56,043 nucleotides of DNA. It comes from a virus. Lineage: Duplodnaviria; Caudoviricetes. Position numbers and translations under genes: made by a program. Each line of letters opens with the position of its first letter. Positions within the stretch are counted from its first letter, which is position 1. This document shows, piece after piece, positions 1-56,043 of the stretch. Location: positions 1-56,043 of IMG/VR virus record IMGVR_UViG_3300044836_000026; one strand, given 5' to 3'. The notes under the pieces were generated by a model. It was not told where the DNA came from. It worked only from the letters and a program-made list of their open reading frames with translations, and ran no database searches.

Positions 1-2
1 CA

Positions 3-386
3 ACTAATCATTATTTTCCCACCGCCAAACAGCGCGATACCTTCATAGCGAAACACAAGAAAGAAGAGCCAAAGATAGATGTTCATGAAATGCGTCGTAA
101 AGTGAGACTATGGTTCAACGGCGAATTAGGCGTATCTTTAGATAACGAACGTATTAAAAAGATTTATGAGGTTATCTATACGGATTTGAAACGTGAACCC
201 GAAGGATGCACGAATAAAGCGATAACGGTTTGCCACGCATGTTATCATTGCATAGGGAGCGACGGAAGATGTTACGACGCGAACTGCCGTAGGTATTGTG
301 AATCAACACAAACCAAACTCACTATATCAATAGGCGACAAAGAATTCATCGTAGACAAACACGGCTACCTGAAACTAAAGTCATAG
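3..386 (+). CDS. hypothetical Cys-rich protein, 5'-truncated
   Basis: Frame is open from position 3 through the ATG at 90; CHACYHC..CYDANC..C cluster. Confidence 0.6.
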   Translation, partial: TNHYFPTAKQRDTFIAKHKKEEPKIDVHEMRRKVRLWFNGELGVSLDNERIKKIYEVIYTDLKREPEGCTNKAITVCHACYHCIGSDGRCYDANCRRYCESTQTKLTISIGDKEFIVDKHGYLKLKS

Positions 387-408
387 CCGTTCGTTTTTCT
401 CTCCCTAC

Positions 409-2049
409 ATGCTACCCAAACAAATCCTCTTAGAATACGCCAAAACACCGGATCAACGCCGGGATAATCTGGCGTACATGGAGAGGGAAGAGGGAGTTGC
501 GAAGGTTGAAAAGGCAAAGAGTAGCTTATTGTCTTTTGAATGCTATGTAAATAACGACTACTCACCAAACTGGCACCATGAATTAGTAAGTGGCGTGCTT
601 ACTAAGTTTGCTAAGGGTGAGATAAAAAGGTTAATCATTCAAGAACCCCCGGCTCACGGCAAGAGTCAACAGGTATCACGCGACCTACCACCGTACATCT
701 ATACGCTGAATCCAAACGCGCGAGTTCTGGGATGCTCCTATGGAGACGATCTTTCCGTGGATATGAATAAGGATATTCGGAAGATAATGGACTCCGAAGA
801 ATATACACTGTTAACTGATGCTTGTTTAGGTGGAACTCGCAATGATAACAAATTAGAAATCACGAGCCGATCCGGTAGGTATAAATACAATGGGGTATAC
901 ATTAATGCCGGAGTAGGTGGTGCGATCACAGGAAAGCATTTTAATTTTCTTATTATAGACGACTATTTTAAGAACTATGAAGAGGCCGAATCTGTAACGT
1001 ATCGTGAAAAGATTTGGAACTGGTTCTCAACTGTTTTCTATTCACGTAAACTGCCGGATGCCGGAATATGTATAACGGCAACTCAGTGGAATAATGACGA
1101 TCTTATAGGAAGATTAAAAGAACTTGAAAATCGTGACCCGAACGCAGATAAATGGACAGTTATATCCCTGCCTGTTTTTTGCGACTATCCGAACAACGAT
1201 AAACCTGAATACGATAAGAGAGAAGAAAACGTATACGGTTCGCATGGTGAGGTTCTTTGGAAGAATAGATTTCCCTTTGAGTCTGTAATGGCTACAAAAG
1301 CCACGATGACATCCTACCAGTTCTCCGGGCTTTATATGCAGAACCCAACGGCACAAGAGGGAAACGCGGTTAAACGTGAGTGGTACCAGCCGTTAGTATA
1401 CTCAATAAATCCTTCCGACGTTGTAACGGTGAGATTTGCTTATGACATAGGGTTCAGCGATTCGATCACAAGTGACTGGACTTGGGGAAGTCTAAAGGCT
1501 AAAATGAAAGACGGCTCCTGTATTACTCTTTGGCAACACTTCGGGCATTGGGAAAATAAAAAACGACGTGAAAATATAGCGCAAATAGGGCTACAGGTGA
1601 AAAAGATGATGGAAGATGAATTCCCGAACGCTACATGGTATCTAACCGAAGAGGCCGGGGTTGGAGCAGGGGTTGCGGTTATCCGGGAAGACATACAATA
1701 TTTGATAGGTAAAGGTCTTCCGGCACATGCTATGGAGATAAAGAAACAGCCTAAGACCGTTAGGTCTGTTCAATATAGGGGAGCGTGTGAGAATGGAATG
1801 ACAAAGTTCTATGCAGGTGGACAGTTTGAGCAATACGGTTTTAGCGACGGAATTAAAGAATGGATTAACCCGTTTTTGAATGCCGCAACTCAGTTGCATT
1901 ACTCAGATGACGGGTTGGAATTCAAAGGCGGCAAAGATGATATGGTGGACGCAGAAGTAATGGCACATGACGGACTATTAAAACACTTTGAAGATTTCAA
2001 TATCACAATCATAGACGACATTCCCGACGAAAACGAATGGAGCAATTAG
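409..2049 (+). CDS. terL: terminase large subunit
   Basis: Walker A PPAHGKS, GVGGAITG, Walker B LIIDD, C-terminal nuclease motif KDDMVDA; lies upstream of portal. Confidence 0.95.
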   Translation: MLPKQILLEYAKTPDQRRDNLAYMEREEGVAKVEKAKSSLLSFECYVNNDYSPNWHHELVSGVLTKFAKGEIKRLIIQEPPAHGKSQQVSRDLPPYIYTLNPNARVLGCSYGDDLSVDMNKDIRKIMDSEEYTLLTDACLGGTRNDNKLEITSRSGRYKYNGVYINAGVGGAITGKHFNFLIIDDYFKNYEEAESVTYREKIWNWFSTVFYSRKLPDAGICITATQWNNDDLIGRLKELENRDPNADKWTVISLPVFCDYPNNDKPEYDKREENVYGSHGEVLWKNRFPFESVMATKATMTSYQFSGLYMQNPTAQEGNAVKREWYQPLVYSINPSDVVTVRFAYDIGFSDSITSDWTWGSLKAKMKDGSCITLWQHFGHWENKKRRENIAQIGLQVKKMMEDEFPNATWYLTEEAGVGAGVAVIREDIQYLIGKGLPAHAMEIKKQPKTVRSVQYRGACENGMTKFYAGGQFEQYGFSDGIKEWINPFLNAATQLHYSDDGLEFKGGKDDMVDAEVMAHDGLLKHFEDFNITIIDDIPDENEWSN

Positions 2050-3416
2050 CTGACTGGACTGAGATAAAAGATTCTATAAGTGATTCCACTATACGTTCGC
2101 GCCCTCTCACGCGTGATGAGTTAATACACGTCGAAAGGCAGCTTTGGAGTGATACTATGAGTAGGGAAAAACAGGTATCTGAATATTCCAACGATACCGA
2201 AATTCATTTCCTTCCGCAATCCTTCCCGAACACCTCTATCATATCCCGCGACCCAACTACAATGAAGTATGCTAACGAGGCATACGCACGTAACAGTATT
2301 GTAAATGAGTGCGTGGGGATAAGGGTTGAAGCCTTACAGTCTGCACCTATGAAGGTTTACGACGCGAAAGATCACAAAAAAGAATTACCAGATTGCCACC
2401 TGCAACATATTCTGAATAATCCAAATCCGGTATTAGATCAAACAGCTATGCTGTTGTACTTGGAAGCATATTTAGACGTAGGCGGGAACATGTATATGCA
2501 TAAGGTAAGGGATGGGTATGGGATAATGTCTCAACTATATCCGTATCATGCCTCTCAAATGACCCCGGTTCTAAGGGATGGAATTTGGATTACAAATTAC
2601 TTATACGATAACTGGGCGGGTTGGAGAGCCGATATTGAAGCGAAAAACATTATACATTTCCGATGGAATTCCGTTAATTTTCAAAAGACTTGGCTATCAG
2701 ATTCACCTATTCTTGCAGTAGCTAAAGAGATTGATATTGATAACGAAAGTGCCGAAATTGAAATCGCTACGTTGTTAAATGGTATGGTAGTTCCGTTTGC
2801 TATTATACCCGCCGCTGAGACAGTGGGGATCGGTAAACTTATGACCGACCAACAGATCAAATTTCAATTAGAAAAACTTAGAACCCGTTACGGGGGTAAG
2901 AATAGGGGCAACGGAATGATTCTTAACCCCGGTACGGATATTAAGCCAGTAGGTGTATCCCCTAAAGATTTCGGGAATTTGACCAGTAGGCAAATATCCG
3001 AAACCCGTATCCCCGCTGTTCTGAAAATTCCGCTTACGTTAACCGGACTCGCTGTTTCGATTAGTGCAACAGCTTTAGACAATCATTCAACGGATGTACA
3101 GACGTTTGCTCAACGTACGATTTCCCACATGGGAAAAATTGCAAACACATTCAACCAGTCATTCAAAGATGAACAGTTTGAAGACGGCAAGGGCAGTGAT
3201 TTCTTTATTGCTTTCGATACAAAACAAATGCCCGCTCTGCAAGAAGTGGAGTGGCAGAAAAGAAAACAAGTATCGGTAGACTACACAAGCGGAATCCTGA
3301 AATTAGACGAGGCGCGTTTTGAATTCGGATTGCCGCCGGATGATACTGGGAAGGGCGGAAAATATTCTTTTGAGAATATGCCTGTTCAAATAAAATCTTC
3401 AAGCGTTACCGAGTGA
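2037..3416 (+). CDS. portal protein (HK97 type)
   Basis: LNNPNP, GNMY, IIHFR, SPI motifs; 459 aa; follows terL. Confidence 0.93.
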   Translation: MEQLADWTEIKDSISDSTIRSRPLTRDELIHVERQLWSDTMSREKQVSEYSNDTEIHFLPQSFPNTSIISRDPTTMKYANEAYARNSIVNECVGIRVEALQSAPMKVYDAKDHKKELPDCHLQHILNNPNPVLDQTAMLLYLEAYLDVGGNMYMHKVRDGYGIMSQLYPYHASQMTPVLRDGIWITNYLYDNWAGWRADIEAKNIIHFRWNSVNFQKTWLSDSPILAVAKEIDIDNESAEIEIATLLNGMVVPFAIIPAAETVGIGKLMTDQQIKFQLEKLRTRYGGKNRGNGMILNPGTDIKPVGVSPKDFGNLTSRQISETRIPAVLKIPLTLTGLAVSISATALDNHSTDVQTFAQRTISHMGKIANTFNQSFKDEQFEDGKGSDFFIAFDTKQMPALQEVEWQKRKQVSVDYTSGILKLDEARFEFGLPPDDTGKGGKYSFENMPVQIKSSSVTE

Positions 3417-3673
3417 TGGATTACGAAAACATTGAACATAATGCAGAACTCAGAGTTACCAAAGAGAACGGATTCTTTAAGGTTGAATATAAGAATCCGG
3501 GTTCGCGGGAATTTGAATTCTTTATAGGCTCCTTCGATCACTTAGCCGCAGAGCGCGAAGCGGATAACATTTCAAAAGTGATTCACGATGAACCGAAGCG
3601 ATATAAAACCGAAGGACACAATCCGCAGAAACGACCGAAACCACAATACATAAGAGACTGGGAAGATGATTGA
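3413..3673 (+). CDS. hypothetical protein
   Basis: Start overlaps the portal stop (GTGATG); 86 aa. Confidence 0.6.
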   Translation: MMDYENIEHNAELRVTKENGFFKVEYKNPGSREFEFFIGSFDHLAAEREADNISKVIHDEPKRYKTEGHNPQKRPKPQYIRDWEDD

Positions 3674-3827
3674 AACGAAATGGAGCACTCTTACGGAAAA
3701 GGATTTTCAGGAAATGAATGTTCATTTTCCGGTGCATAAATATCGTAAGGGCAAAACGGGCAAACTTATTTTCTCGGAAGTGCAGGGGATTTGAAGAAAT
3801 AAATGAAAAATTACATTTACTTGGATA

Positions 3828-4046
3828 ATGCCGAAACTCTCCCCTAAAAACGATTTCACTATCACTATAAAAAAGGCCGTTCATCTCATAGAGATTCGGA
3901 GTGGTGAAATTCTATCATGCGATGCAATCGAAAAGAGAATAAAGCGCGAACAGTTAAGGGCTAAAAAGCCCTATGGTAGAATCCTCATTTCCGAATCTTC
4001 CTTCAAAAAGTTACTCCTAACTTACCCCAAAAAGGTTATAGGATAA
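3828..4046 (+). CDS. small basic DNA-binding protein, Xis/HTH_17-like
   Basis: ITIKKAV...AIEKRIKREQLRAKK..GRILISESSF pattern typical of excisionase-like winged helices. Confidence 0.55.
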   Translation: MPKLSPKNDFTITIKKAVHLIEIRSGEILSCDAIEKRIKREQLRAKKPYGRILISESSFKKLLLTYPKKVIG

Positions 4047-4107
4047 CCGACAAAAACCGACACGCCTTAACTATTCGGTAATAAATATTCTTTTCATTAC
4101 AACCGTA

Positions 4108-5349
4108 ATGAAAAAAGAAAGAATCGTCGTACCAATTAAGGAGTTTTTATCCGAAGATACTTCGGATGGGCGCGGTACTTTTTCAGGCTATTGCAATCTT
4201 AAAGGTTACCTTGAAGAGCGATACGGTTCTATATTTGTAGAAGGTTCTTATGCCGAAACAATACCTATTTTTGTAAGAGAAGGATTTGTTGCCGATTCTC
4301 ACGGCGCGGCTTTAGATGGAGATTACACGGTTCTTACAAGCTACGGTACGGTCATAGACGCACGGGAAGACTCAAAAGGACTATTCTTTAAGGGCAAATT
4401 CCATTCAACACCCGAAGCGCAAAATCTCAGAACTATTTGCAGGGAGCGCGCCGATGACCAGAAGACGGTTGGGATGTCTATTGGTTTTTATACACTTGAA
4501 TCCTTCCGTGTTTTTCCGAAAGATTATGATAGGGTTCTCAAAAACTATCTATCCCCCGAATATTTACAGCAGGGATTAGAAGCCGCGAAGGATTTCAGTT
4601 CAATCCTTATCCGAACAAAAGTACAAATTTTCGAAAACTCACTAACGCTTATGCCCGCAATGGCTCCGGCGTTGGTTAAAGAAGTCCAGTCTATGAAAGA
4701 AACACTCGGCAAGTATTTAGGTGACTATGTTGAGAATTCCATGTCACTCCAACAGGTTACTGTGTTGGTGGACGCTCTTTACTGGAATGCCGCATATACC
4801 GCATTCTGTAACGATCAAATGAGCACCGAAGAGCGCCGCGCTTTATGGGCGGGCGCGTTACAGGAATTCATGGATTACAACCTACAAATTTTTGATAATC
4901 ACGAATCATGGGAAGCCGGAGAACCCGCGAGTGACGAAGAGCAAATGTCACGAAAAGAATCCGGTGAATTTCTTCAATCCATGTTTTGTGACCCCAAAGT
5001 TTTCTCCCCGTTAAAGGGGATGTTCATGAAAGAGCACGAAGCGGCTGTTCTTGGTGCAGTCAAATCGTTTCTCACCCGTCAGATGTCTCTTGCGGAATCT
5101 AACGGAAGGAAAAAACAAACATTATCCGGTAAATCAGTATCCAAAACCAATCACGCGGCTTTGAAAGAAGTCAGTTCAATGATAGGTGAGCACTGTAGCG
5201 GAATGACCGAATGCAAGCAATCTCTTGATGATTTCTTGGATAAGCACGATCCGAATAAAACCGAAGATGATGCAGAGACAGAATCGCGGGCTTTAGCTTT
5301 GAGAGCAAAGTTATTGCAACGCAAATTTTCACAACCTATTTTAAATTAA
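4108..5349 (+). CDS. prohead protease (HK97 family) with long C-terminal extension
   Basis: GTFSGY, SH, EDSKGLFFKG, GMSIGF, ENSLTLMPA motifs; directly upstream of capsid. Confidence 0.9.
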   Translation: MKKERIVVPIKEFLSEDTSDGRGTFSGYCNLKGYLEERYGSIFVEGSYAETIPIFVREGFVADSHGAALDGDYTVLTSYGTVIDAREDSKGLFFKGKFHSTPEAQNLRTICRERADDQKTVGMSIGFYTLESFRVFPKDYDRVLKNYLSPEYLQQGLEAAKDFSSILIRTKVQIFENSLTLMPAMAPALVKEVQSMKETLGKYLGDYVENSMSLQQVTVLVDALYWNAAYTAFCNDQMSTEERRALWAGALQEFMDYNLQIFDNHESWEAGEPASDEEQMSRKESGEFLQSMFCDPKVFSPLKGMFMKEHEAAVLGAVKSFLTRQMSLAESNGRKKQTLSGKSVSKTNHAALKEVSSMIGEHCSGMTECKQSLDDFLDKHDPNKTEDDAETESRALALRAKLLQRKFSQPILN

Positions 5350-5352
5350 CCA

Positions 5353-6732
5353 ATGGATTATTCATTGATTTCAGACGGGGATTTAGGAATTCAGCTTAAA
5401 GCAAAAGAAGCCGAAGCCCTTGCACTACTTACACCAAAAGAAGGGGAGACGCTTTCCAGTGTAAACGTAACGAAAGCCGGAGAGATTGACGCTGAATGCG
5501 AACTGATGAGAGGTGAACTCGATAAGCGCGCTAAAAATGCATCCGACGCTCAAACACTTCGTGCGAAAATTCAGACGGATTCGGCAAATCGTAAACAGCC
5601 TGTAGGGGTTTTACACCAACCCACAGCAGAACCGGAAGTTAAATTCTTGCACAAATACGCTCATAAACTCGAAGTTTATCAGGGGCGCGAAGAAGATGCT
5701 TACAAGGACGGACTATTCATTCTCGGGGCACTCACTCAAGACCCCGACGTTCGCAATGAGCTTCGTTCTAAAGCCAAAGAAAAGTACGGAATGGAATTCC
5801 TTGCTTTGGCCGAGGGTGTGAATTCAACGGGTGGTTATTTAGTACCTGTTGGATTCTCAAATACAATCATTATGCAACAGGAAGCATACGGCGTTGCACG
5901 TGCAAATGCCGATGTCATTACTATGCCGAATGAGATTTACAGGGTGCCGCGTCAACGCAACGGAATTTCAAACAACATTACTGCCTACTGGGGTGGTGAG
6001 AATGTTTCAATGACCGATGCTTCTATGCTTTGGGATCAAACAGAGTTAAAAGCAAAGAAACTCTACGCACTTGCAAAGTACTCTAATGAGTTGAAGGAGG
6101 ATGCTATCATTGATATGGCAGATCGTATCGCTAAGAGCGCCGCCATTCAGCTTTCGTACAAGGAAGATCAGGCGTGGCTTAATGGAGCGGGTGAAGCTAC
6201 GAACGGAAATATTCAAGGTATCATAACGGGTATCGCAGGTATTTCTTCTGCTAAAGGAAAAATTACTTGTGCATCTGCAACAACGTGGGCGACCGTTACC
6301 GATGCGGATATAATGAGTGCACTTGCTGTAATCCCTGCATTCCCCGGAATGAATGTAAAGATTTACTGCCATAAGTCTGCTTACTATCAGGTATTCCGTA
6401 GGTTGGTTCGCGCGGGTGGTGGAAATACTATCGTTAATTTGGCTGACGGCGGTTCAATGTTTAATTATGACGGTATCCCCGTTATAATGACGCAGGTTCT
6501 TCCTTCGGCTACTGCAACGAACACCGTGTTCGCCGTTATCGGTGACCCGAAAATGACAACGATGTTCGGAGAACGTAGGCAGATGACCGTTCAGCTTTCC
6601 GATCAGGCCGGAACCGCTTTCACGGACGATCAGACTTGGGTTAAGATCACGGAAAGAATTGACATTAATAATTTCTCTTTAGGTGATTCTTCACTTGCCG
6701 GAGGAATGGTAACCTTACAGACACACTCATAA
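5353..6732 (+). CDS. major capsid protein (HK97 fold, N-terminal delta domain)
   Basis: GGYLVP, AYWGGE, KKLYAL..SNELKED, LNGAG..GI motifs. Confidence 0.95.
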   Translation: MDYSLISDGDLGIQLKAKEAEALALLTPKEGETLSSVNVTKAGEIDAECELMRGELDKRAKNASDAQTLRAKIQTDSANRKQPVGVLHQPTAEPEVKFLHKYAHKLEVYQGREEDAYKDGLFILGALTQDPDVRNELRSKAKEKYGMEFLALAEGVNSTGGYLVPVGFSNTIIMQQEAYGVARANADVITMPNEIYRVPRQRNGISNNITAYWGGENVSMTDASMLWDQTELKAKKLYALAKYSNELKEDAIIDMADRIAKSAAIQLSYKEDQAWLNGAGEATNGNIQGIITGIAGISSAKGKITCASATTWATVTDADIMSALAVIPAFPGMNVKIYCHKSAYYQVFRRLVRAGGGNTIVNLADGGSMFNYDGIPVIMTQVLPSATATNTVFAVIGDPKMTTMFGERRQMTVQLSDQAGTAFTDDQTWVKITERIDINNFSLGDSSLAGGMVTLQTHS

Positions 6733-6750
6733 TATAAGGAGAAAATAACA

Positions 6751-7179
6751 ATGGATTTCATGCAAGCTGATAAATTCGTAAATATTGTACCACCTGCCGT
6801 CGCATTGAATGCGGGTAGCGCGGTTGTCAATAGCTACGTTGACGGCATAGGGTTCGGACGTGCAACATTCATTATTCAAGCGGGAGCGGTCGGTGCAGAC
6901 ATGACCGCGTGTAAGATTCAGGAGTGTGAAACGTCGGGCGGTTCCTATACTGATATTACCACATACGGAGCGGGTACTACATTTAAGACCGCAACGGATG
7001 CGAACGGGTTACAGATTATCTCTTTCCAGATTAACGGAACAAGGATGAGATTCTTCAAGCCAGTTCTAACGGCAGGTGCAGCGAGTACATATCTTTCTGC
7101 TATTTGTATTCTTTCGGAAGCTCAACAGGCTCCTTACGATGCAACTACGCGTGGATTATTGTACAACACAATATCTTAA
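6751..7179 (+). CDS. putative capsid decoration/cement protein
   Basis: 142 aa, beta-rich (KIQECETSGGSYTDI), immediately after capsid and before a terminator. Confidence 0.55.
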   Translation: MDFMQADKFVNIVPPAVALNAGSAVVNSYVDGIGFGRATFIIQAGAVGADMTACKIQECETSGGSYTDITTYGAGTTFKTATDANGLQIISFQINGTRMRFFKPVLTAGAASTYLSAICILSEAQQAPYDATTRGLLYNTIS

Positions 7180-7190
7180 ATGACAACGAC

Positions 7191-7214
7191 GGGCGGGGTA
7201 ACTCCCGCCTGTTT
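7191..7214 (+). terminator. intrinsic terminator-like hairpin
   Basis: GGGCGGGG-TAA-CTCCCGCCT then GTTT. Confidence 0.6.
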
Positions 7215-7227
7215 ATAAAAATGTATA

Positions 7228-8037
7228 ATGAGTCAAGCTACATTTGCGAATACGAATTTTTGCACCGTTCCGGATGTAAAAGGCTTTTATACGAATTCCG
7301 ATCTTTTGATGATGGTATCCGCGAGTTCGCCGGATATTGATTCAAGAATACTGGGGTATATTAATAATGCAAAAGATATTTACTTAAGACAACCTCTTAT
7401 TGAAGAATGCCAGAAGAAATTTCTTACAAAAATTGATGACTGGAGAGCGTTCAAACGTGCACAAATAGACGAACGACTACAGGAGTTAAAACGAGATATG
7501 GAGATAGCCGATAAAGCGGGCACATTTCCATTGAGAGGTTTTATAGGATACGACGGACAGTTCTTTGATATAGGCGATGTAAATAACTTTACGAAGCCGG
7601 GGACATTCTATTTCGATGGAGTTCCGATTAGTGGGACGACCGGGACATACGCCGGAAGTGCAGATACCGGGGATATACTTTTCAATACGCTGACAGATTT
7701 AGGGTATATCAATAGAGGAACAAAATCTTCCCCGACATGGGAGAGATTTATAGCGGATGATGGAATAGACTTCATTCTAAATCCTACTGAGTTAAAATGG
7801 AGTGCGATATTCGCAACCGGAATACTAATGTCAGGGGATGGAATGTTCCGCAATAGAACCAATTTTCAAGACCCGGTAAACGTAAATTTTTCCGCTACCG
7901 CAAAAGACATTTGCGAACGCGACTATAAGAGCGCATTAAAAAGAGCGTTGTCGCTTATAAATTTTAACATTTCAGGTAGCGGCACAATGACCGCGTATGA
8001 ACTTGGTGTAGGGGATAATGAGATAGTAATTTTTTAA
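7228..8037 (+). CDS. putative head-tail adaptor
   Basis: Position; N-terminal FCTVPDVK resembles adaptor YxTxxDVK starts. Confidence 0.55.
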   Translation: MSQATFANTNFCTVPDVKGFYTNSDLLMMVSASSPDIDSRILGYINNAKDIYLRQPLIEECQKKFLTKIDDWRAFKRAQIDERLQELKRDMEIADKAGTFPLRGFIGYDGQFFDIGDVNNFTKPGTFYFDGVPISGTTGTYAGSADTGDILFNTLTDLGYINRGTKSSPTWERFIADDGIDFILNPTELKWSAIFATGILMSGDGMFRNRTNFQDPVNVNFSATAKDICERDYKSALKRALSLINFNISGSGTMTAYELGVGDNEIVIF

Positions 8038-8047
8038 TAAAAACGAA

Positions 8048-8614
8048 ATGGATATTTCACCGGCATTTCATCAAAACTCAGACGGAACATTGTCGTTAAA
8101 TGTTCGCAGTGACTATTCAACCCCTATACCGATCACAAGCGGCGGAACCGGGGGTTCTACTCTGACGACCGGACAACTTGGGTTAGGAATCCAAAATGCA
8201 AGGTTAAGCACGAATTATACGAACGCCACAACCTCACTAACGGATGTTACCGGGCTTTCTTTTGCTATTGCGGCAAGTGAAATATGGACGGCGCGTTTTG
8301 CATTGAAGGTTAACGGAGCGGATGCAAACGGACTAAAGATTGCAATTGCTATTCCTTCGGGAGCGACTATTTTAGGAATGGTAAACGGGAATGTGGCAAC
8401 GGTGACCGCCTATTCATCGGATATTATTTCAGCTTCGGCAACGGCGGGAATCGCTTTTGCCACAAGTAGCGCAACGGGCTCGGTTATCATTGTAGATTTA
8501 ACCGTCGTTAATAGTACCACTGCCGGAACGGTTCAGCTACAAGCACTCAAAGTAACCTCGGGAACGGCGACTATTTACGCGAACTCGAACATGATTGCCA
8601 ACAGGGTATCGTAA
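8048..8614 (+). CDS. Ser/Thr/Ala-rich virion accessory (spike/fibre-like) protein
   Basis: PITSGGTG and TSLTDVTGLSFAI fibre-type motifs within the neck module. Confidence 0.5.
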   Translation: MDISPAFHQNSDGTLSLNVRSDYSTPIPITSGGTGGSTLTTGQLGLGIQNARLSTNYTNATTSLTDVTGLSFAIAASEIWTARFALKVNGADANGLKIAIAIPSGATILGMVNGNVATVTAYSSDIISASATAGIAFATSSATGSVIIVDLTVVNSTTAGTVQLQALKVTSGTATIYANSNMIANRVS

Positions 8615-8703
8615 CCAGATTTTTGTTTTTATCTCAGTATTTGATGTGAGAGTCGGATAGTGGGGTAATTTTCAAACGGGAGTCGTAAGGCTCCCAAAAT
8701 TTT

Positions 8704-9135
8704 ATGAACTTTACAATTAACGTTTCGCAGTTCAACGATCTTTCAACGCAGATAAGAAAATTTGCGAATACTGAGGGGCTAAAAATTGCGGCTATGTATG
8801 TAAAGGAGCAGGAAAAAATCCAAACTTCAATAGGCAGGGATTTTGAAGGAAGGCCGTTCGCTCCTTATAAAAGGAGCACAATCAGACAGAGGAGACGTTT
8901 GGGGCTGAGAACAGATAAGGTTAACCTCTGGGTGACGGGCACGGTATCTAATTCTCGTTATTTTGATTCAACTACAAAGGAATTAAAGTACCCGTACTTA
9001 ACAGAGCCGATAGCCGGATACCTACAGGAAGGAACTCGTACAATGAGAGAGCGTGAATTCGTCGGGATTTCTAAACTGGATGTTCCTGAGATCGAAAAAA
9101 GAGTTGGTTCGGCATTGCAAGCTAAATTTTCATGA
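8704..9135 (+). CDS. virion morphogenesis/tail completion protein (P2 gpS/Mu gpG-like)
   Basis: GRPFAPYKRSTI, YLQEGTRTMREREFVGIS motifs. Confidence 0.8.
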   Translation: MNFTINVSQFNDLSTQIRKFANTEGLKIAAMYVKEQEKIQTSIGRDFEGRPFAPYKRSTIRQRRRLGLRTDKVNLWVTGTVSNSRYFDSTTKELKYPYLTEPIAGYLQEGTRTMREREFVGISKLDVPEIEKRVGSALQAKFS

Positions 9136-9719
9136 ATCAACAGGCTTATGATATAGCGGATGCCCCGGCTCAAAGAGTTATAGAAGATGTTCTTTATGCA
9201 CTACGTTCTTTGAAAACAATTTCCGGGCAAAATGTTTTTAATACCGTGCTTCCCGCTGTCCAGTATTCTTTCGCAGAGGGGTTAGAGGATTCGCTCCCCG
9301 CCGCGTTTGTGTATTTTGGTGAAGAGGCCGAAGGATATAATACAGCTTCGCAATTTGATGAGATGTATTTTTATCCGTTCCTTGAAGTGCTTTTCCTATT
9401 GTATATACCGAACAATAATGACGGCTCATACCCGGATGTGCATAGATACCAGTTAGCTCTTCATAACTTGGTTATACAAAACCTGAGAGTGCCAACGGAT
9501 GACATATTGAATGGCATACCGTTTCAAAAAAACATAACGACAGGTAAGGAGCTTTGGGAATTCAGGGAACCGGAAGAGGATGGATTTAGGAGCGTAGTAA
9601 GTCATAGGTTTGACGTTAGAAATAAATGGATTGAAAATGGCAGACCTGTTAAAGATTGGTTTTATCTTTCTTCAATACGGATAAGAGTACAGGTAAACAA
9701 TATTAATGCAGAGTCATAA
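9132..9719 (+). CDS. putative tail terminator
   Basis: Position; LPAAFVYFGEE motif. Confidence 0.5.
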   Translation: MNQQAYDIADAPAQRVIEDVLYALRSLKTISGQNVFNTVLPAVQYSFAEGLEDSLPAAFVYFGEEAEGYNTASQFDEMYFYPFLEVLFLLYIPNNNDGSYPDVHRYQLALHNLVIQNLRVPTDDILNGIPFQKNITTGKELWEFREPEEDGFRSVVSHRFDVRNKWIENGRPVKDWFYLSSIRIRVQVNNINAES

Positions 9720-10701
9720 AACCATAGGTTTAGGCGACCCGAAAAAAATCGCAATCGCAATGAACGGGCACGGAATCGGTGACGATATTTCGGCTATGCC
9801 TGCCATTGCTCAAAAGATTTCAGAGGGCTACGATATTACGGTTTTCTGTAAAGGGTTTTCACAGAAGTGCTGGACTTCTCTCGGATGTAAAGTGTGCCCT
9901 TCGGTGTCGGATAAAGGCGAAGAGTTTTTCAAGTTCGGAGCCTTTATCGGTGAAACGTTTGAAGGCAACTGGGAAGTAATTAACCTGAAAAATGAATTCG
10001 GAGTAATCTATGAATTGCCTCAATGGAGCGTAATGAATTCCGATAGCGGGAATGTTTTTTATCGTAATCGAATCCATGCCTTCGCTGAATTGATAGAAAC
10101 AACAGTGCCGGAATCGTTTTCGTGGGTAGATGCACTTAGGCCACAAAAGAAATTAGGCGAGTATGTTTTATTCGCACCTGATTCCGCTTCTACAAACAGG
10201 ACGTTTGTTTCTCAAAAGAGATTATATACGGATTTGAAAAAGAGATTTCAAGTGGTAGTCTTTGGGCAGCATGCTTTATACCATAAAGGCAAGAAAGTTG
10301 CTCTGCCGAGATTCGGAAAGAAAGATCGTTTAAGGGTTGCATTCAGTAAGATAAAAACCGTACTTGCTAATAAAGCGATTGCGCTTTGGAATAAAAACAT
10401 TGACCGTGACAAGTTTTTATGTTCAACGTTTGATGAATTCTTAGCTTACATTTACAGTGCTAAATTCGTAGTTGCAACGGATAACGGCGTAATGAATACG
10501 GCGAGAGCTTTGAGTGTACCCTGTATTGCTGTTTTCGGAAGCACTCCACAAATAGCCGCTACGCAATATGACAAGTTTAATAAAACTCCGCGAGAGATTA
10601 TTAAATGCGAATCTTCGGAAAAGGGAATTGACATTTCAGATAACATAGATTTTATTTTAGAAAGAACAACACAATGGCAGAGACAGCACATAATGGCGTA
10701 G
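9706..10701 (+). CDS. glycosyltransferase family 9 (heptosyltransferase-like)
   Basis: N-terminal GIGDDISAMPAI; C-terminal VVATDNGVMNTARALSVPCIAVFGST. Confidence 0.85.
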   Translation: MQSHKTIGLGDPKKIAIAMNGHGIGDDISAMPAIAQKISEGYDITVFCKGFSQKCWTSLGCKVCPSVSDKGEEFFKFGAFIGETFEGNWEVINLKNEFGVIYELPQWSVMNSDSGNVFYRNRIHAFAELIETTVPESFSWVDALRPQKKLGEYVLFAPDSASTNRTFVSQKRLYTDLKKRFQVVVFGQHALYHKGKKVALPRFGKKDRLRVAFSKIKTVLANKAIALWNKNIDRDKFLCSTFDEFLAYIYSAKFVVATDNGVMNTARALSVPCIAVFGSTPQIAATQYDKFNKTPREIIKCESSEKGIDISDNIDFILERTTQWQRQHIMA

Positions 10702-11708
10702 TTGCCTCACATGAACCCGGTAGTAGGTTCGATAATATACGCATCGTTCCGACGAACCTTGCATGGGATCATAACGATTCTATCTGCCCCGGTCTTCGAG
10801 ACGAGGGCTTAGTTGAGTGGCGGCCTATCGTTGGTACTGATATTGCCAACAGGGATAAACCGTTCAATCATGAAATTGTAGCGACGTTTACAACTGAACA
10901 GATGAAGCCTTTGTATATGAGGAATTACGTTCAGTTGTCACGTATCATAGTTGATGCAAGAATGCAAATGATAGGCGGCGGTTCTGCATCTATCGGTTGG
11001 TTAACGTTCCGCGATAACCTTGCCGCATTAGGCGTACAGGCTACGGAAACAACTTCGTTAGCTTTAGGATTTAAGGCAACAATCGGAAAGACGGCCCAAA
11101 CCGTTCTTACATTGAATTCTTATATCACATCCGCTCTTTCAACCGATGAACTGGACAAACTTTTTACAGAGTCAACATCTGGTATGGCGGCGGGTACGGG
11201 TGGAGCTTCGTACGGACTCACTCCAGAGGCATACGATAAATCAAGTTTGATTGTGCCCCCGTTGGATTATGTTTCAATAACAAACTCCGTTGGTACAGCT
11301 AAAGGCGGTAAACTCGGCATGGATTCGGAGATTACTTTTGAGACATACGCCGGAGCACCCGATGGCAGAAATAGGGCACTTGCTCAAGGAATTCGTATCG
11401 GTGGTAAACTGATTATCATTGACATGAATAAAACTCAGTTGAAGGCACAACTCACCGACTGGCGCGAAGACGTTGCTTCATTCACCGTAGGAGATAAAAG
11501 CGGCAATACATACGTCATGACATTAGGCGCGGCCTCTATGTCTCCTACCGGAAGGATGTCGGAGAAGCCCGGAGATTCATGGGTTGAGGTTGAAATTAAG
11601 GGCGACGTACCTATGAACCCGAACGATATTACCGATACTACCTTCATGGATTGGGGTACTACAAATCCCAAAATCGTTACTTTGAAAGGAAAGGCCGGGT
11701 ACAATTAA
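10674..11708 (+). CDS. putative major tail (tube) protein
   Basis: 344 aa, two-domain beta-rich, upstream of chaperone and tape measure. Confidence 0.6.
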   Translation: MAETAHNGVVASHEPGSRFDNIRIVPTNLAWDHNDSICPGLRDEGLVEWRPIVGTDIANRDKPFNHEIVATFTTEQMKPLYMRNYVQLSRIIVDARMQMIGGGSASIGWLTFRDNLAALGVQATETTSLALGFKATIGKTAQTVLTLNSYITSALSTDELDKLFTESTSGMAAGTGGASYGLTPEAYDKSSLIVPPLDYVSITNSVGTAKGGKLGMDSEITFETYAGAPDGRNRALAQGIRIGGKLIIIDMNKTQLKAQLTDWREDVASFTVGDKSGNTYVMTLGAASMSPTGRMSEKPGDSWVEVEIKGDVPMNPNDITDTTFMDWGTTNPKIVTLKGKAGYN

Positions 11709-11905
11709 TGCAGTATCAGGATAAACGAACAGGCGAGAAAGTAGAGATTGAAAAGGTGTCCGGTTTCCATAACGGAATAACTATACCGGACATACATCCC
11801 TATTTCGTAAAGCATCCGAATGGAGATAACTATTATATCTCCGAAGATCGGCTAACGGCACAATTCCAACCGATAAAGGTTGCGAAGGAAGAACCGAAGG
11901 AGTAA
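11708..11905 (+). CDS. small hypothetical protein
   Basis: ATG at 11708 overlaps upstream TAA (TAATG). Confidence 0.55.
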   Translation: MQYQDKRTGEKVEIEKVSGFHNGITIPDIHPYFVKHPNGDNYYISEDRLTAQFQPIKVAKEEPKE

Positions 11906-11935
11906 TGTTACGTACATAGTATTTATGCAAAAGCG

Positions 11936-11962
11936 GGCGGGGCTTAATAGTCCCGCCTTTTT
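11936..11962 (+). terminator. intrinsic terminator
   Basis: GGCGGGGC-TTAATA-GTCCCGCC then T-run. Confidence 0.75.
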
Positions 11963-11983
11963 ATTAAAATCAAAAATCAATTT

Positions 11984-12586
11984 ATGGCATTTACACCGAG
12001 ACCACCGAAAGAAGTTAAGCAAAGGGAGTTCACAGAAGTGCAGTTCGTGTATGGTAAAGACTGGACGTGGAAAATCCCGAATTATTTTCTCGTTTCTGAG
12101 ATTGCAAGAATCCGGCAAGTGCCGTACACTCACGCTCATAATTTCTTAGTAGCGCAACTCAACAGCCCTACTCCGATAAATGGAGTTCAGCGCGAACCCT
12201 CTATGATAATGAGCAAGCAGGAAGAGGCCGCTGAACTTGTTCTTAGAACTTTTGCAGAACAAAAAAAGACAACGAAGATACTGCCGGATGATAAAATGAT
12301 TGCATCTGTTCTCGACAGGTTTTTAAACAATATCGGTGAGAACGAACAGAGCTATGAAGTGTCAAAAGAACAATTAGATTTAATCTGCACTCCGAAAGAC
12401 GGCGCACCCAAATTAAGTACTGTATTCGACATAGCGGATAGGGGGTTAATGCAGGATGCTATAAATTTTTTCTATACGAATCCGGACGGTATGACGAACG
12501 ACAAAGAAGAGCAACCGTTACCAGTGAGCGATTCTGGCAACGAAGAAAAGATTTCCGAGACAACGACAGAAGAGGTTTCCACCTAA
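11984..12586 (+). CDS. tail assembly chaperone (gpG-like)
   Basis: Lies between tail tube and tape measure; carries slippery site. Confidence 0.75.
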   Translation: MAFTPRPPKEVKQREFTEVQFVYGKDWTWKIPNYFLVSEIARIRQVPYTHAHNFLVAQLNSPTPINGVQREPSMIMSKQEEAAELVLRTFAEQKKTTKILPDDKMIASVLDRFLNNIGENEQSYEVSKEQLDLICTPKDGAPKLSTVFDIADRGLMQDAINFFYTNPDGMTNDKEEQPLPVSDSGNEEKISETTTEEVST

Positions 12587-12810
12587 TAGATAAGGGCGAG
12601 AAGGAATTCGTCTCTGTTGATGAATTTGTACCGCCTGAATACAGGGATTTAATAATCGCTTCTCAGTGCGCTAATTCTTATGAAGAATATCAAAATCTGA
12701 AAAGCGAAGACATAGAAGATTTGATGGAATACCTCTGCTTAAAGAATGCGGCAAGCAGTCAGGAAAAAGTGAACAACGGAATAAATATGGAGACAAGTAA
12801 GGATGGCTAA
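12463..12810 (+). other. programmed -1 frameshift site and gpT-like extension
   Basis: In-phase heptamers A AAT TTT (12463) and T TTT TTC (12466); the -1 frame is open 12442-12810 with no early start codon. Confidence 0.8.
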
Positions 12811-15800
12811 CCCTAATGTAACTCTGAAATTCGGAGCGGACACTTCCGACGTTGATAAAAAATTAAAAGCGATTCCTACGAAAGCGTATGATTCGCAGAT
12901 AAAAGCATATGAAAAATTTCAGTCTCAGGAACGTAAATTAGCTGAAAAACAGGATACATATCTACTCAACCTAAAAAAGAATTCTCTATTAAAAGCGAAT
13001 GCCGAGGAAGATAAGTCTTTCAAACGTCAACAGACTCAACAAAATAAAAGAGCACAACAGGAAGAAACAGCCGCGAAAAAATCAGAGCAGTTAGCAAAGA
13101 AAACATCCGATACGTGGCAAAAGGAAATTGATAAGTTCACAAAATTTCATAAGACACATTCCGATAAAAGGGTTTCTCAGACAGAAAAAGCATTAGCCAA
13201 AGAAGAGCAGTTAGCAAAAGCACATGCGCTGAAACTTCAAAAATACCATAACATGCTTGTGAAGAACTCCCTTCCTCAAGGCGACAACCAAAGAGGATTC
13301 AGGGAAATGATTACGGGCGCGATTGATAAATCCGGGGTGGGTAGTTCTTTGGGTAGTGCAGGGATGTTTCTTAAGGGTGGTGGTGCATTGGCAGGTGGAA
13401 TAGCCCTCACAACATTGGCAGTGAAAGAATCCATTGCGGCATTCTCTTCATACGAAGATGCAATGGCAGACCTATCGGCCATTACCGGAGTGAAGGGTAA
13501 ATCATTAGATGACTTGGGCGAGAAAGCTAAAGAAATGGCAAAGGAATTCGGTGTATCAGTGCCGGATGCTGTTGGGGCTTTCAAATTAGTTATCAGTGCG
13601 TTGGGGCCGGATATTGCCAAAGATCAAAAGGCTCTGGCTGAAATGTCGCGGGATATTCTATTACTTGCAAAAGCATCTGGTACGGATGCAACCGAAGCGT
13701 CCGCTTCTCTCACTACAACGCTGAACCAGTTTGGCGGGGCTACATTAAGCGCGAGTGAACAAGCTAAGGAAATGACCCGCATCATGAATGTAATGGCCGC
13801 AGGAGCCCTACAGGGAGCCGCAGAAGTGCCGGATTTAGCGGCGGCAATGGCAGAAGTCGGTACGGTCGCTCATTCATCCGGTTTGTCAATAGAACAAACC
13901 ACGGCAGATATTGAAATACTGGCAATGAACGGTATTAAGGGGAGTGAAGCCGGAACGAAGCTCAAAGAAATGCTTATGCACTTGGGTGACGCTTCCAAAG
14001 AGGCAAAAGATGACCTTGCCGGAATGGGATTATCCATAAGGGATGTGAACCCTGCAATCGTAGGGCAAGAAAGAGCACTCGCAACACTACGCGAAGGGCT
14101 TGCCGGAGTCCATGACACCCAAAGAGAAGGTGAGATAATGGCGCACCTTTTCGGAGAACGTGCAATTATCGGAGCGCGTATTCTTATGGACGCTACGAAA
14201 GTAGTTGACGGACACGCATCCGCTTTACGCAATATGACTGCCGCCGTAACCGGAACAAATGTCGCACAGGAACAGGCAGACATCAAAATGAAAACCCTAT
14301 CCGAAAAATGGAAACGGTTCATGGCAGTAGTTGAAGAGGCCGCTATTGAATTAGGTACGAAACTTGCTCCAGTTATTGACGCGCTCATTGAAGGACTCGG
14401 ATTTTTTGCAAAGCACTTGGATATTGTATTCCGTGCAATTCAGTATCTTGTTTATCCTATCACTCTTGTCTATGAAGGATTATATAAATTAGGCCGTTGG
14501 TTTTTGCAGTCGACAGGATTGGTTACTCCATTGAAAGATACCTTTAGCCTATTGAGCTACTTCATCAAAAAAACTATTGATGACATGCTATCGGCTTATC
14601 ATACCGCTGAAAATATTCTCAGTACAATCAGCGGCGGTAAATTAGGACGTTCAAAAAGCGAACAGGCGAATGACGCGAATCTGGCAGGGATTAAATATAA
14701 AGGCCCGACAGCAGAACAAATTCAGGAAGAGAATAAGGCGCGTGGGGGTACTGCTGATATTGGTACGATAAGCGAACAATATAATAAGGAGTCTATCGCT
14801 ATAAGCGGAGAGAATAAAAAGAAAAAAAATAAGGAAGCAAAGGAGGATGAACGGCAGAGGGCGGAGCTTTTGAATCTCAGTAGGGAGATTGAAATACGAA
14901 AAGCATTCGCGGAAAAAGAGATCAAGAACGAGTCTCTGAAAGCGACAGTCCTTGAAGCGATACAAATTGACTATCACTTAAAATCTATAGCTATAGATAA
15001 GAGGTATAACGATCAAAAAGAAATTGATTCGGAAAAACACGCGCTGAAAATTCTTGCCATAAAACGCGGTGAGACATTGGGCGATATTCTTAATAGTAGT
15101 AATGGAATTAGTGGTGTTATTAGTGGAGTTATCCCAAAACTTCCCGGTACTCCCGGAGTTAGCAAAGGGTATCTAACGCAAAGAGAAACAGCGGGTACAC
15201 CAAAAACGAAAGACGAGATACAGTCGGAAATTGATTCGGCGTTAAACGAAATTCAGGACAAATATAAAAACTTCACTAACATACTACAACAGGGTTTGAG
15301 TAGTGCATTTAGCGTGATGAACCAGTCGTTTTTTCAACCGCTAAACGATACTCTTAATGCCTCTACTAATGCATTCGGAGCTTTTGTTTCCGGTGTCGTT
15401 CAGGGTATCGCACAGTTGGCCGAAGAAATGGCCGCTAAAGCCGCTGTATTCGGATTGCTTAATATTCTTACAGGTGGAGCATTCGGAGCCGGAACAACCC
15501 TACTGAAATTTCTTGGATTTGCTAAAGGTGGGTACACGGGTAATGGAGGTACGAAACAAGCGGCGGGGGTTGTTCATGGGGGCGAGTTCGTTTTCAATAA
15601 TAAAGCTGTTAAGAGAGCCGGGGTTTCAAATCTTGCAAGTATGCACTCCGCCCTTAATGGAGACCATCCGAAGAATACAATCACATTCACAGCCTCAACC
15701 GGAGCACATAGAGGAATGAAGGGATATGAAACAGGTGGATTCGTTAACAGCAGCTATTTCACCGGAGCGGCTATTGATCCGGCGGGGGTTAAAAAAGGTG

Positions 15801-16045
15801 GAAGCGGATACTTCACAGGCGCGGCCATTGACCCCGCAATGCGACGCTCTGGCAGTAGCGGGTATTTTGTAGGGGCCGCGATTGACCCGGCAATGAGAAA
15901 CGGGGGTGGACAAATACAGATGCTAAATGAATTCAAAGGTCTGAGAAATGATCTTCGGAATTTGAACGTTCGCGTTTCTTCTACCAGAGAACTAATGCTT
16001 TCTACAAAAGCAGATGAACTCGCACAGACGTTTGTAAAATACTAA
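12803..16045 (+). CDS. tail tape measure protein (TP901-type core)
   Basis: Ala-rich helical core (GIKGSEAGTKLK); C-terminal FAKGGYTG..AGVVHGGEFV motif; 1080 aa. Confidence 0.95.
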   Translation: MANPNVTLKFGADTSDVDKKLKAIPTKAYDSQIKAYEKFQSQERKLAEKQDTYLLNLKKNSLLKANAEEDKSFKRQQTQQNKRAQQEETAAKKSEQLAKKTSDTWQKEIDKFTKFHKTHSDKRVSQTEKALAKEEQLAKAHALKLQKYHNMLVKNSLPQGDNQRGFREMITGAIDKSGVGSSLGSAGMFLKGGGALAGGIALTTLAVKESIAAFSSYEDAMADLSAITGVKGKSLDDLGEKAKEMAKEFGVSVPDAVGAFKLVISALGPDIAKDQKALAEMSRDILLLAKASGTDATEASASLTTTLNQFGGATLSASEQAKEMTRIMNVMAAGALQGAAEVPDLAAAMAEVGTVAHSSGLSIEQTTADIEILAMNGIKGSEAGTKLKEMLMHLGDASKEAKDDLAGMGLSIRDVNPAIVGQERALATLREGLAGVHDTQREGEIMAHLFGERAIIGARILMDATKVVDGHASALRNMTAAVTGTNVAQEQADIKMKTLSEKWKRFMAVVEEAAIELGTKLAPVIDALIEGLGFFAKHLDIVFRAIQYLVYPITLVYEGLYKLGRWFLQSTGLVTPLKDTFSLLSYFIKKTIDDMLSAYHTAENILSTISGGKLGRSKSEQANDANLAGIKYKGPTAEQIQEENKARGGTADIGTISEQYNKESIAISGENKKKKNKEAKEDERQRAELLNLSREIEIRKAFAEKEIKNESLKATVLEAIQIDYHLKSIAIDKRYNDQKEIDSEKHALKILAIKRGETLGDILNSSNGISGVISGVIPKLPGTPGVSKGYLTQRETAGTPKTKDEIQSEIDSALNEIQDKYKNFTNILQQGLSSAFSVMNQSFFQPLNDTLNASTNAFGAFVSGVVQGIAQLAEEMAAKAAVFGLLNILTGGAFGAGTTLLKFLGFAKGGYTGNGGTKQAAGVVHGGEFVFNNKAVKRAGVSNLASMHSALNGDHPKNTITFTASTGAHRGMKGYETGGFVNSSYFTGAAIDPAGVKKGGSGYFTGAAIDPAMRRSGSSGYFVGAAIDPAMRNGGGQIQMLNEFKGLRNDLRNLNVRVSSTRELMLSTKADELAQTFVKY

Positions 16046-16153
16046 GGAACCAATACGTTTCCTTTCGCACTTATATACCAGAGGAGTTGTATAAAGTATA
16101 AAAAAAATCCTCTACTGTAAAAATCAACCCGCATCAAGAACATAGCGCCTTAA

Positions 16154-16399
16154 TTGGTAATTAAATTACGAAAGAGCCAGAGAATGCAGATTTTTAAAAA
16201 CGATAAAACATTTACAATCATGGTTGAAGACGACCATGAGGAATTGTTGCTGGGTTGGTTATTGCGATCTGCTTACGAGGTATCTACTTCCTATGGCTTA
16301 AATTCTCGTATAAACCCTTTAACGACTCTCGATAAACCTTTGCGGCCAGTTTTGGCACAGAGCGACTATATAACTCTAAAGGATATTGCAAGCGTGTGA
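16154..16399 (+). CDS. hypothetical protein
   Basis: ORF only; start uncertain. Confidence 0.35.
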   Translation: MVIKLRKSQRMQIFKNDKTFTIMVEDDHEELLLGWLLRSAYEVSTSYGLNSRINPLTTLDKPLRPVLAQSDYITLKDIASV

Positions 16400-16542
16400 G
16401 GAGTATTTCATCCTCTATTTTATCAGATTCGTTGTAGATGGAGTATAAAAAACATCATGTCTAAACCAAAATCCAAAAAAACGCGTGGTAAAACAGCCGA
16501 TGCATTAAAAAGCGGCGGCAAGAAGGGTACATTGAAATGGAA

Positions 16543-16791
16543 TCAGTACGGTAAGCCGACCAATTCCGCTTTGAAGCTACGTAAATAACCACATGTTCCG
16601 CAAATTAGGGTTACACATGGAATGCCCTCTTCCAGAGGTCTTTTATCGGCAATATTCGTTAAAAGGGATATAGTGCGGTAGGCGTTAATTTGCTTGGATG
16701 GATTCGGGCATATGGGACAGGAAATTGAAACTCCGTTTTTCGTAAGGCGTTCCTGTATAATTTTTAATTCTGCATCTATGATTTTATCCAT
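16543..16791 (-). CDS. small zinc-ribbon protein (possible IS passenger)
   Basis: CPIC...CGTCGY; co-oriented downstream of the transposase. Confidence 0.65.
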   Translation of the reverse strand: MDKIIDAELKIIQERLTKNGVSISCPICPNPSKQINAYRTISLLTNIADKRPLEEGIPCVTLICGTCGYLRSFKAELVGLPY

Positions 16792-16935
16792 ATCATTTAT
16801 TTTATTGATAGTGTGAAAACAGGCCCCTAACGGTTTATTTGAAAGTGGCTGTTAGGGGTCGATTTTTAAATGAAATATATCCAATAAAGATTCCAAAGTT
16901 CAGGTGCCCATAAGAGCACTTAAATGAGTTTTAAT

Positions 16936-17892
16936 TCAGGCCGCTTTCCTTGAAATTAATTCCTTATACATTAACCTCTTTCCCCAAATCTTTTCAGCGG
17001 CTCTTTCGAATCTTTCCGCATCCGTCATTTTGCGGGTGTTGAACCGGAATGCCTGTTCTGCTAAGTATCTATCCGTATGAAACGGGGCAATTTTCGTATA
17101 TGTACCTTTGACCGATCTTTTGAAGAGGCACCAGAAGTTTTCTAAGCCATTCGTATGAGCCATACCGTCAACAAAGGTTAACTTGTGATCTACCGAGCTA
17201 TGATTAAAGTTCTCATTCAACACGTCGTATGACCTCAGCTTATCGGAGTAGATATTCGAACCCACTTCAACGTTTGCCATGATCTCCGGTAATAGGTTTG
17301 TGCGACGAGCGTTCGGTACGACTTTGGCCCTCACTTCTCCGCCTCTTTCAAGAATGCCCATGACAACGGTTTTATCATTTGCTACATTGCGGTTCGGGTC
17401 GCCCCTCTTCGTTAACTTCTCCCGTCTCTCCTTGTGCATGAACTTCGCTTTACCACCAACGTATGTTTCATCAATCTCGATGTTCCCGGAGAGCTTTTCG
17501 AAAGAGCCGTTACTCACTGCCTTACGGATGCGGTGGCAGAGGTGCCATGCTGATTTCTGAGTGATACCGAGAGCGCGGGCAACCTCACACGATGATACCC
17601 CGTTCTTGTGGTTAATGATAAACCAGAGAGCCGGAACCCATTTCGTGATCGGTAAAGGGCTGTCTTCCATGATCGAACCAGTCTTCAACGAGAACGACTT
17701 CTTACAGCCCTTCTCACGGCAACGATAGGCCGGACGGCATTTCAACGAACACACGTTATCCGAGCCACACTTAGGGCAATGCGGATTTCCATCGGCCCAA
17801 CGGAAGTTCACTAAGAATTCCACGCAAAGCGCGTCATTTGAAAAGTAGGATACTGCCTGTAAAAGCGTCTTCGGGGTTTTGATGTCTTTCAT
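16936..17892 (-). mobile_element. tnp: IS1595-family (ISXO2-like) DDE transposase, apparently intact
   Basis: Zn ribbon CPKC..CREKGC, HTH, IEIDETYVGG, IYSD, HTNGLENFW..KR motifs. Confidence 0.95.
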
Positions 17893-17991
17893 AATCCGTT
17901 GTTTGTTGGTTCGTATATATTAGAACGAATATTCAGGCAGAAAGTTTCAATCTTTTAGAACTTTATCGGATTATTTCTGCGTTATCTTGCT

Positions 17992-18207
17992 ATGAATGAA
18001 AAACGCTTAAAGCAAGTCAAAAAAGGTATTTCCGAACGCATCGCGGAAATACTGGAAAAGAGGGGTTGGAAACAACAGGAATTGGTAAACCGGATGGACG
18101 CTCCGAAGTCTGCCATTTCCCGCATAATGAGTGGAGAGGCGAATCTCACCATTAAAACCATAGTCGAAATAGAGGGCGTGTTGGGAGAGAAAATAATTGA
18201 AATTTAA
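17992..18207 (+). CDS. Xre-family HTH regulator
   Basis: WKQQELVNRM..KSAISRIMSGEANLTIKTI. Confidence 0.9.
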   Translation: MNEKRLKQVKKGISERIAEILEKRGWKQQELVNRMDAPKSAISRIMSGEANLTIKTIVEIEGVLGEKIIEI

Positions 18208-18238
18208 GGGATTTTAAAAAACGGATTTGGGGTTATAA

Positions 18239-18570
18239 AAATATACCTCAGTAGCTATCTTTGTCTAATGTAAATTAGACAAAGAAGTGGAATACTTCAC
18301 CTGTTGGGTGATAGATACGCTTACCGTTGCGGGTAATATACCTACAGAATACCTCCGTTTTACCGGGGGTTTTCTTTTGCCCAACTTTGGAAATTGGTTT
18401 TACCTTTTTCTTCATTTGAGTCTTTCTCCTTTCTGTTAAAGTAGGCGATGTCACTCTCGCCCCTCGCAAAAACAGAGTTTGATCTATTCTTGCGAGGGCG
18501 GAGGAGAAAGCCTGATTAACTAAGAAGAGACTCAAAAGGGTGAGCCGCTTTTCGCTACTGAGGTGTATTT
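18239..18570. repeat. 17-bp imperfect inverted repeat enclosing the small ORF
   Basis: AAATATACCTCAGTAGC (18239-18255) versus GCTACTGAGGTGTATTT (18554-18570), 16/17 complementary. Confidence 0.8.
18275..18415 (-). CDS. small basic protein (46 aa)
   Basis: ATG at 18415 preceded by AGGAGAAAG; MKKKVK...VFCRYITRNGKRIYHPTGEVFHFFV. Confidence 0.7.
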   Translation of the reverse strand: MKKKVKPISKVGQKKTPGKTEVFCRYITRNGKRIYHPTGEVFHFFV

Positions 18571-18609
18571 AAAAGCTGTGATGATTTAGTATTGTTCCGT
18601 AGAATATTA

Positions 18610-18822
18610 TTAATCTATCTTCTTTATCAACTCTTCCGGTTCCACCTCTAAAGCCTTTGCAATTCGTTCGATATAGTCTGCGCTGATATTCATTTTACCT
18701 CGCTCTAATTGCCCTATGAAGTTGAGGCTCATCCCGGCTCTCACCGATAACTTCTCCTGAGGCCATTTCTTATCTAAACGGATACGTCGGATATTCGCCC
18801 CTATTGTTTCTTTTAATGTCAT
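18610..18822 (-). CDS. Xre-family HTH (controller/C-protein-like)
   Basis: IGANIRRIR..WPQEKLS..FIGQLERGKMNIS..IERIAKALEV. Confidence 0.92.
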   Translation of the reverse strand: MTLKETIGANIRRIRLDKKWPQEKLSVRAGMSLNFIGQLERGKMNISADYIERIAKALEVEPEELIKKID

Positions 18823-18838
18823 ACGGGGAAAAACTACG

Positions 18839-18846
18839 TATATTTG
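18839..18846 (+). promoter_or_regulatory. Bacteroidota-type -7 promoter element
   Basis: TATATTTG upstream of the lipoprotein gene. Confidence 0.55.
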
Positions 18847-18951
18847 CGTGGAAAGATAGCTAACTATACTGTACTAAGTATGCTTAACCAACTAAAAATA
18901 CGATAGTTAGATTTACAATGCCACAAGTTTTAATTAAGCAGTAGAAAATAT

Positions 18952-19392
18952 ATGAAAACCACGGTAATCTTAGTCGCTTTTTTAATGGTTTTGGGTGGGT
19001 GCAAACAGGCTGTTACGCCGGATACGGCCCAGAATAATCCCGGAAATATTTCACTTCCGGCAACTTTTACGGGTACCGGGCACAAATATGATGCCTCTGG
19101 TAATCTGAAATCCGGTAAAGAGTTGAGCTACAGGTGGGTGTTCACGAGTTTGGATTCCATCCTCATAGGTAACCAGTATCGAATTATGGATGGAAAGACT
19201 ATCGACTCAGCGACATATGCGGGACGATCAAAGAATATACCAGTAAACACCACTTATTGGTGTGAGCGATTGATTGACACTATAAAATTTAACAGCGACA
19301 AATCGACATTTACGATTACTGATTGGAGTTTTGACATGACCGTCCACCCACCCGATACGTCAAAATATGTTATTACTTGTAATCGTCAATAA
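18952..19392 (+). CDS. lipoprotein (moron)
   Basis: Signal MKTTVILVAFLMVLGG-C lipobox. Confidence 0.8.
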   Translation: MKTTVILVAFLMVLGGCKQAVTPDTAQNNPGNISLPATFTGTGHKYDASGNLKSGKELSYRWVFTSLDSILIGNQYRIMDGKTIDSATYAGRSKNIPVNTTYWCERLIDTIKFNSDKSTFTITDWSFDMTVHPPDTSKYVITCNRQ

Positions 19393-19395
19393 AGG

Positions 19396-19917
19396 ATGCC
19401 AAATATGGAAAACAGATTTGTAAGCCTAAAGAGGCCCATTATATTTTGTAGTATTGCGTGGGTTGCGATATTAGCGGTCATCTTTTCTCGCGGCGGGATC
19501 ACCACTAATACGGGTTCGACGGATGCTGAAATACGGACAACAATAAGCGAAAATTATGCTGAGATAGAATACAGGCCTTCTGCCGTTTGGGATGAGGAAA
19601 ACTTGCTAAAGAATCACTTCTCTCACGGGATAACCTTTGCTCAAATGGTATTTGCCGAACATCCCGGGATTCAAAGGGTGCTCGTAAAAACCTACTATAA
19701 GCTACAGGATGTAAATGGGGATGAGAAGGAATCATTGGTAATGAAACATATATTCGCCCGTGCCCCATTCATGGAGGTGCATTGGGATAGGTTTAGATAT
19801 TCTCCGGTTTTTGACCAAATCAATAAATCACTCGAAGGGGCCGGATATATACACCCTGCTATAGCCAAGAAGATCACTACCGAATATTTGACAGAGAAAA
19901 TGTTCTATACTCCGTAA
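19396..19917 (+). CDS. single-pass membrane protein (moron)
   Basis: N-terminal hydrophobic segment IIFCSIAWVAILAVIF. Confidence 0.7.
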   Translation: MPNMENRFVSLKRPIIFCSIAWVAILAVIFSRGGITTNTGSTDAEIRTTISENYAEIEYRPSAVWDEENLLKNHFSHGITFAQMVFAEHPGIQRVLVKTYYKLQDVNGDEKESLVMKHIFARAPFMEVHWDRFRYSPVFDQINKSLEGAGYIHPAIAKKITTEYLTEKMFYTP

Positions 19918-20000
19918 TGCTTCTCTTTGATTTTTCGCTGAGTCCATTTGGCTCGCCGTATATTCGTATTATTCACGAGCCAACTAACAATACAGTATCA

Positions 20001-20591
20001 ATGTCGGATCATATAGAAAAATTAGAGCATCTTAAGGTACTACGAGACAACGGTACGTTAACGGAAGAGGAATTCCAGACCGAGAAATCTACATTGCTGT
20101 CTGGGCATGGTTCCGCATTCGAAAGTGTATCTGAAATAGTTAAACCGACAGAGAAGAACAAGGGATTCAGGACATTTCTATTCCTTGCATTAGGGTTAAT
20201 CGCTCTGGTGGTTACGGTTTCCGTCATAAGAGGTTCTGATGTGGATGAAGAAACCCCTTCTTACATAAAGAAAGTAGCGGCATACAAAGAAGGAGACGGG
20301 ATAGTCGTTTATTTTATATTAGCAAATGAATCCGGTGGAATGGTTAGGTCTAGTGGTTCGGCTCATTTGGTCGTTACCAGTGAATTAGGTTCACCTCTAG
20401 TTGATGTTACAATGCCCGTTAAATCTTCGGATTTTTATAAAACGGAAGTGGGTATGGGTAATTTCAAACATGATGCCACGGTCTATTCCTTTGGCAGAAT
20501 CCCTATTAAAAGCGAAGGTATAGGGAAAGTGTCGATTGATTTTACTCGCGGCGGAAAGGTTATATCCGGGAACGATATGGTTGTTTTTTAA
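20001..20591 (+). CDS. SHOCT-domain membrane protein
   Basis: IEKLEHLKVLRDNGTLTEEEFQTEKSTLL followed by one TM; ATG 20001 preferred over 19917. Confidence 0.85.
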   Translation: MSDHIEKLEHLKVLRDNGTLTEEEFQTEKSTLLSGHGSAFESVSEIVKPTEKNKGFRTFLFLALGLIALVVTVSVIRGSDVDEETPSYIKKVAAYKEGDGIVVYFILANESGGMVRSSGSAHLVVTSELGSPLVDVTMPVKSSDFYKTEVGMGNFKHDATVYSFGRIPIKSEGIGKVSIDFTRGGKVISGNDMVVF

Positions 20592-20637
20592 AGTGCTCTA
20601 GGCCCTCTCCATACGGGTTTTGTTGTATCTTTGTGGA

Positions 20638-21243
20638 ATGAGTTGTTACCCAGAGCTTTCCATAATTAGTGGGTTTGATCCCAATTGGATTGTAGCCATA
20701 GCAACGTTTGTATATGCCGTACTAACATGGTTCATTTGGAGAAACTCTCAAGACACGCTACGATCCGCAAATAAAACCCACGAAGAAACCAAGTCCCTGA
20801 TTATTCGAACCAATAATTCTTACGTAGGAATAAAGAAATTAGACCTTCAAGAAAATCCCAAAAACAAAGGACATTTTGGCATTAGGGTGCGTATCCACAA
20901 CTACGGGCAAACACCCGCCAGTCAGATGAAAATTTACTTTCTGGCCGCAAGAAATAGAGATATATTATATAAAAAAGGCGGCTATTCAAAGGAGAGTTTC
21001 CCCGCCGTGCTTTTACCCAATGGTACTTTGGGCGCATTCCACGATATTAATATTAATACCTATATCGAAGCCAAGAATGGAGATGGATTATTTTTTCTCA
21101 AAATTAAAATACTTTATACGGGCATAGATGAAGAGGAGTATGTTTTCTATAGTTTCAACTCCTATAATAAGCAGGGCGGATATTTTGACGTTGACGAAAG
21201 TTACCTCGGGAAAGTAAAAGACAGCGAAAAGCATGTTCGTTAA
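20638..21243 (+). CDS. single-pass membrane protein (moron)
   Basis: WIVAIATFVYAVLTWFIW TM; TATCTTTG ends 4 nt before the ATG. Confidence 0.75.
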   Translation: MSCYPELSIISGFDPNWIVAIATFVYAVLTWFIWRNSQDTLRSANKTHEETKSLIIRTNNSYVGIKKLDLQENPKNKGHFGIRVRIHNYGQTPASQMKIYFLAARNRDILYKKGGYSKESFPAVLLPNGTLGAFHDININTYIEAKNGDGLFFLKIKILYTGIDEEEYVFYSFNSYNKQGGYFDVDESYLGKVKDSEKHVR

Positions 21244-21438
21244 AAATGATAAAATCAGCCCCTGACATGCGGAATAGAACAATGTCGGGTTTGTCGAATC
21301 CTTAATGTATCGTATGGTATCTCTGGAGTAAAGATACGTCATAAGAACGGAGCCTGATACCATGAGGATTGTCACCGCTCCTTGAAACGAACCCACATCT
21401 GGACTCGTTAAGTATATATGTGCCAAAATCTGTTTCAT
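21088..21438 (-). CDS. possible small membrane protein
   Basis: Minus-strand TATATTTG ends 4 nt before ATG 21438; hydrophobic; its 3' part overlaps the convergent gene. Confidence 0.35.
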   Translation of the reverse strand: MKQILAHIYLTSPDVGSFQGAVTILMVSGSVLMTYLYSRDTIRYIKDSTNPTLFYSACQGLILSFLTNMLFAVFYFPEVTFVNVKISALLIIGVETIENILLFIYARIKYFNFEKK

Positions 21439-21463
21439 AGAACAAATATACGACATTTTATAG

Positions 21464-24400
21464 ATGGCTGTTACTCATTACACACAGTGGAAGAGTCGGG
21501 TTCGCGGAACGCTGAACGGTGAAGGTGCGCTTTTTGAAATCCGAATTAATGTCGGTACGAATGATTACGATTGGGATGTTTCAAACCCTACCGATAGTAT
21601 TTTGCTAAAGGACTTGATCGTTTCCGATTTTGGCAGAACAAGATGGCAACGATTCGACGAGAACGCGGATATGGTAGCCGCTCAAAGAATCATAGAAATC
21701 ATTGACAGTTTTTCCTTTAATGGGATGGTGGACGGTTCGGAGATAGGCGTTCAGGATTTGATACCTGAAAAGACTTCACTTATCCCGTTCATTTTTAACG
21801 ACCCTGCAAAAACATATCATGTTTGGCTTTCACATCTTGACCCTAACGATTTCTCTTTGATAGAGATTTACTTTTACGGTCAGGTAGTTATTCCGTTTTT
21901 TGAAGGACAGTTCAATCTCGTTTTTCAGCCTATGGGTAACGCTGAAATGAAGCGTCAAACAAAGAAAATATTAATCACATCGGTATCTGAACTTTTAAAA
22001 AATAGATCAATAGAAGAGATAGTTTCCGGCTCTATGACAGACGGTGTTCATGACGGGATAGTAGCGGGATTAGGCGCGGCGGATGTTTTCACTATCGGCG
22101 GATTCGATACGAAATATAAACCGTGGTTTTATGGCATGATTCAAAACCCGGATTATGGCGGACTCGGGCCTGAACCGATAGACGGGTTTTACAATAAGAT
22201 TGCACAGTTTCAGGCTGCCGGAACGCTTATTACAAACACGTTTAATCCGTGCTACTATGTAGGTGGTAGTAAGTCGGTTAACCCGCTGTTCCCTTTTGGG
22301 TGGAGTAATAACATGTATGGAATGCCAGATGGATTTCAGGCGGTTTCATATGCTACGGTTCTTGGTAAAATGGCAGAGATTGCCGGATTTACTTTTTCTT
22401 CCGCTGACTCAGATAATGTTTTTGCACAGTACATACCAAGTTTTACAACGTTTACCGTGGACGGGGTTAATGCGGATAGGTATAATTTGCAGGGACTTAT
22501 TGACACCCATATTTTGGATGTCGTTGCTATTAACTATAATGTACGGTTCGGTGTAAAACCAGTTATTCCGAATCAATTACATTTCTCGCAGAACGACGAT
22601 GACGGTTCATTCCAAACCGTGGCAATAGATAGTGTAGCGGGAACATCCCCAACTATTCTAACGCTACACGATGAAATAAATATGATCGTTGGTATCTCCG
22701 GTCAAAGAATAGGAATTAATGACGGCGCGGGGAAGCACGTTTATTACATGACGGTGATAGATCAAACGCACGTATCATTACAGAATGCGGCGGGTTCTCC
22801 GGCTTCATATTCAATGACAGGAACAGCGGCTTTATATTACGCTAATTCGGCTTATTGGGATTGGAATACTCCGGTGACTTTTGATAGAACCAAAAGTTTT
22901 TCGGAGATGCTGAAAATAATCTGTTTCCGTTTTGGCTATTTGATAGATTGGGATATTCATCAAAGCGGCCCGAATAAAGGTTTGCCGAAATTGATTCTCC
23001 GCGATATGCTAAAGAGCGCGGGTTCTATTCCTTCGGCGTGGCAGTCTCAGACTCGTTCGGCTATGGTATTAGGTGGAGATACCGGAGCGAAACAACTCCC
23101 AAAACAAAATGTCGCCCTTCATTATGCGGGGGATGACGCTAAAATTTATTGCCCGGTTGCTACGGGTGAAAGTATCTCTATTGAAATTAATGGCAGGTCA
23201 AAACAGTGGGGGAGAAAATTCGGATATATACTTTCCGATATTATCAATAATGCGAATGAGGCTACAGGACAACAACAAGATACATGCTTCGGAGTTATTA
23301 CAATAACCGATAAGGCCCCAACCCCCAACGTATTTTTCACTATTGACTTAACTTCTCCGAGCGGGTGGGTTCCGGGCGCGGCAGATTATTACTATCTGGA
23401 CAACCCCTCTTCAATGTATAACAGTACGCTTTTAGTGTCTGCTATACTAACCGATACCGGAGACTGGAGTGGATTTTATCCTATATCTTATGAAGATTAT
23501 GGAGCCGCTCAATCTTTAGACTGGGACGCTCGTTTACCGGATGCAACAACTATCCACGACGGAAGGAATACCCCTTTATGGGACAACCGATTCAATACAT
23601 TAAATGCAAAAGCCATTTATTATGCTAACGTATTCCTGAATTCTTCTACCGTTGAGAATAGGTCATTTAATACAGCTACAGACGACGACGGAATGATACG
23701 AACTCTCCGTCCATGCTTAACGGGTGACTGGCAGGATGAAGACGGCATTGTAAGAACTCATTTGATTCATTCAATAGAAGTTGATGAAAGCCATAGTTTG
23801 TGTATCTGTCAAATCGTACCCGCTCCGCCTTCTCCGGGGAGCATGGTGCAATACGAGGTAGTTGTTAAAAACGGGAGCGGCGGTGGTGGCAGTACAGGCG
23901 GGGCCGGGGTTAATACAGGTGGCGGCGGTGGTACAAATCCATCAAATACAGGTGGCTTCGTTAAGACGCTTCCGAAGTCTCCATCTGATAATATTGTTCA
24001 GGGGGATACCGATACACAAAAAGAATTAATCCTACGGGATAAATCCGATACTCATTCAGCAGATAAGCTAATTATTGATAACAAGGACGGTACAATAATT
24101 TACGGCGGTTTGCATGGATACGGTTCCACACTTGCACTCGGCAAGATGTTCTTTACTAATACTAAGAACGCTTTTGAAATAAAATCAGACGGTGCAAATA
24201 CCGGCGAGTTCCGATTCTATAATACAGGCGGGACGCACTATACCGCAATAAAAGCGAACGGCACAATAGCTTCGGATGTAACTTTCACTCTGCCTAATGC
24301 GGACGGCTCAAATACGTTCGTTATTCAAACCAACGGTATCGGTGTTCTCTCCTTCGTTGACCCCACAAGTTTCATCCCAACAGCGGCGGTTATTTTAGCT

Positions 24401-25741
24401 CCTTCAACTCCGAACAGGAACCGCATTCAATCCACGGCAAACAATACATCCGCCTTAGAAATAAAAGGGCGGACTTCGGAAAGCGTACCACATTTTGTTG
24501 TCACCGATTCAACAGGTACAAATCAATTCACAATAGACAATACATCGGCAAATTTTTTCGATCAAAATTTATGGATAATACAGGTCGCCGGAAGAAGCGG
24601 GATAGGATTAGTCTCAGCGGGGCCGAGTCTCAGCTTCGGTAATTCAGGAGATGTTCTTACAAGCGGCGGCCCCTCTGGCCCTCTTTCATGGACTCCTCCT
24701 TCAACGGGCGGCGTGACTTCAATCACGGGAACGGTTCATCAAATCATTGCATCCGCTTCAACAGGAGCCGTTACACTTTCAACCCCACAAGATATAGATA
24801 CAACTTCTGCCGTTCGCTTTGCGCGGTTGGGTTTAGGCGTGAATCCCGATGCATCTATACCGCTGTTAGTTGACCGTAGCGCAGTTGGAGCCTCTCACGT
24901 TGACGGTATCGTATCGCAGAATGTTACAGCAGCTACAAGCGGCGTACAGGCACAGTTCGCACCACGGATACGGCAACATGCCTCACTTTGGAATACTGGC
25001 TCCGGTGGATCATCAAAAACGGTAGACGCTGTTTTGAGATTATCTACCACGGGCGGACTTTCAGTAAACCCGTTCAGTTGGAATTTATCTGTTGATAATA
25101 GTGATGGCTCCGGCTATGTTGATTATATTATATTAGGCTACACGGCATCTTCAACACGATTCGTTCAGTTCCCGACGTATGCAAGCACAGACGGGGTTGT
25201 AACGTTGAATGGTGGGACACTCACCATGAACACGCTTGCTGCGAATAGTATTCTTTTCGCAGGTTCGACAACCGCGGTGAACGGAAGTTCGGCTAATTTT
25301 AAGTTTGCCCCTTCTACGGGGTTGCTTATAAAACAGCCAACGTCCGGCAACCTGATCGAAACTCTACAGAGCAATGGATCAAGTAGTAAAACTCAGGCAA
25401 ACGAAGCTACCGTTGCAGGTGGGGCAACTACGCTCATAGACACATTTGCCACCGCATCCGATACGGTAATAACGTGCCGATATGTGGTGACATGGAGACA
25501 GACCAACGGAGCTAATCTGGGCAAGGGAGGGTTTGATATTATTCAATCCGCCTACCATAATATATCTGGCGTATTAGTCCAGATAGGGGGGGATGCTCAT
25601 GGGGGGGTAGACGATTCCAACGTACCGACACCTACGGCGGCTACGAATGTTAACGGTACATCCATTGAGATAAAACTCACAGCACCCGCGACCCATAATT
25701 ATAATGTTTCTGTTTTTTCAACTTATTACGAAAGAGCGTGA
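21464..25741 (+). CDS. large tail tip/hub protein fused to fibre modules
   Basis: 1425 aa; first structural gene after TMP; Gly-rich linker then fibre motifs (TFTLPNADG, GDVLTSGG, GGVTSITG). Confidence 0.75.
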   Translation: MAVTHYTQWKSRVRGTLNGEGALFEIRINVGTNDYDWDVSNPTDSILLKDLIVSDFGRTRWQRFDENADMVAAQRIIEIIDSFSFNGMVDGSEIGVQDLIPEKTSLIPFIFNDPAKTYHVWLSHLDPNDFSLIEIYFYGQVVIPFFEGQFNLVFQPMGNAEMKRQTKKILITSVSELLKNRSIEEIVSGSMTDGVHDGIVAGLGAADVFTIGGFDTKYKPWFYGMIQNPDYGGLGPEPIDGFYNKIAQFQAAGTLITNTFNPCYYVGGSKSVNPLFPFGWSNNMYGMPDGFQAVSYATVLGKMAEIAGFTFSSADSDNVFAQYIPSFTTFTVDGVNADRYNLQGLIDTHILDVVAINYNVRFGVKPVIPNQLHFSQNDDDGSFQTVAIDSVAGTSPTILTLHDEINMIVGISGQRIGINDGAGKHVYYMTVIDQTHVSLQNAAGSPASYSMTGTAALYYANSAYWDWNTPVTFDRTKSFSEMLKIICFRFGYLIDWDIHQSGPNKGLPKLILRDMLKSAGSIPSAWQSQTRSAMVLGGDTGAKQLPKQNVALHYAGDDAKIYCPVATGESISIEINGRSKQWGRKFGYILSDIINNANEATGQQQDTCFGVITITDKAPTPNVFFTIDLTSPSGWVPGAADYYYLDNPSSMYNSTLLVSAILTDTGDWSGFYPISYEDYGAAQSLDWDARLPDATTIHDGRNTPLWDNRFNTLNAKAIYYANVFLNSSTVENRSFNTATDDDGMIRTLRPCLTGDWQDEDGIVRTHLIHSIEVDESHSLCICQIVPAPPSPGSMVQYEVVVKNGSGGGGSTGGAGVNTGGGGGTNPSNTGGFVKTLPKSPSDNIVQGDTDTQKELILRDKSDTHSADKLIIDNKDGTIIYGGLHGYGSTLALGKMFFTNTKNAFEIKSDGANTGEFRFYNTGGTHYTAIKANGTIASDVTFTLPNADGSNTFVIQTNGIGVLSFVDPTSFIPTAAVILAPSTPNRNRIQSTANNTSALEIKGRTSESVPHFVVTDSTGTNQFTIDNTSANFFDQNLWIIQVAGRSGIGLVSAGPSLSFGNSGDVLTSGGPSGPLSWTPPSTGGVTSITGTVHQIIASASTGAVTLSTPQDIDTTSAVRFARLGLGVNPDASIPLLVDRSAVGASHVDGIVSQNVTAATSGVQAQFAPRIRQHASLWNTGSGGSSKTVDAVLRLSTTGGLSVNPFSWNLSVDNSDGSGYVDYIILGYTASSTRFVQFPTYASTDGVVTLNGGTLTMNTLAANSILFAGSTTAVNGSSANFKFAPSTGLLIKQPTSGNLIETLQSNGSSSKTQANEATVAGGATTLIDTFATASDTVITCRYVVTWRQTNGANLGKGGFDIIQSAYHNISGVLVQIGGDAHGGVDDSNVPTPTAATNVNGTSIEIKLTAPATHNYNVSVFSTYYERA

Positions 25742-26068
25742 GTATAGAGATAGGATTTCGCAATCAGAATTTTATAAGCACTCCGGTTACAGAGGCCCAT
25801 GCATCCATAATGAATATTGATGCAAGCACAGGGATGTTCCATTCATGGACGGCCATAGGTGCAGAGACGATTAACGTCATTAATGGCGTATCCGGTAACA
25901 GGATCATACTCACAATCACCTGCGATGCCGTAGCGCGATTAATAACAATCGGCACCGGAGTAAGCATGAATATTTCATCGCTACTTCTTACATCCTTAAA
26001 AGACTTCGATAATATCGTTAGATCACAATGGAGTGTCTTTTGTCGGTTCTGCGATAACCCTTTTATAA
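25738..26068 (+). pseudogene. fibre-associated small beta protein with apparent 1-nt insertion
   Basis: Removing one A from the 25998-26001 run gives ...LKTSIISLDHNGVSFVGSAITLL* ending 26068, just before the next promoter and gene. Confidence 0.55.
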
Positions 26069-26086
26069 ATTCCGTATATTTGCATC

Positions 26087-26251
26087 ATGGAAGAAAAAAC
26101 ACAGAAAGAATTAGAAATAGAGCATGCAAAAAAGATTTTGCAGGAAGAAAAGAACGCGATTCTAAAAGAATTTCATTCTGAATTAGAAATGCTTCTCAAA
26201 AAATACCCTACTGTTGAAATCAATTCCGTTGTGCAAATACAGATCAAATAA
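26087..26251 (+). CDS. small hypothetical protein (54 aa, not in ORF track)
   Basis: MEEKTQKELEIEHAKK...; TATATTTG upstream; stop overlaps next ATG. Confidence 0.65.
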   Translation: MEEKTQKELEIEHAKKILQEEKNAILKEFHSELEMLLKKYPTVEINSVVQIQIK

Positions 26252-26502
26252 TGTCACAACTTAACACACCTAAAATAATAGTCAACCCACAAACGGCTAA
26301 AGAGTTTGAAGAAAAGAAAGCTAAGGACGCCGAAACGATATACCTTGAAGAAGAGACAAAAGCGGCTGAGGGCTTCAAACTCTGGTGCGAAACTATGAAC
26401 GTTATCCCAAACCCCGTTCTACAGATGAACTACTCAGCGGCACAGGGGATTAACATAACGGGTAGCGGGGTAGGGTTTATTAGTAAACGTAGGATGCAAT
26501 AA
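26251..26502 (+). CDS. hypothetical protein
   Basis: TAATG coupling to the upstream gene. Confidence 0.65.
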   Translation: MSQLNTPKIIVNPQTAKEFEEKKAKDAETIYLEEETKAAEGFKLWCETMNVIPNPVLQMNYSAAQGINITGSGVGFISKRRMQ

Positions 26503-26599
26503 AATTCCGTGGAAACTCATAAGAAATCTTCGGGAACTTTGAACATCTATATGATTCTAAACGTTTTAGAGTGGGCTTAAATCAAACACTCTGAAACGC

Positions 26600-26920
26600 G
26601 TGGAACATGAAAAAATACAATGCGCAAGGTGCCCAAAGGAGCGTCTATCTTACTCTTGGTATTGTCGCTACCACTTAACAGATTATAAAAGATCGCGGCG
26701 AAGAATAGCATCCGTATCTGAAAAGGAAAAAGTTAGGCAAAAAGCCCAGAAAATAATTTTAAGACCATGCTTAATTTGCGGCACGACCGAGAATGTTCAG
26801 AGACATCACCCTGATTACGTTAAGCCATACGAGGTTGATTTTCTTTGCGAGAAGCACCATAAGGAGTATCATGTAAGAAGGAATAATCTTATAAAGCATA
26901 AAGAGGGTATTAAGTTTTGA
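26600..26920 (+). CDS. HNH-like zinc-binding endonuclease
   Basis: CLICG..NVQRHHPDY.KP.EV.FLCEKHH..H. Confidence 0.75.
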   Translation: MEHEKIQCARCPKERLSYSWYCRYHLTDYKRSRRRIASVSEKEKVRQKAQKIILRPCLICGTTENVQRHHPDYVKPYEVDFLCEKHHKEYHVRRNNLIKHKEGIKF

Positions 26921-26994
26921 ATTAGAGACAAAGCGTTCTCCCTGCTTGATTAAAACACCTCTCACCGTTTCACAGTTATAAGAATACCGATGTC

Positions 26995-27023
26995 AACCCC
27001 GGATTTAAGGAGCCGGGGTTTTT
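26995..27023 (+). terminator. intrinsic terminator
   Basis: AACCCCGG...CCGGGGTT then T-run. Confidence 0.7.
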
Positions 27024-27184
27024 ATTTGTGTATATTTGCATCCGTAAGTCAATTAGTTGATTAATCAACAACGTTTCCCGTGGCTCCCCTCTTTCAGTGG
27101 CATGAAATGAGGGGAATTTTATTTGCAATGAATATTCGCTCCGGTTTGTTATCATCACGAACTCCCGAACCAATAAAACATACC

Positions 27185-27385
27185 ATGAAATATATTATCA
27201 AATCCGAAGGCAAGAACAGCCCGAACACTAAGGGCGTGTACGATACTAATACCAAATCCATCCGTTCACAGAACAACCCCCGTGACGGTGAGTTTGAAGC
27301 TACTCAGGAAGTTGCTAATGCCAAACTTGCAGAGGCTACAGCCTATGCAGATAAGCATGACGCTACCGTGACGTTATCTAATTAA
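27185..27385 (+). CDS. small hypothetical moron with its own terminator
   Basis: ATG 27185; flanked by hairpins. Confidence 0.65.
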   Translation: MKYIIKSEGKNSPNTKGVYDTNTKSIRSQNNPRDGEFEATQEVANAKLAEATAYADKHDATVTLSN

Positions 27386-27408
27386 CGAAATGGAAATCTG
27401 CTTTCTTG

Positions 27409-27433
27409 AAGTCCCGGTAACGGGGCTTTTTTT
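27409..27433 (+). terminator. intrinsic terminator
   Basis: AAGTCCCG-GTAA-CGGGGCTT then T-run. Confidence 0.8.
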
Positions 27434-27561
27434 ATGGAATTTTTTATCCTTCTTTTTCCTTCTCAGTACATCCGACTCTCACCTCAGATAACGGCAACCG
27501 CCGATAAACAATATATTGAAAAATTCATGAGGGGAAAATACATTCCACAGAGGTACGTTCT

Positions 27562-28029
27562 ATGAACATGATACATGATGTTATGCACCCACATGGATCA
27601 TGCATTTTATGGGATGACTACTTAGTGTATTCATTGCTCATAAGCAATATAGTTATTTTTCTTTGCTATGTTTCTATCCCTGTATCCTTAATGATAATTT
27701 ATCGGAGGACGAAATTCAGGGAGGCGTTTTCAGGCAGTAGATTTTTTATTTTTGGGTTTTCGTTATTCATCGTTCTTTGTGGCTTAACACATGGATGGGA
27801 TGTAGTAACAATGTATGTTCCGTTGTGGCATGTTGATTCTCTGTTGAGAGTTGCAACAGCGACAGCGAGTTTATATGTAGCCGTAGCCTTTATCCCCTTT
27901 GCAAAAACAATCATTAATCGCCCGACGCGTGAAGAATACTTAGAGTTGGAAGCTCGCGCAAACGCGGCAGAACTCAAAGCGTCACAAGCGGCTCTTGAAC
28001 TTCTTAGGATCGCTAAAGCAAATGGATAA
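27562..28029 (+). CDS. stand-alone ethylene-receptor (ETR1-type) 3-TM sensor domain protein
   Basis: PHGSC.LW; ISNIVIFLCYVSIP; FIVLCGLTH; LRVATATAS; then a short coiled coil; no GAF or kinase domain. Confidence 0.88.
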   Translation: MNMIHDVMHPHGSCILWDDYLVYSLLISNIVIFLCYVSIPVSLMIIYRRTKFREAFSGSRFFIFGFSLFIVLCGLTHGWDVVTMYVPLWHVDSLLRVATATASLYVAVAFIPFAKTIINRPTREEYLELEARANAAELKASQAALELLRIAKANG

Positions 28030-28334
28030 TGGAAACGTGGCAAATTGTTTTAGGGCTTGCAGGATCAAGTGTCATTACTGTATTGGTGACAAATTTCTTC
28101 TCTCGAAGAAAAACCAAAGCGGAAACGGAGCAAATAGAGGGCAATATTACAAAAACGAATGTTGATTCTGCAATTACAATAGTGAACGCATGGAAAGAAC
28201 TGAATGCGGAAAACAAAGCGGACATTGCAGAGAATAAGCGGAAAATTGAAGTAATTGAAGGAGCATTGAAAAAAGCAATCACAGACCACAAAGATTGCGA
28301 AGAGAGAATTTTGAAATTAGAGCGCAAAGCATAA
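28029..28334 (+). CDS. holin/antiholin-like TM plus coiled-coil protein
   Basis: N-terminal TM, SRRKTKAE, coiled coil; lysis-region context. Confidence 0.6.
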   Translation: METWQIVLGLAGSSVITVLVTNFFSRRKTKAETEQIEGNITKTNVDSAITIVNAWKELNAENKADIAENKRKIEVIEGALKKAITDHKDCEERILKLERKA

Positions 28335-28389
28335 GAAGCGCGGGGTTACAAAGTTTCGGAAGAACACTTAAAATAAGCAAACATGAAAG

Positions 28390-28737
28390 ATGTTCGACAT
28401 AGATTTTTCGGATGTAGTTGCAAAGTTAATAGTTCTGTTACTAACGTCCGCTTCTTTCATAGGTGGGTGCGTGAAGACGTACAAATTCCTAAGAGTAAAA
28501 TATAAGGAAGCGCAACAAGTGACACGAAATTATACGGTAACCGATGCAATGCTCTGGAAGGCTTTAGGAGCTTTTTCCGCTTCATTCTTCGGTATAATCG
28601 CATTTTGCATGTTCGTTTTTTTTTATGTTCAAAGCATGATAATGACGGATATGGTAGGCAGGGCTGAGAACTTCAAAGAACTTTCCGCGAAAGTGGAAAG
28701 AATTGATACCACAACAATCAAAAAAACTTCCCAATGA
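28390..28737 (+). CDS. two-TM membrane protein (holin candidate)
   Basis: Two hydrophobic segments. Confidence 0.55.
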   Translation: MFDIDFSDVVAKLIVLLLTSASFIGGCVKTYKFLRVKYKEAQQVTRNYTVTDAMLWKALGAFSASFFGIIAFCMFVFFYVQSMIMTDMVGRAENFKELSAKVERIDTTTIKKTSQ

Positions 28738-29126
28738 ATTATAACAACTCTGATACGATTTCTTATTTTACAAACGCTTCCGGTAATGATTGCAGGGCTT
28801 TTGCATCTGACATCGTCACTTACGGTTGGAATTTTGCATGGACAGCGCGTTTCAATTTTACAACGCGCTTTATTAATTCGATGACAGATGTTTTTCAGAT
28901 TGAAAAGGATCACACGGTTGCCGCGTTGAATCTCTTAGGCGCGGCGAAGGATGCGGGGTATACCATTGATTATAGCGGGGCAAATATCATTGACACAAAT
29001 TCGGGCGGTGGTAGTCATCCGAATGCCGGAGCTTTCCATGTACATACTGATTGGATAGTTGTAAATTTACCACCACCTACAGTGTGTCTCGCGTCATTTT
29101 GGATAGAGCATAAAGCCGCCGCATGA
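28734..29126 (+). CDS. hypothetical protein
   Basis: ATGA-coupled on both sides. Confidence 0.65.
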   Translation: MNYNNSDTISYFTNASGNDCRAFASDIVTYGWNFAWTARFNFTTRFINSMTDVFQIEKDHTVAALNLLGAAKDAGYTIDYSGANIIDTNSGGGSHPNAGAFHVHTDWIVVNLPPPTVCLASFWIEHKAAA

Positions 29127-29560
29127 ATCTATACTCCGAAGGCAAAGAAGGTATGCTATTAACGATACGAAGATACAAGTCCAGTGATAAGGGTACGGTC
29201 GGAAGATTGTATGTCGATGGAGTGTATCAATGTTTCACGTTAGAAGATATTGTTCGCCCTGAGGGAGAAAAGATTTACGGAAAGACTGCTATTCCCGCCG
29301 GAAACTATGAAGTCATTATTGATATGTCAAAACGATTCGGGAAGCTAATGCCGCATGTTCTAAACGTGCCTATGTTTGACGGTATCCGTATTCACGCGGG
29401 AAACACAAGTGGAGACACTTTAGGATGCATTCTTGTAGGTAGAACAAATCCCGTTCGCGGACAAATCGGAGAGAGTCAACTTGCATTCGATGCGCTTATG
29501 TCAACGCTGAAGCACGGACTGCAAAACGGAAAGATTTTTTTGGATATAATGAACGCCTAA
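29123..29560 (+). CDS. DUF5675-family putative endolysin (L,D-transpeptidase-like)
   Basis: TLED, TAIPAG.Y, GIRIHAGNT..DT.GCILVG. Confidence 0.85.
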   Translation: MNLYSEGKEGMLLTIRRYKSSDKGTVGRLYVDGVYQCFTLEDIVRPEGEKIYGKTAIPAGNYEVIIDMSKRFGKLMPHVLNVPMFDGIRIHAGNTSGDTLGCILVGRTNPVRGQIGESQLAFDALMSTLKHGLQNGKIFLDIMNA

Positions 29561-29561
29561 A

Positions 29562-29747
29562 ATGGGACTAATTGAAATCGTTATAGTATTGATAGTCATA
29601 GGGCTTTTGCTCTGGTTAGTCAATACCATGATACCAATGGACGCGAAGATCAAAACGATTCTCAATGTCGTTGTAGTTATCGCGGTCATTCTTTGGCTTG
29701 TAAAGGCATTCTTTCCTGAAATCGGAAATATTCACGTCGGAAAGTGA
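29562..29747 (+). CDS. small two-TM protein (Thivi_2564-like)
   Basis: LIVIGLLLWLVN..IPMDAKIKTILNVVVVIAVILW. Confidence 0.75.
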   Translation: MGLIEIVIVLIVIGLLLWLVNTMIPMDAKIKTILNVVVVIAVILWLVKAFFPEIGNIHVGK

Positions 29748-29893
29748 GCACGATTTACACTACCGTATCATACGGGCTGTTCTTTGGAGCGTTCTTTGTC
29801 GCCGGGTATATGCGTTTACTTGGTGAGGGTATCTTTTTGATGCTTGCCTGTATCGGTTGGAGCTTGTTACCGAGATTGAATTTTCACAAATAA
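29744..29893 (+). CDS. small hydrophobic protein (49 aa, not in ORF track)
   Basis: GTGA overlap with upstream stop; two hydrophobic stretches. Confidence 0.5.
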   Translation: MSTIYTTVSYGLFFGAFFVAGYMRLLGEGIFLMLACIGWSLLPRLNFHK

Positions 29894-29897
29894 TCTT

Positions 29898-30134
29898 ATG
29901 ATGATAGAACTAAGTAGAGAGTGCAAAGCGTGTAAAGGGAAATGCGTTCAAAAGCGCAATGACGGGATTAAAATTGAATGCCCATCCTGTAAAGGTGAGG
30001 GCATCATTTATGCATCTCCCAACATTGAATATCAGTCGCCAAAGTTATCCGAATGGAGTACGCAACCGTTCATAGTATGGGATAGCGCTCCTGTATTAGA
30101 CGGTAACGTGCAAAATTGTTATTTATCACACTAA
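29898..30134 (+). CDS. small DnaJ-type zinc-finger protein
   Basis: CKACKG..CPSCKGEG. Confidence 0.6.
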   Translation: MMIELSRECKACKGKCVQKRNDGIKIECPSCKGEGIIYASPNIEYQSPKLSEWSTQPFIVWDSAPVLDGNVQNCYLSH

Positions 30135-30144
30135 TAAAAAATAT

Positions 30145-30456
30145 ATGCCTAATAACTTCTTAGAAAAATTCAATCCAATGAAGCTCATTTCGAGTGGGCT
30201 TCTTAACTCGTTGCCTTTTATCCTTAGTTCTGTATCGGAACACGCACCTGAAATGGTGACGAAAATTCAGGAACAGATCAAAGCAAAGACGGCAACGAAA
30301 GAGCAAGTCAAACAGGATATTCGGAACATCTTCTTAACAGCCGAAGATTTTACACCGGATGCTGTAGATGCTTGCCTTGAAACACTTAATCAAATCATTG
30401 ACCTTGCTTTTGTTCTTGAAGAACAGGTGGAGGTCGCATTCCCACCGAAAGCATAA
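30145..30456 (+). CDS. hypothetical helical protein
   Basis: ORF in operon. Confidence 0.6.
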   Translation: MPNNFLEKFNPMKLISSGLLNSLPFILSSVSEHAPEMVTKIQEQIKAKTATKEQVKQDIRNIFLTAEDFTPDAVDACLETLNQIIDLAFVLEEQVEVAFPPKA

Positions 30457-30511
30457 TGCTAAAGCGAATTAAAGCATGGTGGGAAAACTTTAAGAAAGAA
30501 ATGAGGCCATA

Positions 30512-30784
30512 ATGTTAGGAATAGGTCAAAGCGGAAAGAGTTGGCAAACTACATTTTTTGGAGTGCTGACAATCTTATGTGGCGCGGCGGTTGTCGTTGG
30601 GGCTTTCATCGTTCCAACGGTTGCCGTGATTGCTATTCCTGCCGGACTTGGATTCATGACTGCCGGAATGGTGGGGCTTAAGGCTAAAGATGTTGGTGTG
30701 ACCGGAGTACCGAATGCACAAAACCCAAAAGATATGGCCGTCACGCCTGAAAAGAAAATTGACATTCCGATCAAAACACAATGA
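30512..30784 (+). CDS. holin-like two-TM protein
   Basis: KSWQTT..G...GLKAKD pattern seen in small phage holin-like proteins. Confidence 0.6.
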   Translation: MLGIGQSGKSWQTTFFGVLTILCGAAVVVGAFIVPTVAVIAIPAGLGFMTAGMVGLKAKDVGVTGVPNAQNPKDMAVTPEKKIDIPIKTQ

Positions 30785-31068
30785 TAGAATTCTTTTTATT
30801 CATTGTCTCCATCGCTTCCGTTACGGGAGTGATTCTATTTTCACGATTCATTAAACTATTTATTAAATTCATGGACAAAGTACAGCAAATTTCAGACGCG
30901 GTAGATGCACTGCAAACATCCCTGAGCACTAAGTTTCAGTCATTGATTGATGAAGTTAGTGCACTACAAGCGGCGGACAACGGGATTGACCCGACACTTC
31001 TTGACCCTATTCTAACAAAGATTAACGGGCTAAAGGATACCGTGGATAATTTCGACGTTACTCCGTAA
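30781..31068 (+). CDS. TM plus coiled-coil protein
   Basis: N-terminal TM, heptad-rich acidic C-terminus. Confidence 0.55.
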   Translation: MIEFFLFIVSIASVTGVILFSRFIKLFIKFMDKVQQISDAVDALQTSLSTKFQSLIDEVSALQAADNGIDPTLLDPILTKINGLKDTVDNFDVTP

Positions 31069-31180
31069 ATAAAAGTTTAGTCAATAGACTAAAATGCGGG
31101 TTACAATATCAAAGGGTACAGGTGAAGGGGCAAACTATCAATACTAACTTTGCCTGTGTCCTTTTTTAATAATACGAATC

Positions 31181-31750
31181 ATGGCAGTAGCAAATCCATT
31201 TTATAGTTTTGTTCTTGGATTCGGCAGAGACTGGTTCTTTCAGCCTGCCGGAAACTCAGAGCCTATAAAAGTATATCGCATCCTTACCAGTAGCGCAACG
31301 AATCCATGCGTTATTACTACCGTTGACAATACTTCAATAGTGGATAATGATAACGTAGTTATTTACTTGCACAATGGAAACGATGCTGTTGTCGGTTCAA
31401 ATGACGGCAATTGGGTAGCTACGCGTACAGGTTCAAAAACATTTACTATTCCGGTAGCAGGACTGAACATCGGTACTGGTGGATATGTAGCCGTGTGCAA
31501 CGACGGTACGGGAGTAACTGCTATTACTTGCCTAATAAAAGAATCCCATACTGAAAATGCCACGATCAATATAACAAAGAGCGGAGTAATGGATACGGCA
31601 AATCTTTTTCAATTCCATTTCTCTTTTACTGCTACAGACATACAAAATCTGACTCCCGGAAGGCAGTATGCAAGAAGTATTTTTTACACGGATGCAGACG
31701 GGAACAAACAGCTTTTAATCAGTGACGAAATTACAGTATACTCACGATGA
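31181..31750 (+). CDS. virion-type beta protein (BppU-like C-terminal half)
   Basis: SATNPCVITT module; FSFTATD.QNLTPG.QY motif. Confidence 0.5.
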   Translation: MAVANPFYSFVLGFGRDWFFQPAGNSEPIKVYRILTSSATNPCVITTVDNTSIVDNDNVVIYLHNGNDAVVGSNDGNWVATRTGSKTFTIPVAGLNIGTGGYVAVCNDGTGVTAITCLIKESHTENATINITKSGVMDTANLFQFHFSFTATDIQNLTPGRQYARSIFYTDADGNKQLLISDEITVYSR

Positions 31751-32091
31751 ACGCAATTATCAATAATACTCCTTATCCGGTGGTAGTTGATGCGACGTTG
31801 GGCGTGTCTATAATTCTTGTTGCTTCAAGTGGAGGCGGTGGTGGGTTGTCGGTTTCCGATTTAGCAAATAATCATACGGCTGAAAGCGAAGCCCCGGCAG
31901 AAACGCCGGACGGGGTTATAACTGATTTTATGTTCAGTCATTCCATATTAAAGGTATACGCTCTTTTAATAAATGGACAGGGGATAAGCGAAGGTTCTGG
32001 TACGGGTGAATACATGAAAGCAAACGATCAAATTATTTTCGATATTCCGCCCGCGATAGGCGACGTTATAAGAATTACTTATCTGTATTAA
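31747..32091 (+). CDS. small fibre-associated beta domain
   Basis: E.P..TPDGV.TDF..LINGQ..Y..IIF..PPAIGDVIRITY. Confidence 0.55.
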   Translation: MNAIINNTPYPVVVDATLGVSIILVASSGGGGGLSVSDLANNHTAESEAPAETPDGVITDFMFSHSILKVYALLINGQGISEGSGTGEYMKANDQIIFDIPPAIGDVIRITYLY

Positions 32092-35000
32092 TGAAAAAAT
32101 TACTTTTCATACTATTCTTTTTATTGTTCGCGGCTTCGGTTATTGCACAAGTCCCACTTACCGTCCGGCAGGGTGGTAGTGGTACGAATACGATCACAGG
32201 GCTTATCTTTGGTCACGGACAAAACCCGTTCACTGGACTTGCAAACGGAAGTAATGGAACAGTCTTAACTATGGTGGGTAGTACCCCAACGTGGGTAACG
32301 CCTACTGGCGGTATGGCTATAGGAAATACCGTAACTGGTTCTTCAACCGGAGCCGTTCTGTTCATCAATGGGACGAACGGTGATATGCTTGCCCAAGATA
32401 ATAATAATTTCTTTTATGATTCATCGTGCAGGTGTTTAGCCATAGCTTCAAATGGCAATGGGGCCTTAACGTCTTTCAGTGTTGGCAGTAGTTTTCAATT
32501 TCAGGTTACATCTGCCGGAGATTTGACAGCGATTAAAGGAGTGACGTATTCGTGGCCTTCTTTGCAAGGTGGGGCAAATACATATTTGAAAAACAACGGT
32601 TCTGGGGCTTTGAGTTGGGCAACGGTATCCGGTGGCGGTGGGTTGACGAATTGGATTGACTCCTTAGCTACAAACCCGCCGAATGATGTGGGTACTCCGG
32701 TTGCGGCGTTTGTAGCTATGAATGCGGCTACTGATGTAACTGTAGTTGTTCAACCTAAAGGCGACGGTGCGTTTTCTGTTGTGATACCGGATAATACCAC
32801 GGCGGGCGGTAACATATTAGGCGTTCAGGCTTTCAATGGCCAATCGCATAGAGACGATCCGACACAAACAGCAAGCGGAGCAAATTCTTCAATCGGTGGT
32901 GGGTACGGAAATACTACGGCGGGAAATGGTGGTGTAGTTGGTGGTGGATTTTTTAATAATAATAATTCAAACTTTTCTTTTATCGGTGGTGGGTATCAAA
33001 ACCTAATAGATAACGCGGACTACTCTTCTATTATTTGCGGGAGAATTGATACGATAGAAAGCGGGGCGAGTCGTTCTGTTATTTTAGGCGGTGAAGGGTT
33101 GACATTAACTCAGGCGGGTTCGCTTGGATTTTTAGCCGGAAATCCTAATGCAATGAGGTTTACCGATAACGGATTCATTCTTGGTAATGCCGATTTGTAT
33201 CTCGGGACGAACAGCGGGAATAACCCGAGCGGCATAAGATTTTATACCGATAATGCAACCGTAGGTGACTTCCCAAACGGAACAAATTATTTAGCATTTC
33301 GCGCCCCGAATTCTCTATCTTCTTCCGTGGATTATACATTCCCGAATGGAGACGGCGCGGATTCATCGGTTCTTTCAACTCATGGAGACGGTACTCTTTT
33401 CTGGCAAACAGTAACAGGCGGAGGCGGTGGTTCCGGTACAGTTACATCCGTAGCCCTTACAGTACCTTCTATTTTTTCCGTATCTGGTAGCCCGGTCACA
33501 ACATCCGGCACTCTCGCTGTAACGCTTGCCACTCAGACTCAGAACAAGGTTTTCGCATCCCCGAACGGTTCAACCGGAGTACCAGCTTTTAGGGCTTTAG
33601 TTGCGGCGGATATTCCTAATTTAGACGCGTCAATTCTAACAGCGGGTACATTGCTTGCCGCTCGTATGCCAGCACTCACGGGGGATGTTACTACAACCGT
33701 TGGAACAGTAGCTACTACAATCGCAAATAACGTCGTTACGTATGCGAAGATGCAAGCAGTTTCGACAACCTCAAAACTGTTAGGTTCATCCTCTACGACT
33801 ACACCAGTTCAGGAAATTACCATTGGTACGGGTTTATCATTAAGCGGTACGACATTAACAGGCAACACCGGAACAGTCACTTCGGTAGGGTTAGCATTAC
33901 CCGCTGAGTTTTCAATCTCAAATTCTCCGATCACTACTACAGGGACACTAACAGGCGCGTGGCAATCACAGACACAAAACAAATTCTTTGCCTCTCCGAA
34001 TGGCAGTAGCGGTACGCCCTCATTCCGTGCGATTGTAGCGGCGGATGTACCGACGTTGAACCAGAACACTACCGGGAGCGCGGCAACTCTTACAACTCCG
34101 AGAGCAATTAATGGAACAAATTTCGACGGTTCAGCGGCTATTACAGTAACGGCGGCGGCGGGGACACTCACCGGAACGACGCTTAATTCTACCGTTGTGA
34201 CATCCTCCCTCACGTCCGTAGGGACGCTCACAGGCGGTTCTACAGGTTCGGGGTTCACCGTAGCACTCGGAACCTCAACGATCACTGGAGCACTCACGGA
34301 AACGCATGGGGGGACGAATCAAACGACCTACACAACCGGGGACATTCTCTATGCATCCGCATCAAATACACTCTCAAAACTTGCCATAGGCAGTAACGGT
34401 AAATACCTCTCTATCTCTTCCGGCATACCCGCGTGGGTGACGTTATCGGCTTTATCTAATCCCATGACAACAACCGGGGATATTATCTATTCATCGGATA
34501 ATTCAGGAACCCCGGCGCGGAGAGCAATCGGTTCATCTGGGGATGTGCTTACGGTTTCAGGCGGCGTGCCTGTTTGGGCCGCTCCTTCGGGCGGGGGTGG
34601 AATATCTGGGGCTACGAATAAAGGCGCGATGTACGCAACGGGAGCCACTACAGGAACAAGCACGGGTGCAATGACGGACGGGCAACTCTTAATAGGTTCG
34701 TCTTCCGGCAACCCGGCTTTAGCCACGATAACGGCAGGGGGTGGAACGACGGTTACCAACGGCGCGAATAGTATCACTATCTCTTCACCAGTCAAAGCGT
34801 ACAGTGTGACGGTGAATTCAGCGGGGCCGAGTTCATCGGCAGAAACAGACATTATTTCAGCTTCTATTCCGGCTAATGATTTTACCGATGGGGACGAAAT
34901 GTTTATTTCATTTATTGATAGTAGTATGAATAATTCTGGTGGCGCAGTGCATCTTACTGTTAATTTCTACTGGGGAGCAAATTCTGCCGCAATAAATACC

Positions 35001-35270
35001 GGATCTACTATAGGTTCAGGTCCGAATCCGGCGCAGATATTAAAGGAGCTTCGCGTAAAAAGGTCGGGCAACACTCTTTGGGCGACATTCACGCCGCCAT
35101 CGGTTTCACTTACTACGGATTTATTTGCAGGGGGTTCCGGAAATAAACTGTATGGCAATTCTTTTTCATCAACTACCACAATAAAACTAACGGCACAATG
35201 GGATACATCGAATGCCAACGTTTATTTAATTCCGTTAGCGGCACGAGTCGAAAGGCATTCTCACAATTAA
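32091..35270 (+). CDS. tail-fibre-like repeat protein with N-terminal Sec signal peptide
   Basis: MKKLLFILFFLLFAASVIA/Q; GTVTSV, FRALVAADIP, HGGTNQT, GDVLTV fibre modules. Confidence 0.75.
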   Translation: MKKLLFILFFLLFAASVIAQVPLTVRQGGSGTNTITGLIFGHGQNPFTGLANGSNGTVLTMVGSTPTWVTPTGGMAIGNTVTGSSTGAVLFINGTNGDMLAQDNNNFFYDSSCRCLAIASNGNGALTSFSVGSSFQFQVTSAGDLTAIKGVTYSWPSLQGGANTYLKNNGSGALSWATVSGGGGLTNWIDSLATNPPNDVGTPVAAFVAMNAATDVTVVVQPKGDGAFSVVIPDNTTAGGNILGVQAFNGQSHRDDPTQTASGANSSIGGGYGNTTAGNGGVVGGGFFNNNNSNFSFIGGGYQNLIDNADYSSIICGRIDTIESGASRSVILGGEGLTLTQAGSLGFLAGNPNAMRFTDNGFILGNADLYLGTNSGNNPSGIRFYTDNATVGDFPNGTNYLAFRAPNSLSSSVDYTFPNGDGADSSVLSTHGDGTLFWQTVTGGGGGSGTVTSVALTVPSIFSVSGSPVTTSGTLAVTLATQTQNKVFASPNGSTGVPAFRALVAADIPNLDASILTAGTLLAARMPALTGDVTTTVGTVATTIANNVVTYAKMQAVSTTSKLLGSSSTTTPVQEITIGTGLSLSGTTLTGNTGTVTSVGLALPAEFSISNSPITTTGTLTGAWQSQTQNKFFASPNGSSGTPSFRAIVAADVPTLNQNTTGSAATLTTPRAINGTNFDGSAAITVTAAAGTLTGTTLNSTVVTSSLTSVGTLTGGSTGSGFTVALGTSTITGALTETHGGTNQTTYTTGDILYASASNTLSKLAIGSNGKYLSISSGIPAWVTLSALSNPMTTTGDIIYSSDNSGTPARRAIGSSGDVLTVSGGVPVWAAPSGGGGISGATNKGAMYATGATTGTSTGAMTDGQLLIGSSSGNPALATITAGGGTTVTNGANSITISSPVKAYSVTVNSAGPSSSAETDIISASIPANDFTDGDEMFISFIDSSMNNSGGAVHLTVNFYWGANSAAINTGSTIGSGPNPAQILKELRVKRSGNTLWATFTPPSVSLTTDLFAGGSGNKLYGNSFSSTTTIKLTAQWDTSNANVYLIPLAARVERHSHN
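33435..34058 (+). repeat. duplicated ~63-aa fibre module
   Basis: GTVTSV...QTQNK.FASPNGS.G.P.FRA.VAAD.P.L at ~33435 and ~33870. Confidence 0.85.
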
Positions 35271-35304
35271 TTAGTTTTTGTGTTAACTAATCTAAAATAC
35301 TAAA

Positions 35305-35547
35305 ATGAATATACCTATAGGGGGAATCATAGCTTGGCGGGAAGAGATGCCCGTTCCGTTGGGTTTTATTGTAGTCGATGGGTCGGATAACCATCTTATT
35401 TCAGAGGCCCCAGACTTAGCGGAGTTTTTGGGTACAACTTTCGGAGCGGGGTATAACCCTATAACGATGTATGCGATGCCGCATGCCCCAGATCAAGATA
35501 ATGAGTATAATGGCGTCATATGGATAATGTGCGCTGTTAACGAGTAA
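35305..35547 (+). CDS. tail-collar-domain-like protein
   Basis: IPIGGIIAW..VPLGFIVVDGS..PDLAEFLGTTFG. Confidence 0.7.
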   Translation: MNIPIGGIIAWREEMPVPLGFIVVDGSDNHLISEAPDLAEFLGTTFGAGYNPITMYAMPHAPDQDNEYNGVIWIMCAVNE

Positions 35548-35550
35548 TCC

Positions 35551-35730
35551 ATGATGCCCGAAGACAAAGTATTCATGGACGCTGTAGCGGAGTATCTTCA
35601 CCAACATCCCCACAACGAGGATGCAACGGAAGAAGAGATTGACGCAACCCACCAACATGCGGTTGAATTCGCAAAGGCAGAGAAAATGAAGTTTCGCACC
35701 ACCTCACAAGCCCCGGAAAGCGAAAGGTGA
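35551..35730 (+). CDS. small hypothetical protein (59 aa, not in ORF track)
   Basis: Open frame MMPEDKVF...; last gene before terminator. Confidence 0.5.
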   Translation: MMPEDKVFMDAVAEYLHQHPHNEDATEEEIDATHQHAVEFAKAEKMKFRTTSQAPESER

Positions 35731-35765
35731 TGTTCCGGGGTTAGTTTCCATGTTGGTTTCTCGTG

Positions 35766-35795
35766 AAGCCGCTCTGTTTTTGGGGCGGCTTTTTT
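35766..35795 (+). terminator. intrinsic terminator ending the late region
   Basis: AAGCCGCTC...GGGGCGGCTT then T-run. Confidence 0.8.
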
Positions 35796-35933
35796 ATTAT
35801 TATCTAACTAAAATGCAGAAAAGTATAACAAGAAAATTGACTGATTTTCAGAATCGTTGTTTTTGAACCGCATCCTGCAATTATTTATTTATGGTTATAT
35901 AGAAATATGTTTGTTTCTAAAACTAAATCCTTG

Positions 35934-35941
35934 TATATTTG
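35934..35941 (+). promoter_or_regulatory. Bacteroidota-type -7 element heading the early region
   Basis: TATATTTG in an AT-rich intergenic gap. Confidence 0.6.
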
Positions 35942-35988
35942 TACTACGAAACAGGGCGACAATTTTTAACAAGCCTGTTCAATCGACA

Positions 35989-36503
35989 ATGGTAACGACT
36001 ATCAGTAATTCAGTTAAGACGTGTAAATATGATGATCTCAATTTAGATCAGGCACTCAGCAATTTACGCTTCCGATGTAGTGAAGCAGTTGGTTCGGTTA
36101 TTATCATATGGTATGATCTTAAGCCAATGCAATGTTATATGATACACAAGCATAATGGCTTCTACCCAATTTCAGTTGAATTGGCTAACGATCTCGACAA
36201 GAGCTACTCCGAAGATCGGAAAGCGGTATGATTTTCAGTCAATTTTTGTATTAAAATACAGGCATGTCAGATACAGCATTCGCATACGGTTTGAACGTAA
36301 AGGACTTTCGAGAACTCTATAACGACGCGATTGCAGAGGAACGGTTTCATAACGAGAGAACTATTCCAAATCACATTAAATGTGAGCACCATCAGAATAT
36401 GTCTAAGCAGTGTCGCATATTCCAAAATCAGATATTAGAATACTGCGAAAGCATCGGCATTGACCGCGAAGAGGTAACGGGCAAAATCTCAGTTAAACAA
36501 TGA
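35989..36503 (+). other. two small hypothetical early genes (35989-36231, 36264-36503)
   Basis: Tandem ORFs after the promoter. Confidence 0.55.
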
Positions 36504-36504
36504 A

Positions 36505-36717
36505 ATGAAAATCTTAAAAACAAAACTAAAGCATGGCGACGCTTCGAAGATCGCGGAGGCGTGGAAGTTAACCCCGCAATCAATAACTAACATTTTATCA
36601 GGAAAAACGAAATATATTTCTACTGAAATGACCCGGTACTTAGCGGACTTCGTGGGTTGCCCGATTGAAGAAATTGCAACCGAGGCGAACGGGGAATTTT
36701 ATCTGAAAAACATCTGA
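36505..36717 (+). CDS. Cro-like HTH protein
   Basis: ASKIAEAWKLTPQSITNILSGK. Confidence 0.75.
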   Translation: MKILKTKLKHGDASKIAEAWKLTPQSITNILSGKTKYISTEMTRYLADFVGCPIEEIATEANGEFYLKNI

Positions 36718-36742
36718 ACTTATTTGAATTCAAAACACAACA

Positions 36743-37231
36743 ATGACAACACAAATTTTTGAAAGTTACGGCGCATTTTTGAAGCGCACAGATAAAACGA
36801 TCAATGGCGTTACTCAGGCTTTCGCAGATGCAAATCCGGGTTGGGGTAAGGATGGAAATAACGGAGGCTATTGGAATTGCTCCGGTTGCTCCGATTACTT
36901 AGGTTGCTCCGATTGTTTCCCAGATATTCCCATTATTGAAAATATTCACCAGAAAATTTTAGCCGCTATTCAAGACAATGGCAATAGTCTAAATATGTCA
37001 GAATGGCATACGTGCAATACCACTCACTGCCGTGGTGGGTGGGCTGTATTTTTGGCAGGTGAAAAAGGAAAGGAATTAGAGAATAATACTTCCACATTAT
37101 TTGCCGCGATGCAAATTTACAAAGCATCATCACCGATCCGTGTCTATTCGCCGCGTTTTTTTGAAACAGATGAAATCGCAATGAAGGATATAATTCGTTG
37201 CGCTCAAGAAGAGGAAGGATTAGTGAAATGA
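36743..37231 (+). CDS. phage protein with short CSx repeat and WHTC.TTHCR.GW domain
   Basis: CSGCSDYLGCSDC then IPIIENIHQKI...WHTCNTTHCRGGW. Confidence 0.7.
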   Translation: MTTQIFESYGAFLKRTDKTINGVTQAFADANPGWGKDGNNGGYWNCSGCSDYLGCSDCFPDIPIIENIHQKILAAIQDNGNSLNMSEWHTCNTTHCRGGWAVFLAGEKGKELENNTSTLFAAMQIYKASSPIRVYSPRFFETDEIAMKDIIRCAQEEEGLVK

Positions 37232-38850
37232 TTTCATTTGACCAACAAACCGACAGACTCCGCGAGTCTCAGGAAGTAGAGAACGACCTTACTACCGTGA
37301 TTGACTGGAATTCCGTAACCGAGAACTCTGCACTTTTCGACATGGAATATCTGGGTGAAGTTTACAGCGGCAAAATGATGTGGGAGGGCGGCAGGGCGCG
37401 TCTCATTTCTTGCACCCGTGGAATGCCAGAGAACGCACGGTATGAAGTGATAGTAGCTTTCGAGAATCTTGAATTACTTACACCAATAGAAGAAGAGGAA
37501 CAGGTTATATGAAGAGAGATATTTCAGATTGGTTCGGTGACATATGTTTTTGGCTTCCTGATAAGATGGAAGAATGGAACTGGCCTAAGCCGATACGATT
37601 CTTTCTTACTACATTTTTAACACAACAACTCATATGAGATACGAAATATCAGATCACTCAGTAGAAACAGTCAGGGAATCGCTTGTTAATTTGAACGATT
37701 TATCTTCGCGACTTGACCGCATGGCAATCTTTAATGAGCTAACGCCGAGCAATGTTCTAAGTATAACAGAAGACATACGGCAAATGATAATGTACATCTT
37801 TAGGGAATTGCCAGTTATTCAACCGGAGGAAGCGACATGAAAACATTTATCATAATCGCTCTCCTTTTCTCCATCAGTTCAGCCGAACCGATCACGAAGA
37901 AACAGGATAGGTTAACGCAGATTTTCAACAGGCAGTATGACAGCCTCTACAAGTTTCATTCATTCCACAGCGCGGACTCTGTTTCAGCAGTGAGACGAAT
38001 GAAGAGGACTCAGGTATTAATCAGTAAACAGAAATGACAGACCAACTCGCATCCGAAGTATTTACCGCCGCGTGGATTACAATCGGCATCTTCATTATCG
38101 CATCCCTTCTCTACATCCGACAGAATGATAAGAAGATAAACCAACCACAACCGGAGAGTGATAGACATTTGAATTTCATGGAGAAGAGAGATGCACACTT
38201 AATGAAAATAAGGACAAAATAATTTTAAACCAACAAAAATCAATGGAGCAAGCCGGGTTTATTCGAGACGAAAAAGGTATTCTATGGGATAAGAAACAAA
38301 TCTCAAAAGAAGCGGCAATGGCACTTTATGAGTCTAAAATATGGGTAGAGTGGAGCTTTCAGCAGAAATCAAGATTCCAACTTTTCCAACAAAGGCTATC
38401 AATGCCATTCGATAAGTTTCATAAAGCGGTAGAAAAAACATTAAACCGCTCTGTTTGGACGCATGAATTCGGCTTATCTTTCAAAGGTATTCAGGAAGAA
38501 TTTTTAGGAATCAAGAACGCACCTTCTTTTGAAGACATTATGAATTTGATTCCAGAAGAGAAGCGTATATTTATAACAATTTAATTTATTAAAACCAAAT
38601 GGAACAAACCCCAGCAAGAACCAAGATCACACCACAAGCGCAGGACTTATTCACCGTCCTCATGAGCGAAGACACCGCTCCATACGATACATTTCGAGCT
38701 TCACTAAAGCAACAGGTATCCAGTGAGGTTATGAAGAACGCCGCGAACTATTCCAACCCTAAAGAAATGGAAGCGGCTATAAAGGGCATCTATAACGAAC
38801 GTTTGAAGGATGCTAAAAAGCTGTTCCGTGAAATATCGGTAAACATCTAA
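37228..38850 (+). other. cluster of small hypothetical genes (37228-37512, 37634-37840, 37837-38037, 38034-38222, 38243-38584, 38599-38850)
   Basis: Closely packed, often ATGA-coupled ORFs; two have N-terminal hydrophobic segments. Confidence 0.6.
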
Positions 38851-38885
38851 ATTTCGGTTTTCACGTGACTCTTCAAAGAGTTACG

Positions 38886-39002
38886 TATATTTGTAATGAA
38901 AACTTCTGTTCAAAATTTGATTTTGCCCGCTCTCGGAGTAGGTGCTTTAGATTTCCTGAACAGAAGTTTACAAAAAGCACAAACAAAAAGAGCGGGTTTT
39001 TT
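38886..39002 (+). promoter_or_regulatory. promoter plus structured leader (box/anti-box element 1)
   Basis: TATATTTG; AAACTTCTGTTCA (38900) versus TGAACAGAAGTTT (38957); stem and T-run. Confidence 0.7.
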
Positions 39003-39881
39003 ATGTCATTCCTTAAAACCAGAGAAGAGTTTTTTCAAGGTGTAACGGGATTTTATGAGGGCATTAGCTTTGATGAATACAAATCATTGAAAGCGATAAA
39101 TGCAAGTGCATTAAAAGAAATGCCGTACAGCCCCCTACATTGCCACTATGCCTTCACCGTTGGGCGAGAGGATACAGACGCGCTTTCCCTCGGTAGAACA
39201 TCCCATATAGCCTTATTCGAGCCGGATCGGTTCAGTAAGATGCTCGTAATGCCAGAGTTTACAGGGAAGACTCAGGACGGAAAAGAATCCTCACGATCAA
39301 AAGAGGCGAAGGAGAAAAAAGACACTTGGTTAAAAGAACATGAAGGGTGCGAATTTGTAGAACAGGGCGAATACGACACGGCAAAGATACTGGCAGAGTC
39401 GGTAATGAAACATCCCGGAGCTAAGAAACTCATTGAAAAGAAATCCTATAATGAGTTAACAGGTGTATGGACTGACCTAACTACCGGGTTACTCTGTAAG
39501 CTCCGCATGGATAGGTTTATCATGTTGGATTCTATCCCTACTATCATTGACGCGAAAACATTTTCCGATAGAGTTATTCCTGAAAATGTGAACCGTGAAA
39601 TCTATAGGCGTAAATATTACTTTTCTAAGGGTTGGTATTTGCGCGGCATTAATGAGATTTTAGGAGACAAGAAAGAAGCGCAATCCATTCTTATTTTCAT
39701 AGAGACACAACCGCCCCACGGTGTTCTACCTTACAGGTTAGATGAATGGTGGATTGAAAATGCGAACAAAGAAATTCAGTCATCATTAAAGAAATTCAAA
39801 GAGTGTCAGGATAAGGGGGAGTGGCCGGGATACTCTCAGGAAATGATTTTATCACAACCGCAGAATTGGATGTTTCAATAA
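39003..39881 (+). CDS. PD-(D/E)XK exonuclease (RecE/DUF3799-like)
   Basis: INASALK, LSLGR.SH..LFEP, CKLRMD, IIDAKT; ATG 39003 preferred. Confidence 0.88.
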   Translation: MSFLKTREEFFQGVTGFYEGISFDEYKSLKAINASALKEMPYSPLHCHYAFTVGREDTDALSLGRTSHIALFEPDRFSKMLVMPEFTGKTQDGKESSRSKEAKEKKDTWLKEHEGCEFVEQGEYDTAKILAESVMKHPGAKKLIEKKSYNELTGVWTDLTTGLLCKLRMDRFIMLDSIPTIIDAKTFSDRVIPENVNREIYRRKYYFSKGWYLRGINEILGDKKEAQSILIFIETQPPHGVLPYRLDEWWIENANKEIQSSLKKFKECQDKGEWPGYSQEMILSQPQNWMFQ

Positions 39882-39888
39882 AATAAAT

Positions 39889-40584
39889 ATGTCAAACGAA
39901 CTTAGAAAAATACCTAAATTAGAAGAGCTATACGCGGACGTTGACACTCAAAGAAACGTCTCAGAGCTTGCAATACTTTTGAATCAACCGCCGAAAGAAG
40001 ACTGGCTGAAGGAACATCCGTATGCGAAAACAGAACTGCCGGACGGTAGAAAGGTAAAGGCAAAATTTATTCCTATAGCTCGTTTAGAGTTCTTAATGAC
40101 GTACATATTTTCAGATTGGTATGTCGAAATTAAGGAAACAAAACTTTTAGCAAACTCTTTAGTAGTCACGGTTCGCGTTCACTATAAGCGACCGTTCATT
40201 CCTTCGGATGCTGACGAATGGCGATGGACAGACGGGGTTGGGGCAGTTCCTATTCAAATCAAAGCGGACACCGGTGGAGCTATTGATTTTCAGAATATGA
40301 ATTCCACGGCTGTACAGATCGGATTACCCGCCGCCGAGTCTTATGCCTTTAAGGACGCCGTTGAGAAGTTGGGGAAGATTTTCGGTAAAGACCTTAACAG
40401 AAAAGACATTTTAGATTACTCTTACATCTTAGGTGCTAAAGATGAGGATAGATTTAAGAATGTTCCAATAGGCGACGTTACGGCCCCGCTACTTGGTGAA
40501 GGAAATCAGACACCGATTCCACAATCAAAACAGGACGTTGGAATGCCTGAATTTCTACAGGAAGGATTTAAGGGTAAAGACTAA
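39889..40584 (+). CDS. single-strand annealing protein (Rad52/Sak-like)
   Basis: Follows exonuclease; VVTVRV, DGVGA, AES.AFKDA..KLG.IFG.DL. Confidence 0.7.
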   Translation: MSNELRKIPKLEELYADVDTQRNVSELAILLNQPPKEDWLKEHPYAKTELPDGRKVKAKFIPIARLEFLMTYIFSDWYVEIKETKLLANSLVVTVRVHYKRPFIPSDADEWRWTDGVGAVPIQIKADTGGAIDFQNMNSTAVQIGLPAAESYAFKDAVEKLGKIFGKDLNRKDILDYSYILGAKDEDRFKNVPIGDVTAPLLGEGNQTPIPQSKQDVGMPEFLQEGFKGKD

Positions 40585-40889
40585 TGGCAGACAACAAAAA
40601 GATATTCGTCGGGAGTGGTTGGGTTCAACACCCACAATGGCTAAAGGCAAGTATCACAGAAAGAGGATTGCACGAACTACTAAATAATTTAGAGGGTAGT
40701 GGAGGAAAGAGATATGCGAAGATAAATATAAACATTCTACATGAGAAAAACCAATTTGGTAAGGATGTAGAGATTTCACGCGACACATGGAAGAAGGATG
40801 CTAACTATTCGGGTTCCAAACCAAAACTGAATGAGCCGATAGATGCTGATTATATAGAGTCAATTCCAAATTCAGAAATCCCCTTCTAA
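40584..40889 (+). CDS. putative single-stranded DNA-binding protein
   Basis: Acidic tail ending in EIPF; third gene of the recombination module. Confidence 0.6.
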   Translation: MADNKKIFVGSGWVQHPQWLKASITERGLHELLNNLEGSGGKRYAKININILHEKNQFGKDVEISRDTWKKDANYSGSKPKLNEPIDADYIESIPNSEIPF

Positions 40890-40892
40890 CCC

Positions 40893-41126
40893 ATGACACA
40901 AAACGAGTCAATCCTAAAACATCTTCAATCCGGGAAGGAGATAACGGCACTTGAAGCACTTTCACTCTATGGCTGTTTTCGTTTAGCGTCCAGAATAAAC
41001 CAGTTAAAGGCAAACGACAACCCTCACAATATACAGAGCCGAACGATTGATTTAAGTAACGGTAAGAAGGTGTCGCAGTATTTCATACCAGTAGTAGAAC
41101 CAGAACAGAAATCAATATTTGATTAA
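40893..41126 (+). CDS. winged-HTH protein (HTH_39-like)
   Basis: TQNESILKHL..G.EIT.LEA..YGCFRLASRI..L. Confidence 0.85.
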   Translation: MTQNESILKHLQSGKEITALEALSLYGCFRLASRINQLKANDNPHNIQSRTIDLSNGKKVSQYFIPVVEPEQKSIFD

Positions 41127-41129
41127 ATT

Positions 41130-41489
41130 ATGAACACCAGTAGGATAGAGGTTCATTTTCCGAAGTTAACAGATGAACAGTCCGGGATGCTAAACCCGCT
41201 TATTAATTATTTCAAAAAGATACATCCCGACTGCCTTTTATTGGTTTACGAAGACCATCCCGGAGAATCGGATTTCTCTGTAAATATGACTCACATAAAT
41301 TTTGATTTTGACTCTGCAATTTTTCAGGCTGTTTTAGATTGCGACATAGAAGAATTCATCACTAATACGATAAGAATTAAAGAGATCGAAGAAGAAATTT
41401 CAGAGATAGAGGGCGAAATAGATTCACTGCAAACCGACATGTGTAATTTAGAGAGAGAAAAGTATAATCTTTTACGAAATAAACGATAA
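41130..41489 (+). CDS. hypothetical protein
   Basis: C-terminal acidic coiled coil. Confidence 0.6.
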   Translation: MNTSRIEVHFPKLTDEQSGMLNPLINYFKKIHPDCLLLVYEDHPGESDFSVNMTHINFDFDSAIFQAVLDCDIEEFITNTIRIKEIEEEISEIEGEIDSLQTDMCNLEREKYNLLRNKR

Positions 41490-42613
41490 TGAAAATAACA
41501 ATACAAGCATCCGATTTCCAACAGGCTATTCAGAAAGCCTATTCCGTTGTCCCTTCAAGAACACCGATGGCTCTTTTGGAGAGCATAGAATTGAAAATCA
41601 GCGACGGGATTTTTACTGTCCGTTCAACCGATTTAGAGATACAGTTCGCATCCGAGGTATACGCAGTTACCAAAGCAAAAAAAGAATCCGCCTGTATCAC
41701 AATACCGGGTGAGAAGTTTTCCGGGCTTGTTGCATCCATTGACCCTGAGGAAGAGATAGTTCTGGACTTAACAGAAAAAGGATTATCGCTTAAAACTTCA
41801 AAAGCAAAATACAATTTCACTGCACCAGATGGCGGTGAGTTGCCGAACTTAGCAAAGGAATTTAAGAGTGAGGAGTCTTTCAAGATAGGTGCATCACTAT
41901 TAAAGGCACTAATTCAAAGTACCCTCTATGCGGCAATCACGAACAAGGAAGAGAAATCCTTTAACGCGGCAATGGCCGGAATCAATATAAAGGCTAAAGG
42001 CGGTACAGTTATTTTTTGCGGCACGACAGGAAAGATACTTTCCAAGTCAACCTTAGAAATAGAAAACGGTTCTGAGTTTGACATCGTTATTCCGGCCAAA
42101 CTTGCAAACCTTATATTGAAATCATTCAACGATGAGGAGTTGACTGTTTCTTTTGGAGCCGGACAAATTCAGATAAGCAATGAAATGATTTCTATTCATT
42201 CTCGGTTGATAGACGAACAATATCCCAACTATCAGGCAATCATAGACGGGCTGAACAATACAAAAATCCTAACCTGTAAAAGAACGGATTTATTAAGTGC
42301 TCTGAAACGTATCGGTATTTTTAGCGACTTTGAAACGAAAGCGGTAACGATCAATCTGAAAAAAAATCTCATGTCTTTGGAGATTGCAGACAGCGAAACA
42401 GGCTCCGACGGATTAGAGAATATTGAATCGGTATATGAAGATCAGGATTTTACATTCATCATTAATGCAAATTATCTTCTTGCAGACGTTTCTCACATTG
42501 ACTCGGAACGCATTAAAATGTCGTTCGGAGAAGAGAAAAAACCCGTCACGATTGAACCCTTAGAGCAGGGAACGATTAATTTCTTTACACTTGCAATGCC
42601 ACGAAATAAATGA
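41489..42613 (+). CDS. dnaN: DNA polymerase III beta sliding clamp
   Basis: 374 aa; STDLEI, SRLIDEQYPNY, NANYL, LAMPR motifs. Confidence 0.93.
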   Translation: MKITIQASDFQQAIQKAYSVVPSRTPMALLESIELKISDGIFTVRSTDLEIQFASEVYAVTKAKKESACITIPGEKFSGLVASIDPEEEIVLDLTEKGLSLKTSKAKYNFTAPDGGELPNLAKEFKSEESFKIGASLLKALIQSTLYAAITNKEEKSFNAAMAGINIKAKGGTVIFCGTTGKILSKSTLEIENGSEFDIVIPAKLANLILKSFNDEELTVSFGAGQIQISNEMISIHSRLIDEQYPNYQAIIDGLNNTKILTCKRTDLLSALKRIGIFSDFETKAVTINLKKNLMSLEIADSETGSDGLENIESVYEDQDFTFIINANYLLADVSHIDSERIKMSFGEEKKPVTIEPLEQGTINFFTLAMPRNK

Positions 42614-43911
42614 GCCTAACGGATTATGCAGAGTTCATCTTTCGCAAAGAAAAAGAACTCAAAGGAGAAGGGTTAAAGCCTATTAACATAAACAGCAAGC
42701 TATGGCCGTCACAAGCATATGGCGTTGAATTAGCCCTATGGAATTTGCGATATGCAAACTTTTTTGATACTGGTATGGGGAAGACTGGAGTGTTTTTGGA
42801 ATATGCTAAACAAGTCACTTCGCAAAAGAACATTGCGGCATTAATCCTTACTCCTTTAGCGGTATCCAAGCAAACTATTGAACAGGGTGAGAACTTCGGA
42901 ATAGAAGTCAACCGATTGGGTAAGAGTGTTTCAAAAGGTGGAATCTATGTAACGAATTACGATCAAATAGATAATATTGATACGCGACTTTTTGACTGTA
43001 TCATTTTAGACGAAAGCTCTTGCCTGAAAAATCACACATCGAAAACAAAACAAAAACTAACAGAAGCCTTTTCAAACACGACTTATAAACTTTGCTGTAC
43101 TGCAACCCCATCACCGAATGACCCTATGGAAATAGGTAATCACTCTGAATTCTTGAATGTACTGAGTAGGAATGAAATGCTTGCGATGTATTTTGTTCAT
43201 GACGGCGGAGAAACTGCGAAATGGAGATTAAAAAAGCATGGTGTGAATGCTTTCTATAGATGGATGTCTTCATATAGTCTTCTGGCAACGAAACCGAGCG
43301 ACTTAGGATTTTCAGATGGAGGTTTCCATTTAACAAAATTAAATCTTACAGAGCATAAGATAAAAACAGAGAACAAAGGGGATTCACTGTTTAATGAAAT
43401 GGCTGTTAACGCGGTAGAGTTTAATCGCACTCTTATGGAGACTATGAAAGAGCGTATGGAAACCACATGTCAACTTCTTACACCTGATGCTACCGTAATA
43501 TGGGTAAAGCAAAACGAAGAGGCAGATTATCTGAAAAAACTCCTACCTCACGCGGTAGAAGTAAGGGGCAGTCAGAGTACTGAAGAGAAAGAAGAAAAAC
43601 TTCTTGGTTTCGCTCATGGATATTTTCCGTTAATGATTACGAAAGATCGCATTGCAATGTTTGGATTAAATTATCAGAACTGCCACAATACGATTTTACC
43701 ATCCCCTGATTTTAGCTACGAGGCAATTTACCAAATTATACGAAGATTCTATAGGTACGGACAAAAGTTTGATGTTAATGCTAAAATTTTAGCCACCGAT
43801 AGAATGCAAAATGTTATTGAATCATACAAAAGAAAAGAATCACAATGGCAAGAAATGAAAAAACAAATGGTGCGATTGCAGACTATCGCAATGGAGACTG
43901 TATCGAATTAA
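42610..43911 (+). CDS. SF2 (SNF2-like) helicase/ATPase
   Basis: DTGMGKT, ILDESS, TATPSPN, FGLNYQ, YQ.IRR.YRYGQ. Confidence 0.9.
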   Translation: MSLTDYAEFIFRKEKELKGEGLKPININSKLWPSQAYGVELALWNLRYANFFDTGMGKTGVFLEYAKQVTSQKNIAALILTPLAVSKQTIEQGENFGIEVNRLGKSVSKGGIYVTNYDQIDNIDTRLFDCIILDESSCLKNHTSKTKQKLTEAFSNTTYKLCCTATPSPNDPMEIGNHSEFLNVLSRNEMLAMYFVHDGGETAKWRLKKHGVNAFYRWMSSYSLLATKPSDLGFSDGGFHLTKLNLTEHKIKTENKGDSLFNEMAVNAVEFNRTLMETMKERMETTCQLLTPDATVIWVKQNEEADYLKKLLPHAVEVRGSQSTEEKEEKLLGFAHGYFPLMITKDRIAMFGLNYQNCHNTILPSPDFSYEAIYQIIRRFYRYGQKFDVNAKILATDRMQNVIESYKRKESQWQEMKKQMVRLQTIAMETVSN

Positions 43912-44723
43912 TTCAGACACTGCCGGATAATAGCATGGATTTATCGGTGTTCTCTCCGCCGTTTGCTGACCTGTATGTTTATTCCGACAACCCCAGAGAT
44001 ATGGGAAATAGCAGGGATTATAAGGAATTTTTCCAACATTTCTCTTTTCTTATTCCTGAATTGCTTCGCGTTATTAAGCCGGGTAGAGAGGTGTGTGTGC
44101 ATTGCATGTATCTTCCGATATTAAAAGGCAAAGAGGGGTATGTTGGTGTAAGAGATTTTCCCGGTATGCTTATCCGGGCTTTTGAGGACGGTGGTTTTAT
44201 TCTACATTCGCCGCCGATCACGGTGTGGAAAAATCCTGTTACTGAAATGCAGAGAACAAAATCATTACGGCTACTTCACAAGCAGTTGAAAAAAGACTCC
44301 ACGATGTCAGGGATAGGTTGCGCAGATCATATACTTATATTCAGGAAGCCCGGTGACAACGAAGTACCTGTTCAAAACACAAGTGTTCCTGTTGAATTGT
44401 GGCAGAAAATCGCATCCCCTGTTTGGGGTGAGGGTCTTATTGACTTTGGCAATACTTTGAATTATAGGGCGGCGCGTGATAATAACGATGAACGTCACAT
44501 AGCACCATTATCACTGGATATTATAAAATATCTTGTATTGCTTTATTCAAATAAAGGTGAAACTGTATTTTCTCCTTTTGCCGGAATTGCGAGCGAAGGA
44601 TACCAGTCCATTTTGATGGGACGTAACTTTACAGGTTTTGAAATTAAAAAATCATACTTCGATCAGGGAGAGAAAAACTTGCAGTCTGCAAAGGAAAAAT
44701 TAAAACAGGAGAATATGTTTTAA
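43845..44723 (+). CDS. DNA methyltransferase (N4-C/N6-A, beta class)
   Basis: GDC.ELI, catalytic SPPF, then SAM-binding FSPFAGIAS. Confidence 0.92.
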   Translation: MARNEKTNGAIADYRNGDCIELIQTLPDNSMDLSVFSPPFADLYVYSDNPRDMGNSRDYKEFFQHFSFLIPELLRVIKPGREVCVHCMYLPILKGKEGYVGVRDFPGMLIRAFEDGGFILHSPPITVWKNPVTEMQRTKSLRLLHKQLKKDSTMSGIGCADHILIFRKPGDNEVPVQNTSVPVELWQKIASPVWGEGLIDFGNTLNYRAARDNNDERHIAPLSLDIIKYLVLLYSNKGETVFSPFAGIASEGYQSILMGRNFTGFEIKKSYFDQGEKNLQSAKEKLKQENMF

Positions 44724-45577
44724 TGACTTCACCAATCCTAACTCTACAGTCCCATATCAACACCCTCAACTTAGAGAAATCTCAGTTGGAATATGAGTTG
44801 CTACATGAGGATGTTCCCCAGAACATCCGGCAATTCCGGCAGGGCATAGAGGATTTGGAGCGAGAGATTTCAGATCATAAACGTGCGATTAAAATACTTG
44901 AAGAAAAATGCTAACCACAGAAGATTACGAACTCATTAGCGAAGCACTGGCAGAGTACGAAGAGTCGCTAAAACGTGAGAACGAATACAAGGAAGAGCGA
45001 AGAGCGACATTTCTTGCTATGACTGATATGTTTATATCTAAACTACCGGAAGACATTCAACAGGAAGCACACGAATCCCGCGTTGAGTTGAACCCGGATA
45101 GTTCGGCGGTGATTGAAAAACCTCAAAAAGTATTGCGTCTCAGGGTTAAAATTCTTGACCTTAAGGAACAATCGTTATTAGAGCAGTTGAAGAATTGATT
45201 CGCTAACAGAAAGTCGCCCTTATCACAAAGAGGGATAACTCTCACCGGGGCGGCTGATTTATTTTCATAAAACCGACATGGATAAGAAATTAGGATACGG
45301 TCAAAAACAGATGCCCTTACCGGAGCGGGAATTCTACCCCGGCGATCAGGTGCTTATCTACATAAACAAGCCCGACAGTATCGCTCCTTTGACCCGTGAG
45401 GGTATTTACGAGGGTTGGTCTACATGGGAGGGCACTATCTATCTTGTGCTCCGTAATGGGGACGCATACCGCCTCATTCCGCATTCCATGTTAACCAGGC
45501 AGAGCGTGGCGCGTTTGGGTGGTGTTGCACCTTCGGCTACGTATGAACTTGGAAATAAGCAGAGAAAAAATAAATAA
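44723..45577 (+). other. three small hypothetical genes (44723-44914, 44908-45198, 45278-45577)
   Basis: Tandem ORFs. Confidence 0.6.
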
Positions 45578-45614
45578 TGAAAGGTATTTTCAATAGAATG
45601 AAAGATTTATAACG

Positions 45615-45774
45615 TATATTTGCAATTAGTTCATTTAAGTTAAAAAGTCTACTGGCCATGACAAACGATTTTTCAATCGCTTATTTCTTTCGGGGTGGGT
45701 TTCTATGCCAGTAGACTTTACCCTAACAATGACGCTAATACGTTATTGAACCCGAAGGAAGTAAGCGATTTTTT
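45615..45774 (+). promoter_or_regulatory. promoter plus structured leader (box/anti-box element 2)
   Basis: TATATTTG; AAAGTCTACTGGC (45644) versus GCCAGTAGACTTT (45707); 20-bp stem with G-U pairs; T-run. Confidence 0.75.
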
Positions 45775-45784
45775 ATTTTACGAA

Positions 45785-46003
45785 ATGGAAAATTCACCAC
45801 AAAAACTTAGCATGACTAAGGCAGAAAGAGTATTAAGAAAATTCTTTTCTGAAAAAGGCATAACAAAAAAACTTAGTGTTGTTAACTACAATGACTCATG
45901 GGCTGTAAACGGTATTGATGTTCATGACGAGGAAGTTAAGAGGGCATTAGAGCGTCGCAGAAATAATTTTTTACGTAGGGGGATACTCACAGAAATAGTA
46001 TAA
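45785..46003 (+). CDS. small hypothetical protein
   Basis: ATG 45785 right after the leader. Confidence 0.6.
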   Translation: MENSPQKLSMTKAERVLRKFFSEKGITKKLSVVNYNDSWAVNGIDVHDEEVKRALERRRNNFLRRGILTEIV

Positions 46004-46018
46004 ATACATACCTCCCTA

Positions 46019-46873
46019 ATGGCAACTTACAGACAGCTACACACTAAAATCTGGGACGATAAAAAATTCAAAGAACTTTCTGCTTTGTCTCAGCATTTAT
46101 TTATTTATCTATTTACTAATTCACACCGCAATGAAGCATGTCTTTACGAAATAACTATAGCCACGATTAGCTATGAATCAAAACTAACTACCGAGCAGGT
46201 TCATTCTTGTTTTGAAGAATTGGAGTCTCAAAAAATGGCTTTTTACGACCATGACTGGGGTCTAACATTGGTACCACATGCTATTCTATACCAGTCTCCA
46301 AACAACAGGGTAAAGAGCACGGTTATACAACACTGTAACACAACCCGGTCAAATAAATTAAGGGCTGAATTTTTAAGAATTCATCAAAAAGAAGATTGGT
46401 ACTTATCCTTTATAAAACAACAAGATACGGTTTTTTTAATAGGGTTAGATAATAGGGTTAGTGAACAGTGTAGCGATACAGGGTTACATAGCCCTGTCAG
46501 TAACAATATCAATATCAATAACTCTAACTCTGAATTTATTTCTTTGAAAGGGGGAGCGGGGGAAAACTTTCTTTCAGAGCAAATTCAACCGAACGGGGAA
46601 GTTAAAAAAACAGATCCTACTTTGGAAGAATGTATTTTGTATTTTGAGATACATGGTTTCCGAGAGCCTAAAAAACAAGGCGAATTATTTTATAATCATT
46701 ATTTCCCTTTTGAACGGGATGATGGAAGACCATTACAGGATGGTAAATGGAAAAAACTTGCTAACTCATGGAATTTAAGAGCACCTGAATTTGAAAAGAA
46801 AACAAATGGAAAATCAAACGGAAAATATACAAATCGAGCAGTCACAACAGAGCAACACAACTCAGGATGGTGA
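46019..46873 (+). CDS. replication initiator (replisome organiser-type)
   Basis: YRQLHTKIWDD.KF..LS..LFIYL.TN N-terminus; NININ linker; PTLEE C-terminal domain; upstream of DnaC-like gene. Confidence 0.8.
   Translation: MATYRQLHTKIWDDKKFKELSALSQHLFIYLFTNSHRNEACLYEITIATISYESKLTTEQVHSCFEELESQKMAFYDHDWGLTLVPHAILYQSPNNRVKSTVIQHCNTTRSNKLRAEFLRIHQKEDWYLSFIKQQDTVFLIGLDNRVSEQCSDTGLHSPVSNNININNSNSEFISLKGGAGENFLSEQIQPNGEVKKTDPTLEECILYFEIHGFREPKKQGELFYNHYFPFERDDGRPLQDGKWKKLANSWNLRAPEFEKKTNGKSNGKYTNRAVTTEQHNSGW
46438..46550. repeat. putative replication origin (iterons plus AT-rich tract)
   Basis: AGGGTTA at 46441, 46454, 46480 (13-bp phase), inverted copy at 46489, AT-rich run after. Confidence 0.6.
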
Positions 46874-47597
46874 GCCTAAGAAAGTGGCTGATGTTCTTTC
46901 AAGATTAAATTTTACTTCTAAGCCTATAGAGTATAAATATAACTGCCTTAGATGTGGGGAAGAAAAAATAAGATTAAGAACAGAAAAATTCATCGGTGGA
47001 GATTTACCTGTAGCTATGCGTACTTGTGATGAATGTGTTAAAATAACCTTAGAAGAAAAAGAAACCCAAAGGAGAATAAGTTCATGGGTTCATATATGTC
47101 CGCCGCTGTATCAAAATACAAATAGAGATAAACTGCCTGATGAACAGGCAAAAAAGTCATACGATATAATTCAGAATTATAAATTTTCTGAAAAAGGGTT
47201 AGTTGTTCACGGTATAACAAGGCGTGGAAAAACACGCGCTGTTTGGGATAGAATTAAGAATGGGTATTTCAATACTGGAATATCTGCTAAATATTGTTTA
47301 GGGAGTATGTTTTCCATAATGATTGCGGAAAGTTTTGAAGAGCATCAAACTTCAAGATTAATAAAAGAATTTAGCGATACACCTATTTTATTCTTTGACG
47401 ATATAGGGCAAATGATTTTTACAGAAAGAGTACAGGAATGTTTATTCACTATTTTGGAAATGCGATGTGCTTATCTACGACCTACAATTTTTACAATGAA
47501 TGATATAGGTGAAACTTTGAAAGATAAATTTTCAGGTAATCGCGGGGAGGCTTTTGTTGGGAGACTGAAAGAGTTTTGCGAAATCGTAAAATTTTAA
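46806..47597 (+). CDS. DnaC/IstB-like ATPase (helicase loader)
   Basis: CLRC..CDEC, Walker A GITRRGKT, Walker B LFFDDIG, PTIFT.N, GRL.E. Confidence 0.88.
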   Translation: MENQTENIQIEQSQQSNTTQDGEPKKVADVLSRLNFTSKPIEYKYNCLRCGEEKIRLRTEKFIGGDLPVAMRTCDECVKITLEEKETQRRISSWVHICPPLYQNTNRDKLPDEQAKKSYDIIQNYKFSEKGLVVHGITRRGKTRAVWDRIKNGYFNTGISAKYCLGSMFSIMIAESFEEHQTSRLIKEFSDTPILFFDDIGQMIFTERVQECLFTILEMRCAYLRPTIFTMNDIGETLKDKFSGNRGEAFVGRLKEFCEIVKF

Positions 47598-47613
47598 ATT
47601 TATTATCCCCAGA

Positions 47614-47952
47614 ATGACTCACAAACAAATCATAGCCAAAGCCATTGAAATAGCCTGTATGCTTTTCGGTTTGAAGCAAGAAGACGTGGTAGGGCAGAGC
47701 AGGCTCCGCAATATATCAAATTGCAGGGCTTGTATTTATTACGCCGTTCGCCTCTCATACACTGGCATCCGTTTTTGGGAAATAGCAGAGTTCATTCCCC
47801 GCGATCACGGTACAATGATTAATGGGATAAACCTCATTCTCGGAATGCAAAAGGCGAACCCCAAATATCTAAACGCCAAAGATGTTATGCTTATCGCAAA
47901 CGCACAGGCCACCACCGAACTTTTAAGAAAATTCATAGAAACCAATCCATGA
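47614..47952 (+). CDS. stand-alone DnaA domain IV-like HTH protein
   Basis: DVVGQSRLRNI..CR, IA....RDHGTMI.G. Confidence 0.75.
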   Translation: MTHKQIIAKAIEIACMLFGLKQEDVVGQSRLRNISNCRACIYYAVRLSYTGIRFWEIAEFIPRDHGTMINGINLILGMQKANPKYLNAKDVMLIANAQATTELLRKFIETNP

Positions 47953-49514
47953 AAACAGAAACCGAAATCCGTTATGAGGTTCAATGTCAAACCGGATATG
48001 AAGAGTATCTACAGACCTTCGCAGACAGTCCCATTATCCGACCGCCAGAACCCTATGAGATTTACCAACGTGCATTCTTGGACGGTTTAGAGTTTGCAAT
48101 GATAGAAATGAAGCCAAAGTTAAAGAGTAAAGCAAAATGAGATTATTCAAGAGCAAGAAAAAACGAGCATCTGAACTGTTCCAAAAAATCATATCGCGTG
48201 AAAACCAGTTGGATTTGGTTGAGAAAATAGAGCGGGTACGATTTCAAGATAAATCTATAATCCCGGGCGATTTAATAGCCGCTCATTATGAATGTTGGTT
48301 GCTTGTTGTTAAAAAAGAGGGCACGCATTTAACGATAATGTGGGACAACGGAAAAACTGAAACGGTCAATCATTGCGAGTTGCTGAATATAATCTGTTGG
48401 GCTTCGCATTCTAATAGAGAGAATATGAAGGAAATCCCCTACAAGGAACGTTCATACTGGATGTATTACATGGGCAACATATCCGCAAAAGATATTTACA
48501 ATAAAGCATTTGAACTTCAACTGGAAAAAGCAAAATGAAAATGATAATGTTCGCAGACTCTGTTTGGAGTTGGGTGGGGAGACCCAGTGAACGCTACCCA
48601 TCACCTATTTTCAGAGAAATGCCAGACCCTCTTCCGCGCGAATGGCGTATTGCAATTCCGCCGGAAATCAAAATGACTGTTAAAACAGCCATGATTGAGG
48701 TAGGTGAAATTGAACCAAATGAAGTTAAAATAAAATTATACGATCTTGTGAAAGCCGAGGGTTCAAACGATCCGTTTTATCTTTTGAGGAATGAAGATGC
48801 TCTTTGTATCGCTACCAAACTTGAAAAGAGCCTTGATGAATTGTATGGTTTAATTTCACAATGGCGCGAAATCTCATTCCGCGAATTAGAGTCTAAAGGA
48901 CTAAATCCATACGGTGGATTACAATTCCAAAACGACATTAATATCCCCGGATATTATCACGACTTAATAAAAAGCGTTAGAAAAGCGAAGGCGGAATTCA
49001 TAGAAGAAAAAAGCGAGAAGTATTTAGGAAAGATGCAAGATGGAACAGGTAGGAAAATAGTTTATTATTACGATTGAAATATACAAGCAAATGATAAAAG
49101 ACTTAGAGCGTAACAACCTACGGGACTTAGACCAGAGAATGACTGAATATTTGACGGATGATACTATCATTAATCTAAAAAATGACTTACAATCTTTGAA
49201 GTCTGAAAACGGAAAACCGCTACTCGATTTAGTTGAGTGTATGCCCCGTTCTTTCTCTCAGATAATAGCTCAACCGGATTCACGCGAAAACGAATTTATA
49301 CTTTAGCAAACTAATGATTGATAAAATTTTAGTAATATCTGTATTGATTGGAATAATGTTGTGCATTGTTGCAATCTTTGCAATAATTATTTACGATGGA
49401 ACTGGTTGGCGTGTATTTAAAGGTGCTGAAAAAATACTATTTGTTGGGTCGGCTATTTCTATGATTACCCTTTTTGCAAAATTATGTTTTTTGGTGAAGG
49501 AATTATATTTTTAA
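47949..49514 (+). other. cluster of small hypothetical genes (47949-48140, 48137-48538, 48535-49077, 49091-49306, 49314-49514)
   Basis: Packed ORFs; the last is two-TM. Confidence 0.6.
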
Positions 49515-49517
49515 CTT

Positions 49518-50048
49518 ATGATAACCCCAGAAGAATTCTTTGGCGACATGCGGTCATTCCCTATCCGCAAAGAAGATCGGTACGATGAGCCATTGATTGA
49601 CGACTTCATACGCGGCGAGAAATGCGGAATATGCGGAGCGCACCCGCCGAGCACCGTTTCTCATCTACTTGGTAAAGGCAGAACAGGGAATTGGGCTTCC
49701 TCTGTTTTCAAAATGCCTAAGTGTATGGCATGCCACGGTGACTTTGAAGCGTTATCACTTGAAGAATTTGAACTTAAGCACGGTTTTCTACCCGGTGAAA
49801 TGCGCTTGCATGCTTTCCTTTGGGCTGAAAAAATCACTCAACATCTTTGCCAGAAAATTCGTGAGTTGACGGGGGATCAAAAAACCGAACCACGGAAAGC
49901 TAAAGTACGCCAACCCAAGAAGCCAGACTCAGTATTCAAAAAAGTAAAGGGCAACCGAAGCGGACTACAGAAATGCACAATCTGCGGGTTGAAGTCATTC
50001 CCCGTAAATCCGGAGCATTACGAGACCTGTTCGGAGTATCAGGGGTGA
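49518..50048 (+). CDS. HNH-like/DUF968-like zinc-binding nuclease
   Basis: CGICG....SH...MPKCMACH. Confidence 0.6.
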   Translation: MITPEEFFGDMRSFPIRKEDRYDEPLIDDFIRGEKCGICGAHPPSTVSHLLGKGRTGNWASSVFKMPKCMACHGDFEALSLEEFELKHGFLPGEMRLHAFLWAEKITQHLCQKIRELTGDQKTEPRKAKVRQPKKPDSVFKKVKGNRSGLQKCTICGLKSFPVNPEHYETCSEYQG

Positions 50049-50277
50049 GCCGTTTATTTTCGTTTTAACGTGCTTTCCTTGCCCGTGGCGCGATTCAAAG
50101 CCCAGAGACATACATTCCCCGGGGGATACAGCCCCTATTTCCGACAGGGCGAAGGGGAGAAAGAAGTCTGAAAAAATCTTAAAATAAAATATGATGAATT
50201 TGAAGCGTATTGAGCGATTATCGGAAAATCACTAAGGTTCTTTGAAAATGCCGTTAGGATTTTGAAAACCATTAACG

Positions 50278-50285
50278 TATATTTG
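50278..50285 (+). promoter_or_regulatory. Bacteroidota-type -7 element
   Basis: TATATTTG in an intergenic gap upstream of ATG 50309. Confidence 0.6.
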
Positions 50286-50308
50286 TATCGTAAACTTTGA
50301 ACAACGAA

Positions 50309-50838
50309 ATGAAAAAACCTAAATACGAATGGATTTGCGAAAAATGTAATCAGGTGGTTTATGTGCCGTACTTTCATTCGGTAGAAGCTGAACCTATTTC
50401 GCCGGGAGCACCAACATCGCATATTTGTGGAAGTGTCATTGAGAAAAAATCAAATGCAAGGGTTATTTCTTTTGATGCTCTTAAAAGATTGCAATTTACA
50501 AATTCTCCTAAACTGCCTAAGACTATCAAGCTAAATAATGAGATTAAAGAATGGGTTGGTATAGGTTGGGTGGAATCTAATAAAAAAAATTACGAGGCGA
50601 TAATTATATGAAGTTATTAGCATACAATGACCCGCAAAAACTCGCACTTATTTTCAAACGATTATTTGGAATTAAGGTAAAAGAAATGAAGGTGGGTTTA
50701 GGAGTAGGGCATTCTTTAGATGTGAACGGAAAATATATCGGACTGTATAGATTTGAAGAAATGCAAATGGAAAAAGTATTCTGGCGTTTATGGGAAAAGA
50801 TTTTAGAAGAAGGCACTATCACAATCAATACTCTATGA
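50309..50838 (+). other. two small hypothetical genes (50309-50611, 50608-50838)
   Basis: ATGA-coupled ORFs. Confidence 0.6.
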
Positions 50839-51065
50839 ACCGCTTAAAATTTCAAATGATTGAAACGGGCACAACGCCCGAAAAACTTTTAGAATTTCTG
50901 AAAAAGAAAAACATCCCTTGCACAATCCAGACAATTCAAAACTGGAAAGAAGGAAGAGTTTCTTTAGAGAAAGCATCGCATGAAAAAGTTATGGCAATCG
51001 CTGAATTTTTCAACATCTCCGAAGCCGCCCTTCTCTCTGAATTTGACATTGTAATTAGAAACTAA
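50835..51065 (+). CDS. Xre/Cro-like HTH protein
   Basis: TIQTIQNWKEG..KVMAIAEFFNIS. Confidence 0.75.
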   Translation: MNRLKFQMIETGTTPEKLLEFLKKKNIPCTIQTIQNWKEGRVSLEKASHEKVMAIAEFFNISEAALLSEFDIVIRN

Positions 51066-51073
51066 AAGCGAAA

Positions 51074-52914
51074 ATGAAAATACTAAACACCCACGCCCAA
51101 CTAACTCAGGCAGTTAAGGATGGGGTGATAACGCGGGAACAGTCTATTGCGATTTCATACCATAGATATGAGTCGCGAGACTTACAAGCGAATGCATCTA
51201 AAGTTTGGAGTCCGTTCTTTGCCCTTTATCCGGAAGGGCACTGGCGAGATCGCGGGGCAAAATCATTCGTAGGCGATAAGAAAGAATCACTGCCTCTTGC
51301 AATGGAATGGGCTGTTAAAACCTATGGAGAGTTAAACTTAGTTCGTAACCGAATGGGCGATTATGTTCCGAAGATCGTTAATGATATATATCCACTTTCT
51401 AAATAGCAGTTCACCCCCTTAACCAAATAACAACTAAAGACACAATGACACAAGTAAAAGAAATAACTTTAACCAAAGAATTTGCAGCATATTTGTAAAA
51501 CGATCACTTTGACGAATCAGTATGTGAATTCGCCTATTCCGATGCAGATTCCATCGAAGCAAAGAGATTTAATTTCGGAAGGGCTCGGACTTTTAGCTAC
51601 TCCACAGGAGAACAAAGAGCAATGGCAGAAAAAATTACAACAGTAAAATATAGAACGAAAGACGGCAGAGAATTCACAGACAAAGAATCCGCTTCGGATT
51701 GGGAGTCTCTTACGTCAGAGGTAGACAAATGGAATTCTGTTAGAGACTATCGGCACGAAATTCTTATCGGACACAGGGAGAAGGTTCATCTTCATTCCGA
51801 CGATGAAGGTACTGAGGAAATTATAGTAATGTACGAGACTGGAAGGGAATTTGTTTCCTAACCCCCACCACCCACAAAGAACAGGAGTAGAGAACATGGA
51901 CATACCGGAACAGCAAGCTCGGATCGACAGCGACGAAACTATAGTATGCGAATTTTGCGGATACCGCTGCTCTATTCAAACTATAGAATCGCACCTGAGA
52001 GATTGTTTCCATAATCACGAAAATGATGATGAGGAAGAATTTGACAATGACGAACTCGAATTCGGTTCGGGTATGTCACCAGAGGATAAGTTTTAATTCA
52101 CATTAACTTCAGGGAGTATGAATAATAAAAAAAAAGAAAGCTGTAAATGCGTGGTGGCCGAACATGCAGTTGCGCCGTGCAGATCGGGAGAATGCTGGCA
52201 TTTCGGCAATAGTTCAAGGATTAAGCGCGTCTGTATAAATTGCGGCGAAACCGGATTTCAGCAGGACGAATTACAGCAAAATATAAATAGGCAACGCAGA
52301 GAAAGTGCCGATGCTTTCAACGCACAATTTTAACTTCAGGGAGCAGAGAGAACGATGGGATGGAGCTTTTGGGACGATTACAACGAACGCAATTCTGATC
52401 GAGAAGAGATAGTCTTAACGCCAGAGCAGGTAGAGGCTCGAAGAATTCAATCTGAGCAAGCGAAGCAAAGGGCGGCTATTAGAGATAAAAAGCGCGCCGA
52501 ACTTCGGGACAAATTCGGGTTGACGAAAGGACAGCTAAAACGTCTTAGCCGGAAAGGTGATTTAGACCGACTTTTGCGAATGTCGCCGTTGCAACTGCAA
52601 ACCGAACTTCGTAAATGTTGGAGAGGTAAGAATGATGTTTTAAGTATGAAAATTAAAGGAGCTTAACCCCTATGCCCAAACCCCCAACAAAGCAGAGACA
52701 GAAACGGTGGATGCCGGAAGAGAGCGGGTCTTTCTACTATATCATATTCGACATTGATAAATGCGAATTTGAAGCCATGCTTGAACCCCACTATGCCAGT
52801 AGCTACGATTCTCTTATGGTAAAGAACTGCAACTGTTTCCGCACCAAATCCGAAGCTAACCGAGTCTGCAAGAAGTTGAATTTATCCATCAAGCAAATAC
52901 TAAAGGAAAGGTAA
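51074..52914 (+). other. cluster of small hypothetical genes
   Basis: 51074-51406, 51622-51861, ~51851-52096, 52118-52333, 52355-52666, 52672-52914. Confidence 0.55.
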
Positions 52915-53139
52915 TGAAACCAAAAGAAGTTCTTGATCTTGTCTATGAGGCAGAGGCTACTATAGATAAAATAATGAGTAGCGAATTTACCGTAAAAAGC
53001 AAACGGATTGCCCTTGAGGCTATTCGCGATACATTAGATGAAAAGTTAGAAGAGATTCAATATCGGGAAGCCGCATTGATATAAAAAAGCGCGATTTCGA
53101 TTTACTTGTTAAGTTTTACATTACAGATCAAAAACCATT

Positions 53140-53432
53140 ATGACGCCCCCAAGACCGACACCGAAAGAGGTAGAGAAGCTGTTAGAATCTTATGAATTCT
53201 TTAGCAAACCTGAGAATAAAAAATTCACAAGCTCAACTTTCGGAGCTTATCAAATTTGGCGAGATGCTACATAGAAGCATGCAAGGAAAACGAGGGGCTG
53301 AAAGAACTACTTTTCATGCGCGGACAAATGAACATCGCGCCTTGTTTTAATTGTGGCTATAACGGCGAAGGATATTACCAACCTGAGCAACATCCGTGTG
53401 CTGAATTACATCATAAATTATTTAAGCCATAA
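53140..53432 (+). pseudogene. small gene with apparent 1-nt deletion near 53267
   Basis: MTPPRPTPKE...IWRDA continues as YIEACKENEGLKELL...CFNCGY...HPCA in another frame. Confidence 0.45.
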
Positions 53433-54359
53433 CACCAACAAAATCAGACATCGAAGCCTACATACAGGCACATCAGGCAGAGATAGAGGATGCGTGGAAG
53501 TTGTTTTTAGATTACAGTAATAAATGTGCGCCCGTAGAACCAAAACTTTACGATACTAAGGGATATAATTTTACTTTTTCGGTTTGGTGTGACGGCTATG
53601 CTTTTCACGCACTGCAATCCATTCCCGGAGAGGTTAAGTTTGAATGGAGAAAAGATGGAAATCTATACGAGCATCATAAGGTAGAAGAATTGTATGCCGG
53701 GAAAGAAAATGCGATTAGGATTTATTATGAAACACGCGAACAGAGACCAAGATAAGGGATACACGGACGCACGGCAAATATACCAAATGCGGCTCTTAAT
53801 ATGCACAAATACGAAGTTGTCCGGCTCTGGGGTGAGCCCTATTATGTTTTCAGGGCTGACTCTGCTACGGTATTTGGTACTACGAATGGTCGTCCGGCGT
53901 AATAGATCACAGGGCTCTTCTTATTATCATAGGCGACAGCTGTAAAAGAGCTATGAAGGTACGTTATTACCGATGTGAATCACGGAACCCCAACCCCACT
54001 AAAACACGTTGAATAAGGAGTATGAACACTACTAACTCATTTTGGGAAGCGATGTTCCCAGAGCTTAAGCGACTCCGCGAACTACTGCCGGATGAATCAT
54101 CCTATTTCATGTGTGGCAACGGCTCAACTGGACTGGCAACTTACTTTTTGATCGGATGTAACTAATTAATCCCTCATGCCACATAACCTAACAGACAGAC
54201 CCAGAACAATAGCAGAGGATTTCGAGCGACTACAGTTCGCAGTAAATGAATTCAAAGTGGCTATGAAAAGGCATCCGATTCTATCAACAGCTTGCATTTT
54301 ATATGTATTTTTTGTTATGAGATATTTATAATGGGTATAGACTTTTAAGGGAGAATGAT

Positions 54360-54968
54360 TTGAGCGAACAAGTACAAAATAACATCAATGCAATTCAGGA
54401 CGCGATAAACACATCTGCGCCTTTGAATATGCGTCAGGAAAATTTTTGTATAGAGTATTGCCTAAATAAAGGCAACGGTGGGGATGCGGCTGTTCGTGCG
54501 GGGTACTCTGAGGAGTTGGATTCAGCCTATGTTACCGCATCTCGTTTATTAAGAAATCCTAAGATTATCGCTCGTATAGCGCAATTACGGGAAGAATCCG
54601 GGGTTGAATCTGGTGTTAACATAGAATGGGCTGTAAGCAATCTTGTAGAAGTAGTAGAACGCTCATTAACCCGCGAAGGAGTAAGAGATTCAGACGGTAA
54701 TATCATTGAGTGGAAGTACGATTCACGCGGCGTTGTCTCGGCTATTAAGCTCATAGGTGAAATGAAGGGTTGGTTAGAAAAGAAACTACCCGTTTCACCG
54801 GATGCTAAAGCCGCCCGATCCGTACTTGAAGTTGATTACACCCATGCCTTCAAACTCGGGCTAAGAGGTGAGGAGTTATACAGCGCACTGGAAGCATCAA
54901 CCCCGCATCATTCCCGCGAAGAGATAGACGCTTATGTTGCTACTCTGCCGGATAATATGAAGCCGTAA
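54360..54968 (+). CDS. terS: terminase small subunit
   Basis: LNMRQENFCIEY..NG.DAAVRAGYS..TASRLLRNPKI..RI. Confidence 0.92.
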   Translation: MSEQVQNNINAIQDAINTSAPLNMRQENFCIEYCLNKGNGGDAAVRAGYSEELDSAYVTASRLLRNPKIIARIAQLREESGVESGVNIEWAVSNLVEVVERSLTREGVRDSDGNIIEWKYDSRGVVSAIKLIGEMKGWLEKKLPVSPDAKAARSVLEVDYTHAFKLGLRGEELYSALEASTPHHSREEIDAYVATLPDNMKP

Positions 54969-55218
54969 ACCCAAAACGATTTATTGTTTATGTTGTTGAG
55001 TCTCCAGAATTCCCAACCTAAACACTTTGACTCACAACAAACAGGGCATATAAAGTTTTGAATCTATACGTTTTTAACCTCTGAGGTTAATATCTCAATA
55101 ATTCACACTCTCTCGTAAGTAATGGAGCGAAGACTCCGGTTCACCGTTGAGATTTCGTGACCCATGAAAGCGAGAGATTTTATTTTCTAGTTTTCGCATG
55201 ACCCCGGAAATAATGTTG

Positions 55219-55360
55219 TATATTCGCATTGAAACTTTGACAAAAAAAACCTACCTGTTTTCCGAAACCGATTGCCGCGTTTACTTGTCAAAGTTTAACG
55301 GCTACCTTTAATGGTACCTCGGTTTCGCAAAGCAGGTTTTTTGTTTACTAAACTTTGACA
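55219..55360 (+). promoter_or_regulatory. promoter plus structured leader (box/anti-box element 3)
   Basis: TATATTCG; AAACTTTGACA at 55232 and 55350; complement at 55285-55296 inside a 19-bp stem; T-run. Confidence 0.75.
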
Positions 55361-55367
55361 TACTAAT

Positions 55368-56043
55368 ATGGAAACATTACTCAGCTATCACAACGACCAG
55401 AGCGTAAAAGATGCCCTCATTCAGAGAATGGAAGGACATGCAAGAGCCGATGAAATATTACAAGGTGCAACAGGACAGGGAGGCAAAGGCTGTACGGTCT
55501 GGTGCGCTCTTAACAACGGCACTCTGAAAGAAGGATATAGTCATTCATCCTTTAAAAAGATTCTCGGCTTACCGAAATGGCTTGCAATTTTACAGGATAG
55601 GATATTTGAAGGACTGGCAACGGATGACGCGAAGGAGTTCTCTCTGGAATGGCCGAAAGCTATACCGGTTGGGAAAGACCTAACCAAAGTTAAATATCAA
55701 TTCCTGAAATGGGTTTTGAAAGACGGCGAGAAAAACACCTATCAATACTGCACAGACAACGGCAAGATCGCAACGGATAAGGTTTATGCTCTATTGTTCC
55801 GGGCTGAGTTAGGTGATATGCCGAGCATTGACGAATGGAGAGAAGCGCAGAAAGCCGCCTACGCCGCCGCCGACGCCGACGCCGCCTACGCCGCCGCCGC
55901 CGACGCCGCCGCCTACGCCGCCGCCTACGCCGCCGCCGACGCCGCCGCCGCCGCCGCCGCCTACGCCGCCGCCGCCTACGCCTACGCCTACGCCGACGCC
56001 GCCGCCGCCGACGCCGACGCCGCCGCCTACGCCGCCGCCGCCG
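55368..56043 (+). CDS. phage protein with Ala/Tyr/Asp low-complexity tract, 3'-truncated (not in ORF track)
   Basis: METLLSYHND..HARADEI.QG..GKGC.V.C..LQDRIFEGL..AIPVGKDL; frame open to window end. Confidence 0.85.
   Translation, partial: METLLSYHNDQSVKDALIQRMEGHARADEILQGATGQGGKGCTVWCALNNGTLKEGYSHSSFKKILGLPKWLAILQDRIFEGLATDDAKEFSLEWPKAIPVGKDLTKVKYQFLKWVLKDGEKNTYQYCTDNGKIATDKVYALLFRAELGDMPSIDEWREAQKAAYAAADADAAYAAAADAAAYAAAYAAADAAAAAAAYAAAAYAYAYADAAAADADAAAYAAAA
55854..56043 (+). repeat. trinucleotide-type repeat of GCC/TAC/GAC codons
   Basis: About 63 consecutive codons that are only GCC, TAC or GAC. Confidence 0.97.

Follow-up and report, generated by a model that had tools for sequence, protein, structure and literature searches.

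The window, which is the whole 56,043-nucleotide stretch of DNA analyzed here (IMG/VR virus record IMGVR_UViG_3300044836_000026), derives from a soil phage and carries terminase, portal, capsid and tape-measure genes. Its region of interest encodes a free-standing ethylene-receptor-type sensor domain (ETR1_N) followed by small membrane-protein genes and a candidate endolysin:

27408..27429, + strand: terminator-like stem-loop (9 pairs, 5 of them G-C) followed by a T-run, just 3' of the ORF 27080-27385
27562..28029, + strand: stand-alone ETR1_N gene (ethylene-receptor-type, copper-binding three-helix membrane domain), 155 aa, from profile, model and alignment
28029..28334, + strand: partner gene for a 101-aa protein whose single N-terminal membrane helix (about residues 3-24) precedes a charged helical/coiled-coil region
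28390..28737, + strand: 115-aa product that has two hydrophobic segments and, at residue 24, a lipobox-like IGGC; holin-type or lipoprotein candidate with no Pfam, NCBIfam or significant PHROG family
28734..29126, + strand: 130-aa protein without family in Pfam, NCBIfam or PHROG; 4-nt overlaps with both neighbours
29123..29560, + strand: DUF5675 protein, candidate L,D-carboxypeptidase-type endolysin (Pfam 108.6 bits; phrog_1501 E 8e-23)
29562..29747, + strand: two-helix membrane protein of 61 aa, a member of the Thivi_2564 family (NCBIfam NF041949, 67.7 bits, cut-off 33); holin-type candidate directly 3' of the lysin gene
29744..29893, + strand: 49-aa membrane protein, 4-nt overlap with 29562..29747; last gene assigned to the packed run

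A packed run of membrane-protein genes

The ETR1_N gene is the first in a series of closely spaced membrane-protein genes, with the DUF5675 candidate lysin among them. Four of the seven gene junctions between 27562 and 29893 overlap by 1-4 nt, and hydrophobic segments occur in eight of the 12 ORFs from 27562 to 31068, the last four of which are further small genes (two of them membrane-type) 3' of 29893. A new transcription unit begins at the terminator-like site at 27408..27429, and the ETR1_N gene is the first gene after this site, in agreement with the sequence-only reading that had placed it at the head of a lysis-type gene run. Ten terminator-like sites were found between 25500 and 31500, compared with 4.4 +/- 2.0 in shuffles; promoter-like sites, such as the one at 27516-27544, are no more frequent than chance predicts (14 found, 14.6 expected). 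A Shine-Dalgarno-like AGAGG lies about 9 nt 5' of the ETR1_N start. An ORF for an HNH-type endonuclease (phrog_2340, E 5.8e-9) is located 0.6 kb upstream of the ETR1_N gene.

The TAA stop of the ETR1_N gene and the ATG of ORF 28029..28334 overlap by one base (...GGATAATGG...), and the stop/start coupling to a membrane/coiled-coil gene that had been read from the sequence is thereby confirmed. The partner has no Lys or Arg N-terminal of its helix and four C-terminal of it, which predicts an N-out/C-in topology with a cytoplasmic coiled coil; an i-spanin (N-in/C-out, periplasmic coiled coil, outer-membrane lipoprotein mate) was therefore considered and rejected on predicted topology. Family matches of the partner are weak (phrog_1397, E 4.6e-4), and a word-based search for its relatives returned the partner itself alone. 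A complex prediction of the ETR1_N protein with the partner, run without controls, scored 0.00 and is evidence neither way.

The product of 29123..29560 is a candidate lysin. A tblastn search with DUF5675 returned 221 phage records, among them crAss-like phages in which the protein is annotated 'L,D-carboxypeptidase/transpeptidase' and once adjoins a 'lysis regulatory protein/holin'. A 2026 preprint groups DUF5675 structurally with C82 peptidases and calls its function unknown. Comparison with PDB sequences gave chance-level matches alone, and a single-sequence structure prediction (pLDDT 31) yielded no usable model. Megablast of 20 kb of the window against phage records found no match, and the closest TerL is only 33% identical to that of the window, so that no host can be inferred. 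Among sequencing runs, one DNA run, which may be that of the source sample, was listed as carrying the sequence, and no RNA run.

Identity and key residues of the ETR1_N protein

The 155-aa ORF at 27562..28029 (+) contains the motifs that had been quoted for it. Its assignment to an ETR1-type domain passed the profile test: PF25487 (ETR1_N) matches residues 22-117 with 63 bits (Pfam, E 3.3e-17, gathering cut-off 27) and spans profile positions 3-94 of 97, and a six-frame search of the whole record gave 63.7 bits for ETR1_N. The match is far above chance level, as a full HMMER scan of 1.84 billion representatives returned 5224 relatives of the protein at E<=1e-3 and 1049 at E<=1e-10. An AlphaFold2 model based on a 44-row alignment (mean pLDDT 91.6) consists of three membrane helices (residues 19-53, 60-85 and 89-118) and a C-terminal helix (123-153), and the hydropathy profile also has three hydrophobic segments. 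Judged from charge distribution alone, the topology is probably N-out/C-in, which would leave the C-terminal helix in the cytoplasm.

A fold search of BFVD gave one significant match, a viral protein of 289 aa (E 2.4e-4) that has the same length as the ETR1_N protein gp065 of phage Molly, the likeness being one of length; matches to annotated holins did not reach significance (best E 0.098). In the ESM Atlas the nearest cluster comprises 203 members and is represented by a protein of 146 aa; PF25487 is present in 93% of the members, whose commonest known phylum is Uroviricota; all ESM Atlas structure rows have TM <0.5 and are hence uninformative. A solved structure of an ETR1_N domain was not found in the PDB copy searched.

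Distinctive features of the protein are an N-terminal PHGSC motif, Asn29, the pair Cys73/His77, and Arg96, and their conservation was counted over 153 aligned ETR1_N sequences. In the copper-ligand pair His77 is kept in 153/153 and Cys73 in 152/153. The four other binding-critical ETR1 residues Y32, I35, P36 and I62, which we take to correspond to Y36, I39, P40 and I70 of the window protein, are also well kept (Tyr36 in 153, Ile39 in 143, Pro40 in 136 and Ile70 in 149 of the 153). The alignment thus agrees with the earlier count of six of seven binding residues retained and Asp replaced by Asn29. The PHGxC motif is invariant, with His11 and Cys14 in every sequence. Column 29 holds Asp in 118 sequences, Asn in 33 and Gly in two, and Asn occurs there in 14 of 26 proteins of <=200 aa versus 13 of 101 proteins of >300 aa. 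The basic column of helix 3 (ETR1 K91) is Lys in 102 and Arg in 33 of the 153; the Arg96 of the window protein is the commonest partner in Asn29-type sequences (13/33).

In ETR1, for which the residue numbers D25, C65, H69 and K91 are those of PMC10266040 and PMC11819568, D25 pairs with K91 and is needed for high-affinity binding of copper and ethylene. Exchange of Asp25 for Asn in ETR1 is reported to lower ethylene affinity about 100-fold and to leave minimal residual copper binding in vitro (PMC10266040). Asn at this position is also reported as a natural variant (3.67% of 1221 domains) in which lower-affinity ethylene binding persists (PMC10266040, PMC11971883). The Asn in helix 1 would weaken any claim of high-affinity ethylene binding for the window protein, not its membership of the domain family.

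The reading frame ends after residue 155, and ETR1_N is its only Pfam domain. No output module (GAF, PAS, histidine kinase, GGDEF, MCP) follows, in line with the earlier statement that an output domain is absent. The window protein is therefore a member of the ETR1_N domain family and not a receptor of known architecture. With ETR1/ERS1, SynEtr1 of Synechocystis and AzoEtr1 of Azospirillum it shares the profile match, three membrane helices, the Cys/His of helix 2 and a helix after helix 3, and Arg96 sits 19 residues after His77, the spacing reported for H79 and K98 of AzoEtr1. Unlike the ethylene receptors, it carries no output of the GAF, PAS, kinase, GGDEF or receiver type; it also has the invariant PHGxC motif and Asn29 where ETR1 has Asp25, and is phage-encoded within a late membrane-protein operon.

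Recurrence in phages and linkage to lysis genes

ETR1_N serves as the sensor part in ethylene receptors and, in bacteria, in thousands of kinases and cyclases. Long proteins prevail among cellular matches: 89 of 93 bacterial-genome matches with a complete 3' end extend at least 304 aa past the motif, and 46 of 50 metagenome matches extend at least 328 aa. A rare stand-alone cellular copy (203 aa, from a Nitrospirales MAG) likewise consists of the domain and a coiled coil without output. It differs from the phage loci in that its neighbours are response-regulator/kinase-like (read from translations, not profile-scanned) instead of lysis genes, and in that an overlapping membrane/coiled-coil partner is absent.

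Eight phage lineages or contigs with ETR1_N were collected: the window, six IMG/VR contigs (G001-G006) and the cultured Maribacter phages Molly/Colly, the last identified by tblastn (8 records). The IMG/VR contigs were found by three DNA-motif scans and one alignment scan; the motifs used were narrow, and the number of phage copies is therefore a lower bound. Other searches returned nothing, namely an IMG/VR related-locus search with the window protein, P0002 and a three-sequence alignment, a first metagenome scan for ETR1_N loci, and tblastn of the window and G006 proteins against 50,697 phage records. A word-based homologue search with the window protein gave itself alone at near lengths and none at longer lengths, and no report of such a phage ETR1_N protein was found in a literature search.

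All eight phage copies are 139-289 aa long, have no kinase, cyclase, GGDEF or MCP output, and keep both the Cys and the His of the metal site. They are complete genes, which speaks against truncated fragments of host kinases, and the conservation of Cys and His expected by the sequence-only reading thus holds throughout. The copies are mutually 23-45% identical, the window protein is <=42% identical to its nearest long, fused relative, and the GC content of the loci ranges from 37 to 70%. In a tree of 156 domain sequences, made by a quick method and with many forks unresolved, the viral sequences are spread over at least four places; a single origin of the phage copies is neither shown nor excluded by this tree.

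Lineages were counted out of seven, G005 being a relative of G004. In four of the seven independent lineages the ETR1_N gene lies <=1.6 kb upstream of an endolysin gene on the same strand, and the four endolysins belong to four different families; the earlier expectation of recurring linkage to lysis genes is borne out to this extent. The DUF5675 gene of the window is 1.1 kb downstream of ETR1_N. In G003 a T4-lysozyme-like gene (E 2e-9 to PDB T4 lysozyme), preceded by a gene for a 51-aa two-helix protein, follows at 0.9 kb, and in G004 a phrog_465 endolysin (E 1.2e-10; matched by PHROG endolysin families alone, with no Pfam or PDB match) follows at 1.6 kb. In Molly an Amidase_3 endolysin (50.7 bits) follows gp065 at a distance of 4 nt. 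The portions of the Molly paper available to us (PMC8776804) list the amidase as the sole lysis gene and name no holin; among four genes checked near the amidase, only gp064 and gp065 have hydrophobic segments. A recognised lysin was not found nearby in the other three lineages (G001, G002, G006), nor among the ORFs scanned in G005. The ETR1_N gene of G001 lies among small early-type genes near an HD-GYP-type protein, and the neighbours of that in G006 are cell-like.

A second recurring feature is the partner gene. In five of seven lineages ETR1_N overlaps, or is one gene away from, a gene for a single-pass membrane/coiled-coil protein. The overlap is on the downstream side in the window, G002, G004 and G005 and on the upstream side of gp065 in Molly (ATGA); in G003 a GTGA-overlapped coiled-coil/PAS gene comes first and the membrane/coiled-coil gene second. 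The four downstream partners have no Lys or Arg before the helix and two to five after it. In pairwise comparison the partners are alike in architecture, not significantly in sequence, except for G004/G005 (56%).

Possible roles and significance

The reading that we prefer, if tentatively, is that the ETR1_N protein is a component of the lysis cassette, most likely one that regulates holin triggering in response to a ligand, a metal or redox state. In this scenario a tailed phage would make free-standing ETR1_N as a 155-aa inner-membrane protein, from the first gene of a late packed run and translationally coupled to a single-pass protein with a predicted cytoplasmic coiled coil, and the two proteins would act as a pair within the lysis machinery. 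Since the metal/ligand site is kept, ETR1_N probably senses copper status, a small unsaturated ligand (e.g. ethylene) or redox state, and with its partner it may set the time of holin firing, either as an antiholin-like or as a pro-holin regulator. Small membrane proteins encoded beside the endolysin set lysis time in several phages (T4 RI, P1 LydA/LydB, lambda S105/S107), and the T4 antiholin links an outside signal to lysis delay. The window protein has no sequence or family relation to any of these in Pfam or PHROG, where no holin or antiholin family matches it, and it differs from signal-sensing antiholins in that its putative sensor is the metal-cofactor ligand-binding domain of two-component receptors. 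That the isolated domain can work on its own is indicated by the Azospirillum receptor, whose first 130 aa are reported to be enough for saturable ethylene binding (PMC11819568).

Several points speak against a lysis role. Three of the seven lineages have no recognised lysin close by, nor do the ORFs scanned in G005 include one; the partners other than G004/G005 are not significantly similar in sequence; no holin or antiholin family of Pfam or PHROG matches; DUF5675 is a candidate lysin; and Asn at the position of Asn29 lowers ethylene affinity in ETR1. Unrelated accessory genes commonly sit in the interval that separates tail-fibre from lysis genes. The window, G003 and G004 each encode other small two-helix proteins of a more ordinary holin-like kind, so that lysis can be explained without the sensor protein.

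Alternatively, the ETR1_N protein could be the holin itself, i.e. the former of a pore or channel, with the coiled-coil partner as antiholin or chaperone. Class I holins (lambda S type) have three membrane helices, an N-out/C-in topology and a charged C-terminus. The window protein resembles them in helix number, predicted topology and charged cytoplasmic tail, and gp065 of Molly, for which the available portions of PMC8776804 name no holin, is encoded where a holin classically would be, only 4 nt ahead of the amidase gene; in the window 1.1 kb separates ETR1_N from the candidate endolysin. Rice ethylene receptors are moreover described as cation-permeable channels independent of Cys65 (PMC13261662, as excerpted). 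However, the protein is longer than class I holins, belongs to a sensor-domain family and has a conserved Cys/His site, whose strict retention in 8/8 phage copies would not be expected of a mere pore former. Other small two-helix proteins lie in or near the holin slot in the window, G003 and G004, no holin family matches, and the BFVD matches to annotated holins stayed short of significance (best E 0.098). We consider this explanation unlikely.

We regard it as improbable that the protein is a decoy or hijacker which forms mixed dimers with host ETR1_N kinases or cyclases and so alters biofilm, motility or receptor expression. Cellular sensors, of which there are many (5224 relatives), dimerise through this domain and the helix that follows it, and the tail of the phage protein resembles a signalling helix. 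In G003 the domain is coupled to a PAS protein encoded separately (30.9 bits). G001, which like G006 is outside a lysis setting, has an HD_5/HD-GYP-type protein 4 kb off (102 bits), and known bacterial receptors of the ETR1_N type are reported to control biofilm and motility (PMC11819568, in part). A decoy would nevertheless leave unexplained both the repeated placement by four lysin families and the coupled membrane/coiled-coil partner, and identities of 23-45% among phage copies and <=42% to the nearest fused relative are low for specific mixed dimers. The evidence, all of it genomic context, favours a lysis role over a decoy.

Accessory genes often adjoin lysis and tail-fibre genes, e.g. 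lambda bor and lom. An accessory membrane gene unrelated to lysis (possibly serving superinfection exclusion, copper handling or protection of the infected cell) that sits by chance in such a hot spot would fit this frequent placement, the mosaic region suggested by the HNH-type endonuclease ORF 0.6 kb upstream, and the three of seven lineages without lysis context, but it has little chance of being right in view of the stop/start overlaps that tie ETR1_N to membrane genes in five of eight contigs (six with the G003 PAS gene) and of the four of seven lineages with a same-strand lysin within 1.6 kb downstream, for which our binomial estimate under random placement in a genome of 40-125 kb is ~2e-4.

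Overall, the interpretation offered by the sequence-only reading is partly supported. A wider version of the preferred lysis-regulator reading, in which phages of very different hosts repeatedly took the Cu(I)-dependent sensor domain as a ligand-gated holin switch with a coiled-coil partner, appears doubtful to us. If true, the timing of lysis would depend on a chemical cue read in the membrane, be it oxidative state, the supply of copper, or ethylene or a similar small unsaturated molecule. Control of lysis by a receptor-type, small-molecule-gated switch would in that case be the first of its kind, and the phage proteins would be naturally minimal versions of a domain that has withstood structure determination to date.

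Elsewhere the ethylene-binding domain is known solely as an input part of large receptors. Its short free-standing phage versions, small and predicted with confidence, lend themselves to structural studies and to measurements of copper and ethylene binding. Molly/Colly and their host are cultured, the gene lies 4 nt from the endolysin and the available portions of the Molly paper name no holin, which makes the proposed role directly testable. As a candidate new component of lysis cassettes, the protein would make the moment of host lysis depend on a chemical or metal cue from the environment. Even if the link to lysis fails, phages carry proteins consisting of a sensor domain only, and these could interfere with host signalling.

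The stand-alone sensor gene

The 155 residues described by the sequence-only reading are the product of window ORF 27562-28029 (+). Residues 22-117 match the ethylene-receptor-type Pfam profile ETR1_N (PF25487; 63 bits, E 3.3e-17, Pfam cut-off 27 bits); PHROGs and NCBIfam contain no family matching this protein. The AlphaFold2 model (44-row alignment, pLDDT 91.6) predicts four helices, three of them long (19-53, 60-85, 89-118) and the last C-terminal (123-153). The loop after helix 1 is Arg/Lys-rich and the tail is charged, a pattern that suggests an outer N-terminus and an inner C-terminus.

The window record is linear (56,043 bases, CheckV completeness 69 in IMG/VR) and encodes large and small terminase subunits, portal, major head, tape-measure, helicase, sliding-clamp-like and methyltransferase proteins.

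Window features around the sensor gene
21464-25741: very long fibre-like ORF
26600-26920: 106-aa ORF, HNH-type endonuclease match (phrog_2340 E 5.8e-9, phrog_11793 E 3.6e-9)
27434-27565: 43-aa ORF
27562-28029 (+): sensor gene
28029-28334 (+): single-helix/coiled-coil partner, 101 aa, 1-nt overlap with the sensor gene
next: 115-aa protein, two hydrophobic segments
next: 130-aa protein
next: DUF5675 protein
next: Thivi_2564-family two-helix protein, 61 aa
next: membrane protein, 49 aa
29898-30134: 78-aa ORF
32091-35270: very long fibre-like ORF

The HNH-type ORF sits after the tail-fibre gene and ahead of the lysis-type run, a position that suggests a mosaic junction.

The sensor gene is not a fragment of a kinase gene: the ORF is complete, has its own stop and is coupled to the next gene, whose ATG shares one base with the sensor TAA. 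An AGAGG motif precedes the sensor ATG and a terminator-like hairpin with T-run lies 130 nt upstream; terminator-like sites are enriched in the sensor region (10 vs 4.4 +/- 2.0 in shuffles). The 43-aa ORF begins directly after this T-run and its TGA overlaps the sensor ATG (ATGA); no family evidence was found for this ORF, possibly a leader peptide or a spurious call.

The domain is common across sequence space (5224 representatives at E<=1e-3) and nearly always fused. A DNA-motif scan of cellular genomes, one per species, yielded at least 120 loci, 93 of them with a complete 3' end. Among the matches listed, 89 of the 93 extend 304-1285 residues past the motif and the other four are shorter (192, 235, 258 and 275 aa). 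A single locus among the matches listed in this one-genome-per-species scan, L036, ends after the coiled coil; response-regulator and kinase-like genes adjoin it, as judged from translations read by eye rather than profile-scanned. Among the best 80 metagenome relatives of one phage copy, 46 of 50 complete genes encode at least 328 aa, and one of the four short genes belongs to a phage contig related to G005, an IMG/VR contig with the sensor gene.

Ligand-site residues

Conservation was assessed in 153 aligned sequences (149 best representatives excluding the query, the query and three viral copies). His11, Cys14, Tyr36, Phe69, His77 and Ser103 are invariant, and Cys73 is kept in 152. At position 29, 118 sequences have Asp, 33 Asn and 2 Gly; Asn29 is frequent in short proteins (14/26 at <=200 aa) and rare in long ones (13/101 above 300 aa). 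At position 96, the basic position of helix 3, 102 sequences carry Lys and 33 Arg. Positions 29 (helix 1) and 96 covary (Asp-Lys 97, Asp-Arg 19, Asn-Arg 13, Asn-Asp 6, Asn-Lys 4), the usual residue at 96 being Lys for Asp29 and most often Arg for Asn29.

According to the available portions of the cited papers, copper in ETR1 is held by Cys65 and His69 (PMC11819568) with the help of Asp25, which pairs with Lys91 (PMC10266040), and in the Azospirillum receptor residues 1-130 suffice for ethylene binding (PMC11819568). The Asp25Asn change occurs naturally (3.67% of 1221 domains) and leaves the domain functional, with ethylene affinity lowered about 100-fold and kinetics that are faster (PMC10266040; PMC11971883). 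With Cys/His kept and Asn at position 29, the metal site of the phage protein is that of a working domain, in the low-affinity Asn form. That this site is so strictly retained argues for continued cofactor binding and hence for continued sensing of some signal.

A PHGxC motif (window 27589-27603, residues 10-14) precedes helix 1 on the predicted outer side. Its His and Cys occur in 153/153 aligned relatives, and the motif is kept in 7/8 phage copies, the copy of the cultured Maribacter phage Molly retaining only the Cys. The available text of the cited ethylene-receptor papers holds no discussion of it; a second site for metal binding or copper loading is a speculative role for the motif.

Recurrence in other phages

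Three DNA-motif scans of 2.9 million IMG/VR contigs placed the sensor gene on six contigs (G001-G006) besides the window, a lower bound since exact motifs were demanded; 2/2, 2/22 and 4/57 stretches were real matches. An alignment-based IMG/VR scan added no contigs to these. By tblastn, the G004 and G002 copies matched Molly and its fellow phage Colly (8 records; host Maribacter forsetii), and ETR1_N matches Molly gp065 (289 aa, annotated hypothetical) at 60.9 bits. The eight phage copies measure 139-289 aa, all without output domain, with 23-45% pairwise identity (G004/G005, 66%) and locus GC from 37% to 70%. The Cys/His pair is kept in all eight. The nearest ESM Atlas cluster (146-aa representative, 203 members, 93% with PF25487) has Uroviricota as its commonest known phylum. 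In a quick, poorly resolved tree viral rows occupy at least four places, and the window protein groups with short stand-alone proteins (SH-aLRT 88, not decisive).

Gene order in three further phages
G003 (70% GC): fibre-like repeat protein, 136-aa ORF, sensor gene, followed by
L150 8972-9430: coiled-coil/PAS protein, 152 aa (PAS 30.9 bits), GTG start overlapping the sensor TGA (GTGA)
membrane/coiled-coil protein, 100 aa
two-helix protein, 51 aa
T4-lysozyme-type protein (E 2e-9 to PDB T4 lysozyme; phrog_7 endolysin E 5e-5)
G004 (60% GC, CheckV 88): tail and fibre genes, sensor gene, followed by
single-helix/coiled-coil partner, 129 aa, ATGA overlap
172-aa protein, at least two hydrophobic segments
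139-aa protein, signal-like N-terminus
69-aa ORF
144-aa endolysin-family protein (phrog_465 E 1.2e-10, phrog_2649 E 4.6e-6)
Molly: tail genes, BACON protein, gp063, followed by
gp064: 148 aa, one helix and coiled coil
gp065: sensor domain and ~165 further residues, ATGA overlap with gp064
gp066: Amidase_3 endolysin (50.7 bits), 4 nt after gp065

The G003 lysozyme alignment to PDB T4 lysozyme spans residues 14-148. The sensor and coiled-coil/PAS genes of this contig resemble a sensor divided between two polypeptides, with no kinase/cyclase output here either. For Molly, the amidase is the sole lysis gene given in the available text of PMC8776804, which also notes proteins with 1-4 membrane helices nearby; 'ethylene' is absent from the main text as available.

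G005 and G002 carry an overlapping single-helix/coiled-coil partner, and no lysin was recognised among the ORFs scanned. On G002, the partner gene is overlapped at its end by the gene of a 641-aa protein (L006 9393-11318) that has an N-terminal anchor and a Pro/Thr-rich linker; no family matches this protein, which could be a lysin, a depolymerase or other. Neither partner nor lysin was found at the sensor gene of G001 and G006. An HD_5/HD-GYP-type protein (102 bits; L007 3729-4448, minus strand), possibly a second signalling gene, lies ~4 kb from the G001 sensor gene. G006 (L154; 349,660 bases, CheckV 97), a jumbo phage or misassigned cellular contig, bears its 139-aa sensor gene among cell-like genes, flanked by a GGQ-motif release-factor-like ORF, small lipoproteins and a 270-aa ORF.

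Lysis-gene linkage and possible roles

Linkage to lysis genes was recovered in four of seven phage lineages (G004/G005 counted as one), where the sensor gene lies on the same strand and <=1.6 kb upstream of an endolysin. The four endolysins, with the DUF5675 protein of the window as a candidate, belong to four different families. A lysin type shuffled around a constant neighbour is the pattern of holins and holin regulators.

In the window run, 4/7 junctions overlap. Phage relatives of DUF5675 number 221, and in several crAss-like phages they carry the annotation L,D-carboxypeptidase/transpeptidase, in one case next to a 'lysis regulatory protein/holin'. A 2026 preprint groups DUF5675 structurally with C82 peptidases and states its function as unknown. 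Directly after the small membrane-protein genes, the 78-aa ORF encodes two CxxC pairs, zinc-ribbon-like, and has no PHROG match.

In the window, G002, G004 and G005, the partner starts with 5-8 residues including Trp, followed by a single helix and 75-140 residues of charged helix; Lys/Arg are lacking before the helix and number 2-5 just after it. Pairwise, partner proteins show no significant sequence similarity except G004/G005. The positive-inside rule predicts a cytoplasmic coiled coil, facing the same compartment as the sensor tail, which disfavours an i-spanin; the two tails may thus pair in the cytoplasm.

Because of the lysin-linked placement and the retained metal site, we tentatively favour a ligand-, metal- or redox-responsive regulator of holin triggering, in whose control the coiled-coil partner would act together with the sensor protein. 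That the sensor protein is the holin itself seems unlikely; cation-channel activity of rice ethylene receptors, reported in the available text of PMC13261662, speaks for it. A decoy for host sensors is rather improbable. It is just as doubtful that the gene is an unrelated accessory membrane gene; for a randomly placed gene, the four-of-seven placement upstream of a lysin has a chance of ~2e-4 by our binomial estimate, which ignores membrane-gene clustering in general.

The literature searched, with poor coverage of subscription journals and hence room for an earlier report, contains no phage-encoded domain of this kind. The ETR1_N domain is already known; its free-standing phage form, the coupled partner and the link to lysis genes appear to be new.

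Follow-up and report, generated by a model that had tools for sequence, protein, structure and literature searches.

The immunity RNAs of the phages P4 and P1, named CI and c4, are about 70-80 nt long and are processed from a leader, with a 5' end made by RNase P. The c4 RNA recognizes its target through two short segments. In plasmid attenuators a preemptor pairing forms first, and an antisense RNA acting on the nascent 5' leader forces the terminator to form. According to the passages cited here, the sites to which P4 CI RNA pairs are seqA, located upstream of CI, and seqC, located downstream of it, and termination results (PMC4825925), and P1 c4 RNA uses complements located in loops to pair with the ant mRNA around its ribosome binding site, which is thereby blocked (PMC12197685). 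The C4 family (RF01695) is attributed, in the cited part of its source, to Proteobacteria and their phages (PMC2864571). For the plasmids pT181 and pIP501 the passage cited states that an antisense RNA induces transcription attenuation (PMC5415839), and in the CPS operons of Bacteroides the locus-specific UpxY proteins, which are NusG paralogues, are described in the corresponding passage as reading the leaders together with nascent RNA hairpins (PMC11685472).

Here we have examined three leaders of an uncultured soil phage (Duplodnaviria; Caudoviricetes) represented by virus record IMGVR_UViG_3300044836_000026; the window is the whole stretch of DNA that was analysed, 56,043 nt in length. A sequence-only reading had seen in it a C4/CI-like antisense RNA switch (element 3) and two further leaders of the same layout (elements 1 and 2), and had proposed that three orthogonal switches operate in a phage with no obvious CI repressor. 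We give about an even chance to the view that elements 1-3 are promoter-proximal, self-addressed and mutually orthogonal RNA transcription attenuators, each of which shuts its own operon off.

Parts of the three leaders

Element 3 occupies positions 55219-55367. All the parts that had been claimed for it (the -7 motif, the box, the stem, the hairpins, the anti-box, the T-run and the second box) were located by direct sequence reading and an inverted-repeat search, each of them where it had been placed:

55219-55226, + strand: -7-type motif TATATTCG, read from the sequence, one mismatch to TAnnTTTG
55232-55243, + strand: box 1 AAACTTTGACAA, from the sequence and the inverted-repeat search
55253-55337, + strand: three-way junction, MFE -39.8 kcal/mol
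55253-55271 with 55319-55337, + strand: outer stem, 19 positions with 18 pairs (17 Watson-Crick and 1 G-U) and 1 C-C mismatch
55274-55302, + strand: hairpin 1, with a GCCG/CGGC stem (55274-55277 with 55299-55302) and a 21-nt loop
55285-55297, + strand: anti-box TTGTCAAAGTTTA, within the 21-nt loop of hairpin 1
55303-55316, + strand: hairpin 2, from the fold
55338-55346, + strand: T-run TTTTTGTTT, abutting the outer stem
55349-55360, + strand: box 2 TAAACTTTGACA, (T)AAACTTTGACA, 7 nt 5' of the ATG at 55368

Since box 1 begins 6 nt past the -7 motif, it is close to the predicted 5' end of the RNA. The loop of hairpin 1 holds TTGTCAAAGTTT at 55285-55296, and the anti-box is an exact complement both to box 1 (through 55285-55296) and to box 2 (through 55286-55297). 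Of the inverted repeats in this element, I3 is 100% complementary and I2 is 88% complementary over 17 nt, with an exact 12-nt core. RNA folding, which had been proposed as a check, gave a strong fold that none of 200 shuffles equalled (z = -5.2 to -5.9). The outer stem together with the T-run looks like an intrinsic terminator.

The other two elements were resolved by sequence, repeats and folding as follows:

38886-39002, + strand: element 1
38886-38893, + strand: -7 motif TATATTTG of element 1, from the motif scan
38900-38912, + strand: box AAACTTCTGTTCA of element 1, 13 nt
38925-38933 with 38989-38997, + strand: outer stem of element 1, 9 bp, from the fold
38957-38969, + strand: exact anti-box of element 1, within a large loop closed by an inner 7-bp stem
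38997-39002, + strand: T-run of element 1, followed by the ATG at 39003, from the sequence
45615-45784, + strand: element 2
45615-45622, + strand: -7 motif TATATTTG of element 2, from the motif scan
45644-45656, + strand: box AAAGTCTACTGGC of element 2, 13 nt
45675-45694 with 45751-45770, + strand: outer stem of element 2, 20 bp, from the fold
45697-45723, + strand: hairpin 1 of element 2, with a 19-nt loop ending in the anti-box
45707-45719, + strand: anti-box of element 2, exact complement to its box
45727-45748, + strand: hairpin 2 of element 2, from the fold
45771-45779, + strand: T-run of element 2, followed by the ATG at 45785, from the sequence

The order common to all three elements is a promoter, a box of 12-13 nt, a long stem with a T-run and a start codon, and in each of them an exact anti-box is located in a large hairpin loop enclosed by the stem. 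GC-rich stem bases are followed by T-runs, with ends at distances of 0, 14 and 30 nt from the start codons at 39003, 45785 and 55368. By its letters, this combination of stem and T-run is intrinsic-terminator-like and stands directly before the gene which would be controlled. The recurrence of the layout at 38886 and 45615 thus held for the 13-nt box, the exact anti-box within the stem and the T-run, but not for the downstream box. In elements 1 and 2 we found no direct repeat and no nearby copy at two mismatches or fewer, and duplexes of their loops with the downstream 60-70 nt were equalled by 352 of 500 and 171 of 500 shuffles, respectively. As the second box is limited to element 3, the layout is only partly the same, and since the downstream target is missing in elements 1 and 2, one mechanism may not cover all three. 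Element 1 is also without a second inner hairpin.

Elements 2 and 3 are built in parallel, with an outer stem of 20 or 19 bp, 2-nt joints, a 4-bp hairpin whose 19- or 21-nt loop has the anti-box in its 3' part, another hairpin (6-nt loop) and a U-run. Stems of this kind (19-20 bp around a branched loop) are atypical for intrinsic terminators. The two elements have almost no common sequence, and a MAFFT alignment of one with the other was not structurally meaningful. A covariance model was built on the single sequence of element 3; across the window its top match, besides the two strands of element 3 itself, was element 2 (E 1.3e-4), and element 1 ranked fifth (E 0.065). The only covariation to compare is that among these three elements of one genome, which may or may not have a common origin.

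Promoters and chance expectation

Exact inverted repeats of 12 nt or more, spaced 20-100 nt apart, number four in the window, and all of them belong to elements 1-3. Among 200 block-wise dinucleotide shuffles of the window the mean number of such repeats was 0.295 and the maximum 3, so that none of the 200 reached four. All four repeats lie at most 30 nt downstream of three of the eight + strand consensus promoter motifs. The scan for TAnnTT[TC]G covered the + strand only; the eight sites are near-identical, (C)GTATATTTG, and are located on this strand before genes or in gaps. We take the -7 motifs to represent the Bacteroidota promoter type with a -33 TTTG / -7 TAnnTTTG consensus, and the starts are predicted. 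A scan of both strands for sigma-70-type promoters gave no - strand site beside any element. SD-like words precede 7 of 54 starts against a background of 11%, which is no Shine-Dalgarno enrichment, and the AT content of the 20 nt 5' to the starts is 72%.

The promoter word ACGTATATTTGYAAT occurs at at least 117 viral loci, and 115 sites had enough downstream DNA. At none of these 115 listed sites in other viral contigs was the word followed by a box/anti-box pair of at least 11 nt, and upstream control regions around ACGTATATTTGYAAT sites gave the same distribution as the downstream ones.

Competing folds

The fold z-scores of elements 1, 2 and 3 are -2.9, -6.4 and -5.9. In all three, the nascent RNA has the box:anti-box helix as its MFE fold for as long as the stem lacks its 3' arm; when the RNA reaches just past the anti-box, the box helix amounts to -27.7, -26.9 and -14.9 kcal/mol (elements 1, 2 and 3). 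The full leader favours the terminator, with -29.8 versus -28.7, -48.2 versus -36.4 and -39.8 versus -23.4 kcal/mol in the same order, the second value being that of a fold forced to contain the box helix. The order in the RNA is box, terminator 5' arm, anti-box, 3' arm, so that this helix crosses the terminator stem, and the crossing of a terminator-like stem suggests that the first controlled step is probably termination in the leader. Such a step was absent from the interpretation given by the sequence-only reading and is added by our model. The box helix and the terminator arms have no nucleotides in common, and they exclude each other as far as nested folds are concerned. The two might coexist in a pseudoknot, above all in element 1, where the stem has 9 bp and the linker 13 nt; in that case the cis helix would not be an anti-terminator.

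A simple terminator scan does not return the three stems, since its rule permits no loops outside the range of 3-8 nt. A stem scan gave a further long candidate at 37031-37155, which was rejected: it is intragenic, and its fold does not surpass that of shuffled sequence (z = -1.1).

Pairing partners and specificity

Cognate box/anti-box pairs have 12-13 nt of exact complement and form duplexes of -15 to -22 kcal/mol, whereas non-cognate pairs have 3-6 nt of complement and -1 to -8 kcal/mol. Both measures are well separated, and as far as pairing is concerned they bear out the proposal of three orthogonal switches. For elements 1 and 2 their own boxes are the best loop sites window-wide (-19.5 and -21.9 kcal/mol; the next at about -18), and other copies of these boxes at two mismatches or fewer are few and lie inside genes. 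The boxes of element 3 are AU-rich, and for this reason a duplex-energy scan of the window does not single them out. The duplex of its loop with box 2 has -15.0 kcal/mol, and 1 of 500 shuffles was as good. Another site resembles this box:

50291-50304, + strand: box-like TAAACTTTGAACAA, constituting the short 5' UTR that follows promoter 50278, with 4 nt between it and the ATG (50309)

The duplex of the element 3 anti-box with 50291-50304 is calculated at -14.8 kcal/mol, equal to that with box 2, and is suggestive only of a further target of this anti-box. When two terminator-folded leaders meet in trans, the predicted energies after opening costs are -8.9, -13.3 and -5.3 kcal/mol for elements 1, 2 and 3.

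Comparison with known systems

Could these leaders work in the same way as the immunity RNAs of P4 and P1? As a layout, the term C4/CI-like suits element 3, in which a target, its complement and a second target follow one another, and does not suit elements 1 and 2, which have the upstream target only. We regard the leaders as a likely functional analogue of P4 CI, P1 c4 and the antisense attenuation logic of plasmids. As in P4, in the passage cited (PMC4825925), the putative regulator RNA is sense-encoded in the leader of the operon that it would control, and premature termination would be the outcome; in element 3 only, again as described there, the complement could pair with a site on either side of itself. 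Unlike in P4, a terminator-like stem here encloses the anti-box and crosses the box helix, and the single immunity locus of P4 is set against three orthogonal copies (recombination, replication and terS-adjacent genes). The signals here are moreover of Bacteroidota type, and no lysogeny genes were seen in a contig which is 69% complete. With c4 of P1 and P7, as far as the cited passage describes it (PMC12197685), the leaders share complements displayed in loops, and box 2 of element 3 is near the start region of the downstream gene. A changed box would mean a new specificity, comparable to P1/P7 heteroimmunity. Unlike c4, they have a single box of 12-13 nt, no ant/icd genes were found, and the RF01695 model gives no match.

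Like pT181 and pIP501, the leaders have an intrinsic terminator-like structure just before the controlled gene and an upstream pairing predicted to form earlier; an RNA acting on the nascent 5' leader would force the terminator, and output would drop as the copy number rises. However, the plasmid antisense RNA comes from the opposite strand, whereas the complement here lies in the same transcript, and the plasmid preemptor overlaps a terminator arm, whereas the two helices here share no bases and only cross. Those systems also belong to plasmids, in contrast to a phage with three orthogonal copies. The CPS leaders of Bacteroides resemble ours in that, according to the passage cited (PMC11685472), a private signal of each operon decides on elongation, and this in Bacteroidota. 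Their specificity is described there as arising from proteins which read non-template and upstream DNA; the private signal here would be an RNA-RNA complement, and the scanned ORFs include no protein of this kind.

Possible mode of action

We hypothesize that, when the box and the anti-box of one RNA pair early, the terminator closes late or with difficulty, and that this cis pairing would lead to read-through into the operon. Terminated or processed leader RNAs would display a free anti-box loop and a free 5' box. On accumulating, for example with rising numbers of phage genome copies, they could pair in trans with a nascent box or anti-box; the cis helix would then be blocked and the terminator would form. 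The outcome would be an operon-specific negative feedback exerted by RNA alone. The direction of control (cis pairing ON versus OFF) is one that we infer. In element 3 only, the anti-box on box 2 would mask the start at 55368, which would be relevant given that there is no Shine-Dalgarno enrichment, and a further partner of the same anti-box may be the box-like 5' UTR upstream of the ATG at 50309.

A broader reading, put forward tentatively and as one that we rather doubt, is that a phage of a Bacteroidota-type host has at least three operons under modular protein-free RNA control, independent of C4/CI, with plasmid-style copy control serving as early shut-off. Each leader would then be sensor and effector at once, with a crossing cis anti-terminator and with nascent leaders titrated in trans; expression per genome copy would drop as phage DNA and leader RNA build up, and specificity could be reset by changing 12-13 nt. 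If the attenuator model holds, the "sense-encoded antisense" logic of the P4, P1 and N15-type elements of Proteobacteria would extend to a Bacteroidota-type phage, through an RNA which is unrelated to C4 and works via an intrinsic terminator around the recognition loop. A phage without a visible repressor would have a means to time or dose its early operons, and the three orthogonal copies would be a natural set of programmable attenuators, useful in Bacteroidota, where there are few RNA parts. We found no description of such leaders in Bacteroidota phages in the literature searched, a scope outside which most subscription journals fall.

Is it possible that the leaders are purely cis-acting riboregulators, in which a factor other than the leader chooses between the box helix and the terminator and no small RNA acts in trans? 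We consider this unlikely, though the alternative folds would apply to it equally, cis pairing is always kinetically favoured over trans, and elements 1 and 2 have no second target. The deciding factor might be an RNA-binding or elongation factor of phage or host, the transcription speed, the temperature or ribosomes translating a small ORF in the leader; element 2 has such an ORF of 18 codons (45658-45714), which begins 1 nt past the box and has its stop codon within the anti-box. The CPS operons of Bacteroides, in the passage cited, likewise combine locus-specific leader recognition by NusG paralogues with nascent hairpins (PMC11685472). However, three boxes would require three factors if they were read by proteins, and none of the scanned ORFs belonged to a NusG-like or antiterminator family. 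Box 2 of element 3 and the 5' UTR at 50291 better suit trans or long-range pairing, and an anti-box in a 19-21 nt loop on a short stem has the usual form of an antisense recognition loop. Another explanation, to which we give a low probability, is that the terminated leaders are stable small RNAs which act on other phage or host messages, or are decoys. Pairing of box and loop and the long stems would then serve stability or processing (5' protection, RNase III-type cleavage of 17-21 bp helices). The long, near-perfect helices would fit, with stems of 19-20 bp and box helices that reach 16-17 nt with mismatches, as would the pairing of the element 3 loop with 50291-50304 as well as with box 2, and the 9-mer AAACTTTGA, which occurs 5 times versus 1.23 expected. 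Yet the best loop sites of elements 1 and 2 are their own boxes, other copies being few and intragenic, and such an explanation leaves the placement between promoter and start codon, with a box at the 5' end, unaccounted for.

It is highly improbable that the elements are diverged true members of the C4 family of P1 c4, P4 CI and IsrK-associated RNAs (RF01695 and relatives). The order in element 3 of a box, a structured RNA with a loop complement and a box at the start site is as in P4 and P1, but the Infernal/Rfam comparison that the sequence-only reading had proposed gave no C4-type match to any of the elements, although E values up to 10 were admitted and the filters relaxed. Over the whole window nothing reached the gathering score, and at E up to 10 there were six unrelated weak matches, all off the elements; the three elements searched alone with relaxed filters gave noise only (GibS on the wrong strand, miRNA precursors, Phe_leader at E 1.5). 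"C4/CI-like" is thus an analogy of layout and not family membership. A single continuous box also differs from the two segments of c4, and elements 1 and 2 have no downstream site; among the scanned ORFs there was no antirepressor, icd or P4 alpha-type context. The cited part of its source lists the family for Proteobacteria and the phages of these bacteria (PMC2864571), whereas the signals found here are of Bacteroidota type. We give as little credence to signals at the level of DNA, with the 12-13 bp inverted repeats being protein operators or the ends of invertible segments whose flipping would destroy the terminator 5' arm. The repeats do flank this arm in all three elements, and promoter inversions are described as widespread in Bacteroidota in the passage cited (PMC11685472). 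However, the segments between the repeats measure merely 41-50 bp, three unrelated site sequences would need three proteins, and the scanned ORFs include no invertase or recombinase gene, only an IS1595-type transposase away from the elements. The position of the repeats in an RNA hairpin loop and at an RNA 5' end would also be left unexplained. Contigs of the soil run in which this DNA is present cover 38500-56043 in five pieces at a depth of 6-8, with no differences, joints or strand changes. They give DNA inversion no support; at this depth a rare form could escape.

Relatives and genome context

The stretch was present in one soil DNA run (share 0.97). In 23 other runs 0.05-0.09 of its words were found in each, for which we suspect the GCC repeat at the contig end, and no RNA run was above that. 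A megablast of 36000-56043 against phage records gave no match, and viral contigs held no close relatives by exonuclease, DnaD-like protein or TerL. With tblastn of TerL and the exonuclease against phage records, identity was at most 33% among the matches listed and below 60% in every record; for the beta-clamp, a search of 5.8 billion proteins gave a best relative with 28% identity. For the gene after element 3, a scan for close relatives gave 1 viral locus, a wider search gave 64 viral loci, and 80 of 113 metagenome matches were kept. Among 131 distinct sequences from loci L001-L145 (460 kb) there was no real case of the layout except element 3 of the window itself, in L001. In full, the layout detector gave 6 weak matches for the gene strand and 7 for the other one. 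The leader of the closest locus (L002) is plain. The leaders were thus found in no relative of this phage by any of these searches, and the case for them rests on one orphan contig.

The placement of the elements agreed with what had been claimed, i.e. before an exonuclease VIII-like gene, before DnaD- and DnaC-like replication genes, and after terS. The view that there is no obvious CI repressor stood in part. No integrase, antirepressor or icd was found among the scanned ORFs of the 69% complete contig, but there is one weak match to an HTH regulator at 50790-51065 (phrog_8, E 1e-5). ARAGORN found no tRNA-like gene in the window. Element 2 precedes a 72-aa ORF (ATG 45785), which is followed by the DnaD-like and DnaC-like genes, and element 3 comes directly after terS. 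The neighbouring features are:

39003-39881, + strand: exonuclease VIII-like gene, directly after element 1
55109-55185, + strand: terminator-like structure after terS, -26.5 kcal/mol, z = -2.6
55368-56042, + strand: first gene after element 3, cut by the contig end

The gene at 55368-56042 has no Pfam match and has 30 protein relatives at E <= 0.001, the best of them 69% identical; it encodes a conserved N-terminal domain, with function unassigned, and a tail of Ala/Tyr/Asp repeats. The structure at 55109-55185, which consists of an 8-bp outer stem, an inner hairpin and a T-run, separates element 3 from upstream transcription.

Structure of element 3 and its companions

In this part we have examined a leader that the sequence-only reading described as a C4/CI-like antisense RNA switch, together with two others said to share its layout. 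Each lies on the + strand before the first gene of an operon: element 1 at 38886-39002, element 2 at 45615-45784 and element 3 at 55219-55367. A box of 12-13 nt near the predicted RNA 5' end has its exact complement, the anti-box, in a hairpin loop within a long stem. All features of element 3 sit where that reading had placed them, and its leader is much more stably folded than shuffled versions of it (z = -5.2 to -5.9).

Features of element 3
55219-55226, +, -7-type motif TATATTCG
55232-55243, +, box 1 (upstream copy) AAACTTTGACAA
55253-55271 with 55319-55337, +, outer stem, 18 pairs and one C-C mismatch
55285-55296, +, anti-box TTGTCAAAGTTT, in the 21-nt loop of inner hairpin 1 (stem GCCG/CGGC)
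55303-55316, +, inner hairpin 2
55338-55346, +, T-run TTTTTGTTT
55349-55360, +, box 2 (downstream copy), ending 7 nt 5' of the ATG at 55368

The box/anti-box arrangement is genuine and not a product of chance. Exact inverted repeats of 12 nt or more, spaced 20-100 nt apart, number four in the window; 200 block-wise dinucleotide shuffles gave 0.295 on average and never as many as four. All four are box/anti-box pairs of elements 1-3. The claim of a shared layout stood only in part: elements 1 and 2 have an exact 13-nt box, an exact anti-box in a stem and a T-run, but neither has a second box copy downstream, and element 1 has one inner hairpin instead of two. The order common to all three is promoter motif, box, 5' arm of the stem, anti-box, 3' arm, T-run and start codon, with the anti-box always (3/3) on the 3' side of a big loop with a short closing stem. 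The box begins 6 nt past the motif except in element 2, where the distance is 21 nt; the stem ends 0, 14 and 30 nt before the start codon in elements 1, 2 and 3.

Elements 2 and 3 are closely parallel in build and unrelated in sequence. Their outer stems measure 20 and 19 bp, respectively, and enclose two hairpins framed by joints of 2 nt: the first has a 4-bp stem and a loop of 19 nt in element 2 and 21 nt in element 3, and the second has a 6-nt loop. With a covariance model built from element 3 only, element 2 was the best match in the window once the hits of element 3 to itself on both strands are set aside (E 1.3e-4, the score coming mostly from the long stem and U-run), and element 1 ranked fifth (E 0.065). 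On paper there is no cross-reaction among the three box/anti-box pairs, the exact complement being 12-13 nt for cognate and 3-6 nt for non-cognate combinations, with computed duplex energies of -15 to -22 and -1 to -8 kcal/mol.

Several smaller features accompany these leaders. Element 2 contains an 18-codon ORF (45658-45714) which starts 1 nt past the box and has its TAG stop inside the anti-box; element 3 contains a 15-codon ORF (55311-55358) starting in the loop of hairpin 2, with its TGA stop within the second box. The two ORFs may encode leader peptides or be there by coincidence. A 10-bp hairpin, ACGTGACTCT/AGAGTTACGT, at 38863-38886 shares its last base with the start of the element 1 -7 motif; it could serve as an operator or terminate the preceding gene. 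Between terS and the element 3 promoter, an 8-bp outer stem around an inner hairpin, followed by ATTTTATTTT (55109-55185, z = -2.6), is likely the terminator of the upstream operon.

Alternative folds and possible mechanism

The helix of box with anti-box (the cis helix) and the long stem cross, as computed, in all three elements, and are therefore alternatives to each other in nested folds. When the RNA is cut just past the anti-box, the minimum free energy fold is the cis helix (-27.7, -26.9 and -14.9 kcal/mol for elements 1, 2 and 3); with the 3' arm included, stem plus U-run beats it (-29.8 vs -28.7, -48.2 vs -36.4 and -39.8 vs -23.4 kcal/mol). With their GC-rich bases and the U-runs that come next, just 5' of the operon's first start codon, these stems look like intrinsic terminators, and this placement makes the layout that of an attenuator. 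The best-supported reading, to which we give about an even chance of being right, is that the three elements are orthogonal, self-addressed leader attenuators. The cis helix would form first and enclose the 5' arm of the terminator, delaying its closure. In element 3 only 9 nt link the box to the 5' arm of a 19-bp stem, so by our estimate coexistence of both full-length helices seems sterically unlikely; element 1, since its stem has only 9 bp, is the one of the three most likely to accommodate both in a pseudoknot.

In leader RNAs that have terminated, the 5' box and the loop would both be free to pair. Two terminator-folded leaders are predicted to bind each other favourably net of opening costs (-8.9, -13.3 and -5.3 kcal/mol), so that terminated RNAs could capture nascent leaders; by binding their box or anti-box they would prevent the cis helix and force termination. 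The outcome would be a negative feedback specific to each operon, which would tighten as templates and leader RNA build up.

The element 3 loop may also cover box 2 at the ATG at 55368 (duplex -15.0 kcal/mol, matched by 1 of 500 shuffles). Such masking near the ATG should block initiation in a genome that shows no use of Shine-Dalgarno sequences. A further stretch resembles the element 3 box: downstream of the promoter at 50278, the short 5' UTR, about 18 nt long, is in its entirety a near copy (TAAACTTTGAACAA, 50291-50304) ending 4 nt 5' of the ATG at 50309, which opens a Cys-rich ORF of 100 aa without a Pfam match. With the element 3 loop this stretch is predicted to form a duplex (-14.8 kcal/mol) on a par with that of box 2, and it is a possible extra target, although a single case is hard to tell from chance.

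Comparison with known systems

The earlier account of the P4 CI and P1/P7 c4 models agrees with the literature. P4 CI RNA arises by processing of a leader that is not translated, and it brings about termination by pairing on either side of its own position, with seqA upstream and seqC downstream (PMC4825925), while loop sequences of P1/P7 c4 RNA pair with ant mRNA around the ribosome binding site (PMC12197685). On paper element 3 acts alike, and as a functional analogy the C4/CI reading stands for it; for elements 1 and 2, which have no site downstream, it is incomplete. Membership of the C4 family was rejected: Rfam C4-type models did not match any of the three elements at any threshold tried, PMC2864571 lists the family for Proteobacteria and their phages, and there is that missing site in elements 1 and 2. 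The nearest termination logic is the antisense-RNA attenuation of pT181 and pIP501 (PMC5415839); in the phage, however, box and complement are on one strand, and the helix that competes with the terminator crosses it instead of overlapping it. The leaders of Bacteroides CPS operons offer a protein-based parallel with private, operon-specific leader signals (PMC11685472); no protein of the kind that reads them was found among the phage ORFs scanned.

Genome, host and relatives

The window is an entire IMG/VR virus record of 56,043 bases. It is linear, with an estimated completeness of 69%, and almost all genes are on the + strand. The structural block comes first in the window and DNA-metabolism genes, which also include a helicase and a methyltransferase, lie 3' of it.

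Main genes
starts 409, TerL (structural)
starts 2037, portal (structural)
starts 5353, major head protein (structural)
starts 12803, tape measure (structural)
39003-39881, exonuclease VIII-like/PDDEXK gene (DNA metabolism)
41489-42613, beta-clamp (DNA metabolism)
46019-47597, DnaD-like and DnaC-like loaders (DNA metabolism)
54360-54968, TerS

An IS1595-family transposase gene (16936-17892, - strand; PF12762, E 2e-38, plus a zinc ribbon) separates the tape measure gene from the following + strand genes, apparently the mark of an insertion sequence that entered the phage.

Eight near-identical + strand sites, (C)GTATATTTG, lie in gaps or 5' of genes. The Bacteroidota -7 promoter consensus is TAnnTTTG, which these sites fit. 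Words resembling Shine-Dalgarno sequences are not enriched (7 of 54 start codons, 11% background), and the 20 nt 5' of starts are 72% AT, compared with 58% window-wide. From these three features together we infer a host of Bacteroidota type.

The lineage of this phage is essentially unsampled. The closest relative of its beta-clamp among 5.8 billion proteins has 28% identity, and only one sequencing run, a DNA run, contains the locus. Among the matches listed, searches with the DNA, four phage proteins and the promoter word found no relatives carrying the leaders. Distant relatives of the 55368 gene are numerous and their leaders differ; Ala-rich tails occur in them too. In the phage, the Ala/Tyr/Asp-rich tail of this gene is encoded by a GCC-rich repeat at the contig end (55840-56043), which is probably an assembly break; the contig's first ORF does not continue the cut-off gene. 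The sole faint likeness to the layout in 115 promoter-word sites, among the matches listed, is in another IMG/VR contig (L203, about 451-600): the promoter word is followed there by a box of 10 nt, TGCGATAACA, which pairs with its complement across a stem of 8 bp, CAAGCAGG/CCTGCTTG, in a crossing arrangement, with no T-run behind it. The phage has a fourth consensus promoter at 27031, whose leader (27031-27130) has no box/anti-box pair; it carries a palindrome, GTTGATTAATCAAC, and a plain hairpin with a T-run at about 27085-27124, directly 5' of the next start, which makes a promoter-proximal terminator.
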